From an uncultured virus (IMG/VR IMGVR_UViG_3300005758_000005) (taxonomy: Duplodnaviria > Heunggongvirae > Uroviricota > Caudoviricetes): a DNA stretch of 64,000 nucleotides. Every line of letters begins with the position of its first letter. Position 1 is the stretch's first letter. The DNA lies in IMG/VR virus record IMGVR_UViG_3300005758_000005, positions 62,001 through 126,000 of that record, one strand, 5' to 3'. Positions 1-64,000 of the stretch are shown here, piece after piece. The notes under the pieces were generated by a model, which made no database searches, had not been told where the DNA came from, and saw nothing but the letters and a program-made list of their open reading frames with translations. Made by a program: the position numbers and the translations under genes.

Positions 1-2
1 AG

Positions 3-377
3 AGCCAAAAAACTTTAGAAGGATTTAAAGATCCTGTAACTTTTGCAATTGAAAACTATGGATGGATTAGAGCTGAGATTAATAGAAATTATGCAGCATT
101 TCAAACTAAAAATTTGAACAAGATGAATTTTGATAAAATCTTAGCATGTCTTCTTGGAGATTATCCTGAAGAGTCTAATATACAGCCAGATTATAAAATT
201 TCATTAGAAGTACAATCTCCAGTGGTTACATCTTTAAAATTTAATTATGATGAATTTAATTGGGATCATGTATGGGAAGAATTTAAAAGCTCTATTGGAT
301 TAAAAGAGCCTGTTTCTGAACCTAATTTAGCTACTCCAAATATGCCTGAGTATTATCAAGGAAGAGAAGGCGATTAA
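3..377 (+). CDS. 5'-truncated hypothetical protein ending in PEYYQGREGD
   Basis: Frame is open from position 3 (SQKTLEGFKDPVTFAIENYGWIRA...); C-terminus resembles that of 18632..19195. Confidence 0.7.
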   Translation, partial: SQKTLEGFKDPVTFAIENYGWIRAEINRNYAAFQTKNLNKMNFDKILACLLGDYPEESNIQPDYKISLEVQSPVVTSLKFNYDEFNWDHVWEEFKSSIGLKEPVSEPNLATPNMPEYYQGREGD

Positions 378-1846
378 TGACTAATTCCTTAGAACTATTA
401 AAACTTGCGGATTCATTAGATCGTCAAGGCTTTTATAGATTAGCACAAGAAGCCGAAGAATCAGCACAAGAACAAGCAACATCTCAACAAGAATTACAAC
501 AAAATAATATTAATTTTTATGAAATGACTGGAAATACAGCTGAGTTATACAGTGCATATAATTATTTAAGACAACTTATTGGGCTTGGTCTTAATTCTAG
601 ATATTTTCAACAACTTATAACAACTTATAAATTAAATAATATTGATCAGATGATTGGTGTTTTTGCTAGATTAGGGAATACAAAAGCTGCTGATCTCTTA
701 AAATCAATAAGTAATAATAAATTTTTAGCAGCTAGACAAAACAAATTATTTACTTATTTGAAAACATTTGAACCAGGAGCGCTTTTTACAGCTGATGAAT
801 TGAAAATTCTTCAGAATGCTACAAAATATAATGCTCCTGCAATTGGGTCTGGTTTAAATACTATTGAAAGATTTAAAAATCTTTCTGGTATTTCACAAGA
901 AGTTATTAACGCAAATCCAACTAAATTCAGAGATGTTTTAAGATTTATTGGAAATGGCCAAATCGAAGAAGCAGCAAATATTTTAAAAAGCATCGAAGGT
1001 TTAAATTCAAGTCAAGTGGATGCAATCTTATTTAATTCAAAAGCTATTCAAAGTGAAATAAAAGCTGCTGAAAATGTTTTAAAATTTGATCAAGTAGCCC
1101 TTCAAAAGGGTAATTCTGTATTCACAGCTTTAAGAGCTATGGCAGCAGAAATTCCCGTCATTGGTAAAGTAATTCAAGTTCTAGAATGGGGTATGTCAAA
1201 AGGACTTCCTATTCTTGGTATTATTGCTGGAGCTGTAGAAGTGGTTGCATATTCAAACCAACTTAAAAGTGCTCCAGAAGAAGAAAAAGCAGATATTAGA
1301 ATGGACATTGCACAGGGAGTAATTAATATAATTGGTAATATTTTAATGCTTGTCCCAAATCCAATAGCACAATCAGCAGGTGGCATAATTCTTGGTTTAA
1401 ATTTAGCTGCAGATGTAGTACAAGGTAAATCAAAAGATTGGATGGCACAAGCTGAAGGTTTCGATAATGCAGAGCAGATGAAACAAACAAAGCAAATTGC
1501 CGAACAAGATCTTTCTGTTGTTTCAAGCAATCCTGAAGTAACAAAAGCAATGGATTATCTAATCAAAAAAAATTGGGTGTATTTTGAATCCCCAGCTAGA
1601 TATAAAAATGAAATTTCTCAAAAGTTAATGCCAAACAATGCTCTTGCAGATGTTGGTGGACTTTATGGTAGTGATAGAAATGCAAACTTTTGGAAGTGGT
1701 CTGGAAATACAAATTCTCCTGAATATTTAGAATTTGTTCAATCTCTGACTCAGTTGAAAAAGAAACTCTTTGATAGTTTTAGGCAACCTAGACAAATGAC
1801 TCAAAGAACTTCATGTAGAGCTAAAATTAAGCTAAAATATGCTTAA
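377..1846 (+). CDS. Hypothetical protein with helical N-terminal leader and hydrophobic segments; possible internal virion/ejected protein
   Basis: 489 aa; N-term LLKLADSLDRQGFYRLAQE resembles the ASLNNIA..LD leader family; hydrophobic stretches GLPILGIIAGAVEVVAY and IIGNILMLVP. Confidence 0.6.
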   Translation: MTNSLELLKLADSLDRQGFYRLAQEAEESAQEQATSQQELQQNNINFYEMTGNTAELYSAYNYLRQLIGLGLNSRYFQQLITTYKLNNIDQMIGVFARLGNTKAADLLKSISNNKFLAARQNKLFTYLKTFEPGALFTADELKILQNATKYNAPAIGSGLNTIERFKNLSGISQEVINANPTKFRDVLRFIGNGQIEEAANILKSIEGLNSSQVDAILFNSKAIQSEIKAAENVLKFDQVALQKGNSVFTALRAMAAEIPVIGKVIQVLEWGMSKGLPILGIIAGAVEVVAYSNQLKSAPEEEKADIRMDIAQGVINIIGNILMLVPNPIAQSAGGIILGLNLAADVVQGKSKDWMAQAEGFDNAEQMKQTKQIAEQDLSVVSSNPEVTKAMDYLIKKNWVYFESPARYKNEISQKLMPNNALADVGGLYGSDRNANFWKWSGNTNSPEYLEFVQSLTQLKKKLFDSFRQPRQMTQRTSCRAKIKLKYA

Positions 1847-1883
1847 AATTGTATAAATAAAAATAAAAAAAGGAATTGATATT

Positions 1884-2135
1884 ATGGACAGAACATTTGT
1901 AATTTTTGATGTAACAGAAGTTGATAAGGTTGACTTCACCCAAGTACTTGAAACATCTGCAGATACTTTGAGAAAGAGTGTTGATGGAACTAAGACTTTC
2001 GTTAAGTGGGAAAGTGCAGAACCTACATTCTTAGCAGATCTTGAAACAAAGAGTGATCTTTATTCTTATGAAGAAATTCTTGCAATTCTTCAAACTCCAG
2101 AATGGACTGCACCAATGGATATGCCTACTCCTTAG
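1884..2135 (+). CDS. Small conserved phage hypothetical protein
   Basis: AAGGA RBS; DFTQVLETSADTLRKSVDGTKTFVKW resembles a small protein of large myoviruses. Confidence 0.6.
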   Translation: MDRTFVIFDVTEVDKVDFTQVLETSADTLRKSVDGTKTFVKWESAEPTFLADLETKSDLYSYEEILAILQTPEWTAPMDMPTP

Positions 2136-2278
2136 TCTTTTTCTTTCCTAAGGTTTTTAAATAAGCCTCAAGATTCTGACATATTTCTTGTTGAGATAAT
2201 TCAGTTTCTTGAGGCTTTGGTTTATAATTTATTAAAAAACCAATTAATATTCCACAAAAGAAAAAGAATATTAGGATT

Positions 2279-2785
2279 TTAAATTGCGAGATAATATTTC
2301 CAGTTTTCATCAATTGAATCTTTATGTTTACTTAAAATAGTACTAAATGAATATCGGGGTACTTTTGGACTAGACAAAAGCTTCATTCCAGATTTTTCTA
2401 AAGTTTTGCCAGCCTTTTTATAATTACATTTCTTGCAGCTTGTTACTAAATTTTGCCAAGATGTAATTCCACCTAAATGTCTTGGATAAACATGATCAAG
2501 AGTCAAATCAATATGTTTTTGACCACAATATTGACATGTAAAATTATCTCTTGCATAAACACCATAACGAGAAACTTTAAATTCAGTTCTAAACTTTCTC
2601 TTAGCCTTATAATTTAATCTAATAACAGAGGGAATTTCAAAACTTAATCCTCCACCTGAAACAAAAGTATCACCACTATAATGAAGAACATCAGCTTTAT
2701 TAAGAATAATTAATTTAATCGCTTTGTGAAGGGTGCAAATATTCAAAGGCTCATAATCTGAATTAAGCAAAAGAACTCTAGACAT
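2279..2785 (-). CDS. HNH endonuclease (McrA/HNH_5-like)
   Basis: RDNFTCQYCG...LTLDHVYPRHLGG..W.NLVTSCKKCNYKK. Confidence 0.9.
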   Translation of the reverse strand: MSRVLLLNSDYEPLNICTLHKAIKLIILNKADVLHYSGDTFVSGGGLSFEIPSVIRLNYKAKRKFRTEFKVSRYGVYARDNFTCQYCGQKHIDLTLDHVYPRHLGGITSWQNLVTSCKKCNYKKAGKTLEKSGMKLLSSPKVPRYSFSTILSKHKDSIDENWKYYLAI

Positions 2786-2820
2786 GTTTTATTCTACCAT
2801 CTATTATGATCATCTACAAA

Positions 2821-2854
2821 AAAATTACCCCAGCTTTTTTGCCGGGGTAATTTT
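2821..2854. terminator. Intrinsic terminator downstream of dnaK (possibly bidirectional)
   Basis: AAAATTACCCC...GGGGTAATTTT inverted repeat with A/T tails. Confidence 0.7.
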
Positions 2855-2868
2855 CTTTCCGATGATTT

Positions 2869-4689
<1,821 letters not shown>

Positions 4690-4860
4690 TTACCTCTCAT
4701 TTAAAATATATTGTAAATTATACAAAGTTCCGAAAAATCATGAACTTTCTTTACAGATTTTAAGCAACCTAATTATACCACATTAGGCCAAAAAAGGAAA
4801 TCTGAACCGAAACTTTATAACATCATAAGTAAGAAAAAAGTTTCTAAGGATTTTTTTAAT

Positions 4861-6186
4861 ATGAGAGAAGTTTTTGCTAGTATCAATTATGTAATCAACA
4901 AACTTGAAGAAAAGAATTTATTCAAGATTGCACAAGAAGGACATGATATCTTTGCAGCCGTTTATAGATTTGTTGGACAAGATGGCGAATTAGTAAGACC
5001 TGATGATGATAAATCTGAGCAGTATTATGAGTCTGCAGTCCCTAGTAATATGTTTGAAAATGATCTATATAGCCCTATGGATAAAAATAAGCAAAGAAAG
5101 TGGCGTGTAAAGAGTGAAGTTCCTAGTGAATACGGAACAGCACCAGCATCTCCTGCATCTCCAAACGCAACAGAAACTCCAAGCGCAGAAACATTTACTC
5201 CAGAAGCTCCAAGTGCAGGGCCATCAGTAGCTCCAGAAAGTGCATTGGTTACAATTACTGCACCTTCTTATAATGGTGGATCTGCAGGGACATCTTCTGA
5301 ATCATCTTCTGACAATAGCGAAATCCGGGATCTCCAACATCATGAGTATTTTGATCCTCAAGAGGGAATTCCTATGATTGGAGAAAGATCCGAAGAAAGT
5401 AATTTTGGAACAAGTTCTTACGAGCCAACAAGTACTGGATTATTTGGTGAAAGCTCAAGTCCAAAAATGTTAGAAGAGCGTAGTATTTTTGATCGTGAAG
5501 AGAATGATGAAAATTATACAAACGAAGAAAAAATTGCCGAATTAGTATTTAAAAGATTGAAAGAAAAGAATTATAAAATTCTTTCAAATCCCACAGTAAT
5601 TGAAATGGCAAAAGATCCTAACTCAGGGTTAAAAGATCAATTAGCACACAATGGTTATTATTTAATTATTCCCGAAGGTGATGTAATCAATCTTGGTGTT
5701 TCAACAGATAGAAATACATATTTAAATAAAAAGAATGTCCTTCATAAAGCCAGGGGTAGATCTTCTGCATCTGCAAAAGAAGTTCTTTCTATGACCAATA
5801 CATTCATTACAAATCTTGAGAATTATGGTTTAAAGAGAGAAGCTGAAGCTATGCATGATGTATTTGTAAAAATTGCCAATGCATATGATCTTGTTAATAG
5901 ACCTGGCGTTTCTGTTCAAGCAAAGAAGTGGATTCAAGATAATGTAGCAAATATTGATGCTATGACAAATTTGCAACTTGTTAATATGATGGCAAATCTT
6001 CCATTAAATGTGCAAACAGAACTTAAGCAGATTATCACTAATTATAAGAATACACAAGGTTATAAGCAAAACAAGCCTATGGGATATCAACAACCTAATC
6101 AGCAAATGTATCAACAGGGATATCAACAAGGTTATCAACAACAGAACATGTATCAAAATCAAGGCGGTATGGTTAGACCGCAATAA
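4861..6186 (+). CDS. Hypothetical low-complexity protein with two copies of the helical leader-like motif and a Q/Y/G-rich tail
   Basis: REVFASINYVINKLEEKNLFKIAQE and internal KEVLSMTNTFITNLENYGLKREAEAMHDVFVKIA; YQQGYQQGYQQ tail. Confidence 0.6.
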   Translation: MREVFASINYVINKLEEKNLFKIAQEGHDIFAAVYRFVGQDGELVRPDDDKSEQYYESAVPSNMFENDLYSPMDKNKQRKWRVKSEVPSEYGTAPASPASPNATETPSAETFTPEAPSAGPSVAPESALVTITAPSYNGGSAGTSSESSSDNSEIRDLQHHEYFDPQEGIPMIGERSEESNFGTSSYEPTSTGLFGESSSPKMLEERSIFDREENDENYTNEEKIAELVFKRLKEKNYKILSNPTVIEMAKDPNSGLKDQLAHNGYYLIIPEGDVINLGVSTDRNTYLNKKNVLHKARGRSSASAKEVLSMTNTFITNLENYGLKREAEAMHDVFVKIANAYDLVNRPGVSVQAKKWIQDNVANIDAMTNLQLVNMMANLPLNVQTELKQIITNYKNTQGYKQNKPMGYQQPNQQMYQQGYQQGYQQQNMYQNQGGMVRPQ

Positions 6187-6216
6187 CAAAAAAGGGGAGA
6201 TTCATTCTCCCCTTTT

Positions 6217-7545
6217 TTATAATCCATAACGGGATTTTGTTAAGTTGTAATAAGCTAGAATTTCTGATGATGATAAAGCTCGGTTATAAATTCTTAATTG
6301 CGATATGTTTCCTGCAAAAGTTTCTGAAATGTAACTATTACCGCCAACAAAAACATTATTTGTTGTGACTGGATTCGAATTTAAACTTGAAAGATTTTCA
6401 GTTGTAGAAGAATTATTTAGACTAAATGTTATTACTGGATTTGAAATTGTACCAGATACACTTATAGCTGCAAAATTCCATGTATTATTTGTTATAGAAC
6501 CCAAATTTTTATTTTGATAACTTCCAGCAGATAAACTAGTATAATAAGTTACTATATTATTATCAACTCTAAATAGAGAAATCAAATATCCTCCACCAGT
6601 ACTAGAATAATTTGCATATAGTGTTGAATATTGTTTTGTTGAAGTTTGATAAAACCAACAAATTATAGTAACATTTATTTGAAGAGTTCTTAAATATGTA
6701 TTGTTACCTAGACTTATATAATCATTTGTTCCATCAAAAACCCATGTTCCGCCGTTGCTTGAACTAAAAGATACACCGTTTGTTAAAGCTCCATTATTAT
6801 TATAAATTGAAAGATCATTTGCTAAAGTCGAAGAGGGCTCACTAAAACTATAAGGATTACCAGCATCTAGAACTAGTACAGCAGAATCGTTAGAGAATGG
6901 GTAGCTATAAGTTACTTGTTTAAAATGAAGAAGATTTGTGGAAGATATAAATTTCTCTACAACGCCAACAATTAAAATTTCTTGAGCAATGGAATTAACA
7001 TTAACTTTAACCAATTTTCCAGCATTGACACCAGAACCGAAAGTGAGTAAATCTCCAGAATTAAAATCTATTTGTGTAGTGTAATCTAAACCATAATCAC
7101 CATGCAAAACTCTAACAAACTGATCTGTAATGAAAATATTGTTAGGTTGATTATAAACAGCCAATCCTCTACGTGAAATAACCATGTTTTCTGATGGATT
7201 ATAGGGCTTATTCAAAGATTCATTAAGATTATCATTCAAAGCTCTTTTTGTTGTTAAAACTTCATTATTTTCAGTGCGTATAAAACTGTAAGAGCTATCA
7301 ATATAACTTGAACCAATAACATCTGGAACTATTATTGTGTTTGCAGCAGAAGAATGATCAGATGTAGCAAAACCTAAGAACTTTCCAATTTTTTGAGATA
7401 ATGTTTTTTGGAATATTAAAGAATTATCAGCTTTAACCACTCTTCCATTATCATCTCTCATAAGTGCCATTCCAGCTTTAAAATCAACATCAACAAAGAT
7501 ATCAACATTTTCTACTGCATTTGAAGTTACTGTAAAGATTGCCAT
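6217..7545 (-). CDS. LamG/concanavalin-A-like domain virion protein (paralog 5 of 5)
   Basis: Shared N-terminal domain MAIF...GDLLTFG.G.NAGKLVK; C-terminal FDGTNDY...GNISQLRIYNRALS. Confidence 0.8.
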   Translation of the reverse strand: MAIFTVTSNAVENVDIFVDVDFKAGMALMRDDNGRVVKADNSLIFQKTLSQKIGKFLGFATSDHSSAANTIIVPDVIGSSYIDSSYSFIRTENNEVLTTKRALNDNLNESLNKPYNPSENMVISRRGLAVYNQPNNIFITDQFVRVLHGDYGLDYTTQIDFNSGDLLTFGSGVNAGKLVKVNVNSIAQEILIVGVVEKFISSTNLLHFKQVTYSYPFSNDSAVLVLDAGNPYSFSEPSSTLANDLSIYNNNGALTNGVSFSSSNGGTWVFDGTNDYISLGNNTYLRTLQINVTIICWFYQTSTKQYSTLYANYSSTGGGYLISLFRVDNNIVTYYTSLSAGSYQNKNLGSITNNTWNFAAISVSGTISNPVITFSLNNSSTTENLSSLNSNPVTTNNVFVGGNSYISETFAGNISQLRIYNRALSSSEILAYYNLTKSRYGL

Positions 7546-8843
7546 TATAAACCATACCTAGATTTTGTTAAGTTGTAATATGCCGAAATTTGATCGAGTG
7601 TAAGAGCCGTAAAGTAAATTCTCATTTCAGATAAATACATTCGAGCGTAAGAATGCGGGCTTGTTTTAACACTTCTAGCACCAATTCCAAGATCTTCATT
7701 GTTTGAACCCATATCCCCAGTAGTTGCAACTATATTTGTCAAAGAGTTATTTATATAAGCCTTTTGATTTGTTTTATCATATGTTACAGTAATTAGTTTC
7801 CAAGCTGAAGAATCCATAGGCGCAATACTTCTCCATTGCCAAGCTGGAAGATAAGCATAATCGAATGAATTACTATAATATCCAGTTTCATATATATTTT
7901 CTTTATTTAGGATAATATTTCCACCTAAAGAATCAGTAGGAAATCCATCAATTTTCACCCATGTCATTGTAGTAAGTTGTCTTGTTCCTGGATTTAAGCT
8001 TGGGCTGTCTAAGACTCTTATGTAATCATTTGTTCCATCAAAATAAAAAGAACCGCCTCCAAAACTACTATAAGATACTCCATTATATAAAACTCCATTG
8101 TTATTATTTGGGGTTAAATCATATACAGTGTTTCCAGAAATGTATGAATAAGGATTTGCAGCATCTATGGCAAATTGTAAGTTATTAGATTGAAATGTTA
8201 CTAAATATGGGGCCTGTCTAAAATGAAGAAGATTAGAAGTTGAGATAAATTTTTCTACAATGCCAACAATTAAAACATCTGGGCCAATAGAATTCACATT
8301 TATCTTTACAAGTTTTCCAGCATTTATTCCAGATCCAAAAGTTAGCAAATCTCCAGCATTAAAATCTATTTGTGCTGTTGAGTCTACTCCAAAATCTCCA
8401 TGTAATACTCTTGAAAATTGATCCGTTATGAAGATGTTGTTTGGTTGATTGTATACTGCTAATCCTCTTCTAGATGTTGTTAATGTTTCTGAAGGATTAT
8501 AGATTTTGATGTTAGTTTCATCTTGGTTATCATTTAAGGCTCTTTTTGCTAATATTACTTCATTATTTTCAGTTCTAATATAATTGTAAGAATTGTCAAT
8601 ATAACTAGATCCAATTATATCTGGAACAATGATTGTATTTGAAGCTGAGGAATGATCACTGGAAGCAAAACCCAAGAACTTGCCGATTTTTTGTTCATTT
8701 GTTTTATAGAGTAGTAAACTATTATCAGCAGGAACAGCTCTACCGTTATCATCTCTCATTAACGCCATACCAGACTTGAAAGATGATGAATAGAATATAT
8801 CTACATTTAATACTTCGTTAGATGTTACGGTGAAAATAGCCAT
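7545..8843 (-). CDS. LamG-domain virion protein (paralog 4)
   Basis: Same architecture; FDGTNDYI...MRIYFTALT; stop/start overlap. Confidence 0.8.
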   Translation of the reverse strand: MAIFTVTSNEVLNVDIFYSSSFKSGMALMRDDNGRAVPADNSLLLYKTNEQKIGKFLGFASSDHSSASNTIIVPDIIGSSYIDNSYNYIRTENNEVILAKRALNDNQDETNIKIYNPSETLTTSRRGLAVYNQPNNIFITDQFSRVLHGDFGVDSTAQIDFNAGDLLTFGSGINAGKLVKINVNSIGPDVLIVGIVEKFISTSNLLHFRQAPYLVTFQSNNLQFAIDAANPYSYISGNTVYDLTPNNNNGVLYNGVSYSSFGGGSFYFDGTNDYIRVLDSPSLNPGTRQLTTMTWVKIDGFPTDSLGGNIILNKENIYETGYYSNSFDYAYLPAWQWRSIAPMDSSAWKLITVTYDKTNQKAYINNSLTNIVATTGDMGSNNEDLGIGARSVKTSPHSYARMYLSEMRIYFTALTLDQISAYYNLTKSRYGL

Positions 8844-10132
8844 TATAAACCATATCGGGATTTGTTAAGGTTGTATTGATTTAAAACTTCTTGAGATGAT
8901 AATACTTTAGTATAAATTTTTAAGTATCCAAAAGAAGATCTTGTTCTTTCATTATTAAATTGATTCGTAGCAGATGCTAAAGCGAACGCTGTCAGTGTAT
9001 TATTTACTAATGATGAAGAATAAATGGAGACTCCATTTACAAAAATTTGATGTGCTGCAGCATTTTTTACCAATGTAATATGCGTATATTGTCCCAATAA
9101 TAAAGTGTATGATGTATTGATCCAACCTGATCCTTGCACATATAAATGTATATTATTTAAAGGATAAACTCCACCTGTCCCAAGAGCTATGATTGCTGAA
9201 TTTCCGTCTCCATCAAATATCCTGTTAAGTGCTAGTTGCCCAGTAAGTTGATATACATTTACAAACATTTCTAAAGTATAATTAGAAATAGAAAATCCAG
9301 AAGAAGAACTAGAGTCATCAGCACCATCAAAAACAATTTCACCATTATAAGCGCTTGTATATGAGACTCCATTCAAAAGAGTCATATTGTAGTTATTTGA
9401 AGCTAAATTATACCAAGTACTCCCTGTTTTTGGATATGATAAGAGATTAGCAGCATCATAGTTTAATAAAGTAAAATTTCCAAAGCTTAAGCTAAAACTT
9501 ACTTGTCTAAAATGTAATAGATTTGTTGATGATACATATTTTTCAACAATACCCACAATCAATAATTCAGGGCCAAAAGAATTAACATTTACCTTAACAA
9601 GTTTCCCGGCATTAACTCCACCACCAAAAGTAAGTAAATCACCAGGGTTTAATGCAACAGTGTCTAATCCATCAAGGCCATAATCTCCATGTAAAACAGG
9701 CTTAAATTGATCTGTTATGAAGATATTATTAGGTTGGTTATATACTGCAAGGCCACGTCTCGAAATTATATTTTTATCAGATGGATTATATAAATTTGGA
9801 ATTCCCTCATTTAAATTATCAACTAGCCCTCTCTTAGAAATTACAACCTCATTATTTTCAGTTCTTATGTAGTTGTAAGAATTATCAATATAACTTGATC
9901 CAATGACATCTGGAATAATTATAGTGTTTGAATAAGCTGAATGATCGCTTGTTGCAAAACCTAAGAATTTACCAACTTTTTGTTCGAGAGTTTTAAATAC
10001 TAACAATTGACTATCTGCTGGAACTCCTCTACCATTATCATCCCTCATTAAAGCCATACCAGCCTTAAATGATGTAGAAATCATGATGTCTACATTTTCA
10101 ACAGCATTAGAAGTTACAGTAAATATAGCCAT
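8843..10132 (-). CDS. LamG-domain virion protein (paralog 3)
   Basis: Same architecture; FDGADD...LKIYTKVLS. Confidence 0.8.
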   Translation of the reverse strand: MAIFTVTSNAVENVDIMISTSFKAGMALMRDDNGRGVPADSQLLVFKTLEQKVGKFLGFATSDHSAYSNTIIIPDVIGSSYIDNSYNYIRTENNEVVISKRGLVDNLNEGIPNLYNPSDKNIISRRGLAVYNQPNNIFITDQFKPVLHGDYGLDGLDTVALNPGDLLTFGGGVNAGKLVKVNVNSFGPELLIVGIVEKYVSSTNLLHFRQVSFSLSFGNFTLLNYDAANLLSYPKTGSTWYNLASNNYNMTLLNGVSYTSAYNGEIVFDGADDSSSSSGFSISNYTLEMFVNVYQLTGQLALNRIFDGDGNSAIIALGTGGVYPLNNIHLYVQGSGWINTSYTLLLGQYTHITLVKNAAAHQIFVNGVSIYSSSLVNNTLTAFALASATNQFNNERTRSSFGYLKIYTKVLSSQEVLNQYNLNKSRYGL

Positions 10133-11442
10133 TAAGATACAAGCCTTGGATAAATAGCATTATGATTTCTTTGAGCTTGTTCTGCTGTAAATCCAGTGTT
10201 ATAGAATCTTACTGCAGCGATTTTTCCAGCTGTTTGCCAAGATGCCCATACAGTAATTTGAATTTCATGAGTATTTGTATAGTTATTTGGGTTATATATA
10301 GAATCATCAAAAATACCATTAATATAAGATGTCATTACGCCAGCAGTTCTTGTAAATATGATAGAATACCAAGTGTTAATATATACAGGTCTTTTTCCTC
10401 TTAAGAAAATTCCACTTGGTGTTGTCAGTGGGTTCCAGAAAATCGGATTACCTGCGAACCATGATCCAATTACCCAAGAGTTTCCAGAAGGTACGCCACC
10501 AGTATTTGCCTTAGCTAAAATACCAGTAAGAAAACCCTCTAATGCATAAAAAACAATTTCAACTGTAAAATCTCCTGAAAAATCCATAATTGCATTGTGT
10601 GGAATTGTCAAACGGTCATCAATTGTATCAAGAACAATTACTCCCCCGTTTTCAGCCGACCAAAAAGCTCCATTATTCATAGAACCATTTAAGTTATTTC
10701 CACTCAAGTCATACCAAGTTGTGCCAGTTCCAGGATAAGATACTGGACTGGAAGCATCTAAATTCAAATAAAGCCCTGTTGTAGCAATCGAAACTGTATT
10801 ACTATAAGTTTCTAAAATATGCCTAAAATAAAGAACTTTTGAGGCAGAATCATGCTTTTCTACAGAGCCTATAATAATTACTGAAGGACCATTGCCAGAT
10901 AAATCAGCTTTTACTAATTTACCAGCATTAACACCAGCTCCAAATGTTAAAAGATCTCCTGGAGAAAGAATTACATCTACATTTGAATCTTCTGCAACAG
11001 CCATGGCTAATTTTGTTGCAAATTGGTCTGTGATATAAATTTCTCCTTGGAGATTATATACGCCAGTACCCCTTATGGTTTCTGGATTGTTATTGGATAT
11101 TTGATAAAAATTATTTACATTCTCATCTCTGTAATCTAAAATAGATCTTTTAGGAGCAGCATAAGGAGCATTTGTATTATCGTAAAATGCTGAATCAATA
11201 TTGTAATTACTGCCTACTGGATCGTTATTAATAATTGTGCTAGTAGTTGAGTGATCATTAGAAGAAAATCCAATAAATTTGCTTCTTTGTTCTGCTAAGC
11301 TATCAAAACTGAAAGAAGCTCTATCAGCTAAAACAGCTCGTCCATTATTATCAAACATAAGAGCAGAACCAGCTTTAAAGTCAGTTGAAATTGACACTGG
11401 AATATTTACTACGTACTTATTGAAAAGAGGAAAGATTGCCAT
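10132..11442 (-). CDS. LamG-domain virion protein (paralog 2)
   Basis: LDASSPVSYPGTGTTWYDLSGN...GKIAAVRFYN. Confidence 0.8.
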   Translation of the reverse strand: MAIFPLFNKYVVNIPVSISTDFKAGSALMFDNNGRAVLADRASFSFDSLAEQRSKFIGFSSNDHSTTSTIINNDPVGSNYNIDSAFYDNTNAPYAAPKRSILDYRDENVNNFYQISNNNPETIRGTGVYNLQGEIYITDQFATKLAMAVAEDSNVDVILSPGDLLTFGAGVNAGKLVKADLSGNGPSVIIIGSVEKHDSASKVLYFRHILETYSNTVSIATTGLYLNLDASSPVSYPGTGTTWYDLSGNNLNGSMNNGAFWSAENGGVIVLDTIDDRLTIPHNAIMDFSGDFTVEIVFYALEGFLTGILAKANTGGVPSGNSWVIGSWFAGNPIFWNPLTTPSGIFLRGKRPVYINTWYSIIFTRTAGVMTSYINGIFDDSIYNPNNYTNTHEIQITVWASWQTAGKIAAVRFYNTGFTAEQAQRNHNAIYPRLVS

Positions 11443-12740
11443 TAAATTAATTTACCCATACTTGCATTATAATTTTGTCTTACTTGTTCTGCTGTCATAC
11501 CTTGGGAATATAAGCGTACAAATGGAGTTTTCAATTTTGACCATAAACCATAAGAGTCCCAAGATCCAATAACAAAACCAGTGGAAGTATTTAAGCTTAA
11601 ACTGTTATTAAAAGAAAATCTCAAAGTACCATTATAATAACAATTGATAACACCACTATTACGAGTTACAATTACATGGTTATACTTAGTAAAAGAATTT
11701 TCTCCACCCCATTGATCTAAAGCTGGGGGATACCAAGATCCACTATATCTGATTAAAAACCACATAGAATTGCCACCAGTTGCAGACAATACCCAGTTAG
11801 CCTCTGCGTCTGAACTTCTTCTATGTAACCAACCTCCGCCTCCAACTTGTTTAATCAATGCTCCTTCAATGGTAAAATCTCCAGGAAAATCTAATAGTGA
11901 ATTATCTGCTACAAGGGCTTGGTCATTAGTCCCGTCAAATGTCATTACACCACCATTTTCGCTTGACCAAAGTACACCATTCTGGAGTTCAGCATTCAAT
12001 CCATTACCACTCAAATCATACCAAGTAGTTCCTGACCCTGAATATGATGTAGGATTGCTTGCGTCTAAATGAACTGTGATACCTGTTGTAAATAACGACA
12101 CTGTATTATTGTAACTTTCTAATACATGTCTAAAATACAATAAATTACTGGCTGCATCAAACTTCTCAACTACTCCAATAATCAATACAGAAGGACTAAT
12201 AGCTGAAGTATCTGCCTTTACTAATTTTCCAGCATTGATTCCAGCTCCATAAGTAAGTAAATCACCAACATTAAAATCTACTTGAGCTGTACCATCAGAA
12301 TCAATAAATAAACTTGCAACTCTTGAAAATTGGTCTGTAATATAAATTTCGCCTTGAAGATTGTAAATTCCAATGCCTCTTTTAGAATATTCGGAAAATA
12401 ATACTCCAGAAACTGATTCGTCTCTAAATTCATAAATAGATCTTTTACTTGCAGAATAATGAGAATTAACATTATCTACAAATTTATTATCAGATGAAAT
12501 ATAATTACTGCCTACAGGATCAGACATTAAAATAGAAGATAAATTAGTGTGATCTCCTGAAGCAAAACCTAGAAATTTACCAGATCCTTCAACGATTGAA
12601 TTATAACTAATATTACTTCTGTCCGCTTTAACAGCATTACCATTTGAATCAATAACAAGCGCCATACCAGAAGTAAAGCTCTCATTAGCAATTACTGGGA
12701 AATTTACTGCATGTTTATTATATAGAGGAAAAATTGCCAT
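11442..12740 (-). CDS. LamG-domain virion protein (paralog 1)
   Basis: LDASNPTSYSGSGTTWYDLSGN...FDGTND...VRLYS. Confidence 0.8.
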   Translation of the reverse strand: MAIFPLYNKHAVNFPVIANESFTSGMALVIDSNGNAVKADRSNISYNSIVEGSGKFLGFASGDHTNLSSILMSDPVGSNYISSDNKFVDNVNSHYSASKRSIYEFRDESVSGVLFSEYSKRGIGIYNLQGEIYITDQFSRVASLFIDSDGTAQVDFNVGDLLTYGAGINAGKLVKADTSAISPSVLIIGVVEKFDAASNLLYFRHVLESYNNTVSLFTTGITVHLDASNPTSYSGSGTTWYDLSGNGLNAELQNGVLWSSENGGVMTFDGTNDQALVADNSLLDFPGDFTIEGALIKQVGGGGWLHRRSSDAEANWVLSATGGNSMWFLIRYSGSWYPPALDQWGGENSFTKYNHVIVTRNSGVINCYYNGTLRFSFNNSLSLNTSTGFVIGSWDSYGLWSKLKTPFVRLYSQGMTAEQVRQNYNASMGKLI

Positions 12741-12837
12741 AGTTATATATTTTGTCCAAAGCCCGGTGAAATCCTAGTAGGGCTAAACATAAAAGAGCTT
12801 GTAAAATATATTTAGATTATAAAGAGGAAAGTAAATT

Positions 12838-15800
12838 TTGAAAAGATTATCACAAGAAGAAGAAATTCAAGTGCCACCACAAGAAGTTCAAATTACTCCA
12901 GAAGAAAGAGAAGCCTGGTTTCAAAATTCTATACCTCTATTAGAAAAGTATCAAGTTCCACAAGAATATTATCCATATTATAGACAACTAGCTAATATTT
13001 CAGCATCAGAAAGACTTTATACGATTGCTGTTAATAATTGGGGTAAATATATTGATCAAATCAAAAATGGTTTAGATACTCCAGAAGATTATCAAGCAAT
13101 ACAAATATTAAGAAAAAATCCAGGATTCAATAATTTTCCCCAAGAGAGAATTAAAGATTACATTAGATTTCTTCAAAATTATCCAGATCTATATGAAAAA
13201 TATAACTGGTCTTTTTATCAGTCAATCATGGAGAATCCAAATTTTTTCCAAGATGACAATAAACAGCTATTACTTAGTAGGTTCTTTTACTTTGGTTCAT
13301 CTCATCCTAAAAAACAAATTGATGATGCAATAAATTTTATCGAAAGAATATCTGCATACCCAGAGATATTTAATTATCTTGTAGATGAATCAAATGAAAA
13401 ATATGAAATTACAAAAACTTATTTAGATTTTTGTAATAAGTATCCAGATCAAGTAGATTTTTTCGCACAAGGTCTTAGAAGATTTAAGTTTATAAACTCT
13501 TTTTATAATTTTATTAACCAATTTGCTGAAAATAATTCAATTAATTTCAAAGAAGCAAGAGAAGCTTTTGAATTAATTGATAATGAAACTTCAAAACTAA
13601 CCGCATATAATATTAAAAAGGTAAAAGAAAATCTTAAAACTCCTGAAGATATAGAAACTTTTAATAAAGTTACTAGAAGATTTTTTGACGGCACTTTAGC
13701 TACCCCATATGAACGTGACTTGAGAGAATCTAGCAGTAAAGAAGAGTATGGCTTTTTTAGTAATGTAGATCAACATAGAGAAATTGATTCATTAATTTTT
13801 CTTGCTAAAACCACAATTGGTAAAGGAGCTGCAAATCTGCCCGATGGTAAACTATATATTTATTTAGGCGGAATGTACAAAGATGCTTTAAATCAATTAA
13901 TTAAAGTTTATTATTTCTATAAAAATAATGGAAATCTGTCAGATGAAGAAATAATTGAAAAATGCAATGATTTAAAATTATTTGATGAATCAGGTGCATC
14001 TAATATTAGCATACAAAAAGTTTTATCTAATAATCAAGATTATCAAAATATTGTACTTCAAAAATCAGGATTATCACACTTAAAAAACGACGGCAACTTG
14101 GATTTTTTGAAAGATTTTTATTATATATTTACTTATTTAAATCAAGATACTATTCAAAAAATTCTTCAAGAAATCTCTCATAAATTAAATATAACTCTAA
14201 CTAGTGATAATGTCGAACTTATCAAAAGCCAGTTTAATTTAATTCAACCAAGAATCATATCGCTTTTGCAAGCAAAAGATACATTATCAAGAACATTTAT
14301 TCCAAATAGCTTCATCAAAGATTTTCTGAATTTCTTTTTTAACAAATATCCATATCATTATAGTAATATTCTTAAAAGTTTAATTGATAATATTCAACAA
14401 ATTCCTACTGAAAAATTTTCACCACGTTATTTTGATGAATTAGTTATTAAATATATCAAATCAGATCTTAAATATTCAAGATTTGACGACTTTGAAGGTG
14501 ATATATTAGATTATGTTTCTTTATATGAAACAGGAAATACTTACTTAAATAAACTTGATTTATCTGATGAGCAAATTGAAAAAATCAAGCAATTATATGA
14601 TCAATATTCTAAAGAATTTAGATTTCCAAAATCAACTCTTATCAATTTAGCAATATTAGAAGTTACACAAGGAGTTGAATTATCAGGTGAGTTTGCAAAA
14701 AATTTTAAAAACCATGATTTGCTTGATAAAATTTCTGACACAATATTTGAATCAAAAAATAAAAATCCTAAAGATATAGAATTTATCTTAAATAAATTTT
14801 CAAATTTAGTTACACCATATTTTCTTGTAGCAATTGCAAATTCTTTAAAATATAAGACACAAAGATTTATTGAACAAATAAAATCATTACCTCTTGAAAT
14901 TATGTTATGTTTGATTTTGGATGGGGATGATGTTGAGCTTTTTGAACTAGATGATTCAGAAGCTAGAGATTATATAAACAAATTTGATAGACAATATAGA
15001 AATTTACATAAAAATACAAGAGAATATTTTGTAGTTTTATGTTTCACAATTACATATAAAAATTTATTTGGAATGCCATCAAATTTAATGATTTCTGGAA
15101 TAAATAATGATATTGATAAAGATGGAAGTTATGAAGTCATTGAACAAAGTACAGATGCTTATTCATTTTTATTATTAATTTTTGGAAAAAACATTACCAA
15201 TTGGCTTAGAAAATTTAATGATCCACATGATGCTGTTCAAGGTTTTAATATAGATTTTAATTGGCCAAGAAGTGAAAAAGCATTTGGTGATTATTTATTG
15301 AAAGCGACTTTGGGATATAAAAATCTTTCTACTTTTCCAACTCAAAAAATTAAAATGATCCAAAATTATTGGCTCGAATTGACTGAAGAAGAAAAACAAC
15401 TTCCATTTGCTCAATTATATAGCGTTTGTGATGTCAAAAATTTCAAAAAAATTCATAGTGAATATGATGTAAAAAGTGATAAATTCGCTTCTGAGTATCA
15501 ATCAGCAGCCATGAAATCTGGTTTTGAACCACTTCAAGAACATTATTTAAATTCTTTGAATGTACCGCTTCCAAGTTGGTCTAATGTCGTAATTAGTAAA
15601 GGTGGATATACAGGAAGATTTTTGCCAAGAAGTGACGCAAGAGGTATTTTTTTAGGCAAGCACACAGATTGCTGTCAATCCCCTGGCGATGCAGGAGAAG
15701 GAGCAGCTCTTTATGGGCAAATTGAACCTACTTCTGCTTTCTTTGTTGTTGAAAATAAAAAAGGTCAGATTATAGCTCAATCTTGGGTTTGGGAAGATGT

Positions 15801-16167
15801 TTCTAAAAAAATCATTGTATTTGACAATATTGAGGGAAAAGGATTAGGATACAATGATGATGACACTGATGAAGAAAGACTGCAGAAATTAAAAAGACAA
15901 AAACAAATATTTGAACTTTACACTGCATTCTCAAATATGATGCCAGATGAGTATTCTGTTTATGTTGGTGGTGGATATTCCAAAGTTGATCTTGAAGAAT
16001 TAGCTGATGAAGATAAAGTAGAGCAAGAATTTGATTATAAAGCGTCAATACCTAGAAAAAATTATGTATTAGACACTGATAGAAATCGTATAATAATTGA
16101 CGACGATAAAATTTATTCTGATGCATATAAGCAATTTAGAATTTTAAGGAGTAATAATAGTGAATAA
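12838..16167 (+). CDS. Large hypothetical protein with C-terminal GNAT-like region
   Basis: 1109 aa, TTG start after GAGG; C-terminal GKHTDCCQ...FFVVE...IIAQSWVW...FDNIE motif; N-term MKRLSQ. Confidence 0.55.
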   Translation: MKRLSQEEEIQVPPQEVQITPEEREAWFQNSIPLLEKYQVPQEYYPYYRQLANISASERLYTIAVNNWGKYIDQIKNGLDTPEDYQAIQILRKNPGFNNFPQERIKDYIRFLQNYPDLYEKYNWSFYQSIMENPNFFQDDNKQLLLSRFFYFGSSHPKKQIDDAINFIERISAYPEIFNYLVDESNEKYEITKTYLDFCNKYPDQVDFFAQGLRRFKFINSFYNFINQFAENNSINFKEAREAFELIDNETSKLTAYNIKKVKENLKTPEDIETFNKVTRRFFDGTLATPYERDLRESSSKEEYGFFSNVDQHREIDSLIFLAKTTIGKGAANLPDGKLYIYLGGMYKDALNQLIKVYYFYKNNGNLSDEEIIEKCNDLKLFDESGASNISIQKVLSNNQDYQNIVLQKSGLSHLKNDGNLDFLKDFYYIFTYLNQDTIQKILQEISHKLNITLTSDNVELIKSQFNLIQPRIISLLQAKDTLSRTFIPNSFIKDFLNFFFNKYPYHYSNILKSLIDNIQQIPTEKFSPRYFDELVIKYIKSDLKYSRFDDFEGDILDYVSLYETGNTYLNKLDLSDEQIEKIKQLYDQYSKEFRFPKSTLINLAILEVTQGVELSGEFAKNFKNHDLLDKISDTIFESKNKNPKDIEFILNKFSNLVTPYFLVAIANSLKYKTQRFIEQIKSLPLEIMLCLILDGDDVELFELDDSEARDYINKFDRQYRNLHKNTREYFVVLCFTITYKNLFGMPSNLMISGINNDIDKDGSYEVIEQSTDAYSFLLLIFGKNITNWLRKFNDPHDAVQGFNIDFNWPRSEKAFGDYLLKATLGYKNLSTFPTQKIKMIQNYWLELTEEEKQLPFAQLYSVCDVKNFKKIHSEYDVKSDKFASEYQSAAMKSGFEPLQEHYLNSLNVPLPSWSNVVISKGGYTGRFLPRSDARGIFLGKHTDCCQSPGDAGEGAALYGQIEPTSAFFVVENKKGQIIAQSWVWEDVSKKIIVFDNIEGKGLGYNDDDTDEERLQKLKRQKQIFELYTAFSNMMPDEYSVYVGGGYSKVDLEELADEDKVEQEFDYKASIPRKNYVLDTDRNRIIIDDDKIYSDAYKQFRILRSNNSE

Positions 16168-16519
16168 AAAAATAATGATTCTATTATCTGTAAGTTTCTT
16201 GTTAATGGGAAGTTATGTAGAAAAAACAAAATCTTTGGAATTTAGTGGACAACGATATTTTAAGATTGTTGATACTAATGGAAGATTCGATAAAGTACAA
16301 GAACGATTCAATGCCTTATGTTTGAGATATGGTGTTAAAAGCTCTGATGTTTCTGAAGCAAAAGTAAATGGAAATTGGTGTGTAGTTGTTGGAGATAAAG
16401 TTCTTGTAACTGTAACAAATGCAGATTCCAAACTACATAAAACTTCACATGAAAAATTAGCTAAAATATGGGCAAAAAACGTAGCAAAACATATTGAATC
16501 TGTAACACCATTAAATTAA
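16160..16519 (+). CDS. Secreted/membrane-anchored hypothetical protein
   Basis: Signal-peptide-like N-terminus MNKKIMILLSVSFLL; AGGAG RBS. Confidence 0.55.
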   Translation: MNKKIMILLSVSFLLMGSYVEKTKSLEFSGQRYFKIVDTNGRFDKVQERFNALCLRYGVKSSDVSEAKVNGNWCVVVGDKVLVTVTNADSKLHKTSHEKLAKIWAKNVAKHIESVTPLN

Positions 16520-16574
16520 TTTTTAACTTGATATTTAATTAAAAAGGAGCCTATTTCTAGGCTCCTTTTATTTG

Positions 16575-17543
16575 TTATCTTACTGGAAAACCAGCCTGGT
16601 CTAGAATCTGTTGTCCTGTTGGGTAATAACTCTTACCCCAGAGGAAGTTGTTTGGATTAATAGTTGCTTCAAAACGATGAAACTTTGCATGTCCATCAGC
16701 AAATACATAATTAGAACCACCTGTATGACGACCTGGCTCCATGAACCGAATATGCAGTCCGCCATCAGCTGCAACGGATCTACATCCACCAGTACCATTT
16801 TGTGCACTAGAATCAGATGGTCCACCCCAGCCCTCAGCTCCTTCTGCAGCAGCCTTAGTAATAGCAAAGATTGATCCTGACGCATCCGCAAAACTTTGTC
16901 CTGCCCATTGACCGCCAGAAACTGTACGCATTATGGCATTTGTTGGTCGGTGAGACTTGTTTCTTCGTTCAGTATTGAGTTGGCCAGTTGAACCTAAAAA
17001 GATACAATTTAAGTGATTAGTTGCTTCTGCAATGGCAATAACATCAGCTGGAGCATCAATTGCAGCGATAGGAACAACGTTTGGAGCATCTTGAGGGCCA
17101 CGCTTACGAGGAAGAACAGCCGAATTAGGAACATAGGAAAGACGAGGAACCTGAGCTTCGCATCCAAGGGTATTTACATCTGTCCAAGGCATACAAGGAG
17201 GATTGTCTGGACCTACTCCACCGTTCTTATCAGATGGACATACCCAAACTTTGTCACTCTTGATATATGGCTGTACCATTGCAGAATAATGAATATATCC
17301 ACCAGCTGATCCGCCATTAGTCGTTGCGGTGTTGTTCTTGTACATGTATGCAGTCGGATAGGTTTCATCATAATCCTGAGTGTACATCATAAGACCAATT
17401 CCAATTTGCTTCTCATTCGACAAACAACTTGCCGATCGGGCCTTCTCACGAGCCTGGGCAAACACTGGGAAGAGGATAGCTGCCAAAATCGCAATAATAG
17501 CAATGACAACTAAGAGTTCAATTAAAGTAAAAGCTTTTTTCAT
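16575..17543 (-). CDS. Prepilin-type N-terminal cleavage/methylation protein, DUF1559 and H-X9-DG family
   Basis: [50 protein letters not shown]-terminal [16 protein letters not shown]. Confidence 0.92.
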
Positions 17544-17666
17544 ATTTTTTGACCTTTCGCTTTGCGCTAATATAATATTCCACGTAAATAATCATAAAAT
17601 ATTAAGTGATTGTTAAGAAACTTATTTTTGCAAGAACTATTCAAAAATTTCTTAAAAATTATAACT

Positions 17667-18275
17667 ATGTGGCATATAATCGACTATATTCAATTAAAAC
17701 TAAAAGGCTATAAAGCTATCGGCCATGTTAGATATAAAAATGAATCTATGGCCCCAAATGAATGGAAAAGATCATTATGGGATAGGTTAAAACACAATGA
17801 TCTTTTTTCTCCAATAAATATAAATTCAGAAGAGCATAAGAAAGAATTTAGAGTATTTATTCAAGGCAAAGTTATTATAGTTGCAGTTAACATTTTTCTT
17901 TTCTCTTTCATATACTCGTTTGCAAAAGACTCATATACAATCTTAAAAGCTAAATATAACCTCTATAAAATCGAAAGTATAGATTTTAATAAAGAAATTC
18001 CAAAAGATTTAGCAACATCATATAACTGGAAAAAATTTAAAAGAGATCAATATTTAAAATCTAATGAAATAGATAAATATACACAATCAAATAAAGAGAT
18101 AATTGAAATAGATAGATGGATAGAATATTCCAGAGAGAAATCTAAAAAAGATTATTTTGAATACAATTATGATCTAATAAAAAGCAATTTGTTTTCTTTT
18201 GGTAATAATCTACTTATAATATATATGATTTCTAAATATTACTGGAAAAGAAATAAAAAGCGAAATACAGAATAA
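17667..18275 (+). CDS. Hypothetical membrane protein
   Basis: Probable start MWHII; two hydrophobic segments. Confidence 0.5.
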   Translation: MWHIIDYIQLKLKGYKAIGHVRYKNESMAPNEWKRSLWDRLKHNDLFSPININSEEHKKEFRVFIQGKVIIVAVNIFLFSFIYSFAKDSYTILKAKYNLYKIESIDFNKEIPKDLATSYNWKKFKRDQYLKSNEIDKYTQSNKEIIEIDRWIEYSREKSKKDYFEYNYDLIKSNLFSFGNNLLIIYMISKYYWKRNKKRNTE

Positions 18276-18282
18276 AAACATT

Positions 18283-18642
18283 ATGAAAAGATATGCTGAC
18301 AAATTTCAAGATCAATTGCAAAATATGATCAATATTCTCGACCAATTCAATTCTCTTTATTCTGAAACAAGTAGATATGGAAATAAAGATGTTTCTGCAT
18401 TAGATGCTCAAGCAGAAATGTTACAATCTGAATTTTCAAGATTAATGAGATTATATATTGAAAGCAAATCTGGAGAAGTTACAAGAAGATATTTAGATAG
18501 AGTAGATAGAGCTGATACACCAGGGCAATTAGATAGAATTAAAAGAAAAATGCAAACTGAAAAATTCCCTGTAGATCAAGAAGCTGTATTAAATGCCATA
18601 TCTGAAAAACTTAAATCAAGAGGATATGATGATGTGGTATAA
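18283..18642 (+). CDS. Hypothetical helical protein (N-term MKRYA)
   Basis: 119-aa ORF overlapping the next start. Confidence 0.55.
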   Translation: MKRYADKFQDQLQNMINILDQFNSLYSETSRYGNKDVSALDAQAEMLQSEFSRLMRLYIESKSGEVTRRYLDRVDRADTPGQLDRIKRKMQTEKFPVDQEAVLNAISEKLKSRGYDDVV

Positions 18643-19195
18643 ACTTGCTGCTATAAGAGTCAATGACCAAGAAGTTCCAGAAGAAGATTTCCTTAAAAAA
18701 TTTATCAATGTTGCTACTAATGTTAATAAACAACATTATTGGATAGTTAATGGCGAAAAGTATGCTCCACCAGAAAACTATGGACATAACTACACTGCCA
18801 TGATGCTTAAATTACAACATGGTGTCTATCCAAATGATCCAGATTTTAATGAAACACCTATTGAATTTGTTGGAAGAGGAATTGGGAGCATGGCTAATGG
18901 CGGAACAATAAGAGTTAGCCAGATGTTAGATGATGCTGATCTTTCTATATATGGACCTGTCAGCGATAATACTCTTGAAAACATACTAAAATTTATATCC
19001 CCAGACTGTATAGGTCAATGGGAAATTCTTAATGTTGCTGGAAACCCAAATGGAAGAGGATTTGATTCTCTTAAACAAACAATCCAGAATCTTACATTAG
19101 GACTTAATCAAAACACAAAAGAAGAAATTGACACTGCTCCTATCAAAAGAGTTGACAACACTCCATCATTTTATAAAGGCAGATCTGGAGACTAA
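18632..19195 (+). CDS. MWY-leader hypothetical protein ending in PSFYKGRSGD
   Basis: Start reassigned to MWYKLA, downstream of GAGG. Confidence 0.6.
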   Translation: MWYKLAAIRVNDQEVPEEDFLKKFINVATNVNKQHYWIVNGEKYAPPENYGHNYTAMMLKLQHGVYPNDPDFNETPIEFVGRGIGSMANGGTIRVSQMLDDADLSIYGPVSDNTLENILKFISPDCIGQWEILNVAGNPNGRGFDSLKQTIQNLTLGLNQNTKEEIDTAPIKRVDNTPSFYKGRSGD

Positions 19196-19219
19196 TTTTA
19201 GCCTCAAAATCATCTAATT

Positions 19220-19588
19220 TCACTCAGTTACACAATAAGATATACAAACAGTTGGCTCCCAGAAAGATTGCAAATATCGTACCTTTACAGAATTAACATA
19301 TCTAGTAGTGTCATTAGGAACAATTTTTGCTCTTACTAATAAATCTACAATAGGTTTTATCAAATTGTCAGAGTCGTGTTTCATCTTCCAATTCATATCT
19401 GCCATAACTAAAATTTCTACATCAACTGGAAATGAATCAGCTGGCAACATAGATTCAACAATTATTGGTAAATTCTTATCTATCCATTCTCTATATTTTT
19501 TACTTTTAATTAATTTGCCATAAGCTACTGGAGTGTACATCTTATTTGCTGAAAATGGATGTGTAATAGTACAATACTTCTTAAGCAT
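19220..19588 (-). CDS. RusA-like Holliday junction resolvase
   Basis: PFSANKMY...DSDNLIKPIVDLL...NDT motif matches the RusA DxDNxxK..D signature. Confidence 0.75.
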   Translation of the reverse strand: MLKKYCTITHPFSANKMYTPVAYGKLIKSKKYREWIDKNLPIIVESMLPADSFPVDVEILVMADMNWKMKHDSDNLIKPIVDLLVRAKIVPNDTTRYVNSVKVRYLQSFWEPTVCISYCVTE

Positions 19589-19636
19589 ATATTTCTTTTA
19601 CAGGGATATAGGAGTAAAATCGGTAAAATTAAAATC

Positions 19637-21322
19637 ATGTGGTATCGAATATCTAATCAATTACAATTACCTGAAACTGATGTCCCTCAAAATCCTGTAG
19701 AACCAGAAGTCCAGGAAGAAGAGCAAGAGCAACCTCAGCTTTTAGAAACAGAAAAACCAACGCAAAGCTTATTTTTTAGTGAATGGGCTAAGGATCATTA
19801 TGTTCCAACTCAACCTGTTTATCATGGGACGACTCACGACTTTGACGAATTTCAAATTATCAACACTGGAGATAATTCTTTAGGTGATGGTTTCTATTTC
19901 ACTAGTGAAGACAAAGAAGCTGAAAAATTCTATACAGGAAAAGGCGGAGATCAACTGCGACAAATTGATCGAATCGCCACAGATTTTGCTGATTCATATT
20001 ATGGCAACGATGATGAACTATTTGAATTGTTTGGTGATAAATATCCAGAATGTTTCCAAGATGGCGAAGTTAAAGATGCTTATGAATTAGGTGAAAAAAT
20101 TGGATCTGATCGAATTCTTGGAGGAAAACCTAAAGTAATTCCAGCTCATATTAGAATGAAAAATCCATTTGTCTTAACTCAAATGAATCCTAACTTTCCT
20201 TACAGCCCAACTATGTTTTATGATGATTTCCAAGAAGAAGAAATTCCAGAAGCTGATGGGGATGATGGATATGACCCTGAAAATAATGAATCGCCAGAAA
20301 AATTAATTATTGAAAAAGATGGAGAGAAAAAATATTCTTTCAAAACATTAATTCACAAACTCTATGATATTTTATTAGAATATTATGAAGATTATAATGC
20401 TTATGAATTTATTAACCAAGTAATATTAGATAATGCAAACCCTGGTGCAGATATCAACGCAATGCATATTTTCCAATCTATAACAAATCAAACTGAATAT
20501 TTCAAACATCAATATGAAGATGATTACCATAGCGAAATAGTAAAAAAACTTATGGAATCTTTAGGTTTTGACAGCATTATCCAAGACCCAAAGGCATTCT
20601 GGCCATCTAATGAATATGAACCAGGAACACAACATTATTTCTTATGGAAGCCTGAGAACATTAAACACGCTAGAGAAAATATTGAATTTAATCCTGATAG
20701 CAGAAAAATTTATTCAGCCTATATGTTTAATCCAGAAGGTCAAGGTGTTTTAGATTTAGGCATCAAGCTAAAATATGACCCATCTAATTATGAAGCTAGA
20801 ATTGAGAAAGAAAGAAATGACAAGAATTCTCACATGCTAGATATTGGAGCTTATATTAAAGGTACAAATATCAAACTAGGACAGATTGATTTATTTTGTG
20901 ATAAATCAGTTCCACCTGAAGAAAGATATGTAGATGTTGAATTAGTTTTAGTCTATGATAATAATAAAAGTTTTAAACAACAACTAAGACAACAATATAA
21001 TCCACTTGAAATAGATGAATTTAGTGGATCAAGAGTTAAATGGGGTATTGGAGAATTTCTTTATAACGCTGCAAGAAAATTGATCCAAGAAAAAATGCCT
21101 GAAGTGAAATATATTGCTGGTAATATTCATAGTAAAGAAGCATTCAAAGCAAGAAATAAAGCGTTCGGTGATCCTTTAGAAATAAAAGATGTTAATACAG
21201 ACACTAATGTTTCTCAATTAGATGCTCAAAAACAAATTCCATATATGGTTTTTGATGAATATACAGAACAACCAGAATTTCGAACAGATGACGCATTTTG
21301 GGTAAAACATAATGTGGTATAA
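19637..21322 (+). CDS. MWY-leader protein with ADP-ribosyltransferase-like (polyvalent ART) domain and possible C-terminal GNAT-like domain
   Basis: VYHGT...GDGFYFTS...AEKF...LGFDSII; later KWGIGEFLYNAA. Confidence 0.6.
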   Translation: MWYRISNQLQLPETDVPQNPVEPEVQEEEQEQPQLLETEKPTQSLFFSEWAKDHYVPTQPVYHGTTHDFDEFQIINTGDNSLGDGFYFTSEDKEAEKFYTGKGGDQLRQIDRIATDFADSYYGNDDELFELFGDKYPECFQDGEVKDAYELGEKIGSDRILGGKPKVIPAHIRMKNPFVLTQMNPNFPYSPTMFYDDFQEEEIPEADGDDGYDPENNESPEKLIIEKDGEKKYSFKTLIHKLYDILLEYYEDYNAYEFINQVILDNANPGADINAMHIFQSITNQTEYFKHQYEDDYHSEIVKKLMESLGFDSIIQDPKAFWPSNEYEPGTQHYFLWKPENIKHARENIEFNPDSRKIYSAYMFNPEGQGVLDLGIKLKYDPSNYEARIEKERNDKNSHMLDIGAYIKGTNIKLGQIDLFCDKSVPPEERYVDVELVLVYDNNKSFKQQLRQQYNPLEIDEFSGSRVKWGIGEFLYNAARKLIQEKMPEVKYIAGNIHSKEAFKARNKAFGDPLEIKDVNTDTNVSQLDAQKQIPYMVFDEYTEQPEFRTDDAFWVKHNVV

Positions 21323-22214
21323 ATTCGCTGCTCAAGGAATAATTCAACACCAAGTATCTGACCAAGAAATAGATGCGCTTGTAGATAGATCTCTTATTGA
21401 CACTGGATCAACATATTTAATCAATCAATTCTCCCTAAGAGATGGATTGCTGGATTTATTCCCAAGCCTTAATAATGTCAAATTTCAAAGCCTACCTGAT
21501 GAATTTGGACTCTATAATATCACAACTCAAGAATTAATATTAGAAGATGAAATTGCAAAAGAAGATTTAGGCCTTTTTAAAACCAATTTACATCACGAAC
21601 TTCAACATGTAGCAGATCCAAATCTTAAAAGAAATCATGAATATATTAATAAAATAGCTGATGATGCAACTTTAGCTCTTATTATTGATATTCCTGAAGT
21701 TGATGAAGATACAGTTTTCCCAACATATGAAGAGACTGTAAACAAAATTTTCCTCAAATACATGAATAGAAAACCAACAGAATATGACACTCCATTCTTA
21801 GACAAAATTAAAAATAAATATTCAGAAGAACAATTCAATGATGTTATTAATAGAATTAAATCTGGAGATCATCCCTATTATAATTCTCCTATTGAAAAAG
21901 CAGCAAATTTAAAAGATTTCACAAGAATTTTCTCTGTAAGCAATCTATTAGGAATAAAAGATTTAATTTCTAAAAAACCATCATATACAATGGAAAAACA
22001 TATCAAGGTTATTAGCGATATCTTAAGATCTCCATCCTCAGATAAATTTAAAGCTGTACTTGGATTGTTAGAAATAAAATATCCAGAAGCTGAACAAACT
22101 ATTGACCCTCTGTTTATCTTAAATGCCAACACAAGCCCAAAATATGAAAAGCAATTTAAAAAACAATTGGGAAATATTATCAACGAATTACAAGAATTAT
22201 TAAAAGAGAACTAA
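21312..22214 (+). CDS. MWY-leader zincin-like metallopeptidase
   Basis: GLYN...LHHELQHV (HExxH) with downstream YYNSPIEKAA. Confidence 0.6.
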   Translation: MWYKFAAQGIIQHQVSDQEIDALVDRSLIDTGSTYLINQFSLRDGLLDLFPSLNNVKFQSLPDEFGLYNITTQELILEDEIAKEDLGLFKTNLHHELQHVADPNLKRNHEYINKIADDATLALIIDIPEVDEDTVFPTYEETVNKIFLKYMNRKPTEYDTPFLDKIKNKYSEEQFNDVINRIKSGDHPYYNSPIEKAANLKDFTRIFSVSNLLGIKDLISKKPSYTMEKHIKVISDILRSPSSDKFKAVLGLLEIKYPEAEQTIDPLFILNANTSPKYEKQFKKQLGNIINELQELLKEN

Positions 22215-22215
22215 C

Positions 22216-22725
22216 ATGTGGTACAAAAAAGCAATTCTTCTTACAGATATTGAAATCGAAATGGAACTTCTTCATAATGCAAAAACCACTGAAGATATAC
22301 ATAAGAATTACAGAAATCTATCTAAAAGACACCACCCTGATGTAAATCCTGATCCAGACTCTACTAAAAATTTTCAAAACATTCAAAATATTTATGATGA
22401 AGTGAAAGATCAACCACTCTACTCAACTGAAGATTTTACAAGCAGAGAAATGACAGAAGATGATGTTAGAGATAATATAGAACTTCAAGATAATTTTCTA
22501 AATACAGATGAAGAAGCACTTAAAATGGGCATACTTCAATCTGTAGAAACATACTTCAATAATAATGTTCCAGATAATTATGACACACCTGATTTTGAAA
22601 TGTATGAATCTTTAACCGAACAAATTTATAATCAAGTTAAAGATATTCAGCCAACACCATATGAAACAATTGCAAATCTAATTAATAATATGGCTGGAAA
22701 CTACATTAGAGAAAATTATAGCTAA
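22216..22725 (+). CDS. MWY-leader J-domain (DnaJ-like) protein
   Basis: IHKNYRNLSKRHHPDVN...FQNIQNIYD (HPD motif). Confidence 0.8.
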   Translation: MWYKKAILLTDIEIEMELLHNAKTTEDIHKNYRNLSKRHHPDVNPDPDSTKNFQNIQNIYDEVKDQPLYSTEDFTSREMTEDDVRDNIELQDNFLNTDEEALKMGILQSVETYFNNNVPDNYDTPDFEMYESLTEQIYNQVKDIQPTPYETIANLINNMAGNYIRENYS

Positions 22726-22943
22726 TTCTTCTTCAAACTCTTAGCATATTTTAACATACTATCCACCTGAGCTTTTGATGGAATTTCAGGACTGTCTCTT
22801 CTATACATGTCATAAATTGTTTTCCGAAGATCTTTTGTTTTAGGATTTTTAAACAATATTGCAGCAGGTTCGTGGCATCCAATACAACGTTCCTTATATT
22901 CAATCTTAGGATCTATTAACATTAAAAATAATATTAACTCCAC
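22722..22943 (-). CDS. Small protein with CxxCH heme-binding motif (possible c-type cytochrome)
   Basis: Short hydrophobic N-terminus, YKERCIGCH, downstream Met residues. Confidence 0.4.
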   Translation of the reverse strand: MELILFLMLIDPKIEYKERCIGCHEPAAILFKNPKTKDLRKTIYDMYRRDSPEIPSKAQVDSMLKYAKSLKKN

Positions 22944-23539
22944 TGAACATCACACTCTTCTCTAATACAAAAATCTGCCAAAGCTTCTAACTGTAATAAC
23001 TTACCCTCAATATAATTTACATCAATTCCGCCACCGTATGTTCTGGGGCCGTCTTCATCAGGTCTAGTGAATTCTTCTAATATCCTAGAACCTTTAACAC
23101 TTTCAATTTTCCTCAGTAATGCTAAAGGCGAAATAGAACCCACATCATCACTATTATCTATATTCAACAACTGGAAAATTGTGCGGGCATTCATATTTGA
23201 CAATTGAACAGTATAAGAATCAGAAGGCATATGGGCAATACAACTTAAACTCATTACAACTTTACCATTTTTAACAATATTAAATTCTGGAAAAGCACCA
23301 CCCTCATCCATTACCAGATTACCAAACTGCCTGTACTCAGAAATCCAAAATGATAAAGGCTGATAACCATTCTTCTGTACATATTTATAAAAATAATAAG
23401 CCATATCATCATCATATTTATCAGCTAAGATTTTTCTTAAAGAACCATCAGGATCTTCATAAATACGTTCATGACAAAATTCATACAGGGTGTCATCATT
23501 AACTTCTTTGCGCAAATTAGCACTAAATTCAATACTCAT
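22934..23539 (-). CDS. Hypothetical protein
   Basis: 201-aa ORF. Confidence 0.6.
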   Translation of the reverse strand: MSIEFSANLRKEVNDDTLYEFCHERIYEDPDGSLRKILADKYDDDMAYYFYKYVQKNGYQPLSFWISEYRQFGNLVMDEGGAFPEFNIVKNGKVVMSLSCIAHMPSDSYTVQLSNMNARTIFQLLNIDNSDDVGSISPLALLRKIESVKGSRILEEFTRPDEDGPRTYGGGIDVNYIEGKLLQLEALADFCIREECDVQWS

Positions 23540-23637
23540 AATACTTTTTTTATAAAATTAATGTTAAAAATACCTTCAAGAGGATTTTTTAAAGATATTC
23601 AGTAAAAATATGTTAATACCTCAAAAAGTAAAACATT

Positions 23638-24315
23638 ATGAATAAAAGACAAATCCTAGCATCATTAAATAATATAGCTTCCACACTTGATAAATTAAAT
23701 TTATTTCAAGAAGCTGATTCAATCACTCTAGTAATGAATAGATTGGCATCATCTGAATCAGATTATGATCAAAGGAGAAAGTATCAAGAACTTTTTGATC
23801 AAAAATCTTTGTCAGAATTATTAAATGACTTAAAAAAAGTAATAGATGACATTAATATCAAATTAGAAAATGATGCAAAGACAAATTTAGAAAATAAATT
23901 CAAAAAATTTAAATTAAATAATCCTGAAGCTACATATGAAGATTTTCAAAAAGCAAGTGTATTTAATAGACCAAGAATAGAATATAAAAATCCTATTGAT
24001 GAACTTGTAGCAAAATACGATATAAATGATAACTCAAGCGTAAATCAATTTAATCAATTTGAAAGCGAATTAATGAAAGAAATTGGTAGAGGCTTTTATA
24101 GCTTTCCTTTTGAAGTTGATGGCCTGAGTTTTGATGGTACTAAATATAATTTAACTTTTCTATTTGACATGATTAGAAAAAAATTAAGAAATAATCCTGA
24201 AGTATTACCATTCAATAATGTACCTCTTCCGCCAACTGAAGGAGAAGATTCAGAAGAAGATGTTTCGAATTTATTAGAATGGGCTAGAAATCCTTATGAA
24301 AAGAGAACATTATGA
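23638..24315 (+). CDS. MNKRQILASL-leader hypothetical protein
   Basis: Shared ~38-aa leader, unique body. Confidence 0.65.
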   Translation: MNKRQILASLNNIASTLDKLNLFQEADSITLVMNRLASSESDYDQRRKYQELFDQKSLSELLNDLKKVIDDINIKLENDAKTNLENKFKKFKLNNPEATYEDFQKASVFNRPRIEYKNPIDELVAKYDINDNSSVNQFNQFESELMKEIGRGFYSFPFEVDGLSFDGTKYNLTFLFDMIRKKLRNNPEVLPFNNVPLPPTEGEDSEEDVSNLLEWARNPYEKRTL

Positions 24316-24833
24316 ATAAAAGACAAATTATTGCTTCATTAAATAATATTGCTAATGAACTGGATAATAATTATTTATATAAAGAAGCTAACACTCTCAC
24401 TAATATTATGATTAAAGTGGCAGATGAATTTAATATCGAACCAAATTCTCAACCTGTAAACAATTCGCCAGAACAATCAAATAATATTCAACAAAATCAA
24501 CCTCAGCCTTTTATTAAATTTGATCTTCTTACAACAAAAGGAAATAGTCAATCCTTTACTAAAACAGAGGGATTTACGATTGGAAGACAGGGCGATATAG
24601 TAACTCCACCCGAAATCAATACAGTTTCAAGACAACATTGTCACATAACAAGAAATAGATATGGGAAATGGGCAGTATATGACCTTGGTAGTAAAGCTGG
24701 CACAAAACTTAATAGAAATCAATTATCACCAAGGGTAGGGCAAGAATTAGAAATTCATGATGGTATATTTCTAGATCCTTGGGTTGTAATTGAAATCATG
24801 GATATGTATCCTCTTCCAAGTGAAAAAGAATAA
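24312..24833 (+). CDS. MNKRQIIASL-leader FHA-domain protein
   Basis: FTIGRQ...VSRQHCHI...DLGSKAGTKLN FHA signature. Confidence 0.8.
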   Translation: MNKRQIIASLNNIANELDNNYLYKEANTLTNIMIKVADEFNIEPNSQPVNNSPEQSNNIQQNQPQPFIKFDLLTTKGNSQSFTKTEGFTIGRQGDIVTPPEINTVSRQHCHITRNRYGKWAVYDLGSKAGTKLNRNQLSPRVGQELEIHDGIFLDPWVVIEIMDMYPLPSEKE

Positions 24834-24849
24834 TAAAGAAAGAAAGCAA

Positions 24850-25410
24850 ATGAATAAAAGACAAATTTTAGCATCCCTTAATAAGATTGCAAATACATTA
24901 GATAATACTGGAATGTATGTTGAAGCTAATTCTGTAACTAAAGTAATGACAAGATTAGCAGATGAATTTAATATCGAAACCCCAGCTGATGAAAGAGAAA
25001 ATAAGAGACAAAGAATTATCACTGAAGCTTTAAATACTCAAGTCAGAAAAGATAATTTGCCTAAAACAATGCAATATTATATACCTGGTGGACCTTTACT
25101 TACTATGAAAGAAATTGCAGATGCTATAATTGAGAAGGCAGATAGAGATGCAGATGCTCTTATTGCTATGCTTAATCGAGGAAAAATGGGTACTGAAGTA
25201 ATTGTGCAAAATTCTTTAAAAATGTTGAGTAGTTTCAAAGAGCAATTATTAGATGTATTTAAAATGTATGGTATTCCTTCTGCTCCAGTTTTTTATTATA
25301 TTGACCAAGCACATAAACCAATTATTGCAAAGTTAAATCAAAAAATCAAAGAATACAACGAATACCATGATGAAGATTTGTTTAAAGATGAAGAAAATAA
25401 TCCTACCTAA
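24850..25410 (+). CDS. MNKRQILASL-leader hypothetical protein
   Basis: Start reassigned to the leader Met; leader ends RLADEFNIE as in 24312. Confidence 0.65.
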   Translation: MNKRQILASLNKIANTLDNTGMYVEANSVTKVMTRLADEFNIETPADERENKRQRIITEALNTQVRKDNLPKTMQYYIPGGPLLTMKEIADAIIEKADRDADALIAMLNRGKMGTEVIVQNSLKMLSSFKEQLLDVFKMYGIPSAPVFYYIDQAHKPIIAKLNQKIKEYNEYHDEDLFKDEENNPT

Positions 25411-25704
25411 GATTATTCATAAAAGCATCCAATAATCTACAAATCATAATAAAACTAAACATAATATTAGAAAGATATAACCAAGCTAATTTATAACTCT
25501 TGCGATTCTCAATATGATATCGCCAGAAATAATAACCACAAATCCATAAACAAATTAAATACAATAATAATGATAAACCAAACTCAGATGTATAAGCAAA
25601 AAAAGAAAAAGCTAACATCTGAAAAATAAATATTAAAGACATACAAATATTATAAAAGAAGAAAGAGAGATCTAAAGATCTCTCTTTTTATTTATTAACC
25701 TAAA

Positions 25705-26721
25705 TTACACATGAGGAAACATTAACAATAACTTGCTTAAATTAAATGCTGCTCTATTTATTTTCATTTGGATCATTGTGGAATTATTTAAAAATTCCAT
25801 CATACTATCATAATATTCTTTACTAATTCTTTTACCTTTAAGAGCTGGAATAAGATCATGAGGATCAGTGTAAAGATTATCCACAATGTGTACTATATCA
25901 ATATAAGAAAACTTACCACCAGGAAGTGATTTGAATTTACTTTTCTTTTCATCCCTTAAGAAAAATTTTAAAGCATTTTCTCTAACTTCTTCATGACTTG
26001 CATCTGGATGGTCTTTAATATATTTCTCTACAAAATTCACTACAATTTTATTCTTTGGATTTTTCTTTATCAAAAATTCTATATGAGGATTTACAACTTT
26101 TGTTTTTAATAAGTTTACACCCGACTTATGCTCATCTTCTCTTGATTCTTCTAAAAAATACTCTACAGCAGATACACCCATGGATAAAGAAGGAATATCA
26201 ATATGACTACGAAGATCTATATGCATTAAAAAATTCAACATTTTAGAAATTGAATTAAATACTGCAAATAAATGAGTAGCTACACCATGCATACCACCAG
26301 AAGCTTTAAAATGCTCTTTAAATATTTTGACACGTAAAGACGAATCCTCAATACCCTCAAGCTGCTTACATACTTCCAATAAATTATATATGTCAGTAAT
26401 TATACCCATTAAACTAAATTGCTTCTTGATTAACAATTGAAGAGGCTTTTGTTGCTCAAAAATTTTAACAACATTAGATAAAATAGGAACTAATTCATGA
26501 GAAACTTTCAATATCGAATTAGAGAGATTTTTAAATTTTTCAGAATCAGGATCTAAACCACCAAAATGATAAAGTTCATCTAATTTTTCTTTGCTGCCTT
26601 CTAAACCGGATAATAGTTTTTCAGGAACAATTTTAATTCTACCATCCCTTGACTCAACATCAGTCTCAGTAGAATTAAATCCAGATAAGTTTGATAAATT
26701 TATTGCAATTCTATACCACAT
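25705..26721 (-). CDS. MWY-leader hypothetical protein
   Basis: MWYRIA start; 338 aa. Confidence 0.6.
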   Translation of the reverse strand: MWYRIAINLSNLSGFNSTETDVESRDGRIKIVPEKLLSGLEGSKEKLDELYHFGGLDPDSEKFKNLSNSILKVSHELVPILSNVVKIFEQQKPLQLLIKKQFSLMGIITDIYNLLEVCKQLEGIEDSSLRVKIFKEHFKASGGMHGVATHLFAVFNSISKMLNFLMHIDLRSHIDIPSLSMGVSAVEYFLEESREDEHKSGVNLLKTKVVNPHIEFLIKKNPKNKIVVNFVEKYIKDHPDASHEEVRENALKFFLRDEKKSKFKSLPGGKFSYIDIVHIVDNLYTDPHDLIPALKGKRISKEYYDSMMEFLNNSTMIQMKINRAAFNLSKLLLMFPHV

Positions 26722-26829
26722 AAATACATAATTCTATATATTAAATATCAATCCCTAAATAATAAGATAAAAGGACTTAAATGCTTATAAAAGAATTAAT
26801 ATAATAAGATCTACATAGGGATTAACAAT

Positions 26830-27498
26830 ATGAATAAAAAACAAATATTAGCTTCTTTGAATAATATAGCTAATAGACTTGATCAAAAATCTGAATATGA
26901 ACAGGCTGATAAGATTACTGGTTTAATGGTGAAAATATCCCAAATGCCCATCAAACAAGCTGGATTCATGGACGTTCTATCAACTATCGGAAGTGGACTA
27001 TATGAAGCTGGCGGAAGTGCTTTACAAGGATTTCAGGGAATTGGCTCAGCATTAGTATCAAACGCAGGAGGAATAGGAGGGGTATTAGCAGGGGGAATAA
27101 CAGGAGGACTAGGAGGAGCAGCAGGAACAGGAGCAGTTGTAAACAATTACCTAAATTCCAAAAACTATCAAAATCACCTTAAAGACAAAGCATACAGAGA
27201 AAAAGATAAAATGCGAGTATATGTTGAAGCTGAAACTCAAAAAATTATTACAGAAATAACAAACCTTATCAAAAATAACAAAAACATAACTCCAGAAGCT
27301 GCAAAACAACAAGCCATAAATAAAGCTCAATCTCATCCATATTTTCAACAAATTAACGCCTACTGCACAACTTATAATAAAATGAGCTTTACTGATATTA
27401 TTGCCACAAAATTCGATTCCTATGTTGCTAAATTATTACCACAGAAAAATATAGCAGTGAAACCTAATGTTTGGGTCCCACCTGTCGAAAAATATTAA
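26830..27498 (+). CDS. MNKKQILASL-leader protein with glycine-zipper-like hydrophobic segment
   Basis: GGIGGVLAGGITGGLGGAAGTGAVV. Confidence 0.6.
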   Translation: MNKKQILASLNNIANRLDQKSEYEQADKITGLMVKISQMPIKQAGFMDVLSTIGSGLYEAGGSALQGFQGIGSALVSNAGGIGGVLAGGITGGLGGAAGTGAVVNNYLNSKNYQNHLKDKAYREKDKMRVYVEAETQKIITEITNLIKNNKNITPEAAKQQAINKAQSHPYFQQINAYCTTYNKMSFTDIIATKFDSYVAKLLPQKNIAVKPNVWVPPVEKY

Positions 27499-27500
27499 TC

Positions 27501-28016
27501 TTAACATCTATCCCAAACAACACCACACCCAACTTCATCACAATAAGAACACAATCTATCTAAACATAATAAAACAGACAATGTATCAGAATCATTCCCC
27601 ATCTTAATTAATTCTAAAACCCTATCAGACAAATTATTAAAATCTCCCAATAAACTAAATATCTCATCACTTACAATAACATCATGATTATCCCTGACAA
27701 AATCTACAGGAATCATATCTATAGAAAGTAATAATCTACCATTCAAAAATAAATTCATACCACCATCAAAAAATACAACATCACCAAACTTACTAAATTG
27801 ACTCTTTAAACTACTAACCCTGGCAAACTTAAATAAATCAAAATCGCCAGGCTCATAAAACACAAGATCATCACGCAAAGATTCCAATATTCCACAAACA
27901 TCATCCCCACTACTAAGAGAATATAATGTAGAAGAATTTATCCTAATAACATGATCCGCACGAAATAAATACAATCTATATCTCCAATAAATAATAAACA
28001 CGCAAAGACAAAACAT
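27501..28016 (-). CDS. Hypothetical protein (extremely G/T-rich coding strand)
   Basis: 171-aa ORF; start uncertain. Confidence 0.45.
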   Translation of the reverse strand: MFCLCVFIIYWRYRLYLFRADHVIRINSSTLYSLSSGDDVCGILESLRDDLVFYEPGDFDLFKFARVSSLKSQFSKFGDVVFFDGGMNLFLNGRLLLSIDMIPVDFVRDNHDVIVSDEIFSLLGDFNNLSDRVLELIKMGNDSDTLSVLLCLDRLCSYCDEVGCGVVWDRC

Positions 28017-28617
28017 TACGCATCAACATACCATAATGATCCCCAACAACATCATACACACATAACTTATAAATACCAGATTCATAACTCAAACTATAAT
28101 CATAATCTGTATCACCAAAATTAAACTCCCCTAGAGAAAAATCTAAACCCAATACATAATCAGAATAATTAACCCTAAATATTTCCACATCATTCATAAT
28201 ATATACCAAAAGAAAAAGGATGGTTAAATTCTCCAGAAAACAAGAAAATTTTACCACCCCCCCTATAACTCTACAAAAGAACACATCCCATAAAAATTAT
28301 ATATATACCGGAAACAAAAGGGATGGTTAAAATTCTAGGAAAACGAAAAAAATATAAGCCCCCCCTATCGTTCCCCCAGATTCTTGACATGCATATAAGT
28401 GAAAACAATTGTCCATAATAAAAACACAAAGAATAATCCAGACAACAAGATCTTAAAAATAATACTCATAAATAAATTCCCCCAATATGTTTAATAATAA
28501 CACCAAAACAAAAGGCTCCAAATTCTCTGTAAACGATAGGCGGATTTTTAAGGGGGTCGAAAAAAATTGACGGGGGGTGGAACTATTCCTTGGGACTCCT
28601 AAATGTTAAAGTACCCC

Positions 28618-28977
28618 CTAGGTGTTTTTATATATATCCCCTATGAGGTTTATATTATAACATACTAATTGATAGGTTGCAAGGGTAGTTCCATTATCAT
28701 CTTTTAAAAATCCATGACCTAGATAAACATAATTATACTTTCCTAAAGACCAAAGATACTTAGCAACTTCCTCCGACACAATTATTATATCAGACTCCTC
28801 AACATCTGCAAGGTTTTCAACATAATTTATTTCACATTGACGAAATATAATTCCACCAATAGTTTTGTCATTTTTGTTTAAGTTTAATGATGCTTTTTTG
28901 CCAACAGATGGAAATGTTACAAACTGCCCATTTATATTAATAGCAACAGTCTTACCAGTTTTATTTATTATATTCAT
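28618..28977 (-). CDS. Hypothetical protein
   Basis: 119-aa ORF. Confidence 0.5.
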   Translation of the reverse strand: MNIINKTGKTVAININGQFVTFPSVGKKASLNLNKNDKTIGGIIFRQCEINYVENLADVEESDIIIVSEEVAKYLWSLGKYNYVYLGHGFLKDDNGTTLATYQLVCYNINLIGDIYKNT

Positions 28978-29154
28978 TTACCAGTTAACTTTTCAAAAAA
29001 TTCTAGGGTCTTTTTATTTTGTGACAGGAGACCAATTAAAAAATATATCATGGCACAAATAAAGAAAACAGCAGTGCATTTAAATAACATAATCATACCA
29101 GTCCCCCAAATAAATTATATCATACTTATTCGGGGGATTTAACTTTCCTTCTTT

Positions 29155-29460
29155 TTAGATTTCCAGTTTTTTAAGCCTACTGTAACTTGCCTTGGATATA
29201 TTAAGATTAGCAGGTATATCTTTTTCCGAAATTCCCTGTTCTTTCAAATTCTTAACCCTATTCAAAAGGTCTGTGTAATCTTTCTTTGGACGACCTAATT
29301 GTTTTGTTGAAAATTCTCCACGGTCGATAATTCTAACAGTAGCAACCAGATTATCTTCTTCGTCGTAATAATGCTTAATCTTATCAATATTTGTAACATC
29401 TGAAAGAATCAATTGGAAGATATCGTTCTCTAAGGCAGATGTTTCAATTTTATACTTCAT
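29155..29460 (-). CDS. Small HTH DNA-binding protein
   Basis: GGAGG RBS; GRPKK followed by GISEKDIPANLNISKASYSRL. Confidence 0.6.
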   Translation of the reverse strand: MKYKIETSALENDIFQLILSDVTNIDKIKHYYDEEDNLVATVRIIDRGEFSTKQLGRPKKDYTDLLNRVKNLKEQGISEKDIPANLNISKASYSRLKKLEI

Positions 29461-29538
29461 GACTTTCCTCCCATAAATTATATCAGAAAAGAATACGAGA
29501 GGCAAAAAAATAACCCCTATATTTCAAGGGGCTATGTT

Positions 29539-29808
29539 TTAATCCAATATGTTAGCGAGGCGGTCTTCTTTAGTTTTTACATGACCAGAGAACCAGCCTG
29601 TCCTTCTTGGTTCACTACTTTCAGACAATTCAAGAACCTTAAGCAGATTCTTGTAAGTTTCTTCTTCTCTTTCAATCTGGTATGAAATCTTTGTTGCAAC
29701 GTCAGGATTGGATTTCAACAGGTCGATTTGAATATCCTTAAGTGCAACAATCTGATGACGCTTCGCTACCAGAATCTCTTTCAAACGGTCAGAATTTTTT
29801 GTCTTCAT
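29539..29808 (-). CDS. Hypothetical coiled-coil protein
   Basis: AAGGAG RBS; own promoter and terminator. Confidence 0.6.
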   Translation of the reverse strand: MKTKNSDRLKEILVAKRHQIVALKDIQIDLLKSNPDVATKISYQIEREEETYKNLLKVLELSESSEPRRTGWFSGHVKTKEDRLANILD

Positions 29809-29845
29809 TCTTAACTCCTTGTATGTATCTTATCACAAATATTAA

Positions 29846-30313
29846 ATGACGCAAGCAGAAATAATATCTTTGTTTCCAGATATTATTCATGATACTATAA
29901 GCCATCACACGAAAGGTTTAGGGGAGATGGTTTTCTACAATAAGGAATGGGAGAATCCACTTTATTGGTTTGACAAGTTGTTGAAATATTCCAATCATGC
30001 TGAGTTACGTAGTTATGAGCGTGATTTGCCATTAATAGATTTCTTGCCAATAGATTCAAAATTTCTATACAGCACTAGGAAAATAGATGTATATTCTATG
30101 ACTTTTGAAACAACTATTAAAGGCAAGAGGGTGGAAATCGCAATCAACTCTTTAGGTGCTGTAATGACTGTGTATCCTATCATCAACACCATAGCAGATA
30201 AGTTTCAGTTCAAATATAAGCGGTATCTTGGTGCATTTAAACAGCCTGATGATTATATTCCACCAATCATTACAGAATATGATTTAAACGATGTAGACAT
30301 GGAGTATTTATAA
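29846..30313 (+). CDS. Hypothetical protein
   Basis: 155-aa ORF followed by a hairpin. Confidence 0.5.
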   Translation: MTQAEIISLFPDIIHDTISHHTKGLGEMVFYNKEWENPLYWFDKLLKYSNHAELRSYERDLPLIDFLPIDSKFLYSTRKIDVYSMTFETTIKGKRVEIAINSLGAVMTVYPIINTIADKFQFKYKRYLGAFKQPDDYIPPIITEYDLNDVDMEYL

Positions 30314-30469
30314 GGTAATTTCAAAGCAGGGTTTTTACTCTGCTTTTTTATTTATATAAGAGCAAAAGTTTCCAATTGATGGCAAAGACAAAAAAAATCC
30401 CCTAGAGTTTTTAAGGCTCTAGGGGATAAAGGAGTTACACATGAAACACAAACAGAAACAGGTTTTGAA

Positions 30470-30748
30470 ATGTGGTTGGCTGGAGTTCAACCAGTACGGA
30501 ACACAAGGGCAGTTCTTTCGATGGTCTCTGCCTCCGATGGTATTCTTGTCTCATATGAGAGCATAATACCCAACCACATATTATATGCCTTGACATAACT
30601 GTTTGCGTCAGTCCCTGCCAAGGACAGTAAGAACTTGTGGCTTTTTGACCACCCCAAGGTTGCTACCCTTATTTGAATCTCGCAATAGATTCTAGCCGTT
30701 CTGGATTCTTACTGGTTGAGGGAGGTTCTAGACTCCATCCCTACACCA
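30470..30748 (-). ncRNA. Candidate structured non-coding RNA with a tRNA-like 3' domain
   Basis: Minus-strand promoter TTGCAG-N17-TAATAT (30779-30751); no minus-strand ORF of 60 aa or more; pairings 30470-30479/30570-30579 and 30625-30633/30706-30714; terminator ~30390-30428. Confidence 0.5.
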
Positions 30749-30801
30749 ATATATTACGCCATCTCTAAGTAATCTGCAAGGGCTATTTTCATCTATTTTT
30801 T

Positions 30802-30857
30802 GTTATTTGGATCATTCTGTCGGGGGGTTAACCCCCCGAGGACTTGTTTTAAATAAT
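30802..30857. repeat. 56-bp dyad element, copy 1
   Basis: Core TCGGGGGGTTAACCCCCCGA at 30820-30839 with N11-spaced TTATTT/AAATAAT arms. Confidence 0.95.
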
Positions 30858-30938
30858 ATTTTTTAGTATAGAATTTGCAAAAAAAATCCCCTTCAAGATT
30901 TAACAAGAAGGGGTTGGAGGTGAACACCACATTCACAG

Positions 30939-31388
30939 TTATAGTTTACAGGCAATATCTTCTGTTGTCAAGGTGTATTCTGGAAGAAATTCCTTAACAA
31001 GTTTCCATCCATCTTTTTCGTAAACATTGTAAACTTGCCAGACATTATTAACATACAGATAAAAGTAATCTACACTGGAAGAATATATGTTGTGTAATTC
31101 ATCCATTGAGGTAATTACAGCATCTACGCCATCTTCCCCACGGTCTCTGTTATAGAATACTGTTACACCCTCTTCTGGGTTATCAAAAGTATGTTCACCT
31201 TCAGGATGTAATTCAGATGTAAGATAACTCATATCACCAAAACTAAGCAATTCATTGATGCTATCTACTGTATTGTAATTTGCAACCAGAGTTTGACCTA
31301 CACCATCAGGATATCCATCAAAGTGACAATAAGAATGCTTGATTGTTCCATCATAAAGCATAATACCGATTCTAGCGTGAGTTGACAT
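30939..31388 (-). CDS. Conserved phage hypothetical protein
   Basis: MSTHARIGI...YCHFDGYPDGVG motif; AAGGAG RBS. Confidence 0.7.
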   Translation of the reverse strand: MSTHARIGIMLYDGTIKHSYCHFDGYPDGVGQTLVANYNTVDSINELLSFGDMSYLTSELHPEGEHTFDNPEEGVTVFYNRDRGEDGVDAVITSMDELHNIYSSSVDYFYLYVNNVWQVYNVYEKDGWKLVKEFLPEYTLTTEDIACKL

Positions 31389-31425
31389 ATTTATCTCCTT
31401 GGATTAAGTATATCACAATTTAAAT

Positions 31426-31746
31426 TTACAGAATGATATATTTAAATTGCTCTTTGCCTTGCCATGCCCGTGAAAGTCCTGCCAATGTCATCCAAACTAA
31501 AGACAAGAAACTAACACCACAGACACAACCTACAAATGTCATAGTATTGTGAATGTTGCCAATCAAAATGTATTCAATCAAACAAGCAATTGGCATTACA
31601 CAAGCAACAGCAAATGATAATAGTACAGAGTATTCAAGCATATTATGAAACACTTTTGGCATATGCTTTGTAATCTGCCAAAATGCGACAAAACCGCCTG
31701 TGTAAAGAAAAACCTGCATTGTTCTATTAATAATCTCTTCGTTCAT
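31426..31746 (-). CDS. Small membrane protein
   Basis: Three hydrophobic segments; coupled to the upstream gene. Confidence 0.55.
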   Translation of the reverse strand: MNEEIINRTMQVFLYTGGFVAFWQITKHMPKVFHNMLEYSVLLSFAVACVMPIACLIEYILIGNIHNTMTFVGCVCGVSFLSLVWMTLAGLSRAWQGKEQFKYIIL

Positions 31747-31964
31747 CCTGCTATCTCCCATTGTTCAGAAAGTATATCTTCTGCTGTAAACCTATAACAA
31801 GCCCAGAAACTCATTTCTTCTCCAGTAGACCAAATACATTTAAATCTTAGTTTTGATTCTTCCATCTTAACTAAAATAACAGTAGTGGATTTTGGATTCC
31901 ATTTCTTGCTTCTGGTGATTGTTTTACCATCACGCATAAAGGGCAATACTTGTTCAAGTTTCAT
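31743..31964 (-). CDS. DUF2829/Tad2-like small protein (possible anti-defence sponge)
   Basis: M.L..VL..MRDGKTITRSKKWN...FTAEDILSEQWEI pattern; leaderless start. Confidence 0.5.
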   Translation of the reverse strand: MKLEQVLPFMRDGKTITRSKKWNPKSTTVILVKMEESKLRFKCIWSTGEEMSFWACYRFTAEDILSEQWEIAG

Positions 31965-32009
31965 ACACCTATATTATCATAAAATATTACTGCGTCAAGG
32001 ATAAAAAAC

Positions 32010-32065
32010 ATTATTTGTTTCCACCTGTCGGGGGGTTAACCCCCCGAAGACTGGAGTTAAATAAT
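32010..32065. repeat. 56-bp dyad element, copy 2
   Basis: Core 32028-32047; followed by the + strand promoter TTGCAT...TATAAT. Confidence 0.95.
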
Positions 32066-32164
32066 AAAAAAAAGATTTGCATCATATATTATTTTTGATA
32101 TAATGTATGCATCGTTGAGGTTTAGAACCCTCCTGCGGGGTGAATCGCAGGGCTGGAGGCTGAT

Positions 32165-32545
32165 ATGCGTAACTTGTATGACAAGATGTGTTGCTGGTGC
32201 AAGGGTCACGTTCGTGCGGGCGAGGGTCAGGCTTGGAACTATCGTGGGCGATGGTATGCGGGATGCCCTACCTGCCTTGAGGAGCGTAAAGGTTCTAAGG
32301 CTAAGGCGGATATTCGCATTGAGTATCCATGCGTGATGGCAACGTCCAGTACCAATGTATACGGCGTGTTCAAGTATGACACATACCCTGCAAGTTCGGT
32401 TCTGGCAGGTGCGGAACGGCGTACGTGGCTTGATGAGTTTGCAACGCTTGAGGAGGCTATTAAGGCTTACCCTAAGGCAACCAAGCACTGTGGTCCCGGC
32501 TACCATGAAGACAACTACGAGTGGCTCTCTGAGGAGGAGGACTAA
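32165..32545 (+). CDS. GC-rich cassette gene, possible Zn-binding hypothetical protein
   Basis: GGAGG RBS; CCWC and CPTC motifs; terminator GACCCC-TTCG-GGGGTC-T run. Confidence 0.65.
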   Translation: MRNLYDKMCCWCKGHVRAGEGQAWNYRGRWYAGCPTCLEERKGSKAKADIRIEYPCVMATSSTNVYGVFKYDTYPASSVLAGAERRTWLDEFATLEEAIKAYPKATKHCGPGYHEDNYEWLSEEED

Positions 32546-32597
32546 AGCCTTGACCCCTTCGGGGGTCTTTTTTTTTATCTATAGCAATCTAAAATTT

Positions 32598-32655
32598 ATT
32601 ATTTAACTCAAGTCTTCGGGGGGTTAACCCCCCCCGACAGAAAGATACAAATAAT
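32598..32655. repeat. Dyad element, copy 3 (inverted orientation, C8 run)
   Basis: Core 32616-32637. Confidence 0.95.
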
Positions 32656-32714
32656 AAAAAATAGTCTTGCATCAGTTATTATTTTTGATATAATAAGAGC
32701 ATAAGGAGTTTGGA

Positions 32715-32987
32715 ATGAAAGTTAACTTGAAAGAGTATGGTCTCTGTGACGTTGTAAAGAACGAGTATCCTAACGGTAATCTCGCATTGTCCCTCAAGGA
32801 TGCGTACGGTTCTCCAATCGCTAGCGTTAGCACAAACATCATCCCCCTGTTCGACAATGAGTTTGTTCTTGATGTAAACAACCTGTCTCTTATCCTTGAT
32901 GAGATTCTTGAATCCGGGTTGTTTCAGGACACGGGAGACAAGGTGCAATCAGGGTTTGTAGAATATCCAATCTACAGGTTGGTATAA
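32715..32987 (+). CDS. DUF4313-like protein
   Basis: Y.NGNLAL.L...PIA.VS.N...LDVNN...TG..VQSGFVEYP.Y; AAGGAG RBS. Confidence 0.6.
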   Translation: MKVNLKEYGLCDVVKNEYPNGNLALSLKDAYGSPIASVSTNIIPLFDNEFVLDVNNLSLILDEILESGLFQDTGDKVQSGFVEYPIYRLV

Positions 32988-33083
32988 GATAGGGGGCTTG
33001 AAAAAGCCCCCTATTGTTTTATCTAGGCTTGCTAAAAAACCTTATTTGAAAAAAGTTGTCGTATAAGATATTTGAGGTGAAAA

Positions 33084-33470
33084 ATGGAACAAGCTGTAAT
33101 GATTGGTTTGGTATCGGTTTTATTTTGTTTCAATGTCTGGTTAATTGGTGCAAATGAATCAATCAAGAATCAAAATGAAACTCTAAAGAATCTTAACAAC
33201 AATTTGAATAAAGATTTAGAAGAATTAAAGAGTAAAAATTCTTCTCTTTGGCATGAAACATTAGAATTAAAAGAACACATTGAATCTTATAAATTTCCTG
33301 TAGGTTCTAAGGTTAAGTGGTTAGATCGCACAGGAGAAGAAGAATTTGGAATTGTCTATGATGATTATGAGATTCTAGATAAGCATTATGTTGTTATTAA
33401 AAGATTGAAAGATGACAAATTAATTGGCTCTCCACTTTCAATTAAGGCAGAAAAATTAACAGTATTATAA
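33084..33470 (+). CDS. Membrane-anchored coiled-coil hypothetical protein
   Basis: GAGGTG RBS; N-terminal TM segment, coiled coil, beta-rich C-terminus. Confidence 0.55.
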   Translation: MEQAVMIGLVSVLFCFNVWLIGANESIKNQNETLKNLNNNLNKDLEELKSKNSSLWHETLELKEHIESYKFPVGSKVKWLDRTGEEEFGIVYDDYEILDKHYVVIKRLKDDKLIGSPLSIKAEKLTVL

Positions 33471-33738
33471 AAAAAAATCCCCCTTGAATAATCTTGGGGG
33501 ATAACTTTTACTTTACGGAATATTGGGTATAAAATCTGCTACCGTCATTTAATACCCATTCTGTTTTATATTTCCTAGCACACGTTTCACCTAACTCTTG
33601 TGCATTAGACCCAGAAGCCAAAAGCAATCCATTCCTAAACGCAGAAAACTTAAGTCTAGGAAAGTTAGTTACAAAACGAACCTCAATCTTATCTTGCAAA
33701 TCCATGTCCATCTCCTTACAAAAATAGTATATCAGAAA

Positions 33739-34236
33739 TCATTTAAGAGTCAAGAGTTTACTGCTTAAATAAGGGTCATTTTTAAATCTTTTTAGCCCCA
33801 TCTTTGTATATCCCAATGCATTTAATCTATCACCATTTTTAATACAAAGACTAACAAGAGAGTGAAAAGTAGTGGCGGGACAATCTTTAAAACGGATAGC
33901 ACTTTCATAATAACGGATTGATAATTGTTCATCTTTCTTCATCGACCTATAAAACATACCAGTAAATTCATAAGACCTATATCCATTAGGCATTAGGGAC
34001 AAATATCTCTTAGTAAAAATTTCAGCATCATTTAACCAGCTTGAATCTTTACTATTAATACTCATAGACCACATAAGCCAAATCATATTCTCCCAAGCAT
34101 CACGGTCTTTGTAATCTATCTTAAGCACTTCTTTGTATAGATTAATAATTTTGGGATAGTCACCAGTTTTAGTATCTGTGCCATGCCAAAGAGTTTCAAT
34201 AGTTTTCTTTAAATATTCTAGTTTACGAGTTTGCAC
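33739..34236 (-). CDS. TPR-like helical protein
   Basis: GDYPKIINLYKEVLKIDY, SIRYYESAIRF helical repeats. Confidence 0.55.
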   Translation of the reverse strand: MQTRKLEYLKKTIETLWHGTDTKTGDYPKIINLYKEVLKIDYKDRDAWENMIWLMWSMSINSKDSSWLNDAEIFTKRYLSLMPNGYRSYEFTGMFYRSMKKDEQLSIRYYESAIRFKDCPATTFHSLVSLCIKNGDRLNALGYTKMGLKRFKNDPYLSSKLLTLK

Positions 34237-34573
34237 TTGCTTCTAACTCCAATTCTTCTGCATCATAAGTATTTAAAATATGATTACTAACATTCTGCGG
34301 TAATTCTACATTCTTCATAAAACCTAAAAGAATAATTTTCTTCTTAAAATTTTCGTAAACAGTTTTTCTTTTACGTTGAGAATTATCCCACTCATATGTA
34401 AATAAATTCATATCATTTAAAATTGAAGAGTGACTAAATTCAATAAGATAAGTACCATCCATATGAATAAAAGAATCAAAACCGGAAATTATATCATCTC
34501 CCTTTAATTCATATCCTGTGCCAGTTTTAGAAAAATATATCCAGACTTTTGTTTCCATGTCAAATTTTACCAT
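34223..34573 (-). CDS. Hypothetical protein
   Basis: 116-aa ORF downstream of dyad copy 4 on the minus strand. Confidence 0.5.
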   Translation of the reverse strand: MVKFDMETKVWIYFSKTGTGYELKGDDIISGFDSFIHMDGTYLIEFSHSSILNDMNLFTYEWDNSQRKRKTVYENFKKKIILLGFMKNVELPQNVSNHILNTYDAEELELEASANS

Positions 34574-34605
34574 ATATATTTAATGTCTGCAATTATCTAA
34601 AAAAG

Positions 34606-34661
34606 ATTATTTGAAACATTCTGTCGGGGGGTTAACCCCCCGAGGACTTGAAACAAATAAT
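34606..34661. repeat. 56-bp dyad element, copy 4
   Basis: Core 34624-34643. Confidence 0.95.
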
Positions 34662-34713
34662 AAAAAATAGTTCATCTGAGACAAAAAAAGACCCCGTTTC
34701 AGGGGTCTTTAGA

Positions 34714-34974
34714 TTACAGTTCGATATTGATGTAAGATACACCGATTAAGTTATGGATAGAATATTCTTTCCAGTTCTTAAGAAGGGTCTCTGCAAACTC
34801 ATGTCCTTCCAGAGCCTTTTTGATAGCATCTGAGAACTTGTTCGTCCTTACCAGAGTATAAGTGGTTTTATCATCACCGTATGTAAACTCATCAAGGACA
34901 TCGTTGCAAACATCTGTGTCAAGTTCCAGAGTGTAAAAGATGTCTGATGCATCTGCGAATGTTACCTGTCTCAT
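34714..34974 (-). CDS. Single-gene cassette, acidic hypothetical protein
   Basis: Promoter TTGCAT..TATTAT, AAGGAGG RBS, terminator ~34684-34710. Confidence 0.7.
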   Translation of the reverse strand: MRQVTFADASDIFYTLELDTDVCNDVLDEFTYGDDKTTYTLVRTNKFSDAIKKALEGHEFAETLLKNWKEYSIHNLIGVSYINIEL

Positions 34975-35048
34975 GTCAACCTCCTTGGTTACAGGTTAAT
35001 AATATCATAAATGATTTGTGATGCAATGGGTATTTTAAACTATTTTTT

Positions 35049-35104
35049 ATTATTTAAATCATTCCTTCGGGGGGTTAACCCCCCGACGACTGGAAACAAA
35101 TAAT
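35049..35104. repeat. 56-bp dyad element, copy 5
   Basis: Core 35067-35086. Confidence 0.95.
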
Positions 35105-35156
35105 AAATTTTAGATTGACAAAAGCAAAAAAAAGCCCCCGTTTCAGGGGGGGCTTG

Positions 35157-35876
35157 CTACGCCATCGGCAGAATCTTTAATGCCTTTTTAATCTTTTTAT
35201 CTGTTCCAGTATCAGGGGCGAACAGAATCACAAGTTTACGGCGGTGGAGGTGCTTATCCTGCATACAAAGCCCGCAGGACTTGCAAGAGTCGGTTTTCTT
35301 GACCTGATAGGGACAAGGGATACCAGTAAAGCCGTTTCCAAGGTTCACAGGGCGATGTGATTCGTGTTTAGTAGGAACGACCAGACTACAGGCATAACCA
35401 CGGTCATGCTCTACTTGTAACTGTTCCACGGATTCGCACGAACGCAGAATACTAACATCGCCCCAAACATTACGGGGAACATCCAATGCATGGGTGTATG
35501 TCCAAACCCGTTTGCCGGAACGCTTTATATAAGCATTATACGCTTCTGATACAATCCGGGCGGCTTCCACGGTTTTACAATCACCGACAACATGACCCCG
35601 CAGGTCATACTTGCCTTTAAGACGGTTCACGGCATCCGCTTCAAAACGGGCTATCTGTTCCGGTGTAAACATTCCAATGGACTGTGCTAGGTTCAATCGT
35701 TTTGTTGTAATACCTGCATGACCTGTTTCGGCATAACATCCTGCATTATAGAAGGAACAGTTAGATGGGCATGAACCTTGACTTGCCCAAGTAGCGGACA
35801 CCGTTTTGTCGGTGGAAAGTTTACGGTCGGCAGACCGCTCTACGGCAATGGCTGGGGCTGTGTATGTGTAACTCAT
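35157..35876 (-). CDS. Cys-rich conserved phage protein (Gp88-like), single-gene cassette
   Basis: SCPSNCSFYNAGCYA, LRGHVVGD, WTYTH, CPYQ...CKSCGLC; leaderless start. Confidence 0.55.
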   Translation of the reverse strand: MSYTYTAPAIAVERSADRKLSTDKTVSATWASQGSCPSNCSFYNAGCYAETGHAGITTKRLNLAQSIGMFTPEQIARFEADAVNRLKGKYDLRGHVVGDCKTVEAARIVSEAYNAYIKRSGKRVWTYTHALDVPRNVWGDVSILRSCESVEQLQVEHDRGYACSLVVPTKHESHRPVNLGNGFTGIPCPYQVKKTDSCKSCGLCMQDKHLHRRKLVILFAPDTGTDKKIKKALKILPMA

Positions 35877-35931
35877 GACATCATTATATCGACATTATAT
35901 AAAAATACAATGGCATTTTGAACTATTTTTT

Positions 35932-35987
35932 ATTATTTAAAACATTCCTTCGGGGGGTTAACCCCCCGACGACTGGAAACAAATAAT
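35932..35987. repeat. 56-bp dyad element, copy 6
   Basis: Core 35950-35969; 35908-36006 identical to 36845-36943. Confidence 0.95.
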
Positions 35988-36049
35988 GTTTTTCAGATTG
36001 ACAAATGCCAAAAAATGCCCCCCATTTCTGGAGGGCTGGTTGGTTGATT

Positions 36050-36415
36050 TTAGAACAACCGGGAATATGGTTTGGTTGCCAATGCACCGTCTGGTATGGC
36101 AATGCTGTAGTGGTTGCTAAGTTTACCGAACAGGTTTGGGAGGCTCTTGTGGAGGTGTGCAAAGGCGAATGTCTTGCCCTTGGAGGTTACCTTCATCGAT
36201 ACGTGAACACGGTTCAGAGCGTCAACGTAAAGGTGAACATCGACCTCAGAAGAGCGGAAAACGACATATTCGTTGCTGTCCACCTTCTCAGATACACGCT
36301 CATAGGACGCAGGGAGAGACTCTGCAAGCGTATTAATGAAGGCATCCAAAGCACGGGGCATGGACACAGGGGCGACATTGAGGAATGGTTCGGAGACAAA
36401 GTTTACGGTTTTCAT
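36050..36415 (-). CDS. GC-rich cassette hypothetical protein
   Basis: AAAGGA RBS; terminator ~36010-36040. Confidence 0.6.
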   Translation of the reverse strand: MKTVNFVSEPFLNVAPVSMPRALDAFINTLAESLPASYERVSEKVDSNEYVVFRSSEVDVHLYVDALNRVHVSMKVTSKGKTFAFAHLHKSLPNLFGKLSNHYSIAIPDGALATKPYSRLF

Positions 36416-36464
36416 TGGTTATCCTTTCAAAGCCCCCTGTAGTGACCTACAAGGGGCATATAGA

Positions 36465-36779
36465 CTATTCTGCGATGGTCTTTCCGGTGTTATCGGCAAT
36501 AAGAGCATTGAAGAAGAATGTCTCTGCCTTGATACGGGCATCCAAGAGCATGACAGACTTTTCAAGGAATCTTACAGATTCAATCTTGTCCTGAAGAATC
36601 AGTGTCATGTGAGCGTTACGGGTTGTTTCGTTGGTTCCGAAACCTTTGTACTCTTCGGACGCTTGAATCTTTGCCTCAGAGAGCAGGAGGTCAAGTTTAG
36701 CGTCCATGAGAAGGGACGTAGCCCCTGCCTTTTCGGTGAGCAGGTCTTTGAGAGTGGTTGCGATGGTCGTAGTGTTCAT
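36465..36779 (-). CDS. GC-rich cassette coiled-coil protein
   Basis: GGAG RBS; promoter TTGCAA-N17-TATACT next to copy 7. Confidence 0.6.
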   Translation of the reverse strand: MNTTTIATTLKDLLTEKAGATSLLMDAKLDLLLSEAKIQASEEYKGFGTNETTRNAHMTLILQDKIESVRFLEKSVMLLDARIKAETFFFNALIADNTGKTIAE

Positions 36780-36868
36780 ACGGTTCTCCGGTCAGTGTAG
36801 CCCGATTGCTACAGGAACAGTATAGGAAATATTTAATGACATTGCAATGGCATTTTGAACTATTTTTT

Positions 36869-36924
36869 ATTATTTAAAACATTCCTTCGGGGGGTTAACC
36901 CCCCGACGACTGGAAACAAATAAT
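36869..36924. repeat. 56-bp dyad element, copy 7
   Basis: Core 36887-36906. Confidence 0.95.
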
Positions 36925-36974
36925 GTTTTTCAGATTGACAAATTATAAAAATAGGGGTAGTTAACCCCTATTAA

Positions 36975-37268
36975 TTAATAAATAATGTTAAGGAATTTAG
37001 TCTTAACACAACGTCCTTCTTTATTAAGAAATTGTGCAATTCTCAGGATATTTACAATATCATAACCGTTGCCAGTATCACAACATAAATTATATGCATC
37101 ATAAAGGTTACCTTCAAGAATCTGCCCAACAAATCCGTGATAACGCAAGCGGGATGCATTTTCGTTATCCATGAAAGCTTGGAAATCTTCGATTATGTTT
37201 GCGATAGGATAATAAGTTTCACTTACAGGCTTGCCCATAAACATCAGTACAGTTTCTGTCATCATCAA
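36975..37268 (-). CDS. Single-gene cassette hypothetical protein
   Basis: AAGGAG RBS, TATAAT box, terminator ~36950-36972. Confidence 0.6.
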   Translation of the reverse strand: MMMTETVLMFMGKPVSETYYPIANIIEDFQAFMDNENASRLRYHGFVGQILEGNLYDAYNLCCDTGNGYDIVNILRIAQFLNKEGRCVKTKFLNIIY

Positions 37269-37322
37269 ACTCCTTACATGAATATTATATCAAAAAGTAC
37301 AATGAATTTCTGACTTTTATTT

Positions 37323-37379
37323 ATTATTTATATCTTTCTGTCGGGGGGGTTAACCCCCCGAGGACTGGAAACAAATAAT
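37323..37379. repeat. Dyad element, copy 8 (G7 run)
   Basis: Core 37341-37361. Confidence 0.95.
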
Positions 37380-37441
37380 GAAAAATAGTTTAAAAAATGG
37401 CAAAAAATCCCCCCATTTCTGGGGGGAATGTGGTAGGGAGG

Positions 37442-38770
37442 TTAGACCCCTACCATCTGATACTTTGCAACGATGTTCTCCGGGAGAGAGGAGGCACTAT
37501 CGGAGAGCGTTCCCCAACGCTTCTGTATCGCCTTCAGGTCTGCATCAATGGACGGTGCAAGGATGATGCTTGCGGTCGTTTCCATCTGTTCACGGAGAAC
37601 ACCGGAGAATGCTTGCGCCCCTCTTGTGAGACCGTTTACAAGACCGAATGCCGTTTCGTGGGCAATGTCTCCAGATGGTTCCTGAAGCGTCTCCAGATAA
37701 CCTTGCGACCATGCACGACCCTGCTCTATGGTCATCTTGTTGTCACGGGCTACCTTAGCGATAACCTGCTGTACATTCTTGACCTTGACCTGTTGGGTGA
37801 GGTTCATCAGGGTGAGAATGGCGTTGCCTTCAGACAACGCCAGAATAACAGCCTCCCGAACCTGTAGACGGATGTTGTCCTTGTCGATGGTTCCAAGGTG
37901 CTTTTGGTTGATGGCAATCTCAGAGTTACGCCGTCCCCATATCATGCCATTGAGACAGATGGCACGGAACAGGAATGGAGAAATCTTGAATGCACCGTTG
38001 CGAATCTCACTGTTGCGGAATGAGATGCCCACGCCGTAATCAGAATCAGGCTGTTGCTTGATGTAGTCTGGCAGGAGGATGTTGCCTTGAATATCATCTC
38101 CATTGTTGAAGAAATGGGATGCCAGAGCATCATTGAGGTTGCTACCAGATGGCAGAGCATCGGCGATAAACTCCAGAGCGTCAAGATTGTCCAATACACC
38201 GTACCGACCAGAGCAAACAGCACGAACAACAGGTGCATCACCCTCTTGACGGAGACGGAGACGAAAGTTCCGTGCGTCACGGTCACGCTCTCCATTGTTC
38301 CATTCGCTTTCACGCTTGGTAAGTTCGGCGTTGAAATACTTGGGAATGTCGGTCTCAAAACCTGCATTGACCAAGTAGGAAACAGTGGTGGAAGGAATCG
38401 GGGTGAAGGTGCGGAGGGATTCCAAACCGTCTGCGTTGATAGCCGTGCCATCGGTCAAGCGGTCATAGGATGCCAAGCGAACCTCAGACTCCAAGACAAC
38501 CTTGTCGAACTTGCCTTCGTGTTGATTGCGAACAACGGAGAGAGCATCTGACATAGGTGTACACTTGTCCTGCCATACCTTTGCTACATGGCGGTGGGTT
38601 GCGGATGATTCCAAGCCAATAGCATTCTTCCATGTGCCGTTAGCATCTTGCTTTGCAACGGAATCAGGGCGAACCTGCAAACCTGTCTCTGCACCGAAAA
38701 CCTGCGTGTTAGGGGAGACTACAGGGACGTTGTCCCCAATCTCAAGGATACCGAATCTGTCTTTGTTCAT
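37442..38770 (-). CDS. DUF932-like phage/plasmid protein, GC-rich single-gene cassette
   Basis: RAVCSGRYGVLDN...GISFRNSE...PFLFRAICLNGMI...TAFGLVNGLT. Confidence 0.6.
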   Translation of the reverse strand: MNKDRFGILEIGDNVPVVSPNTQVFGAETGLQVRPDSVAKQDANGTWKNAIGLESSATHRHVAKVWQDKCTPMSDALSVVRNQHEGKFDKVVLESEVRLASYDRLTDGTAINADGLESLRTFTPIPSTTVSYLVNAGFETDIPKYFNAELTKRESEWNNGERDRDARNFRLRLRQEGDAPVVRAVCSGRYGVLDNLDALEFIADALPSGSNLNDALASHFFNNGDDIQGNILLPDYIKQQPDSDYGVGISFRNSEIRNGAFKISPFLFRAICLNGMIWGRRNSEIAINQKHLGTIDKDNIRLQVREAVILALSEGNAILTLMNLTQQVKVKNVQQVIAKVARDNKMTIEQGRAWSQGYLETLQEPSGDIAHETAFGLVNGLTRGAQAFSGVLREQMETTASIILAPSIDADLKAIQKRWGTLSDSASSLPENIVAKYQMVGV

Positions 38771-38864
38771 TCCAAAATCTCCTGTAGCGGTCGGCTACGA
38801 AAAGATTATATCGAACTGTCAAGGAAAAACAATAAAAAACTACGCTGATTTTGAACTATTTTTT

Positions 38865-38920
38865 ATTATTTGTTTCCAGCCTTCGGGGGGTTAACCCCCC
38901 GACAGAATGTTTTAAATAAT
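38865..38920. repeat. Dyad element, copy 9 (inverted orientation)
   Basis: Core 38883-38902. Confidence 0.95.
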
Positions 38921-39035
38921 CTTTTTTAGTTTCAAATTGACAAAAAAAATATCTTTAAACCTTGTGATATTTAAATTTATATCCTACAATGTTGTATAGG
39001 ATATTAATAATCATTTTTGAAAGCGGTGTGACTCT

Positions 39036-39455
39036 ATGATATTAAAAATCAAAAATCTTGTGGAAGAATATGCAGATATATTCCCTCATAGGACGTTGGA
39101 TATTTTGCCTCAAATCTCAACGAAAAATGATAAAATATTGCTTAAGTATAGAAGTAATTACACCATGAGTAATTTTTTAATTTGTTGTGGTAATTACAGG
39201 GATAAGCATGGCAAGGTATTAGATTTAAAATATACTGATATAAAAGATGCCATGAGAATGAAGGCTGAAGATTTTTATATTTGGGGTTATTTAGAGGAGC
39301 AAGGTTTTTCTGAATTTGAGATGAAACTTTCAGATTTCTTTTCTTATAAGCCAGAATCTTTTTATAATCTTGACTCGAAAATCTGGGTAGTAAGAGACTC
39401 GAATTTTTCACCCATGACATTAGAGGAATACAAATACACCAAAAGATTGTTCTGA
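39036..39455 (+). CDS. Hypothetical protein
   Basis: 139-aa ORF. Confidence 0.5.
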   Translation: MILKIKNLVEEYADIFPHRTLDILPQISTKNDKILLKYRSNYTMSNFLICCGNYRDKHGKVLDLKYTDIKDAMRMKAEDFYIWGYLEEQGFSEFEMKLSDFFSYKPESFYNLDSKIWVVRDSNFSPMTLEEYKYTKRLF

Positions 39456-39558
39456 GAGTTTGCATAAGAGATTGTATCATGCTCGAATTTTGTATGCTCG
39501 AAAAAGTGCTATGCTCGAAAAAGAAAAATCCCACCTTGATTAGAGATGGGATTAAGAA

Positions 39559-39630
39559 CAGCTCCAGTAAGAATCGAACTTACAATATGGCTTTAGAAGA
39601 GCCGTGTTATATCCATTTAACTATAGAGCC
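39559..39630 (-). tRNA. tRNA-Arg(UCU)
   Basis: Acceptor GGCTCTA/TGGAGCT, anticodon loop CT-TCT-AA, T-loop TTCGATT. Confidence 0.9.
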
Positions 39631-39945
39631 TTAACTGACTATATTATACCACTATTTTCCGTATTTGCTATTAATGTCATCAACCATTTTAATCAATTTA
39701 TCAAGCCGTTTACAGAGATAATAATTTGCGACAAAGATAGGAATTGACATTATAATTCCTAATACCATTCCTCTGACAAGTGCTTCGAGTAAATTCATTT
39801 TTTTTAATCTTTCTTTTTGAGTGATTTATATTCTTTCAGGGTTTTTCGCAGCATATAGATTTGAAAGAATATTGGAACGTATAATAAAATAAATAAGACG
39901 ATGAATATAGTATAGAGATTGTGTTTAATAAATTCCATGTCTCTA

Positions 39946-40233
39946 TTATATCACACATCTATTGAGACTGTCTTGTTCTTGGAAATATTTTGTTGCTTCT
40001 AATGCACATTTCCATCCAAACAATTTATCTTGGACTTGATTAAAATTAAAACCTAAAGAGACAAAATCAATCCATTCATTTTCTGTGATATGATAAATGA
40101 TTGTTACGAACCAATTATCTTCTGATGAATCGTATCTGGAGTTTTGAGCCATATCGAAAAATAAAATAATAGAAGAGTTTTGATTAATTTCTTCTATTGT
40201 GTTTTTGATAACTTCGGCTTGTTCTTTAGTCAT
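39946..40233 (-). CDS. Hypothetical protein
   Basis: 95-aa ORF immediately downstream of a tRNA. Confidence 0.5.
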   Translation of the reverse strand: MTKEQAEVIKNTIEEINQNSSIILFFDMAQNSRYDSSEDNWFVTIIYHITENEWIDFVSLGFNFNQVQDKLFGWKCALEATKYFQEQDSLNRCVI

Positions 40234-40242
40234 AATTTAAAA

Positions 40243-40313
40243 AGCTCCATAGACGAATCAAACGCCTACCTAATCTTTACAAGAGAACCGTACTATCTTT
40301 ATACTAATGGAGC
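40243..40313 (-). tRNA. tRNA-Thr(UGU), possibly degenerate
   Basis: Acceptor GCTCCAT/ATGGAGC, loop CT-TGT-AA; T-loop TTTGATT and a mismatched anticodon stem. Confidence 0.7.
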
Positions 40314-40322
40314 AAAAAAAGG

Positions 40323-40393
40323 TTCCCAGACAAGGATTTGAACCTCGATAAACAGAGCCAAAATCTGCTGAATTGCCGTTATTCGATCTGGGA
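40323..40393 (-). tRNA. tRNA-Gln(UUG)
   Basis: Acceptor TCCCAGA/TCTGGGA, loop TT-TTG-GC, T-loop TTCAAAT. Confidence 0.85.
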
Positions 40394-40413
40394 ACAATCA
40401 AACTAATTATACA

Positions 40414-41172
40414 TCAAAATTCTGGTTTATCAAGTTTACCAGATTTAATTTTTTCCCAATCACCTCTGCCTGGTTTTGTGATGTTATAGTATTTACACCA
40501 TTTATTAACAGCATTATCACTAACACCAAACATTTCTCCAATTTTTATGCAAGGCATTTCCCATACGAGTTTTTCTAAAATTTCTTTGTCTGGTCTTTTA
40601 GATACTTTAATAACAGGTTGATAAAATTTTTCTGGCTGCACTTCTTTAACATATTTTGGAAATAATGTCTTTTGAGCAATAAAAATTTTTTCAGCATCGA
40701 TAAGTCCGGCGTGTATTTCTCCATGGCAGTTAGAGCATACTAAAATACACTTGTCTAATTCATCAACAATTAAGTCAAATTTTCTAACATTAATTTCTCC
40801 TATATTGAATGATTTAGTTTCTGGATATACGTGATGAAAATGTAAAGAGCCAATATACTTGTTATAACCACAAACTGAACAAGCTCCGCCTTTATATTCA
40901 ATTGCTCTTTCTTTAGTTTTAGTTCTATAGATTAAACTATAACATCTACTACATTTATCTTTGTGCTTTCTGTGTCCACCTTGATATTTTCTTTCACAAA
41001 TTTTACAAATCTTCATAACAACTCTTGTGTCATCATTTTCTAAACTTCTTGTGTTATGTGATCCAAAAGGTGAACAGTCTAAACAATATTTTCTTTTATC
41101 AAATTTTCTTACTTTTCCATCTATGAACATACTACATGGAATTTTATTGTTACACTTTAAACAATTTCTCAT
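40414..41172 (-). CDS. Free-standing HNH homing-endonuclease-like protein with Zn fingers and C-terminal HTH
   Basis: YKGGACSVCGY...LHFHHV...LDKCILVCSNCHGEIH; IGEMFGVSDNAVNKW. Confidence 0.8.
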   Translation of the reverse strand: MRNCLKCNNKIPCSMFIDGKVRKFDKRKYCLDCSPFGSHNTRSLENDDTRVVMKICKICERKYQGGHRKHKDKCSRCYSLIYRTKTKERAIEYKGGACSVCGYNKYIGSLHFHHVYPETKSFNIGEINVRKFDLIVDELDKCILVCSNCHGEIHAGLIDAEKIFIAQKTLFPKYVKEVQPEKFYQPVIKVSKRPDKEILEKLVWEMPCIKIGEMFGVSDNAVNKWCKYYNITKPGRGDWEKIKSGKLDKPEF

Positions 41173-41267
41173 AATTTCTCTTAATGGTGTTCAGTTCGAT
41201 TTGACACCAATTAAGTTATACATATAAAATTAAAAAAAACTCCTTTGAAATTAATCAAAAAAGTTTA

Positions 41268-41339
41268 TAGTCTGTAGGGGAATTGAACCCCTGACTCATC
41301 CGTGAAAGGGACGCATCTTAACCACTTGACCAACAGACC
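41268..41339 (-). tRNA. tRNA-Glu(UUC)
   Basis: Acceptor GGTCTGT/ACAGACT, loop CT-TTC-AC, T-loop TTCAATT. Confidence 0.9.
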
Positions 41340-41370
41340 TCGAAATTTATTATATCTCGAAATTTTAAAA

Positions 41371-41443
41371 CTCCTCGGCCAAGATTCGAACTTGGGACAT
41401 ACAAGTTAACAGCTTGTCGCTACTACCACTGAGCTACCGAGGA
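41371..41443 (-). tRNA. tRNA-Asn(GUU)
   Basis: Acceptor TCCTCGG/CCGAGGA, loop CT-GTT-AA, T-loop TTCGAAT. Confidence 0.93.
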
Positions 41444-42536
41444 CCATCACTCTTATTATACACCATCTCTCGAAAATCGCAATGGATGTTCGAAAAACTT
41501 ACTCGAAAATCTACTGGGGTTTTTTTATATTCCTGTATAGAGTATCAGCAAGAAGAATGGCAATAAGAGATTGTAATATAAATTCTGATGTCTTAGTTTC
41601 CAGCATAAGAAGTTGAAGTCTTACAATTCCCAAGCAGCAGAAGAATATTACGGATATTACGAAAGTTATTACGACTCGATTCATTTTAATGTTCCTTTAG
41701 CATATAATAAAGAAGAGCAATGCCACGACTCACTGCTCTTCTTTAGGCTTACTCTGTTATAGAACTATTGGAGGATACGTTCTATAATTTTCAGTTAATA
41801 TACTCTACCATATTCCCAGTGCGTTGTAAAGTGTTTTTAGTACCTCGAATTCTCTAATCTTTGTGAAATTTTCGTTAAAGTTTTCTTTTTACTTTTAAGA
41901 GATTGTTTTGCAAATTGACTATATTGATATTGGTAGTAATCTGAGAGGGCTTTAGAGCATACTATTCTTCCATCTTCTATATTAATATCTTTTGGCTTAC
42001 TCGAAATTGTTAAGGCGTTTCCAGCCATCATGCCAAAGATAAAGATAAAAATAATTGTAACTGACTCGAAAATTGTAAACCTTCTATTCATAATAACCTC
42101 CTCGAAATTTCCCCGTCGTCTAGAATCAAATAACCTTTTTTAGATTGGTCCGTGGGAAAGTTTTAAATAATCTTTTTTAGACACACAATAAAAAAAGCAG
42201 CCTACTAGAATTTAATCTAATAAGCTGCTTCGCTAATTGTTTGTTATTTTTATTATACTCGAAATCCTTTTAGTTATATTAAGAGGATATTAAAATACAA
42301 TAAAGTCGTAGTCTCTAACCTTTTGAACAATCTTTTTATCGTTTACAAGTTGGAGGAATGTGTTACGATTAATAGTGTCGATACTGTCATTGAGAATCGT
42401 GGTATTCTTTTTAATTTGTTCTCGAATTTCTCTGGCAGTTTCTTTGTTGGTTAGTTGGTTCAAATGAATCTTCTTCAATTTGTTCCCTCGAAATTTGTTA
42501 CTCAGTTTGTGGCTGGCAATGTATTTTATCTTAAGG

Positions 42537-43187
42537 TTAGTCTTCTTGCAACCCGAAACTCTGATTAATTTTGATTTCGTATTTGAACTGTGGTAATCCA
42601 ATGTAATCAATAATATTATGTTTCTTGCATTCTTCAGGGTTAATGTACCAATCTGCTCTGCCTCTATTAAATACAAGTTTATCAAAATATCCCTTGTCTT
42701 GTTCGCAGTTTGTATCTAGTGTTTGATAGAAGAGATTTTGTATTCTTGTGGTTTCGTTTGCATCGCTTACTACTTCCTCGAATTTCCCATTTGCTACAGA
42801 GGATACATCATGAATCATTACAACGGAGTGTGGAGTCATGTATCTGTAGCCTTTTGTACCTGCTGTAAGTAAGATAGCACCACAGGACATTGCTTTGCCT
42901 ATACAGATGGTCGCTACGGGTTTCTTGGCTGTTTTAAGGACATCTAGAATGAAAGAGAGGGCATATACATCACCTCCGAAAGAATCAATGTATATGGGGA
43001 TTACAGGTTGGTCGTTGTTATTTGCTTTGGTGAATTCCTCGAAAAACGTCTTGTTAGCGGTCTCATCAAAGTCGTTAACCCACACTGATACTGGAGTGTG
43101 GGTTGATTCCTCAGGTTTAGTTGTGAGGTGGTTGTCGTAGATGTAATTTATATTAAGATATGAATTAAGATTTAAGAGTTCTGACAT
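42537..43187 (-). CDS. ClpP-like serine protease
   Basis: IYIDSFGGDV...TICIGKAMSCGAILL.AG.KG.R...VMIHD...IID. Confidence 0.85.
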   Translation of the reverse strand: MSELLNLNSYLNINYIYDNHLTTKPEESTHTPVSVWVNDFDETANKTFFEEFTKANNNDQPVIPIYIDSFGGDVYALSFILDVLKTAKKPVATICIGKAMSCGAILLTAGTKGYRYMTPHSVVMIHDVSSVANGKFEEVVSDANETTRIQNLFYQTLDTNCEQDKGYFDKLVFNRGRADWYINPEECKKHNIIDYIGLPQFKYEIKINQSFGLQED

Positions 43188-45495
43188 TTTAATTCTCCTT
43201 TATAGAGTGTTTCTGTCATATCTTTATATTATCTTTTTAATATCCTCGAAAATCTTAGCATCTAGAATCTCATCATGTGGTTTATTATTAATTGTTCCTA
43301 GATAAGTTGTTGTATTGAAACTTAAAAAATTATGGATAAGAACATGGAAGTTGCCTTGTTGGTCTTTCCCCCAGATGCTCTCGCCATTTTTACGGTGGAA
43401 TAGTTGTAGATTTTCTAGGTTTTTAAAAATAGTAATGTAATCTGTCATATTGGTTTCCTATGTTAAAAATCCCCTATGTTTCAAGGGGATTAATTTTATT
43501 CTTCTGTGAATGTTGTCTCTTCGTATTGGAACTCTTGAAATCCTAATTCTTGGAAGGTTCGTTCATCTGTATGGAATTTCTCTTGTTCGCCTTTGGTCTG
43601 TCTCAATCCGATAAACAGGTCAACAAGGGAGCCATCGGGGAGAGTGAACCCTATGATATCTCCTTGCCAATTCCTGTGTACTTCGTAGGACTCTGGCACA
43701 TCAATCATTCCTGTGCATTTGATTTCGTATGTCTTATTCATTGGTTTCCTCCATGAATGTATTTACCGCTTCTCTCAGATTATATAGTGTATCATCTGAA
43801 AGGTCAAGGTCTTCTGCGATTGTGTCATAGATATCAGCATCTTGAAGAGCGAATAAGAAGGTCTGCAGAATGGTGAGTTGCTCTGTTTGCGGGAGGCTTT
43901 CAAAGAACTCAAGTGTTGGATTTGGCATTGTTGTTTCCTCTGGTTGTATTGTATCAGGAAAATGTTTATAGGGGAAGAAGGAACCCAAACTTTCTTCCCC
44001 TATTTTTTGGCTAGAAACTTAACCAAAAATCTTATAAATTATTGTTTCCTATAGAAGAAGTAGTATTCACCTGATTTTTTAAATTCTACACCTATGACAG
44101 GGAGATATTTAAAAAACTCTTCCAGGTTTTCAGTTTTAAAATTTACACACATCAATTCATCTACATCAGGAAGAATAATATAATTATTAATCTTATTTTG
44201 GATATGATTAGAGATGTATGTTCTTGCTGGGATAATATTCTTAATTGGTTGGAAGGTTAGTAGGAATATTATTAAGGGATGCATATTGTTCTGCTGTCCT
44301 TCTTGCTTGGAGTTCTTTGCTAATAAAATAGTCACAAACTCTAACTGTCTTGCCTTCTTTAAGAGTTACGCCATCAGGATTTTCAACTTTGTATCCGGTG
44401 TCTGTTTTATAAAGAAACAAACCATCAGCCATCATTATCAGTTTCATCGACGAGTCTCCATTTACAGAAATTTTTCAATCTTCAAAGTAGGCATCCTCAT
44501 ACTCAAAGAATCCAATGCCATGTGATTTAAAATCTTCATCAGAGACAATGATTTCTTTTTCATCTGCCTCTAAACCAGCAATCAGGACATATGTTTTGTC
44601 TTTGACTTTAAAAGAATAAATTTGATTCTCGAAATTGTATTCGTATTCAGTATCATCAGGAACAAAGATTGAACCAGTGATTGTAAATTTTAATTCTTTC
44701 ATTATTCTTCATCCTCGAAATAATCCGATTCAATGAGAGAAGAAGATTTTAATTCTTGAAGGATAAATGAATCTTGAGAGAGTCCGATTCGAAATGCTCT
44801 GATGATAAGTTCTTTTGTTTCATCATCATATTCTTTTGGAAGTTCATCTCGCAAGCGTTCTGACATTGCTGATATCCATTTAAGGTCTGTATGTTCCATG
44901 GCTTATTATATCAATCGTAAGTATCGGCATCAACAAAAGAAAAATAAATATTGAGGCTGTATTCTTCGTCTTTTTTATATTTCTTGTGTTGTCGAATATA
45001 ATTAACAGTCCAACCAGATGATGAAGAAGATATTAGAGTACCTTGACATTTCTTGCGAAGGTTAAGTACATGAAAAAAATGATACTCGATAATTGACGCT
45101 TCTCTAGTAAAAGAATATTGTGGATTAATATTTGTTACTTGGCGGATAGATTGAATTCTATCTGAGGATTCTGAAAGATATCCTATAATGTAATCAATCT
45201 TCTTACGGTCTTTCTTAGTCATTTCTGGCTCCTTGGTGTAGTGTAACATGGAGTGGGGGAGATTGCAAGTTCTCCCCCAAGATTATTTAGTCTTCTGTAA
45301 TCAATTCGCCATGAAGAGAAATTTTATAACCTTCAATCTTTCCATCGTTGAATTCTGTAATATTATAAGTTACAACATCAACATCAAGAAGGTTAGTCTC
45401 GTTGAAAGCATGGTCAGTATCAATGCTAACTACACAAGGTAAATTTCCATACTTTGCTTTAATATTTTCCAGTTTTTGAATCAATTCACTGACTG

Positions 45496-46158
45496 TCATA
45501 CTTCTTCACTCTCCTCGAACAAAACAGCCCATTCACTCATCCCGCCCCATTTGCCATCCTCTACTGCTTCCTGAAAAGACCCATAAGAGCAGGTTTCTTC
45601 ATACTTTCCATTCTCACAGGTAAATTCGTAATGGGTATCGTTTTCAATGCTTCCCGATACCATTTCAAAAGTGGCATTAGGGTAGAGGGAAGAGAGTCTT
45701 TTAACAAAAGTCTCAGGTGTATCCCAAGGAGTATTAAAAGAATAAATTACTGTGTTGAAATCTGGGAGTTCTTTAGTATTTAATTCAGAAGCGTCCCATT
45801 TAACTCCCCAATTCGTTATATTCCAATCGTACCAGTTAGAAAAGCCAGTAGAGGAAAATGCCAGTTGATTCTGAATACCGGCTTTAGCAGTAGAGGAGAA
45901 CCATTGATGATTTGCTTCTACGATTTCTTGGAGAGTTGTGACAGATTTTCCAGTTTCTTTATTAAAATCTGCAATCAACTTTGGGACATTAACGCTAGGA
46001 GATTGAGTGCCTTCCAAGACTTCTGGCATAGTAAAGAAGATATTAAAAAATTCTTCTTCTTCGTTCTGGTTCTTTTCAGCAACCTTTGTCTTAAAAGCAT
46101 TGTATTCTTCTACTGTTTGAAAAATACAGGTGAGTTCGTTCATTACCCAGTTTGGCAT
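45496..46158 (-). CDS. DUF1281/YubB ferredoxin-like phage protein
   Basis: MPNWVMNEL...WYDWNITNWGVKWD...FNTPWDTP. Confidence 0.7.
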   Translation of the reverse strand: MPNWVMNELTCIFQTVEEYNAFKTKVAEKNQNEEEEFFNIFFTMPEVLEGTQSPSVNVPKLIADFNKETGKSVTTLQEIVEANHQWFSSTAKAGIQNQLAFSSTGFSNWYDWNITNWGVKWDASELNTKELPDFNTVIYSFNTPWDTPETFVKRLSSLYPNATFEMVSGSIENDTHYEFTCENGKYEETCSYGSFQEAVEDGKWGGMSEWAVLFEESEEV

Positions 46159-47597
46159 TTTACTATCCTTAAGAGAGAGATGGAGAGTAGATTTCTCTAC
46201 TCTCCTATATTATCATGCTTCGGCGAGAAAACCAAGTTCATTGCAGGTGGGACAATAATCTGCCTTATCTTCGCCACCTTGACCATATGAATCTATAAAA
46301 GACATTGATTCTTCTTCAGTCATATTTTCAAAAGTAATCTCGTTGATTTCTTTGCCACAGTCTTTGCATTCTTGATTCTCGCAAAAGACCTTAAACTTCA
46401 CTTCGGACATAAGGATTTAACCTCGTTCTGATAGATTTTAACCTGACACACTGTTATATCATTGGAGAGAGTAAAGTGCCAATAATTTTTAGAGATTTTT
46501 CGCTTAATTATATTGACACCTTTGAACCTAGTAGAATAAGAATCTAAGAATAGATGTTCCCACTTAGCAATCTTACTCTCTCTTGCAAGTCGTTTAGCAA
46601 TATTAATCTTCAATCCGTTCCACCAAAGATTCCATGCTAAGATTCTTGATTTCGTATTGCTCAATGCTTACGATATCATTAGGGAAGCGGAGCGGGTCTT
46701 CACCATCAACCGCCTCAATGCAATCAAAGGAAATCTCAGGATGGAAAAATACACCTTCTGCTTCAAAGACTCCATCATGCAAAACAACGCCATCTGGAAT
46801 CTCAAACTCTGCAACCACGGTAACTTTCATCTTCATTTCGTTCACCTCTGCATCTATAATATCAGGTAAAGACTAGGGTAGCAAATGATTTATGGTCTCT
46901 TCAAAAATAAATCCGAAAAGATGATTGGTTGGATTTGGTTCTAAGGATGCAAAATTTTTAAATGTTTTGTCCTCGTCATAATGGAATATCTCAACCTCTG
47001 AAAACAATTCTAATAATCTAATAAAGCAGTAGTCATTAGTAATTATAATATTATCCCATTTGCAGATTTCTTTAACATAATCCACTCGTTCAGACATAGG
47101 AATATAAAAGTAATCAGATTCGAAGATTGGATTATTATATTTTTCAGGGTCGATTCTAGATAGGTCGTTTGAGTATATAATTTTATTCATAATAGATTAT
47201 CCCCAGAATTTTGAGGCTCTGGGGATTGTTCCTTACATACTAATCTTGATGCTCTCGCCCTTGTACTTGAGGATAGAGTTCTTGTACTTGCCAATCAAAG
47301 CCTTAAGGGAATTGAAGAAAGAGAATTGAATAACATCCTTCTCAGAGATTTCAATTACCTTTGGTGCATTTTTATATTCTCGGAGACTAATCTTTCGTGG
47401 TCTGCCTTTGAAGATAAATGTTTGCTTATTTTGACCTGCCAACGAATTGAACTCTGCTGTCAATTGTGTCTCAGTCTTATAATCAAAAAGGCGAGTGTTT
47501 GTTTTAAAATAACGAGCCACTTCCTTAGCGGTTTTTGGCTCACCACATTCATTAAGATATGCAATGAGTTGTTCGAGACGAGTTTTTCCACTATACA

Positions 47598-48281
47598 TTA
47601 ATTTATTTCCTTTACTGGAGTGAGACTAACGCTCTCCCCTGCGACCAAACCCCTGTAGTATCCGTTGTCAGAATTCAAGTTTACCTTAAGATTGGATGTT
47701 CTCAAACTACCAAAGCGATTGTTCAAGAAATTTAAATTCTCATTCTCACAACTATCATAAACTTTCACCAATGCATTAGATTCGCTTTGGATAATCTTTT
47801 GTGATTCCAATAGTCTAGATGATATTCTTTGCGACATACCAATCTTAAAGGAATTACAAAATTTCTTTCCATGCTCGTTTGTTTTATATTTCAAAAGAGC
47901 ATTCAAAGATTCTCGTTCAATGACATGGCAGAGATAACGATATGACATTACCACTGCATCTCTATTAATAGACTTTCCAATAACACCGTATTTACCAGTG
48001 CTAGAGAATGCGATAACTTTACAAAAATGACTCTTGCAAATACTATTAAAAAGAATGCTCCGCCATGTGATAAAGTTCTTACCCTCTTGAACGAAACTAA
48101 TGCCAATCTCATCTTCAGCCTTTTTAAGATTATTGAATTGAGATTGGGAGAGATTATGCTGAGCCAGAAGAGACATAGCCTTTTTCATTGCTACATTTGC
48201 TTCATTCTCATTCGACGATTCTGACAGACGAAAGAGTTTCTCAATCGTTTGCAGGGTTTTTTGGTCTATGTTGGGTTCCAT
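47598..48281 (-). CDS. DUF2786-domain protein
   Basis: IEKLFRLSESSNENEANVAMKKAMSLLAQHNLS...SFKIGM...GYYRG. Confidence 0.75.
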   Translation of the reverse strand: MEPNIDQKTLQTIEKLFRLSESSNENEANVAMKKAMSLLAQHNLSQSQFNNLKKAEDEIGISFVQEGKNFITWRSILFNSICKSHFCKVIAFSSTGKYGVIGKSINRDAVVMSYRYLCHVIERESLNALLKYKTNEHGKKFCNSFKIGMSQRISSRLLESQKIIQSESNALVKVYDSCENENLNFLNNRFGSLRTSNLKVNLNSDNGYYRGLVAGESVSLTPVKEIN

Positions 48282-50681
48282 GACTCTTTATATCATCCCG
48301 TAAATATTAATGCAAGAAAAATCCCCAAGAATTTTTAAAGACTCTTGGGGTTGAATTATCCTGTTCTACTTTAACCTACCCCATAGGCACATCAGGATAA
48401 AATTAAAAAAGTCCCACCCCATGAGCAAAAGAATGGGACTATATACAAGAGACATGAGCAAAATCTCTTGTAAATTATTAAAGTTTCTTCTGGTCGTCGA
48501 TGTAAACAGAATCAACCTTGTCTTCGATTTCAAAAAGGACTGTTGTAGTGCTATCGTCATCAGCCACTACTTCGTCAACAGTAACAGTGCTATAATCGTG
48601 AACATTATGATATTCAATTTCGTATTCATTATCAATAACTAATTGCTTCATATGTTGACGAATCTTAATCCAATCCTCTTCAGAGAAATTTTTATAATCT
48701 TCTGAATTGAGATTTGAACAATTGCAAGCCTCATCAAATTGTTCTTTAGTAACTTCAAATTGGTATGTAGCAGTTACAGTACCGTTTACAAAGATTTGCA
48801 TTTTTTAATACCATGCAACCAAGTAATGACCAGCCTCAGCATGAAGTTTGAACATTCTGACCAAGTCTTTGAATTCTTCTTCTTCAATATCATAGTTTTC
48901 GATGTAAGAATCACGCCATTCTGTTGCTTCCAAACCTTCTGCCATATCCCGGACAACTTCGTTTGAAATCTCATTAGTATCGGGAGTATATCCATACAAA
49001 GAAATGCCAGTGACATCTTCTACAAAACGATTATAAACTTTGCCACGGAATGAATCGTTGCCATTGCCAGAAAACACGCCACCACAAATCTTAAACTCGC
49101 CTTCAATGACACCCTGCTCGTCTTTGTTCTTCATCCAAATGTTATCAAGTCCCATGTCAATCTCCTAAAGGTAAAATTCTCTATTCTTGTCTTCTTCGGT
49201 TACTGGATTCTCGGTGACAAAATAAAATTCTCTATCAACCCACCGCATACCAGAAACAAGGTAAGACATATCAGCACCGTTCGTAATAATAGTCCAAATA
49301 TTCTCTGGATTATGCTCACGAACGAAATCCAATTCTTCTCCATAGGTCTCAAAAGCATAACCTTCGTAAGTAGAGGATTCTTCAATCTCATTCTTGATAG
49401 GATTATATTTCTCAACCCATTCATCAAAAGTGTAAATACGCTCTGACTCGATTTTTATATTCTCGACTTTGCAGATTCCAACAGTATAACGAGGAATAAT
49501 ATTTTTAGAGACATACTGCTCAATATAATCCTTGGAATCATTGCTGAGAAAAAAAGACTTCTCGATTTTCTTCATTGGCTTACTAGGATAATACCAATCA
49601 AAAGAAAGCGAGATTTTAAAGGTTTGTGGAATAGTTGGGTTCATGGCGTTAGTATATCAGGTCTCTAGGGGAATGCAAGAAATATTACAAGATGCAGAGA
49701 GTATTTTCTTGGTACTCGAATTTTGGAGCATCTTCTTTTTTTAATATTCCTAAACGATGAAAAAATTCTTCAGGTACAATTGGCTCCCTATCTTCAAAAT
49801 TAAAAGAATAAGGTAAGACAGGATGATTAGGAGATAGTTTCACCAATGCTGTTCTTCCATCTCGACAATGTACTTTTAAAATAAATGTACCTGATTGATG
49901 TCTAAGAACTTTTGGAGAATGAAATAGAAAACCATTCCATTCAATTTTATAAGATGGTGTACTTCTCTCATAAACATATCTCCAAGGATTATATTCAACA
50001 GGAGAAGATTCCCAAAGTTCTTTAAGAGTCATTTTTAAATTCCTATATAAAGCACTAGTTCTTCTTGGTTTACATTAATAAGGTCAGCAGTCTTTTCATA
50101 TTTCTTTTCTATAGCATCCAAGAGTTCAGCGATAGAGTTAGAATTAGAAAAGAAAGACACAGGGTAAGAATTGAAAAAGCAAGTGCCATTATCAATAATC
50201 ACCGAGAATTTCTGAAGGTCAATTGTTTCGTTCACAGGGTATTGTATCAGGTCTCTAGGGGGTATGCAAATAAAAAACCCCTATCTCTTGGCGGTGGATA
50301 GGGGCTTGGTTCACTTGTGGAAAGTTGGTAAAGGACAAGTGAAAAGTGGGATATTATTTTACTTCTTTAAGCCATACTGTAGGATAGGCATCGAATTCAT
50401 CTGTCCTAGTAACCTCAAAGACTTTACCAAAATAAGAGTTGGCTCCATTAGCAAGTTGATTAGGATTGACTCTTCCAGAAGCAAAGTCAGAACCTTGATG
50501 CTTTACAATTGACTTGCGATACATATCAACATATACTTTAATATCTTCGGCATTATACAAGCCATCTGATTTATGAAGACGTTCCGCTTCTTCCATCTTT
50601 GGCTTCAATTCTACGCTCAACTCTTCCAACGTACTAAACGACAATTCCATTTTAATCTCCTAGAGAAATTTAATCAAACAG

Positions 50682-50754
50682 TGGGACGGGAGGGATTTAA
50701 ACCCTCGACTCCCCGGTTAAAAGCCGGGTACTCTAGTCGCTGAGTTACCGTCCC
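50682..50754 (-). tRNA. tRNA-Lys(UUU)
   Basis: Acceptor GGGACGG/CCGTCCC, loop CT-TTT-AA; atypical T-loop TTTAAAT. Confidence 0.8.
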
Positions 50755-50760
50755 AAACAA

Positions 50761-51052
50761 TAGCACCTGAGAGGCTCGAACTCTCACGGGTTGCCCCAAT
50801 AGATTTTCTTACCACTATAATTTTCATTACCAGAATAAATCTGTTTGTGGTCTGGACTTTACCTTCATCATAGTATTACTACCTTAGATGTCCTGTGTCA
50901 AGTCTCTACACGTTCCTAATTTCTTAGGCTTCGCTCGGTATTCCCATTTAAAAGGGTTCACCGAATTTACAGGATTCTACATTAGAAATTTCTCTCTAAG
51001 CACTCATATTTAACTCAAAGTCTATCGCATCTGCCAATTACGCCAAGGTGCC
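50761..51052 (-). tRNA. tRNA-Leu(UAA) interrupted by a group I intron
   Basis: Exons 51052-51018 and 50807-50761 join to give anticodon arm ATAGA-CTTAAAA-TCTAT, a variable arm and a TTCGAG T-loop. Confidence 0.85.
50808..51017 (-). ncRNA. Group I self-splicing intron (210 nt, ORF-less)
   Basis: Inserted after U34 and ends in G; P AATTCGGTGAAC, Q AATACCGAGC, R GTGTAGAGACTTGA, S AAGGTAAAGTCC. Confidence 0.85.
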
Positions 51053-51291
51053 TCATAACTCTTACAAACATATCTTACCTTGTTTCATCTCTCTTGTCAA
51101 CTCCCTTTCCTAGCATTATCACAAATTTCTCTGCGATAATGCTAGTTTTGAAAGGAGACCGAAATGAACAACATCAAGTGAATATCGCTTTAACTTGACA
51201 CACCTATATTACCTAATCCTCAGAGCCATGTCAAGCAAAGCACAAAAAAAGGGAGAGAAATTAATCTCTCCCTTAAGAATTAAATAAAATC

Positions 51292-52320
51292 TTACTTAAC
51301 CCAGAATTCAACCTTATTACCAGCAGACCCACCAGAAGCCACCGAAACAGATGAGATTCCGATGTATTTATTAGTGGAGAATGTGATTTGTGCATTTGCG
51401 GCAGAGTTGACTGGAATGGTAACAACGATTGTGGCATCATTTGTTCCATCTGCTTTAATAGGAACCACATTAAGAACGATAGGAGTGACGCTAGAGACCT
51501 GTGTAGAGTCCGATGCAAGTCTTACTTCTAACAATGTAGCAATCATCCCAGAAACGCTCGAAACGCTTGTAAGGCTTCCCCATGTTCCTCCAGTGTTAGT
51601 TAAGGAATATAATTTTACGATCAATTCCTCATTTTTAATATTTCTGTGGAATCTTCTGTAATTTTCGCTCCAAGTAACATTAAGAACAGCAGGGGATAAA
51701 CCATTAGAATCAAGACCTGTAAAATAATTTCTTAAAGTCTTGGTAGTGATGGATGTGAAGTAAGTGTCTAGTGCTGTTTGATATGCTGTTAATGCGGACG
51801 AAAGAGCAGATGTTAATGTACCTTCATTTGTTCTAAAAGATTTTAATAAAGTAGAAGTAGCATCTGTATCAGTATCGGTTATATCATTTTCAGCAAGAAC
51901 ATCACCAAGCAACAATCTATTAAAAAAATTAAATTCGTATGTATTAGAATAAATTGTATCTACTGCTGTTGGTTTGGAAGCCATTTGAATTACATATGGT
52001 TGAAGAGTTGAGTTGGAGCCATATGTTGTAGAGATTGTAATGCTTGTGTCAGACCCTACAGCAGAGATAGTGTACCATGTTGTGATAAGTGATGGGTCGT
52101 TGCTTCCGATTCCAATTCTTGCTGGAGCGGTGGAAGCATTAAAATTTAAACTTGTCCATACGGTGCTGGTTCCTGTGATTGTTGGAGAACCAGAAGAAGT
52201 TGCAACAGTTCCAGTAATATAATAATTTGGTTTTGCTGATTGGTCTCTTAACAATCTATCAGCGTTTCCAAGGTTTGTAGTTAATGTCGAGATTGTAGAC
52301 GGGGCGATTACTTTAGCCAT
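51292..52320 (-). CDS. Probable virion structural protein (S/T-rich)
   Basis: YITGTVATSSGSPTITGTSTVW...YTISAVGSDTSITISTTY beta-rich motif of phage tail-related proteins. Confidence 0.55.
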   Translation of the reverse strand: MAKVIAPSTISTLTTNLGNADRLLRDQSAKPNYYITGTVATSSGSPTITGTSTVWTSLNFNASTAPARIGIGSNDPSLITTWYTISAVGSDTSITISTTYGSNSTLQPYVIQMASKPTAVDTIYSNTYEFNFFNRLLLGDVLAENDITDTDTDATSTLLKSFRTNEGTLTSALSSALTAYQTALDTYFTSITTKTLRNYFTGLDSNGLSPAVLNVTWSENYRRFHRNIKNEELIVKLYSLTNTGGTWGSLTSVSSVSGMIATLLEVRLASDSTQVSSVTPIVLNVVPIKADGTNDATIVVTIPVNSAANAQITFSTNKYIGISSVSVASGGSAGNKVEFWVK

Positions 52321-52439
52321 TTAGAACCATCCTTAAAAAGATAATAATATTTTTTCTTTAATGTATCTTTTGTGACTAACCGTAATGAGAACCTTTAAAA
52401 AAATCCCCCTCGAATTTCTAAGAGGGGGATTGATTGGGT

Positions 52440-53651
52440 TTAGAGTTTGCTGTATTCCTGATAGATTTTAAATACATCATCCTCAGAAGTGAATTGAAGA
52501 AGAATCACAAACTCTGGATTAATCTTATGCTGGTCATCAATATCCTTATAGAAGTTCTTAAGGGCATTGGCTACCGCAGTACGTTGGTGACCATAGAGGA
52601 ATGCAAGCATATTAATATAATTGAATCTCTTAGTCTTCCAATCATCCAAGATAGTTCCGTCAAGGTCGAGAGTAAGTTGAACCTCAGTCTTGCTTTCACA
52701 ATCTTCACAGAGAATATTATCAGAAAGATTCATGTCTACGCAAGCACATTCATTACATCGTGGACATTCGCAATCATCAATGATACATTCACAATCATCA
52801 CATCGCTCTGCATCAAGATAATATTCTTCATCATCAACAGTGAGGATTTCATATGTTCTTGGTTGCCATTTACCTTCGACATATGCATCATTCTCTGTCT
52901 CGAAATTTGAAGTGTATCTACCTTCTACGAGAGGCTTTTCATATTCTGCCACAACCTTATATCGACAGGTGCGGAGTTTTTGAAAATTACAATCTGTAGG
53001 AATCGAAACAACATCTGCCGGGTCGATTTCAACAAGAACAAGTTTATCAGATTCAGAAGCAAAGTCAGAGGCATATTCCAAAGTACCAGCATGGAAACCG
53101 TAGGAACAACCAACCTCTTTATTGTCATCTACCTTGTTGCGAGGCATTTCCAAAACGCTACCAACAGTATTGAAGAATGTTCCAGAATACTTATCGGAGA
53201 AGTCTGAACGAACAGCCTTATAAGCAAGGAATGTTCCAGAATCTGTGATAGGAAGATGCTTATGCTCAAGGAAGGTATAGAGTTCATCCACTGCACGTTT
53301 TGATGGATTGAGTTGAAGTCGAGTCATAAATTTAAAAATATGAACTGCATCAACATCACCAGCAAGGGCATTGAGAACCCGCTCTGCTACAATAGACGTT
53401 ACTGCATCACCGTCGATATAAACATTGCCATCCTTCACCTCGATATTCTCATACTGGAAATAGAGACGTTGGAGTTTATTAGCAGGATTGATGTAGTCTA
53501 CCAATCCCTGCCAATCAGAATCCTTATAAGCCTTGAGAGCGTTAGGGAATGCAGGGTTGGAAGCATTAATGGTGTACTGTTTTCCATCAATGAATACGGT
53601 GATGAAACCAGAGATTGGGTCATCATTAAGAAGTTTTGCTGTTGGGTTCAT
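52440..53651 (-). CDS. rIIB: rIIB-like protein
   Basis: NPSKRAVDELYTFL...ITDSGTFLAYKAV...MPRNKVDDN...CSYGFHAG...IDPADVVSIPTDCNFQKLRTCRYKV; follows rIIA. Confidence 0.85.
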   Translation of the reverse strand: MNPTAKLLNDDPISGFITVFIDGKQYTINASNPAFPNALKAYKDSDWQGLVDYINPANKLQRLYFQYENIEVKDGNVYIDGDAVTSIVAERVLNALAGDVDAVHIFKFMTRLQLNPSKRAVDELYTFLEHKHLPITDSGTFLAYKAVRSDFSDKYSGTFFNTVGSVLEMPRNKVDDNKEVGCSYGFHAGTLEYASDFASESDKLVLVEIDPADVVSIPTDCNFQKLRTCRYKVVAEYEKPLVEGRYTSNFETENDAYVEGKWQPRTYEILTVDDEEYYLDAERCDDCECIIDDCECPRCNECACVDMNLSDNILCEDCESKTEVQLTLDLDGTILDDWKTKRFNYINMLAFLYGHQRTAVANALKNFYKDIDDQHKINPEFVILLQFTSEDDVFKIYQEYSKL

Positions 53652-53755
53652 TCTTTTTTCCTTTAAGAGAGATAAGGCATCGGGGCTTGTCTTTCGTCCT
53701 TATCACCGATTGACATAGCATATTACCAAACTATTTCTGAGACCGCAAGGGGATA

Positions 53756-55780
53756 TTAAAGTTCTTTTCCAATAATATCTGCCATCAGACTAATATTACC
53801 ATTGATAGCCGGGACAAGCAATGGGAACTTTTTAATATATTCTTCCTTGATATCAAAAGGCTTCTCGGAAATATCAAATCTCAAGGCATACCAGAGCGAT
53901 GTAAATTTCTCAAGATTATTAAAGTCTTCGTGAATCTTTTGGAGTTGATTTTTAATATCTTCTGGAAACGAATCCTTATTGGCAAAGAACAGAGCCTTCC
54001 ATCGACCTTCAAGATTATAATAAGTATTCCAGTTATTATATTCTTCAGCGTATCTTGTCATCACCAAACTTTTAAATTCTTCCACATAGTCATCAAAAGA
54101 TTGCATCGTATCAGGAACATTCTTGATATTTGCCTTCTTGACTCCGTAGAATGACACAGGCTCTTCTCCACGCTCAGTCAAGAATTTATTAATAATGTTT
54201 GTATAGTCCCTGATATACATTGGGTCTTGAACATAATAGGAAGTAGATTTAAAATATTCCAATGGCAAGTATACAGCATTGTCTTCCACTTCATCAACAG
54301 GAGTCCAACAATCAGAATTTGTTTTTCCCATATAAGGATTAATTTTATAAAACTGAGCGTTGATACTCTTCTTGCCTGATATTGTCTTAGGTTTAGGTGC
54401 TGGAGTGTATGGAATATCTTTTAAATATACAATCGTGGCTCCATCAAAGTCAGGCTGGTCTTTAAATTCTTCTGCCTTCTGGGTGCTTTCAAAAGACAAG
54501 ATGAACTTTCTTGCATTCTTAAAAGGATTAAAACCATTGATATTATTCTGGAGACAATAAGATTGAATTCTTGGCTTGATTGAATTCCTCTTAAGATTAG
54601 CATTGTCAATAAAGAGAATGTGACCTTCTTGTGGAGCAATATCTGAATTCTTTTTATAAGATTTGTCACTGGTCTCCATCATTACATAATTGATTCCATA
54701 TTCTCTCAATCTCTTCTCATTAAAGGTCGTAGGGATGGATTGGGTAAGATTGGAGACATTGACAATATGCATGAACTGAGCATCAATATGTCGCTTATGG
54801 ATTGACTTTTTCCAGAGTGAATTCTTCTCTTCCAAAGATTCTGTAATTGTATTAATAATATCTGCTTGAATATTAGAGATAGACTTCATAATAAAATCTT
54901 TTGTCTTATTATCCATCTCAAGGTTTTCACGGGATGCAGATGGTTTCACTTCTCCAATATTTGCGGTAAGAACAATATGGCTTCTCGAATTTTGGATATA
55001 CTTGCGTGTTTCATAATCCAAAGAATCCAAGGAAGCAGGATAGAGAACATTGCCCATCAAGACCGACAAATCACCTTCACCATAATACTCCCGGCGATAC
55101 ATCTTCCAATTGCCACCTTCAAGGATTGGATTGATTAAACGGGCAGACTCGATTAGATTAGCAATACTAGTATCACCCATGAACTTAGGAATTGGATTAA
55201 AATTCTTAAAGAAGGATACAGAGTTATTTCTAAAGTTGGAAAAGTCTACAGCGGAATTAATATTAATATGAACGCTAAGACCTGTCTCATCTGTTGGTTT
55301 GGTGGAAAGAAGAGCGACCTTGCCTACATTTGTTTCGTCGATGTATGCTTGGTAGGTGTATTCTGTTCCATTATGCCGGGAAATAATCATAAAGGAATTA
55401 ACATAACAGAATGCGGATTTGCTACCAAGACCAAGCATTCCCACCTGTTCATTTGTATTACGCTTGGTTGATGCACCGTAGGAAGCAAAGATATTCTGAA
55501 CATCATCTGGGGAAAGACCAAAACCAAAGTCTCTTACAATAAAGGTAGGAGAGAAGGATGTTGGCAAGGTGATTTCAATTGGACGCTCTACATTCGCTTC
55601 AATATGTGCATCGTAAGCGTTGGTGGAATATTCCCGAATAACTGCAAGAACTTTATTAGAATAGAGTTGATTGCGAAGAATAGAAAAGATATGAGCAACA
55701 TTCTCTTGACGAATATTGAAAGCAACCTCGTTCTCAATGCCTTCCCGCTCTACCTTAAACGCAACCTCATTAACAATCAT
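53756..55780 (-). CDS. rIIA: rIIA-like protein (GHKL ATPase N-terminus)
   Basis: LYSNKVLAVIREYSTNAYDAH...VRDFGFGLS...YGASTK...GMLGLGSKSAF; start reassigned to MIVNE. Confidence 0.85.
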   Translation of the reverse strand: MIVNEVAFKVEREGIENEVAFNIRQENVAHIFSILRNQLYSNKVLAVIREYSTNAYDAHIEANVERPIEITLPTSFSPTFIVRDFGFGLSPDDVQNIFASYGASTKRNTNEQVGMLGLGSKSAFCYVNSFMIISRHNGTEYTYQAYIDETNVGKVALLSTKPTDETGLSVHININSAVDFSNFRNNSVSFFKNFNPIPKFMGDTSIANLIESARLINPILEGGNWKMYRREYYGEGDLSVLMGNVLYPASLDSLDYETRKYIQNSRSHIVLTANIGEVKPSASRENLEMDNKTKDFIMKSISNIQADIINTITESLEEKNSLWKKSIHKRHIDAQFMHIVNVSNLTQSIPTTFNEKRLREYGINYVMMETSDKSYKKNSDIAPQEGHILFIDNANLKRNSIKPRIQSYCLQNNINGFNPFKNARKFILSFESTQKAEEFKDQPDFDGATIVYLKDIPYTPAPKPKTISGKKSINAQFYKINPYMGKTNSDCWTPVDEVEDNAVYLPLEYFKSTSYYVQDPMYIRDYTNIINKFLTERGEEPVSFYGVKKANIKNVPDTMQSFDDYVEEFKSLVMTRYAEEYNNWNTYYNLEGRWKALFFANKDSFPEDIKNQLQKIHEDFNNLEKFTSLWYALRFDISEKPFDIKEEYIKKFPLLVPAINGNISLMADIIGKEL

Positions 55781-55881
55781 AACGGCTCTCCAAACTTGTG
55801 ATGCCTTATAATACAGCAATAATTCTTGGAGAGCCAATAGATTTTCAGATATTTTTCATTATTTGAATCATTCCGTAGGGG

Positions 55882-56469
55882 TTATTTTCCTAGGGCAAAA
55901 TTACGTGGTAAAATCCTTCCATAGGCAATATCAAAAGAATCGTTGGTGTATTTTTCAAAATTTATCATGTCTTTAAAACTCTTGATATCTTTAATCTTTA
56001 TTTTATTAATCCAATGTCTATTAACCATTTCAATTCTAGAGAACAACATTGGATAATTTTCACCCATTTCATTCCTATAATATGATGTTCCAAGAATACA
56101 ACATCCGTCAGCACTTTCTTTAAATGCCATCTCTTGTAATATTTTAATTGTTTCTAAAGTACTCTCATGCGAAGACAAATCAAGATTATTTAAAACTGAA
56201 TAATGATAATCACGATCTGTATCTAATCCAAAAGGGTCGTTAAATGGCATCTTATAATAGAATGCAATTGTGTTGAATAAACTGTCAGAATCTATTAAAT
56301 ATTTAGCATAAAACAAGAATGGTGCAGCCCAACTCCAAGGTTCATTTGCTGCATCTTCTAAATCTAAATCATTAATAAAATTCCTAAGGGTCTTATCATT
56401 CTTTATTAGTTTAGCAAATTTTGAGAAATCATCCATCTTTAATCCTCTCCAAGATATCCAATATGGCAT
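55882..56469 (-). CDS. Hypothetical protein
   Basis: ORF coupled to uvsE; true start probably MDDFSK. Confidence 0.55.
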   Translation of the reverse strand: MPYWISWRGLKMDDFSKFAKLIKNDKTLRNFINDLDLEDAANEPWSWAAPFLFYAKYLIDSDSLFNTIAFYYKMPFNDPFGLDTDRDYHYSVLNNLDLSSHESTLETIKILQEMAFKESADGCCILGTSYYRNEMGENYPMLFSRIEMVNRHWINKIKIKDIKSFKDMINFEKYTNDSFDIAYGRILPRNFALGK

Positions 56470-57331
56470 AATCTTTATTCTTTAATTCTACATCAAACAT
56501 CACATCTTTATTATAATTTTGTGGAAGATTCTCAGCCATATCTCTGTGTGCTTTAGTATTTTCTTTACCTTCTGAATAATGAAAGATTGGCTGACAGTTC
56601 CAAGTAGAATAAGCAAGATGGAATGCTTCTTCATCTGTCATATCGTTGTGTAGAATTTTATGATGGAGATTATCAAATGTTACTGGTATTCCTCTCGTTT
56701 GATGGAAATACGTATGGAGATTCTTGATAGACCATACACCGTTTGCATTATCATTATTTTCAAGGACAAGTCGTTTGCGTACTGAATCAGAGAGTCTATC
56801 GAAGTTGGCAAAGAATCTATTGGAAATGTCAATCGGGTCACCATCTTTCCTGACATGAATATTTAAAGGAGAATAATAAGATTGTGGTAAATCTAATCGG
56901 TCAAAGATATCTGCATGAGCCTCTAAGTCAATTATAGAATTTTGTAATGCCTTAGGGTCTTCAGAAGTTAAAGTAATATATTCTGATGGATGGGCGGAAA
57001 CACGAATGCCAGTTTCTTTAATTGCCCTCTTAACCTTATCTATCTCATACTTTATAAAACCGTACTCTGGCAAATCTTCTATATCTAACATAACATCTGG
57101 ATGCTTAATTACTGGGCATAAATCAGAAGACAATCTATAACCCATAATCCCTGCAGCCTTACAATGACGAATAATCTTTTCAGTGACAGAGAAATTATTC
57201 CTAACAATCTCTGAAAGCTTTTGTAATGATTCTTCCCTGGGCTTTGAGGAAAAAGATTTGTATGTCATTGTGCGAAACTTGATACCTTGTTCCGCCAATA
57301 CATTAGAAATACAACATAAGGAAAGATTCAT
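56429..57331 (-). CDS. uvsE: UV-damage endonuclease (UVDE)
   Basis: YRLSSD, RVSAHP, LNIHV, RLVLENND, PVTFDNLHH, FHYSE, DVELKNKD. Confidence 0.9.
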   Translation of the reverse strand: MNLSLCCISNVLAEQGIKFRTMTYKSFSSKPREESLQKLSEIVRNNFSVTEKIIRHCKAAGIMGYRLSSDLCPVIKHPDVMLDIEDLPEYGFIKYEIDKVKRAIKETGIRVSAHPSEYITLTSEDPKALQNSIIDLEAHADIFDRLDLPQSYYSPLNIHVRKDGDPIDISNRFFANFDRLSDSVRKRLVLENNDNANGVWSIKNLHTYFHQTRGIPVTFDNLHHKILHNDMTDEEAFHLAYSTWNCQPIFHYSEGKENTKAHRDMAENLPQNYNKDVMFDVELKNKDYAILDILERIKDG

Positions 57332-57342
57332 GTTCTACTGTA

Positions 57343-58739
57343 TCATAAAACAACCCCGCTAGCAAGTCTCCATTTAAGATTCTTTAAGTCTTCCTCTAAA
57401 AGATCCTGGAACGTTTTATCAGAGCTGCCAAAATGTATTAAAACAGAACAAAAAAGAGCATTAATAGATATAGAATAAAATAATCCACTTAAGTCCTTAA
57501 ATTTTTCATTTTTTTCAATATAATGTAAGATATTTAAACTAATAGAGAATAATATTTTAAAATCGCTCTTGTATGTTATTAATTTGTATAGTAGAATAGA
57601 TAATGGTTCAATATTCCATTCCTTATACCTTACTAAATCTGGATAAAAAAGATTATTTGTTTCTTGTTGTAGGATTTTAATTGCATATGATTTGATTACA
57701 TTATAATTAACTCCAGGGACTAGGTAATAAAAATCCCAGTCCCTGTTTAAGAGTTCTAATATATTCTTTTTAATTTTAGACATTGTTACAGAAATTATTA
57801 ATAATCTCTCTGCCCTTCTTATAGTTTCCTGAGTTCTTTTCAAAATATACTGTGACTAAAAAATAATCTTCATCACTGTATCCAAAATGAATTTCAAGCT
57901 CTGGTCCAAGAAGGGGGAATTTTTTATTATTAATCATATTGTAGCTATTATGTAAATGTTGAAAGAATCTTCCTTTACATTTAGCATCGACCAAGAATAC
58001 AACATATGGTACACTAAAATCGCCATTCTTATATTTATGGCCTTGGCAACAAAACAATGTCCAGATCCATTCACTCTTATTAATGTTTAAGATAGAACTT
58101 TTAATTAATCGATCTAGCTTTACATCTTTTAAATTTCTTGGATCGTTATAATTGAATTTTTCTAGGAAGGAATCAAGAGTTCTCATAGATTTCACAGATC
58201 AGCATGTTATCATCTTCTCGAATGATTTTGCCAGCAGCTGTTACAAGATGTTCGTCGATAGAGAGATTCCAATTGTTCTCATTATAAAGATCACGGAATT
58301 CTTCTAGAGTGTAAACCTTATCATCTTCGAAAAATCTAACTGTGGCTTCTTCTGAATAAAAATCTATAAGTCGGTCAATAGCGGTGAGGTCTAATAGTTT
58401 CATGCCTTATTATTCCCTCGATTTTTAGCTTTTGAGGCGCTTGAGTAAAAAAGGTATGAAAAAAGGAGCAATTAATAACATGCCTCCGTACCTCACATAT
58501 ATACTACCCTCGAAAAACCCAATAATATAAAAAATAATGCTCGAAAAAATAGGATATAAAATAATAAAGAGAATTAACCTTAAGATAAAAAGGATCTGGA
58601 CCCTTTTAAAAGCTTTGGGGAAATTTTTACATTTACGACATTCATATTTAATAACGTCGCTGTAGAAATTATCACCACAAACCTCACACTTAAGTTTAAT
58701 TCTCTTTAATGTGCAACTTGATAAAACACTATTTTTCAT
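57343..58739 (-). other. Four small hypothetical genes (57343-57843, 57776-58195, 58173-58403, 58425-58739)
   Basis: Overlapping or adjacent minus-strand ORFs; the last has CxxC pairs and TM segments. Confidence 0.5.
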
Positions 58740-58760
58740 TACAGTGTTTTATTCTATTTT

Positions 58761-59267
58761 TTAGAACTTGAATCCCAACATCTTAGTAAAGTCATCGATC
58801 TTTACAGAAGCGGTGACAAGAGCCCGGACCTTATCTGTGCTCGAAAAACGATTAGCAAGATCCACACCCTCTACATAAGCGCCAGCCGAAAGACTTACAC
58901 CATTGATAACCTTACCGAATGGAACAAGAACTCCAACACCTACTGCAGCCTTATCACCATACTTATCTGTGCTTAAGACTCCAACGGTTGAAACAGTCTT
59001 TCCAAGTACAGTATAATTGCCTAGAGTAGAAAGGGCCAATGCATTACTATTTCGGCCATCAATTCCAACTCCTGCAGTAAAACCATTAAAGCGACCATCA
59101 CTGAACTGAGGCTTAACAAAAAAGCTCTTAGCACCAACTTCCGCCTTCTTTCCCCCAACTTGAGAGAATGATCCGCTGCAAACTAAACAGGAAATAACAA
59201 CTGGAATTACACTCTTAAATACTAAATTCTTAATCATATAAAAATTCCTTCTAGACTTTAACGTCAT
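58761..59267 (-). CDS. Secreted/outer-membrane-like protein
   Basis: Signal-peptide-like segment, alternating G/hydrophobic beta strands, C-terminal Phe. Confidence 0.45.
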   Translation of the reverse strand: MTLKSRRNFYMIKNLVFKSVIPVVISCLVCSGSFSQVGGKKAEVGAKSFFVKPQFSDGRFNGFTAGVGIDGRNSNALALSTLGNYTVLGKTVSTVGVLSTDKYGDKAAVGVGVLVPFGKVINGVSLSAGAYVEGVDLANRFSSTDKVRALVTASVKIDDFTKMLGFKF

Positions 59268-59283
59268 ATTTTATTATTCCCCT

Positions 59284-59730
59284 TTACTCGAAATATGCAA
59301 TCACCCTAAGATCTTTTTTTAACCTATCCTTTATTCGTTGTATCTTCTTTCTTAAAGCCACAACAGATAAACCATATTTTTCTGACAAACTATTATAATC
59401 TTCCCCTAGAGAATAAAATTTAAAAAGCTCGAAATCTTTTCCCAATATTTCAAAGACAAGCTCCTCTAATTCGTTTGTCTCGAAATTTTCCCTATAAATC
59501 GGCTCATCTATAAAATCTAAACTCTCGAATTTCTTTTTCCTTGAACGATCTATTAATGCGTTTAAAGCTATACCAATTAAATAACTTTTCTCAGTCTCTT
59601 CTCTAATGTTATAATTTCGAATTAAAAGATTATAATAAACATCACTAGTTAATTCCTCTGATAAATTATAATCTTTTGTTTTACTATATAGATAATTAAA
59701 TATTACCTTACGATATTTCAAAAGCTTCAT
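59284..59730 (-). CDS. ECF-type sigma-70 family factor
   Basis: SEELTSDVY...KSYLIGIALNALIDRSRKK (region 2); YNSLSEKYGLSVVALRKKIQRIKDRL (region 4). Confidence 0.75.
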   Translation of the reverse strand: MKLLKYRKVIFNYLYSKTKDYNLSEELTSDVYYNLLIRNYNIREETEKSYLIGIALNALIDRSRKKKFESLDFIDEPIYRENFETNELEELVFEILGKDFELFKFYSLGEDYNSLSEKYGLSVVALRKKIQRIKDRLKKDLRVIAYFE

Positions 59731-59789
59731 AAAAATAAAAAAGAGGAAAAGAATATTCCTTTCCTCTTCTCCCTTAAAAAATAAAAATC

Positions 59790-60287
59790 TTAATCACATA
59801 ACAAGAAAGAATAACGGAACTTATGCACAGCTACAATAACTTCTTCGTCACTATAATCTAACTCATTAATTGCCACCCTATAATATTGTATCATGTTCTT
59901 AATAGGTGGGTCAAGAGGTGCTAAACCATTCTGCACTCTATACTGTGTCCAACTCCTATAATGCTGCCCAAGAGAACCAAGATTATAAAGGAGCAAATCA
60001 AAATCGTTAAAAGGAACACTCCAATCAACTTTAAGCTTCTCTAACTCTTTTAAATTCTCACCCTGAAAATCCTTAAGCTTCTTATCACTCTCGAAAAATT
60101 CACCAATCTCTTCACCATACTCGAAAACCTTATACTTGTCTTCTTTCTTTTGAACTTTTACTGGCTCCTTAACAACTTCTTTAACAACAGGCTTAACTTC
60201 AACAACTTCAACGGTTTCTACAATTTCTTCTTTAGTCTCAACAGTTTCTTCCACTGCCTTAACTTCCTCGATTTTCTTCCTTGCCAT
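59790..60287 (-). CDS. Hypothetical protein with E/K/V-rich N-terminus
   Basis: AAGGA RBS; 165 aa. Confidence 0.55.
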   Translation of the reverse strand: MARKKIEEVKAVEETVETKEEIVETVEVVEVKPVVKEVVKEPVKVQKKEDKYKVFEYGEEIGEFFESDKKLKDFQGENLKELEKLKVDWSVPFNDFDLLLYNLGSLGQHYRSWTQYRVQNGLAPLDPPIKNMIQYYRVAINELDYSDEEVIVAVHKFRYSFLLCD

Positions 60288-60379
60288 ATTTTTTCCTTTC
60301 GGCTGTGGATTCTTAAACGATATCCTTACAAAATAATAGAGAAAAATCCTCTATATCCTCTTTTACAATAAAAATATCC

Positions 60380-60931
60380 TTAAGACCTCGAAAAACTAAT
60401 TCCAAGCTCCTTTAACCGCTTATTTATGACCGGAAAACCTGTAACAACCCCACCATTAATTTCTATCTCTTGTTCACCTATATCAGATAATTTTATTTTT
60501 CCACTACCATTAAAATAATATCCCTGATTACTCGAACCCCTTAAGCCACCCCAAATTCTCTTACCCCTATCATATCGCCCATAAACCAATAAGTCAATAT
60601 AATCCAAACATTTTTTCTTATCAAAATCTTCTAAAATTTCCCCTATATCAAAACCACTAAAAACAACAACTCCCCCAGGTAAATCCAACTCCACTAAAAG
60701 ACTATATAATTCATCTGCTTGTAAGAAAGGTTCACCCCCAGATATTGTTAATCCCGGAGACTTTATAAAATCTAATACATCTCTTACACTATAATATTCT
60801 CCACCCTCGAAATTCCATGTCTCAGGATTAAAACAGCCGAGACATCCTAAATTACATCCCTGAAACCAAATAATATCCCTCTCTCCAGGACCGTTAACAA
60901 AAGTACTCGAAAGCTTACCAAATAGTTGCAT
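60380..60931 (-). CDS. Radical-SAM 4Fe-4S protein, NrdG/RNR-activase-like
   Basis: NGPGER..IWFQGCNLGCLGCFNPETW, GLTISGGEPFLQ, DLLVYGRY, RGSSNQ. Confidence 0.85.
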   Translation of the reverse strand: MQLFGKLSSTFVNGPGERDIIWFQGCNLGCLGCFNPETWNFEGGEYYSVRDVLDFIKSPGLTISGGEPFLQADELYSLLVELDLPGGVVVFSGFDIGEILEDFDKKKCLDYIDLLVYGRYDRGKRIWGGLRGSSNQGYYFNGSGKIKLSDIGEQEIEINGGVVTGFPVINKRLKELGISFSRS

Positions 60932-60960
60932 CCCTTAAATCCATCCTGTATAATAAACGC

Positions 60961-61395
60961 ATGAGTAAGGTTTTTAATAACGTATATCTAAAACTTAAAG
61001 AAGAATACGAACAAAGTGAGCCAGTAGAATATAACTCGAAAAATCTACTGAAGAATATTAGCACGACATTAGACAATCTTTATAAAAATCTTCTCAACAT
61101 TGAACTTATACTTAAAGAGATTACATTATTCGATACCAAAACATCTGAGGAATTTTTAAATCTCTCTTATAAAAATATCGAAGAAATACATAAGAGTTTT
61201 CCTAAGATCTTTTTCGACACACCAATAGAAGAAAATTATCCAGAAACATACTTAGATGCAATAGAAGAATTAATAGCATCTGTAATCACCTTAAGATTCT
61301 ATTTAGTAAGACTCGAAAATCAAGATAATAAAAATATCCTATCACTCTTAGATTCTTATATTCTTAACATTAAACTATATACCAAAAATTATTAG
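60961..61395 (+). CDS. Hypothetical helical protein (paralog of 62559..63086)
   Basis: Leaderless start TATAAT-N6-ATG; shared motifs ILKEI..FP..F..DA..S..LRF. Confidence 0.6.
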   Translation: MSKVFNNVYLKLKEEYEQSEPVEYNSKNLLKNISTTLDNLYKNLLNIELILKEITLFDTKTSEEFLNLSYKNIEEIHKSFPKIFFDTPIEENYPETYLDAIEELIASVITLRFYLVRLENQDNKNILSLLDSYILNIKLYTKNY

Positions 61396-62550
61396 GCTCG
61401 AAAAATACACCTTAAGATATTTTAAAAAGTTGAACCTAAATCTTAAAGTACTATAGGGGAAGAACAAAAGAATCTCAACTCCAAAAATAGGCTCGAATTT
61501 TAAAGTGTGATATAATGTAATACTGTGAACCTAAAATACTCGAAAAACTCTAGGGGATATTTTTAATTCTATAGTGGGTATTGTGCTCGATTTTTGGAAT
61601 TTTTTAGGATTCTTGATATATACTAAAAAATTTGCAGGAAAGTCTTTTGTAAATACAGAATGATATTTATTCACACTAGGATTTTAAAATAGACCTCCGA
61701 ACAGAAAAAGCCCCGATAAAATTCTTCTTGTTGTTAAATAAAACTCTTCTGGTCTAATTCAAAAATCTAGGAGTTGTTTAGAAAAATTCCTGTGGTCTGA
61801 TTCAAAATTTCTAAGGTCTGTTTACAAGAATCTTATTTAAATTCTTCCTGTAGTTAAGTAAAAGTCCTAGGGTTTGATTTAAAAGATTCTGTGCTATTCA
61901 ATTAATTCTCTTATGGTATTAAATCTAGAGTGTTATTTTAAATTCCCTTATTATTATTCTTTTATTCTCTGGGGTTTTTTATTTTAATTATCCCTATTGT
62001 ATTATTTTTTCTTCTAGGGTATAATATTTAATCTATTTATTTCTCTATAGGCTAAATTTTGTTTTTTTTCTTATTCTACCCTATCTTTTATCATTATCTA
62101 TCAGTATTGTTTTTTATGTAAGTTATTTGGCATTAGGGTTTTTAATTAGTAGTGAATGGGAATAGGATTTTTTTTGTATGGTAAGATTTGTTTTTAAATG
62201 GGAATAGAATTTTGTTTTATGGTGTATTATTTTATTAGTTTGGGTTGTAGTCTCCATTGTGTTTTTAAATTTGTTTTTGTTGGGTATTTTTAGAAGGAAT
62301 ATTAGAAAGCTTTGCAGAATATATTAATTAGTCTTATTGTCTGTATTGATAATTTGGCTTTTTTTATATTTAGTATTAATGTGGTATGAATCTATCTTTT
62401 TTAATGGTTGTTTTAGCTTAGGAATCTTTTGTTTTTAGAATTTTGATTGATTTGTTTATATATTTTCTGTGTTATATTTTTTTGGGTTTTTTGGGCTTAT
62501 TTTTTACATTAATTTTACGTTGTTATTTTTTTGTATATATTATGTGAGGT
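61396..62550. other. Long AT-rich non-coding region with degenerate repeats and a compositional skew switch; candidate replication origin
   Basis: No credible ORF; + strand A/C-rich to the left and T/G-rich to the right; repeats near 61719/61838 and 61750/61793. Confidence 0.45.
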
Positions 62551-62558
62551 ATATTATT

Positions 62559-63086
62559 ATGACAGTTTTAGAGAAGTATAATTTGGCGGTAGATTTGATA
62601 GAGGGTGATGATTCTTTGTATGTTGGTTATGTATCTGATGTTGAAGGTCATGTTCCTGTAGTTGTTGATTTATTGTCTTGTTATGGTGGTATTGTTTCTC
62701 TTTTATCTGGTATTGGAAAGAAGCGTATTAATCTTTATTATTTCAATGGTGAGTTAATTTCTAATGTTGATGTTTTAGGAATTTTGTTACGTGAGGTTGA
62801 TGTAAATAGGGAATCTTGTTTAACTTTATTGGATGAGATTTATTCTTATTGTTTTCCTGCTTTACGTTTTGAGGTTAAGATTCTAAGTAATGATGTTGAT
62901 GCTTTTGTATCTATTATGAAGAGTCTGCGTGATTTGCGTTTTAGTGTAGAGTCTGGTTCTGTTGTTGTCGAGCCAGTTGTTGAGGAGCCTGTTATTGCTT
63001 CTGTTGGTGTTGTTGATGGTGAGGAGATTGAGGTTGTAGATTTTGAGAGTGAGATTGATTTTGTAGAGGTTAAGAAAAAGAAGTAG
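62559..63086 (+). CDS. Hypothetical protein (paralog of 60961..61395)
   Basis: GAGGT RBS before MTVLEK; terminator ~63108-63140. Confidence 0.6.
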   Translation: MTVLEKYNLAVDLIEGDDSLYVGYVSDVEGHVPVVVDLLSCYGGIVSLLSGIGKKRINLYYFNGELISNVDVLGILLREVDVNRESCLTLLDEIYSYCFPALRFEVKILSNDVDAFVSIMKSLRDLRFSVESGSVVVEPVVEEPVIASVGVVDGEEIEVVDFESEIDFVEVKKKK

Positions 63087-63140
63087 TATTGTGGTTTTGT
63101 TTTTTTGATCTGCTCTTTTTATAGGGCAGATTTTTTTTTG

Positions 63141-63563
63141 TTATAATCTTAAGATGTCTTTTTCTTTATGTATTTCGATATGGTCAATATTTGAATTTAT
63201 TGCTAATCTAAAGAATAGTTCAAGGTCTTCTATTTCTGGGTTATCTACAGGGTTGATTTTTATAATTTTATTGTAGATTGTTTTAAAATCTTTGTTATAT
63301 AGGAAGAAGAACATGCTATCTTGATTTATCATTTCTTTAATTTCTTTTTTGGATAAATTTAAGAGAGCTAAAGTTTTTGATTTGATTGTTATTTGTCCGT
63401 TGTATGGGTTATCTGTTACATGTATAGAATTTAGTTTTTCACTATATTTTTTAATTTTATCTTCATCATAAGTTTCTAGTTTGTCGATAAAATTCATTAA
63501 GAGATTCCAAGTCAAGTGTTGTTTTTGCATCATAATATTAGGGTTGTTAAATTGTATATTCAT
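63141..63563 (-). CDS. Hypothetical protein
   Basis: Leaderless start TGATACAAT-N6-ATG. Confidence 0.55.
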   Translation of the reverse strand: MNIQFNNPNIMMQKQHLTWNLLMNFIDKLETYDEDKIKKYSEKLNSIHVTDNPYNGQITIKSKTLALLNLSKKEIKEMINQDSMFFFLYNKDFKTIYNKIIKINPVDNPEIEDLELFFRLAINSNIDHIEIHKEKDILRL

Positions 63564-63620
63564 GTGTTTATTGTATCATAGGTTTAGGATTGTGTGTGTT
63601 GTTTCTAGAATGTTTTATTT

Positions 63621-63839
63621 ATGTGGTATAGATATTCTGGTGTAACAATATTATATAAATTTAATAATCAAAAGAAATCTTTAAGGGAGCATTTGGAGGA
63701 TTTATTTCCAGATGTTAATTCTGTGGATATTTTTTATTTAATGAATAGAGTGCGATCAAGAGCTAAGAAATTGGGTGTGTCTGTTGAGGATGTGCTTTAT
63801 GACATTGCTTTCGATGGTTTATTTAGGGATGGCAGATAA
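63621..63839 (+). CDS. MWY-leader small protein
   Basis: MWYRYS start. Confidence 0.55.
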   Translation: MWYRYSGVTILYKFNNQKKSLREHLEDLFPDVNSVDIFYLMNRVRSRAKKLGVSVEDVLYDIAFDGLFRDGR

Positions 63840-64000
63840 TGTGGTATAAATTTGCGGCTTTTGCTAAGTTAATTAAAAATCTTTATCCTTATGAGTTTTG
63901 GGTTGAAGTAGAAGAGAAAAATGAATTAAGAGAAATTGTTCCATCATTTAAAAAAATTGTACCTGGGCAAGAAATGGGAATTGTGGCTTGGGGTAAATTA
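63839..64000 (+). CDS. MWY-leader protein, 3'-truncated
   Basis: TAATG overlap; MWYKFAAFAKL... open to the window end. Confidence 0.6.
   Translation, partial: MWYKFAAFAKLIKNLYPYEFWVEVEEKNELREIVPSFKKIVPGQEMGIVAWGKL

Follow-up and report, generated by a model that had tools for sequence, protein, structure and literature searches.

The window described here comprises 64,000 nucleotides (positions 62,001 to 126,000) of the 129,429-bp IMG/VR record IMGVR_UViG_3300005758_000005, which stems from an uncultured giant phage living in fresh and estuarine water, with an estimated genome of about 360 kb. It harbors nine intergenic copies of a 74-bp dyad element, confined to one 8-kb island, in which they alternate with the following cassettes:

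30793-30866, no strand: element 1, 74-bp dyad (56-bp part 30802-30857), A arm on the left toward the promoter-like flank, B arm toward the cassette 1 terminator
30939-31964, minus: cassette 1, three genes (30939-31388, phrog_1987; 31426-31761; 31743-31964, Tad2-like domain, PF11195, E 7.2e-8, above the curated cut-off)
31998-31971, leftward: predicted promoter of element 2, into cassette 1
32001-32074, no strand: element 2 (56-bp part 32010-32065), between divergent predicted promoters
32076-32104, rightward: predicted promoter of element 2, into cassette 2
32165-32545, plus: cassette 2, one gene, 126 aa, GC-rich, no family
32552-32567, plus: related terminator (predicted)
32589-32664, no strand: element 3, flipped, two extra C in the core (58-bp part 32598-32655), cassette 2 terminator on the left, rightward promoter, read by eye, on the right
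32715-34573, both strands: cassette 3, two plus-strand genes (32715-32987, weak DUF4313 match below cut-off; 33084-33470) and three minus-strand genes (33508-33711, 33739-34236, 34223-34573), convergent
34597-34670, no strand: element 4 (56-bp part 34606-34661)
34687-34710, minus: intrinsic terminator of cassette 4 (predicted)
34714-34974, minus: cassette 4, one gene, 86 aa, no family, frame confirmed by codon-position pattern
35040-35113, no strand: element 5 (56-bp part 35049-35104)
35132-35155, 36017-36036, 36950-36972 and 37408-37427, minus: related terminators (predicted)
35157-35876, minus: cassette 5, one gene, 239 aa, DUF7227/GP88-like, E 2.3e-15
35923-35996, no strand: element 6 (56-bp part 35932-35987)
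36050-36779, minus: cassette 6, two genes (36050-36415, 36465-36779)
36860-36933, no strand: element 7 (56-bp part 36869-36924)
36975-37268, minus: cassette 7, one gene, 97 aa
37314-37388, no strand: element 8, one extra G in the core (57-bp part 37323-37379)
37442-38770, minus: cassette 8, one gene, 442 aa, DUF932, E 1.1e-6
38856-38929, no strand: element 9, flipped (56-bp part 38865-38920), promoter-type flanks on both sides

A search for the 20-mer core at up to three mismatches retrieves nine matches in the window, seven exact and two with a homopolymer indel; the extra G is the reason why the core of copy 8 starts at 37341. None of 100 shuffled sequences contains a match (chance expectation 0), the whole record holds no further copy according to core search and nhmmer profile, and the dyad was not found in a 300-kb sibling contig. 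Within the island's surroundings, many other small early-type genes are devoid of it. The preliminary description of this DNA, which had listed nine dyads, copies 3 and 9 flipped and none elsewhere in the window, is thereby confirmed: the cores lie where it had placed them, and the flips agree with arm type and with the better strand of the nhmmer profile. The 56-bp part displays a mean identity between copies of 88%, and copies have exact stretches of 16-99 bp (direct) or 18-30 bp (inverted) in common, with 99 bp between elements 6 and 7. A scan of positions 29000-41000 with the covariance models of Rfam 15 yielded no element match at E values up to 1; it listed only three tRNAs and two weak unrelated matches.

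As had also been proposed, the elements are placed between terminator-like hairpins on one side and sigma70-like promoters on the other, canonical terminator-like sites adjoining the B arms and promoters the A arms. The region 29500-40500 contains 27 terminator-like sites, compared with 8.9 +/- 3.1 in shuffles, and every element has one of a set of related predicted terminators at 20-45 nt ahead of its B arm. Sigma70-like promoters beside elements 2, 6, 7, and 9 are listed by the promoter scan (consensus level only); visual inspection added those at elements 1, 3, 4, 5, and 8, of which some have an extended -10.

Several cassettes are indeed GC-richer than the genome, with values of 0.50 (cassette 2), 0.47 (cassette 5), 0.48 (cassette 6), and 0.50 (cassette 8) versus 0.33 outside the array; cassettes 1, 3, 4, and 7 range from 0.32 to 0.38. 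The frame of cassette 2 is confirmed by third-position changes in excess versus two relatives, and 68 of the 81 changes that separate the cassette 5 gene from one relative fall on third positions. Every tested cassette ORF exhibits such an excess, and these substitution patterns show the predicted cassette genes to be under purifying selection. The DUF932 protein of cassette 8 has hundreds of homologues with 55-60% identity, some on contigs of about 360-370 kb. For cassette 6, longer plus-strand ORFs were considered and rejected, as the codon-position pattern in three relatives favors the minus strand.

Anatomy of the dyad and probable pairing of its core

The box-N11-core-N11-box pattern fits all nine copies; as the preliminary description had it, each of the window's 18 half-sites has the exact N11 spacing and a C at arm position 5. 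Its 56-bp unit has to be extended, since the conserved dyad measures 74 bp with an A/T run of 6 and a TAG added on each side, and conservation reaches on into the promoter and terminator flanks. All nine copies contain a stem of 8 bp (G6/C6 and two further pairs) closed by a 4-nt loop, and folds of four module RNAs give z-scores from -3.9 to -5.0. The predicted fold is an imperfect palindrome with unpaired arms; the earlier statement that the arms do not pair thus holds for the N11 arms, not for the outer 7-bp boxes, which are inverted repeats and pair in the predicted folds. On both sides, the 7-bp box and the A/T run of 6 are located directly upstream of -35-like hexamers, and the gap between outer TAG and -35 (eight flanks, by eye) amounts to 2-4 nt or 12-13 nt, two classes about one helical turn apart.

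Among 39 distinct elements, 75 of 78 half-sites have C at arm position 5 and all 78 have pyrimidines at arm positions 9-10; arm indels are absent from this collection, whose search pattern required N11 and whose listed profile matches fit N11 except for the split copy. The position +8 outside the box is A in 88/88 cases, preceded by T in 76/88. Core variation is limited to loop changes, homopolymer length changes, and one uncompensated mismatch; the loop reads TAAA or TTTA in 13/39 elements, and conservation does not include the center GTTAAC. Regardless of strand, the outer A/T run consists of A6 or T5-6, and its two sides are complementary at only 74/264 positions, which marks it as a DNA-level feature and not a stem. 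Neither a hairpin nor mere sequence homology would require such regularity in the arms and at +8.

Analogous arrays, alike in architecture but built on other GC palindromes, occur in phages with DUF932 proteins of only 54-58% identity, and copies within one genome display compensatory stem changes. In the sister lineage G004 (26 copies), pairing holds in 98% of cells, both partners vary in 3 of 10 pairs, the covariation score is reached by 0/500 shuffles, and -35-like boxes lie about 10-13 bp from the hairpins. Because of the compensatory changes, the core appears to be selected as a hairpin; pairing is read from the sister lineages, as the G6/C6 stem of the window's own lineage hardly varies. 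Comparison of these copies shows the analogous predicted hairpins of the sister lineages to be under pairing constraint. The preliminary preference for a symmetric protein-binding site rather than a hairpin is therefore weakened; binding of a protein to the arms is possible.

A rather unlikely alternative takes the dyad for an operator or insulator at which a phage or host protein of dimeric or tetrameric symmetry would switch the early promoters of the island on or off, with shuffling as a by-product of repeated DNA. It would account for the exact N11 spacing without arm indels, the near-constant C at position 5 and the pyrimidines at 9-10, the strand-independent outer A/T run, and the two gap classes between TAG and -35. 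However, different cores with compensated changes within single genomes of sister lineages would not be favored by one binding protein, symmetry-breaking loop variants are common (13/39 distinct elements), the element is missing from the many small early-type genes beside the island, and no candidate DNA-binding gene was found in the cassettes.

It is also unlikely that the dyad constitutes two back-to-back outward promoters, with a -35-like sequence at the hairpin apex, an 18-bp spacer that would explain the N11, a -10-like sequence in the 7-bp box, and a start at the T-A of TAG. Among the nine elements, the scan lists 15 such sites (9/12 matches), on one strand or on both, and the invariant A after T, 7-8 nt past the box, as well as the position of the -35-like boxes in G004 are in accordance with it; yet a 9/12 score is often reached by chance (shuffled versions of the region contain 32 +/- 6 such sites), the -35 fits badly and even less well in the loop variants, better predicted promoters follow on the A side, and a B-side promoter would fire antisense into the upstream gene.

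Cassette differences among relatives and recombination genes

In metagenome relatives at 76-97% identity, the elements are kept and whole cassettes differ. Cassette 7 is missing exactly between two elements in contig L092 (JACCEB010284046.1). Contig L076 presents the order cassette 8, 4, 6, 2, with an element between each and cassette 2 inverted, in a single 3.2-kb metagenome assembly that could be chimeric and whose three elements differ from each other. In L080, a 440-bp inversion (30385-30826) splits element 1 at its center, one junction retaining 10 of the 20 core bases and the other 7, and the second breakpoint is without an element. Relatives also differ in parts of cassettes 1, 2, and 3. 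On an 18-kb relative contig, 11 of 16 element halves are nearer to a non-orthologous than to the orthologous window half, with orthology assigned by the analyst from profile matches. Public contigs aligned on the region break at elements, and no clean joint was found among them. Alignment with relatives shows apparent loss, reordering, and inversion of cassettes at the modules.

The shuffling system envisaged in the preliminary description is borne out insofar as cassette content, order, and orientation are not identical among relatives and breakpoints coincide with elements, one with the palindrome center. Its dedicated recombination sites fare less well: neither a tyrosine recombinase (PF00589; control matched 14/14 genomes) nor a serine recombinase (PF00239; 12/14) nor a Y1 transposase (PF01797; 6/14) was detected in the 129-kb record or in the 84%-complete sibling contig, which extends the lack of a recombinase already noted for the window. 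RecA/UvsX-like, SbcD-like, exonuclease, and RusA-like genes were found. The genes for replication and recombination resemble those of T4 in kind (UvsX-like, clamp, clamp loader, SbcD-like, rIIA/rIIB); portal and terminase matches fall into other PHROG families, and a Gp23 Pfam search gave no match, its controls likewise.

A specialized recombination system that excises and inserts cassettes, either site-specific or acting on hairpins (attC-like, IS200/IS605- or REP-like, or through a center-cutting nuclease), would explain the cassette-precise differences, the inversion, the break exactly at a palindrome center with its partly retained cores, and the folded imperfect palindromes with unpaired arms, but is very improbable in view of the missing enzymes, the predicted promoters and terminators and both orientations of the cassettes, the variable center, and the element-free second breakpoint of L080.

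Resemblance to PeSL modules and other systems

According to two reports, PeSLs are known from the T4-type phages RB49/phi1, T4/PST, and KVP40/nt-1, combine a sigma70 promoter and an upstream AT-rich region with a stem-loop of the form G(n)-loop-C(n), which may precede the -35, comprise about 100 conserved bp in hyperplastic regions beside differential ORFans, bear lineage-specific stem-loops, and are shuffled by homologous recombination (Arbiol et al., 2010, PMC2839356; Comeau et al., 2014, PMC4122927). The elements of the window share the combination of stem-loop, AT-rich tract, and (here predicted) sigma70-type early promoter over about 100 conserved bp, a stem that is often polyG followed by polyC within or beside the promoter (here G6/C6), clustering in a hyperplastic region before small uncharacterized genes, gain, loss, or exchange of the flanked genes between close relatives, a lineage-specific stem-loop sequence, and the phage's own UvsX-type recombination genes. 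The claim that the motif does not match PeSLs is thus not supported, as predicted promoter, AT-rich tract, stem-loop, and clustering are all seen here. We regard the elements as PeSL-type composite regulatory modules in a hyperplastic accessory region that is shuffled by homologous recombination, with a probability of about 0.68.

In transcription order, such a module would consist of the intrinsic terminator of the upstream cassette, an AT-rich, mirror-symmetric block (CTA, A/T run of 6, 7-bp box, and 11-bp arm) that encloses the 8-bp G/C stem and its 4-nt loop, and one or two sigma70-type promoters for the next cassette. Each cassette would thereby receive its own start and stop from the modules. 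The hairpin may damp read-through from either side; this attenuator role is a guess, because the hairpin has no U run and a canonical predicted terminator already precedes it. Being near-identical and palindromic, the modules would offer short homology in both orientations to the phage recombination genes, with the UvsX-like, RusA-like, and SbcD-like genes as putative users, and through crossovers between modules, entire functional cassettes could be lost, gained, moved, or flipped. A promoter ancestry may account for the strict 11-bp spacing: the element itself is scored as a pair of outward promoter-like sites, each with an 18-bp spacer, and in sister lineages -35-like boxes stand equally far from the hairpin. 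Novel features are the occurrence in an apparently non-T4 giant phage, the two-fold symmetry, namely a 74-bp dyad with strictly spaced boxes, and a separate canonical predicted terminator before a hairpin without U run. Unlike in PeSLs, cassettes occur in both orientations and inversions are seen; for PeSLs, experiments have demonstrated mini-circles as well as activity of promoter and terminator, whereas the promoters and terminators of the window are predicted from sequence.

attC sites of integrons conserve structure rather than sequence. The window's cassettes resemble integron cassettes in being short, bounded by imperfect palindromes that fold with unpaired stretches, and variable between relatives, but the central core is near-invariant within the lineage, no integrase (PF00589) was found in the record or the sibling contig, the cassettes have their own predicted promoters and terminators, and they are not co-oriented, with cassette 2 and part of cassette 3 on the opposite strand. 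REP/BIME sequences are lineage-specific, GC-rich intergenic palindromes near gene 3' ends, present in many copies, which can act as recombination and transcript-end elements. The dyads are likewise GC-palindromic, intergenic, multi-copy, and lineage-specific; they differ from REP/BIME with RAYT (Y1) in being promoter-coupled and confined to the island, and no Y1 transposase was found in the record or the sibling contig.

Beside the PeSL-type reading, it is possible, though doubtful, that the dyads are built recombination hotspots, in which the GC palindrome would extrude from easily melted AT-rich DNA as a hairpin or cruciform, its tip would be cut by an SbcD/SbcC-like (gp46/47-type) nuclease of the phage itself, and UvsX-like repair would proceed on any copy in either orientation; the strictly spaced arm and box positions could then be contacts of a controlling protein. 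If so, the island would represent an orientation-free platform for the exchange of accessory genes in a clade of giant phages, and the exchanged genes may serve anti-defence, as one cassette gene is Tad2-like.

Architecture of the repeated module

The window contains nine copies of a GC-rich palindromic core of 20 bases, located at 30820, 32028, 32616, 34624, 35067, 35950, 36887, 37341/2, and 38883. Seven of them are exact; copy 3 is longer by two C and copy 8 by one G. No core match was obtained in 100 shuffled windows. The arrangement of an outer 7-bp AT box, an arm of 11 bases (N11), the core, and the mirrored arm and box fits 9/9 copies; as the preliminary description had reported, N11 is exact and arm position 5 is C in 18/18 half-sites. 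The copies share exact stretches of 16–99 bp, and their 56-bp part averages 88% identity. The claim that no such element lies elsewhere in the window extends to the whole 129,429-base record (estimated completeness 36%; the window is its bases 62001–126000), where neither a search with the 16-mer core nor one with an nhmmer profile built on the 80-bp element detected further copies. Two sibling contigs (300,536 and 60,230 bases) show the same nine copies with the same spacing. Searches of IMG/VR with the 16-mer core yielded 57 loci, those outside the two siblings lacking arms, and a 16-mer of the outer box yielded at least 113 loci, among whose listed matches only one, on a sibling contig, harbors an element. 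Megablast of window 30000–40000 found no match among records of cultured phages, a locus search with the DUF932 gene of the array as single protein returned siblings only, an Rfam search of the elements gave no match, and no tandem repeats were found within the array. The array is a real, well-delimited feature.

Two arm types can be distinguished. The A arm faces a promoter in every copy, and the B arm faces a terminator, except at copies 2 and 9, where it faces a promoter; arm type confirms that copies 3 and 9 are flipped. The conserved dyad is present as described, but longer, with an A/T run of six followed by TAG outside each 7-bp box. From the window’s lineage, 44 distinct extended elements supplied 88 outer flanks; A is found at +8 in all 88 and TAG in 66, the A/T run being A6 in 37 and N-T5 in 25. 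Since only 74/264 positions are complementary between the left and the right run, run and TAG form a DNA-level feature and no stem. The box-N6-TAG pattern occurs 16 times in the whole record, 12 times at elements. Beyond TAG, a -35-like hexamer is present on both sides of the dyad. The hexamer of the A side is part of sigma70-like promoters. Those at elements 2, 6, 7, and 9 come from a scan, and the remaining ones, some of which show an extended -10, were read by eye. Canonical terminators with hairpins resembling one another lie 20–45 nt away on the B side, and the array region contains 27 terminator-like sites versus 8.9 ± 3.1 in shuffles.

The predicted RNA fold of the modules comprises the terminator hairpin, a G/C stem, and an outer stem in which one 7-bp box pairs with the other, so that the N11 arms form internal loops (z-scores -3.9 to -5.0). 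The earlier statement that the arms do not pair thus holds for N11, but not for the boxes. Across the lineage, 39 distinct 56-bp elements were compared: 25 have a TTAA loop, 13 have TAAA or TTTA, and one has a five-letter variant of TTTA; stem changes are restricted to altered lengths of the G- or C-run and one uncompensated mismatch. A role of the modules as RNase III processing sites in read-through RNA was considered possible but set aside. A 1.2-kb metagenome contig, otherwise unrelated (Ga0194015_1004566), carries two copies of a different repeated module 563 bp apart (at about 14–60 and 565–620) with the same 20-base core, one with a TTTA loop, and no AT boxes.

Cassette content and rearrangements in relatives

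The elements delimit eight gene cassettes (c1–c8). Substitutions relative to related contigs concentrate at third codon positions in six ORFs, which are therefore real genes. The c6 genes are the minus-strand ORFs, not the longer plus-strand ORFs.

Features of the cassettes (window coordinates)
31743–31964 (-), c1: Tad2-like domain (Thoeris anti-defence; PF11195), 73 aa, full-length match, 33.3 bits (cut-off 25), E 7.2e-8
c1: phrog_1987, family match
32165–32545 (+), c2: ORF with third-position excess
c3: DUF4313, below threshold
34714–34974 (-), c4: ORF with third-position excess
35157–35876 (-), c5: ORF with third-position excess
c5: DUF7227, family match
36050–36415 (-), c6: ORF with third-position excess
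36465–36779 (-), c6: ORF with third-position excess
36975–37268 (-), c7: ORF with third-position excess
c8: DUF932, family match

The other cassette proteins match no family, and an NCBIfam search of 19 cassette proteins produced no credible hit. Judging from its domain match, the Tad2-like protein could be an anti-defence cargo of the array. GC contents of 0.47–0.50 in c2, c5, c6, and c8, versus 0.33 outside the array, agree with the remark that several cassettes are GC-richer than the genome. In public contigs of three runs, the c2 gene carries 12-base insertions at window 32300–32305, which alter the length of a GC-rich coding repeat and keep the reading frame.

A metagenome scan for the core returned 31 loci; those from about a dozen contigs are 76–97% identical to the window, and segments between elements were assigned to the window’s cassettes. 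Several relative contigs keep the window’s cassette order. JACCEB010284046.1 shows the order c8-E-c6-E-c5-E-c4-E-c3 (E, element), c7 being absent exactly between two elements. Ga0172367_10053804 (3.2 kb) reads c8-E-c4-E-c6-E-c2, and since all segments are co-oriented, c2 is inverted and the order changed relative to the window; this is a single short assembly in which repeats invite chimeras, yet its three elements differ from one another. Ga0208554_1000066 retains the window’s order with a shorter c2, about 330 extra bases in c3, and without the phrog_1987 gene of c1. Here, an inversion of window 30385–30826 splits element 1 at its center, one junction retaining exactly half the core and the other 7 bases; the second breakpoint lies at a site without an element. 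On this contig, 11/16 element halves are nearer to a non-orthologous than to the orthologous window half, which fits exchange between copies. The cassette shuffling put forward in the preliminary description is supported by the c7 loss, the new order with c2 inversion, and the central break of element 1.

Part of the stretch is present in 20 listed rows of public sequencing runs, drawn from 10 studies, and contigs of four runs were compared. These contigs stop at element cores, which is the expected behavior for repeats, and they provided no usable rearrangement joint. Two candidates were discarded: a weak joint on opposite strands from 35921 to 37392 (depth 5, one side of 39 letters) and one from 31336 to 38051 (21 foreign letters). 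Contigs of a metatranscriptome run cover parts of c3, c4, c5, c6, and c8, coverage that in itself is no sign of transcription. In two runs, the summed contig depth at window 30300–30900 and 31500–31800 is 10–50x that of the rest of the array; these stretches may be common to more abundant relatives.

Base pairing of the hairpin in sister lineages

The DUF932 protein of c8 has 735 homologues at E ≤0.001 among 8000 scored candidates, many 55–60% identical and some encoded on contigs of 358–370 kb. An alignment-based locus search with this protein gave nine loci (54–58% identity). Five of them (L222, L224, L225, L226, and L228) belong to lineages in which analogous dyads flank the DUF932 gene; these dyads consist of a similar AT box, about 10–13 bases, a GC-rich palindrome of 22–26 bases, and the mirror image; the palindrome differs by lineage. 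The other loci show different GC hairpins, and the contig of one (L227) harbors a further dyad type elsewhere.

The 316-kb relative contig G004 carries 26 copies in 27 kb with 15 distinct cores. In these cores, 98% of cells pair and 3/10 pairs change on both sides. The covariation score is reached by 0/500 shuffles, and pairing falls to 40–65% when the partner is slid. This array (G004:C1:1–27300; L230, L231), much larger than that of the window, comprises, besides its 26 hairpin elements, roughly 100 small ORFs distributed over the two strands. On the 358-kb contig G003, at least seven hairpins lie behind -35-like boxes, and the middle three stem positions vary in a compensated manner. Since different compensated cores occur within one genome, these variants point to selection for base pairing. 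The dyad had been regarded as a symmetric protein site rather than a hairpin; the compensated cores argue against one dimeric protein recognizing one sequence.

Relation to PeSLs and possible mechanism

Promoter-early stem-loop cassettes (PeSLs) of T4-type phages are described as repeated motifs of ~100 bp in which an early promoter resembling sigma70 sites is combined with an upstream AT-rich tract and a stable stem-loop. The stem-loop is G(n)-loop-C(n) in RB49/phi1, differs in other lineages, and is variable in position, including upstream of the -35. According to these descriptions, they cluster in hyperplastic regions before ORFans differing between close relatives and are thought to shuffle genes via homologous recombination, mini-circles having been shown experimentally (PMC2839356, PMC4122927). 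All sequence-level features so described are found in the window’s modules, and, judged by this comparison, the array represents a variant of PeSL-type mobile regulatory cassettes, carried by a clade of uncultured giant phages that is widespread. In contrast to the PeSLs described there, the window’s module is a 74-bp dyad with two-fold symmetry and strict spacing, its hairpin has no U run and follows a separate terminator, and inversions occur. PeSLs are found in T4-type phages, and the window belongs to a giant phage for which a Gp23 family search gave no match, its controls being equally silent. Apart from a single mention of PeSLs in a jumbo-phage review, the literature found on such shuffling concerns T4-type phages only.

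The earlier statement that no recombinase is visible can be extended: Phage_integrase, Resolvase, and Y1_Tnp gave no match in the 129-kb record or the 300-kb sibling (84% complete), with positive controls. Among the phage’s own genes are those for a RecA/UvsX-like recombinase, an SbcD-like subunit of a nuclease with an adjacent exonuclease, a RecJ-like exonuclease, and:
19220–19588: RusA-like resolvase

Most likely, the modules would insulate each cassette and drive its expression, and their near-identity in both orientations would let the phage recombination system exchange whole cassettes, either orientation being possible since the design is two-fold symmetric. The palindromes may in addition be cleaved and thereby initiate exchange, as suggested by the break at the element center of one relative and by the SbcD-like gene. 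Hairpin and homology alone do not account for several regularities: arms free of indels, a conserved C, the positions held by pyrimidines, and an A near TAG that never varies. These could reflect promoter geometry, a scan scoring 15 outward promoter-like sites with an 18-bp spacer inside elements, or else contacts of a protein or a recent spread of the copies. A MITE was rejected (no target duplication in the flanks inspected, no transposase, no copies outside the island), as was a telomere-resolvase target (nine internal copies, variable center).

PeSL-type modular shuffling would hereby extend beyond T4-type phages, into a widespread fresh- and estuarine-water clade of uncultured giant phages. 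Natural comparative evidence of cassette loss, reordering, and inversion at modules, a break at the palindrome center, and lineage-specific hairpins with compensatory changes are added to the PeSL picture. Such islands are a good hunting ground for new accessory or anti-defence genes, and the modules are putative compact natural insulator-promoter parts.

Elsewhere in the window, a five-gene tRNA cluster (Arg, Thr, Gln, Glu, and Asn) contains, between tRNA-Gln (40321–40393) and tRNA-Glu (41268–41339), a gene for an HNH endonuclease (40414–41172, -; phrog_2255, E 1.4e-38). On the relative contig JACCEE012159142.1, the corresponding stretch is unalignable and about 140 bases shorter; by this comparison, the gene looks like a free-standing homing endonuclease indel. 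Five tandem paralogous genes (6217–12740, -; 429–442 aa) have C-terminal halves matching the virion structural families phrog_8510 and phrog_24074. A DnaK (Hsp70) homologue of 605 aa (2869–4686, -) shows 55–68% identity to phage and bacterial matches (tblastn) and is of no use as a classification marker. At 59000–64000, GC skew swings from -0.53 (60–61 kb) to +0.49 (62–63 kb) with strongly negative AT skew, coinciding with a change of coding strand near 61–62 kb.
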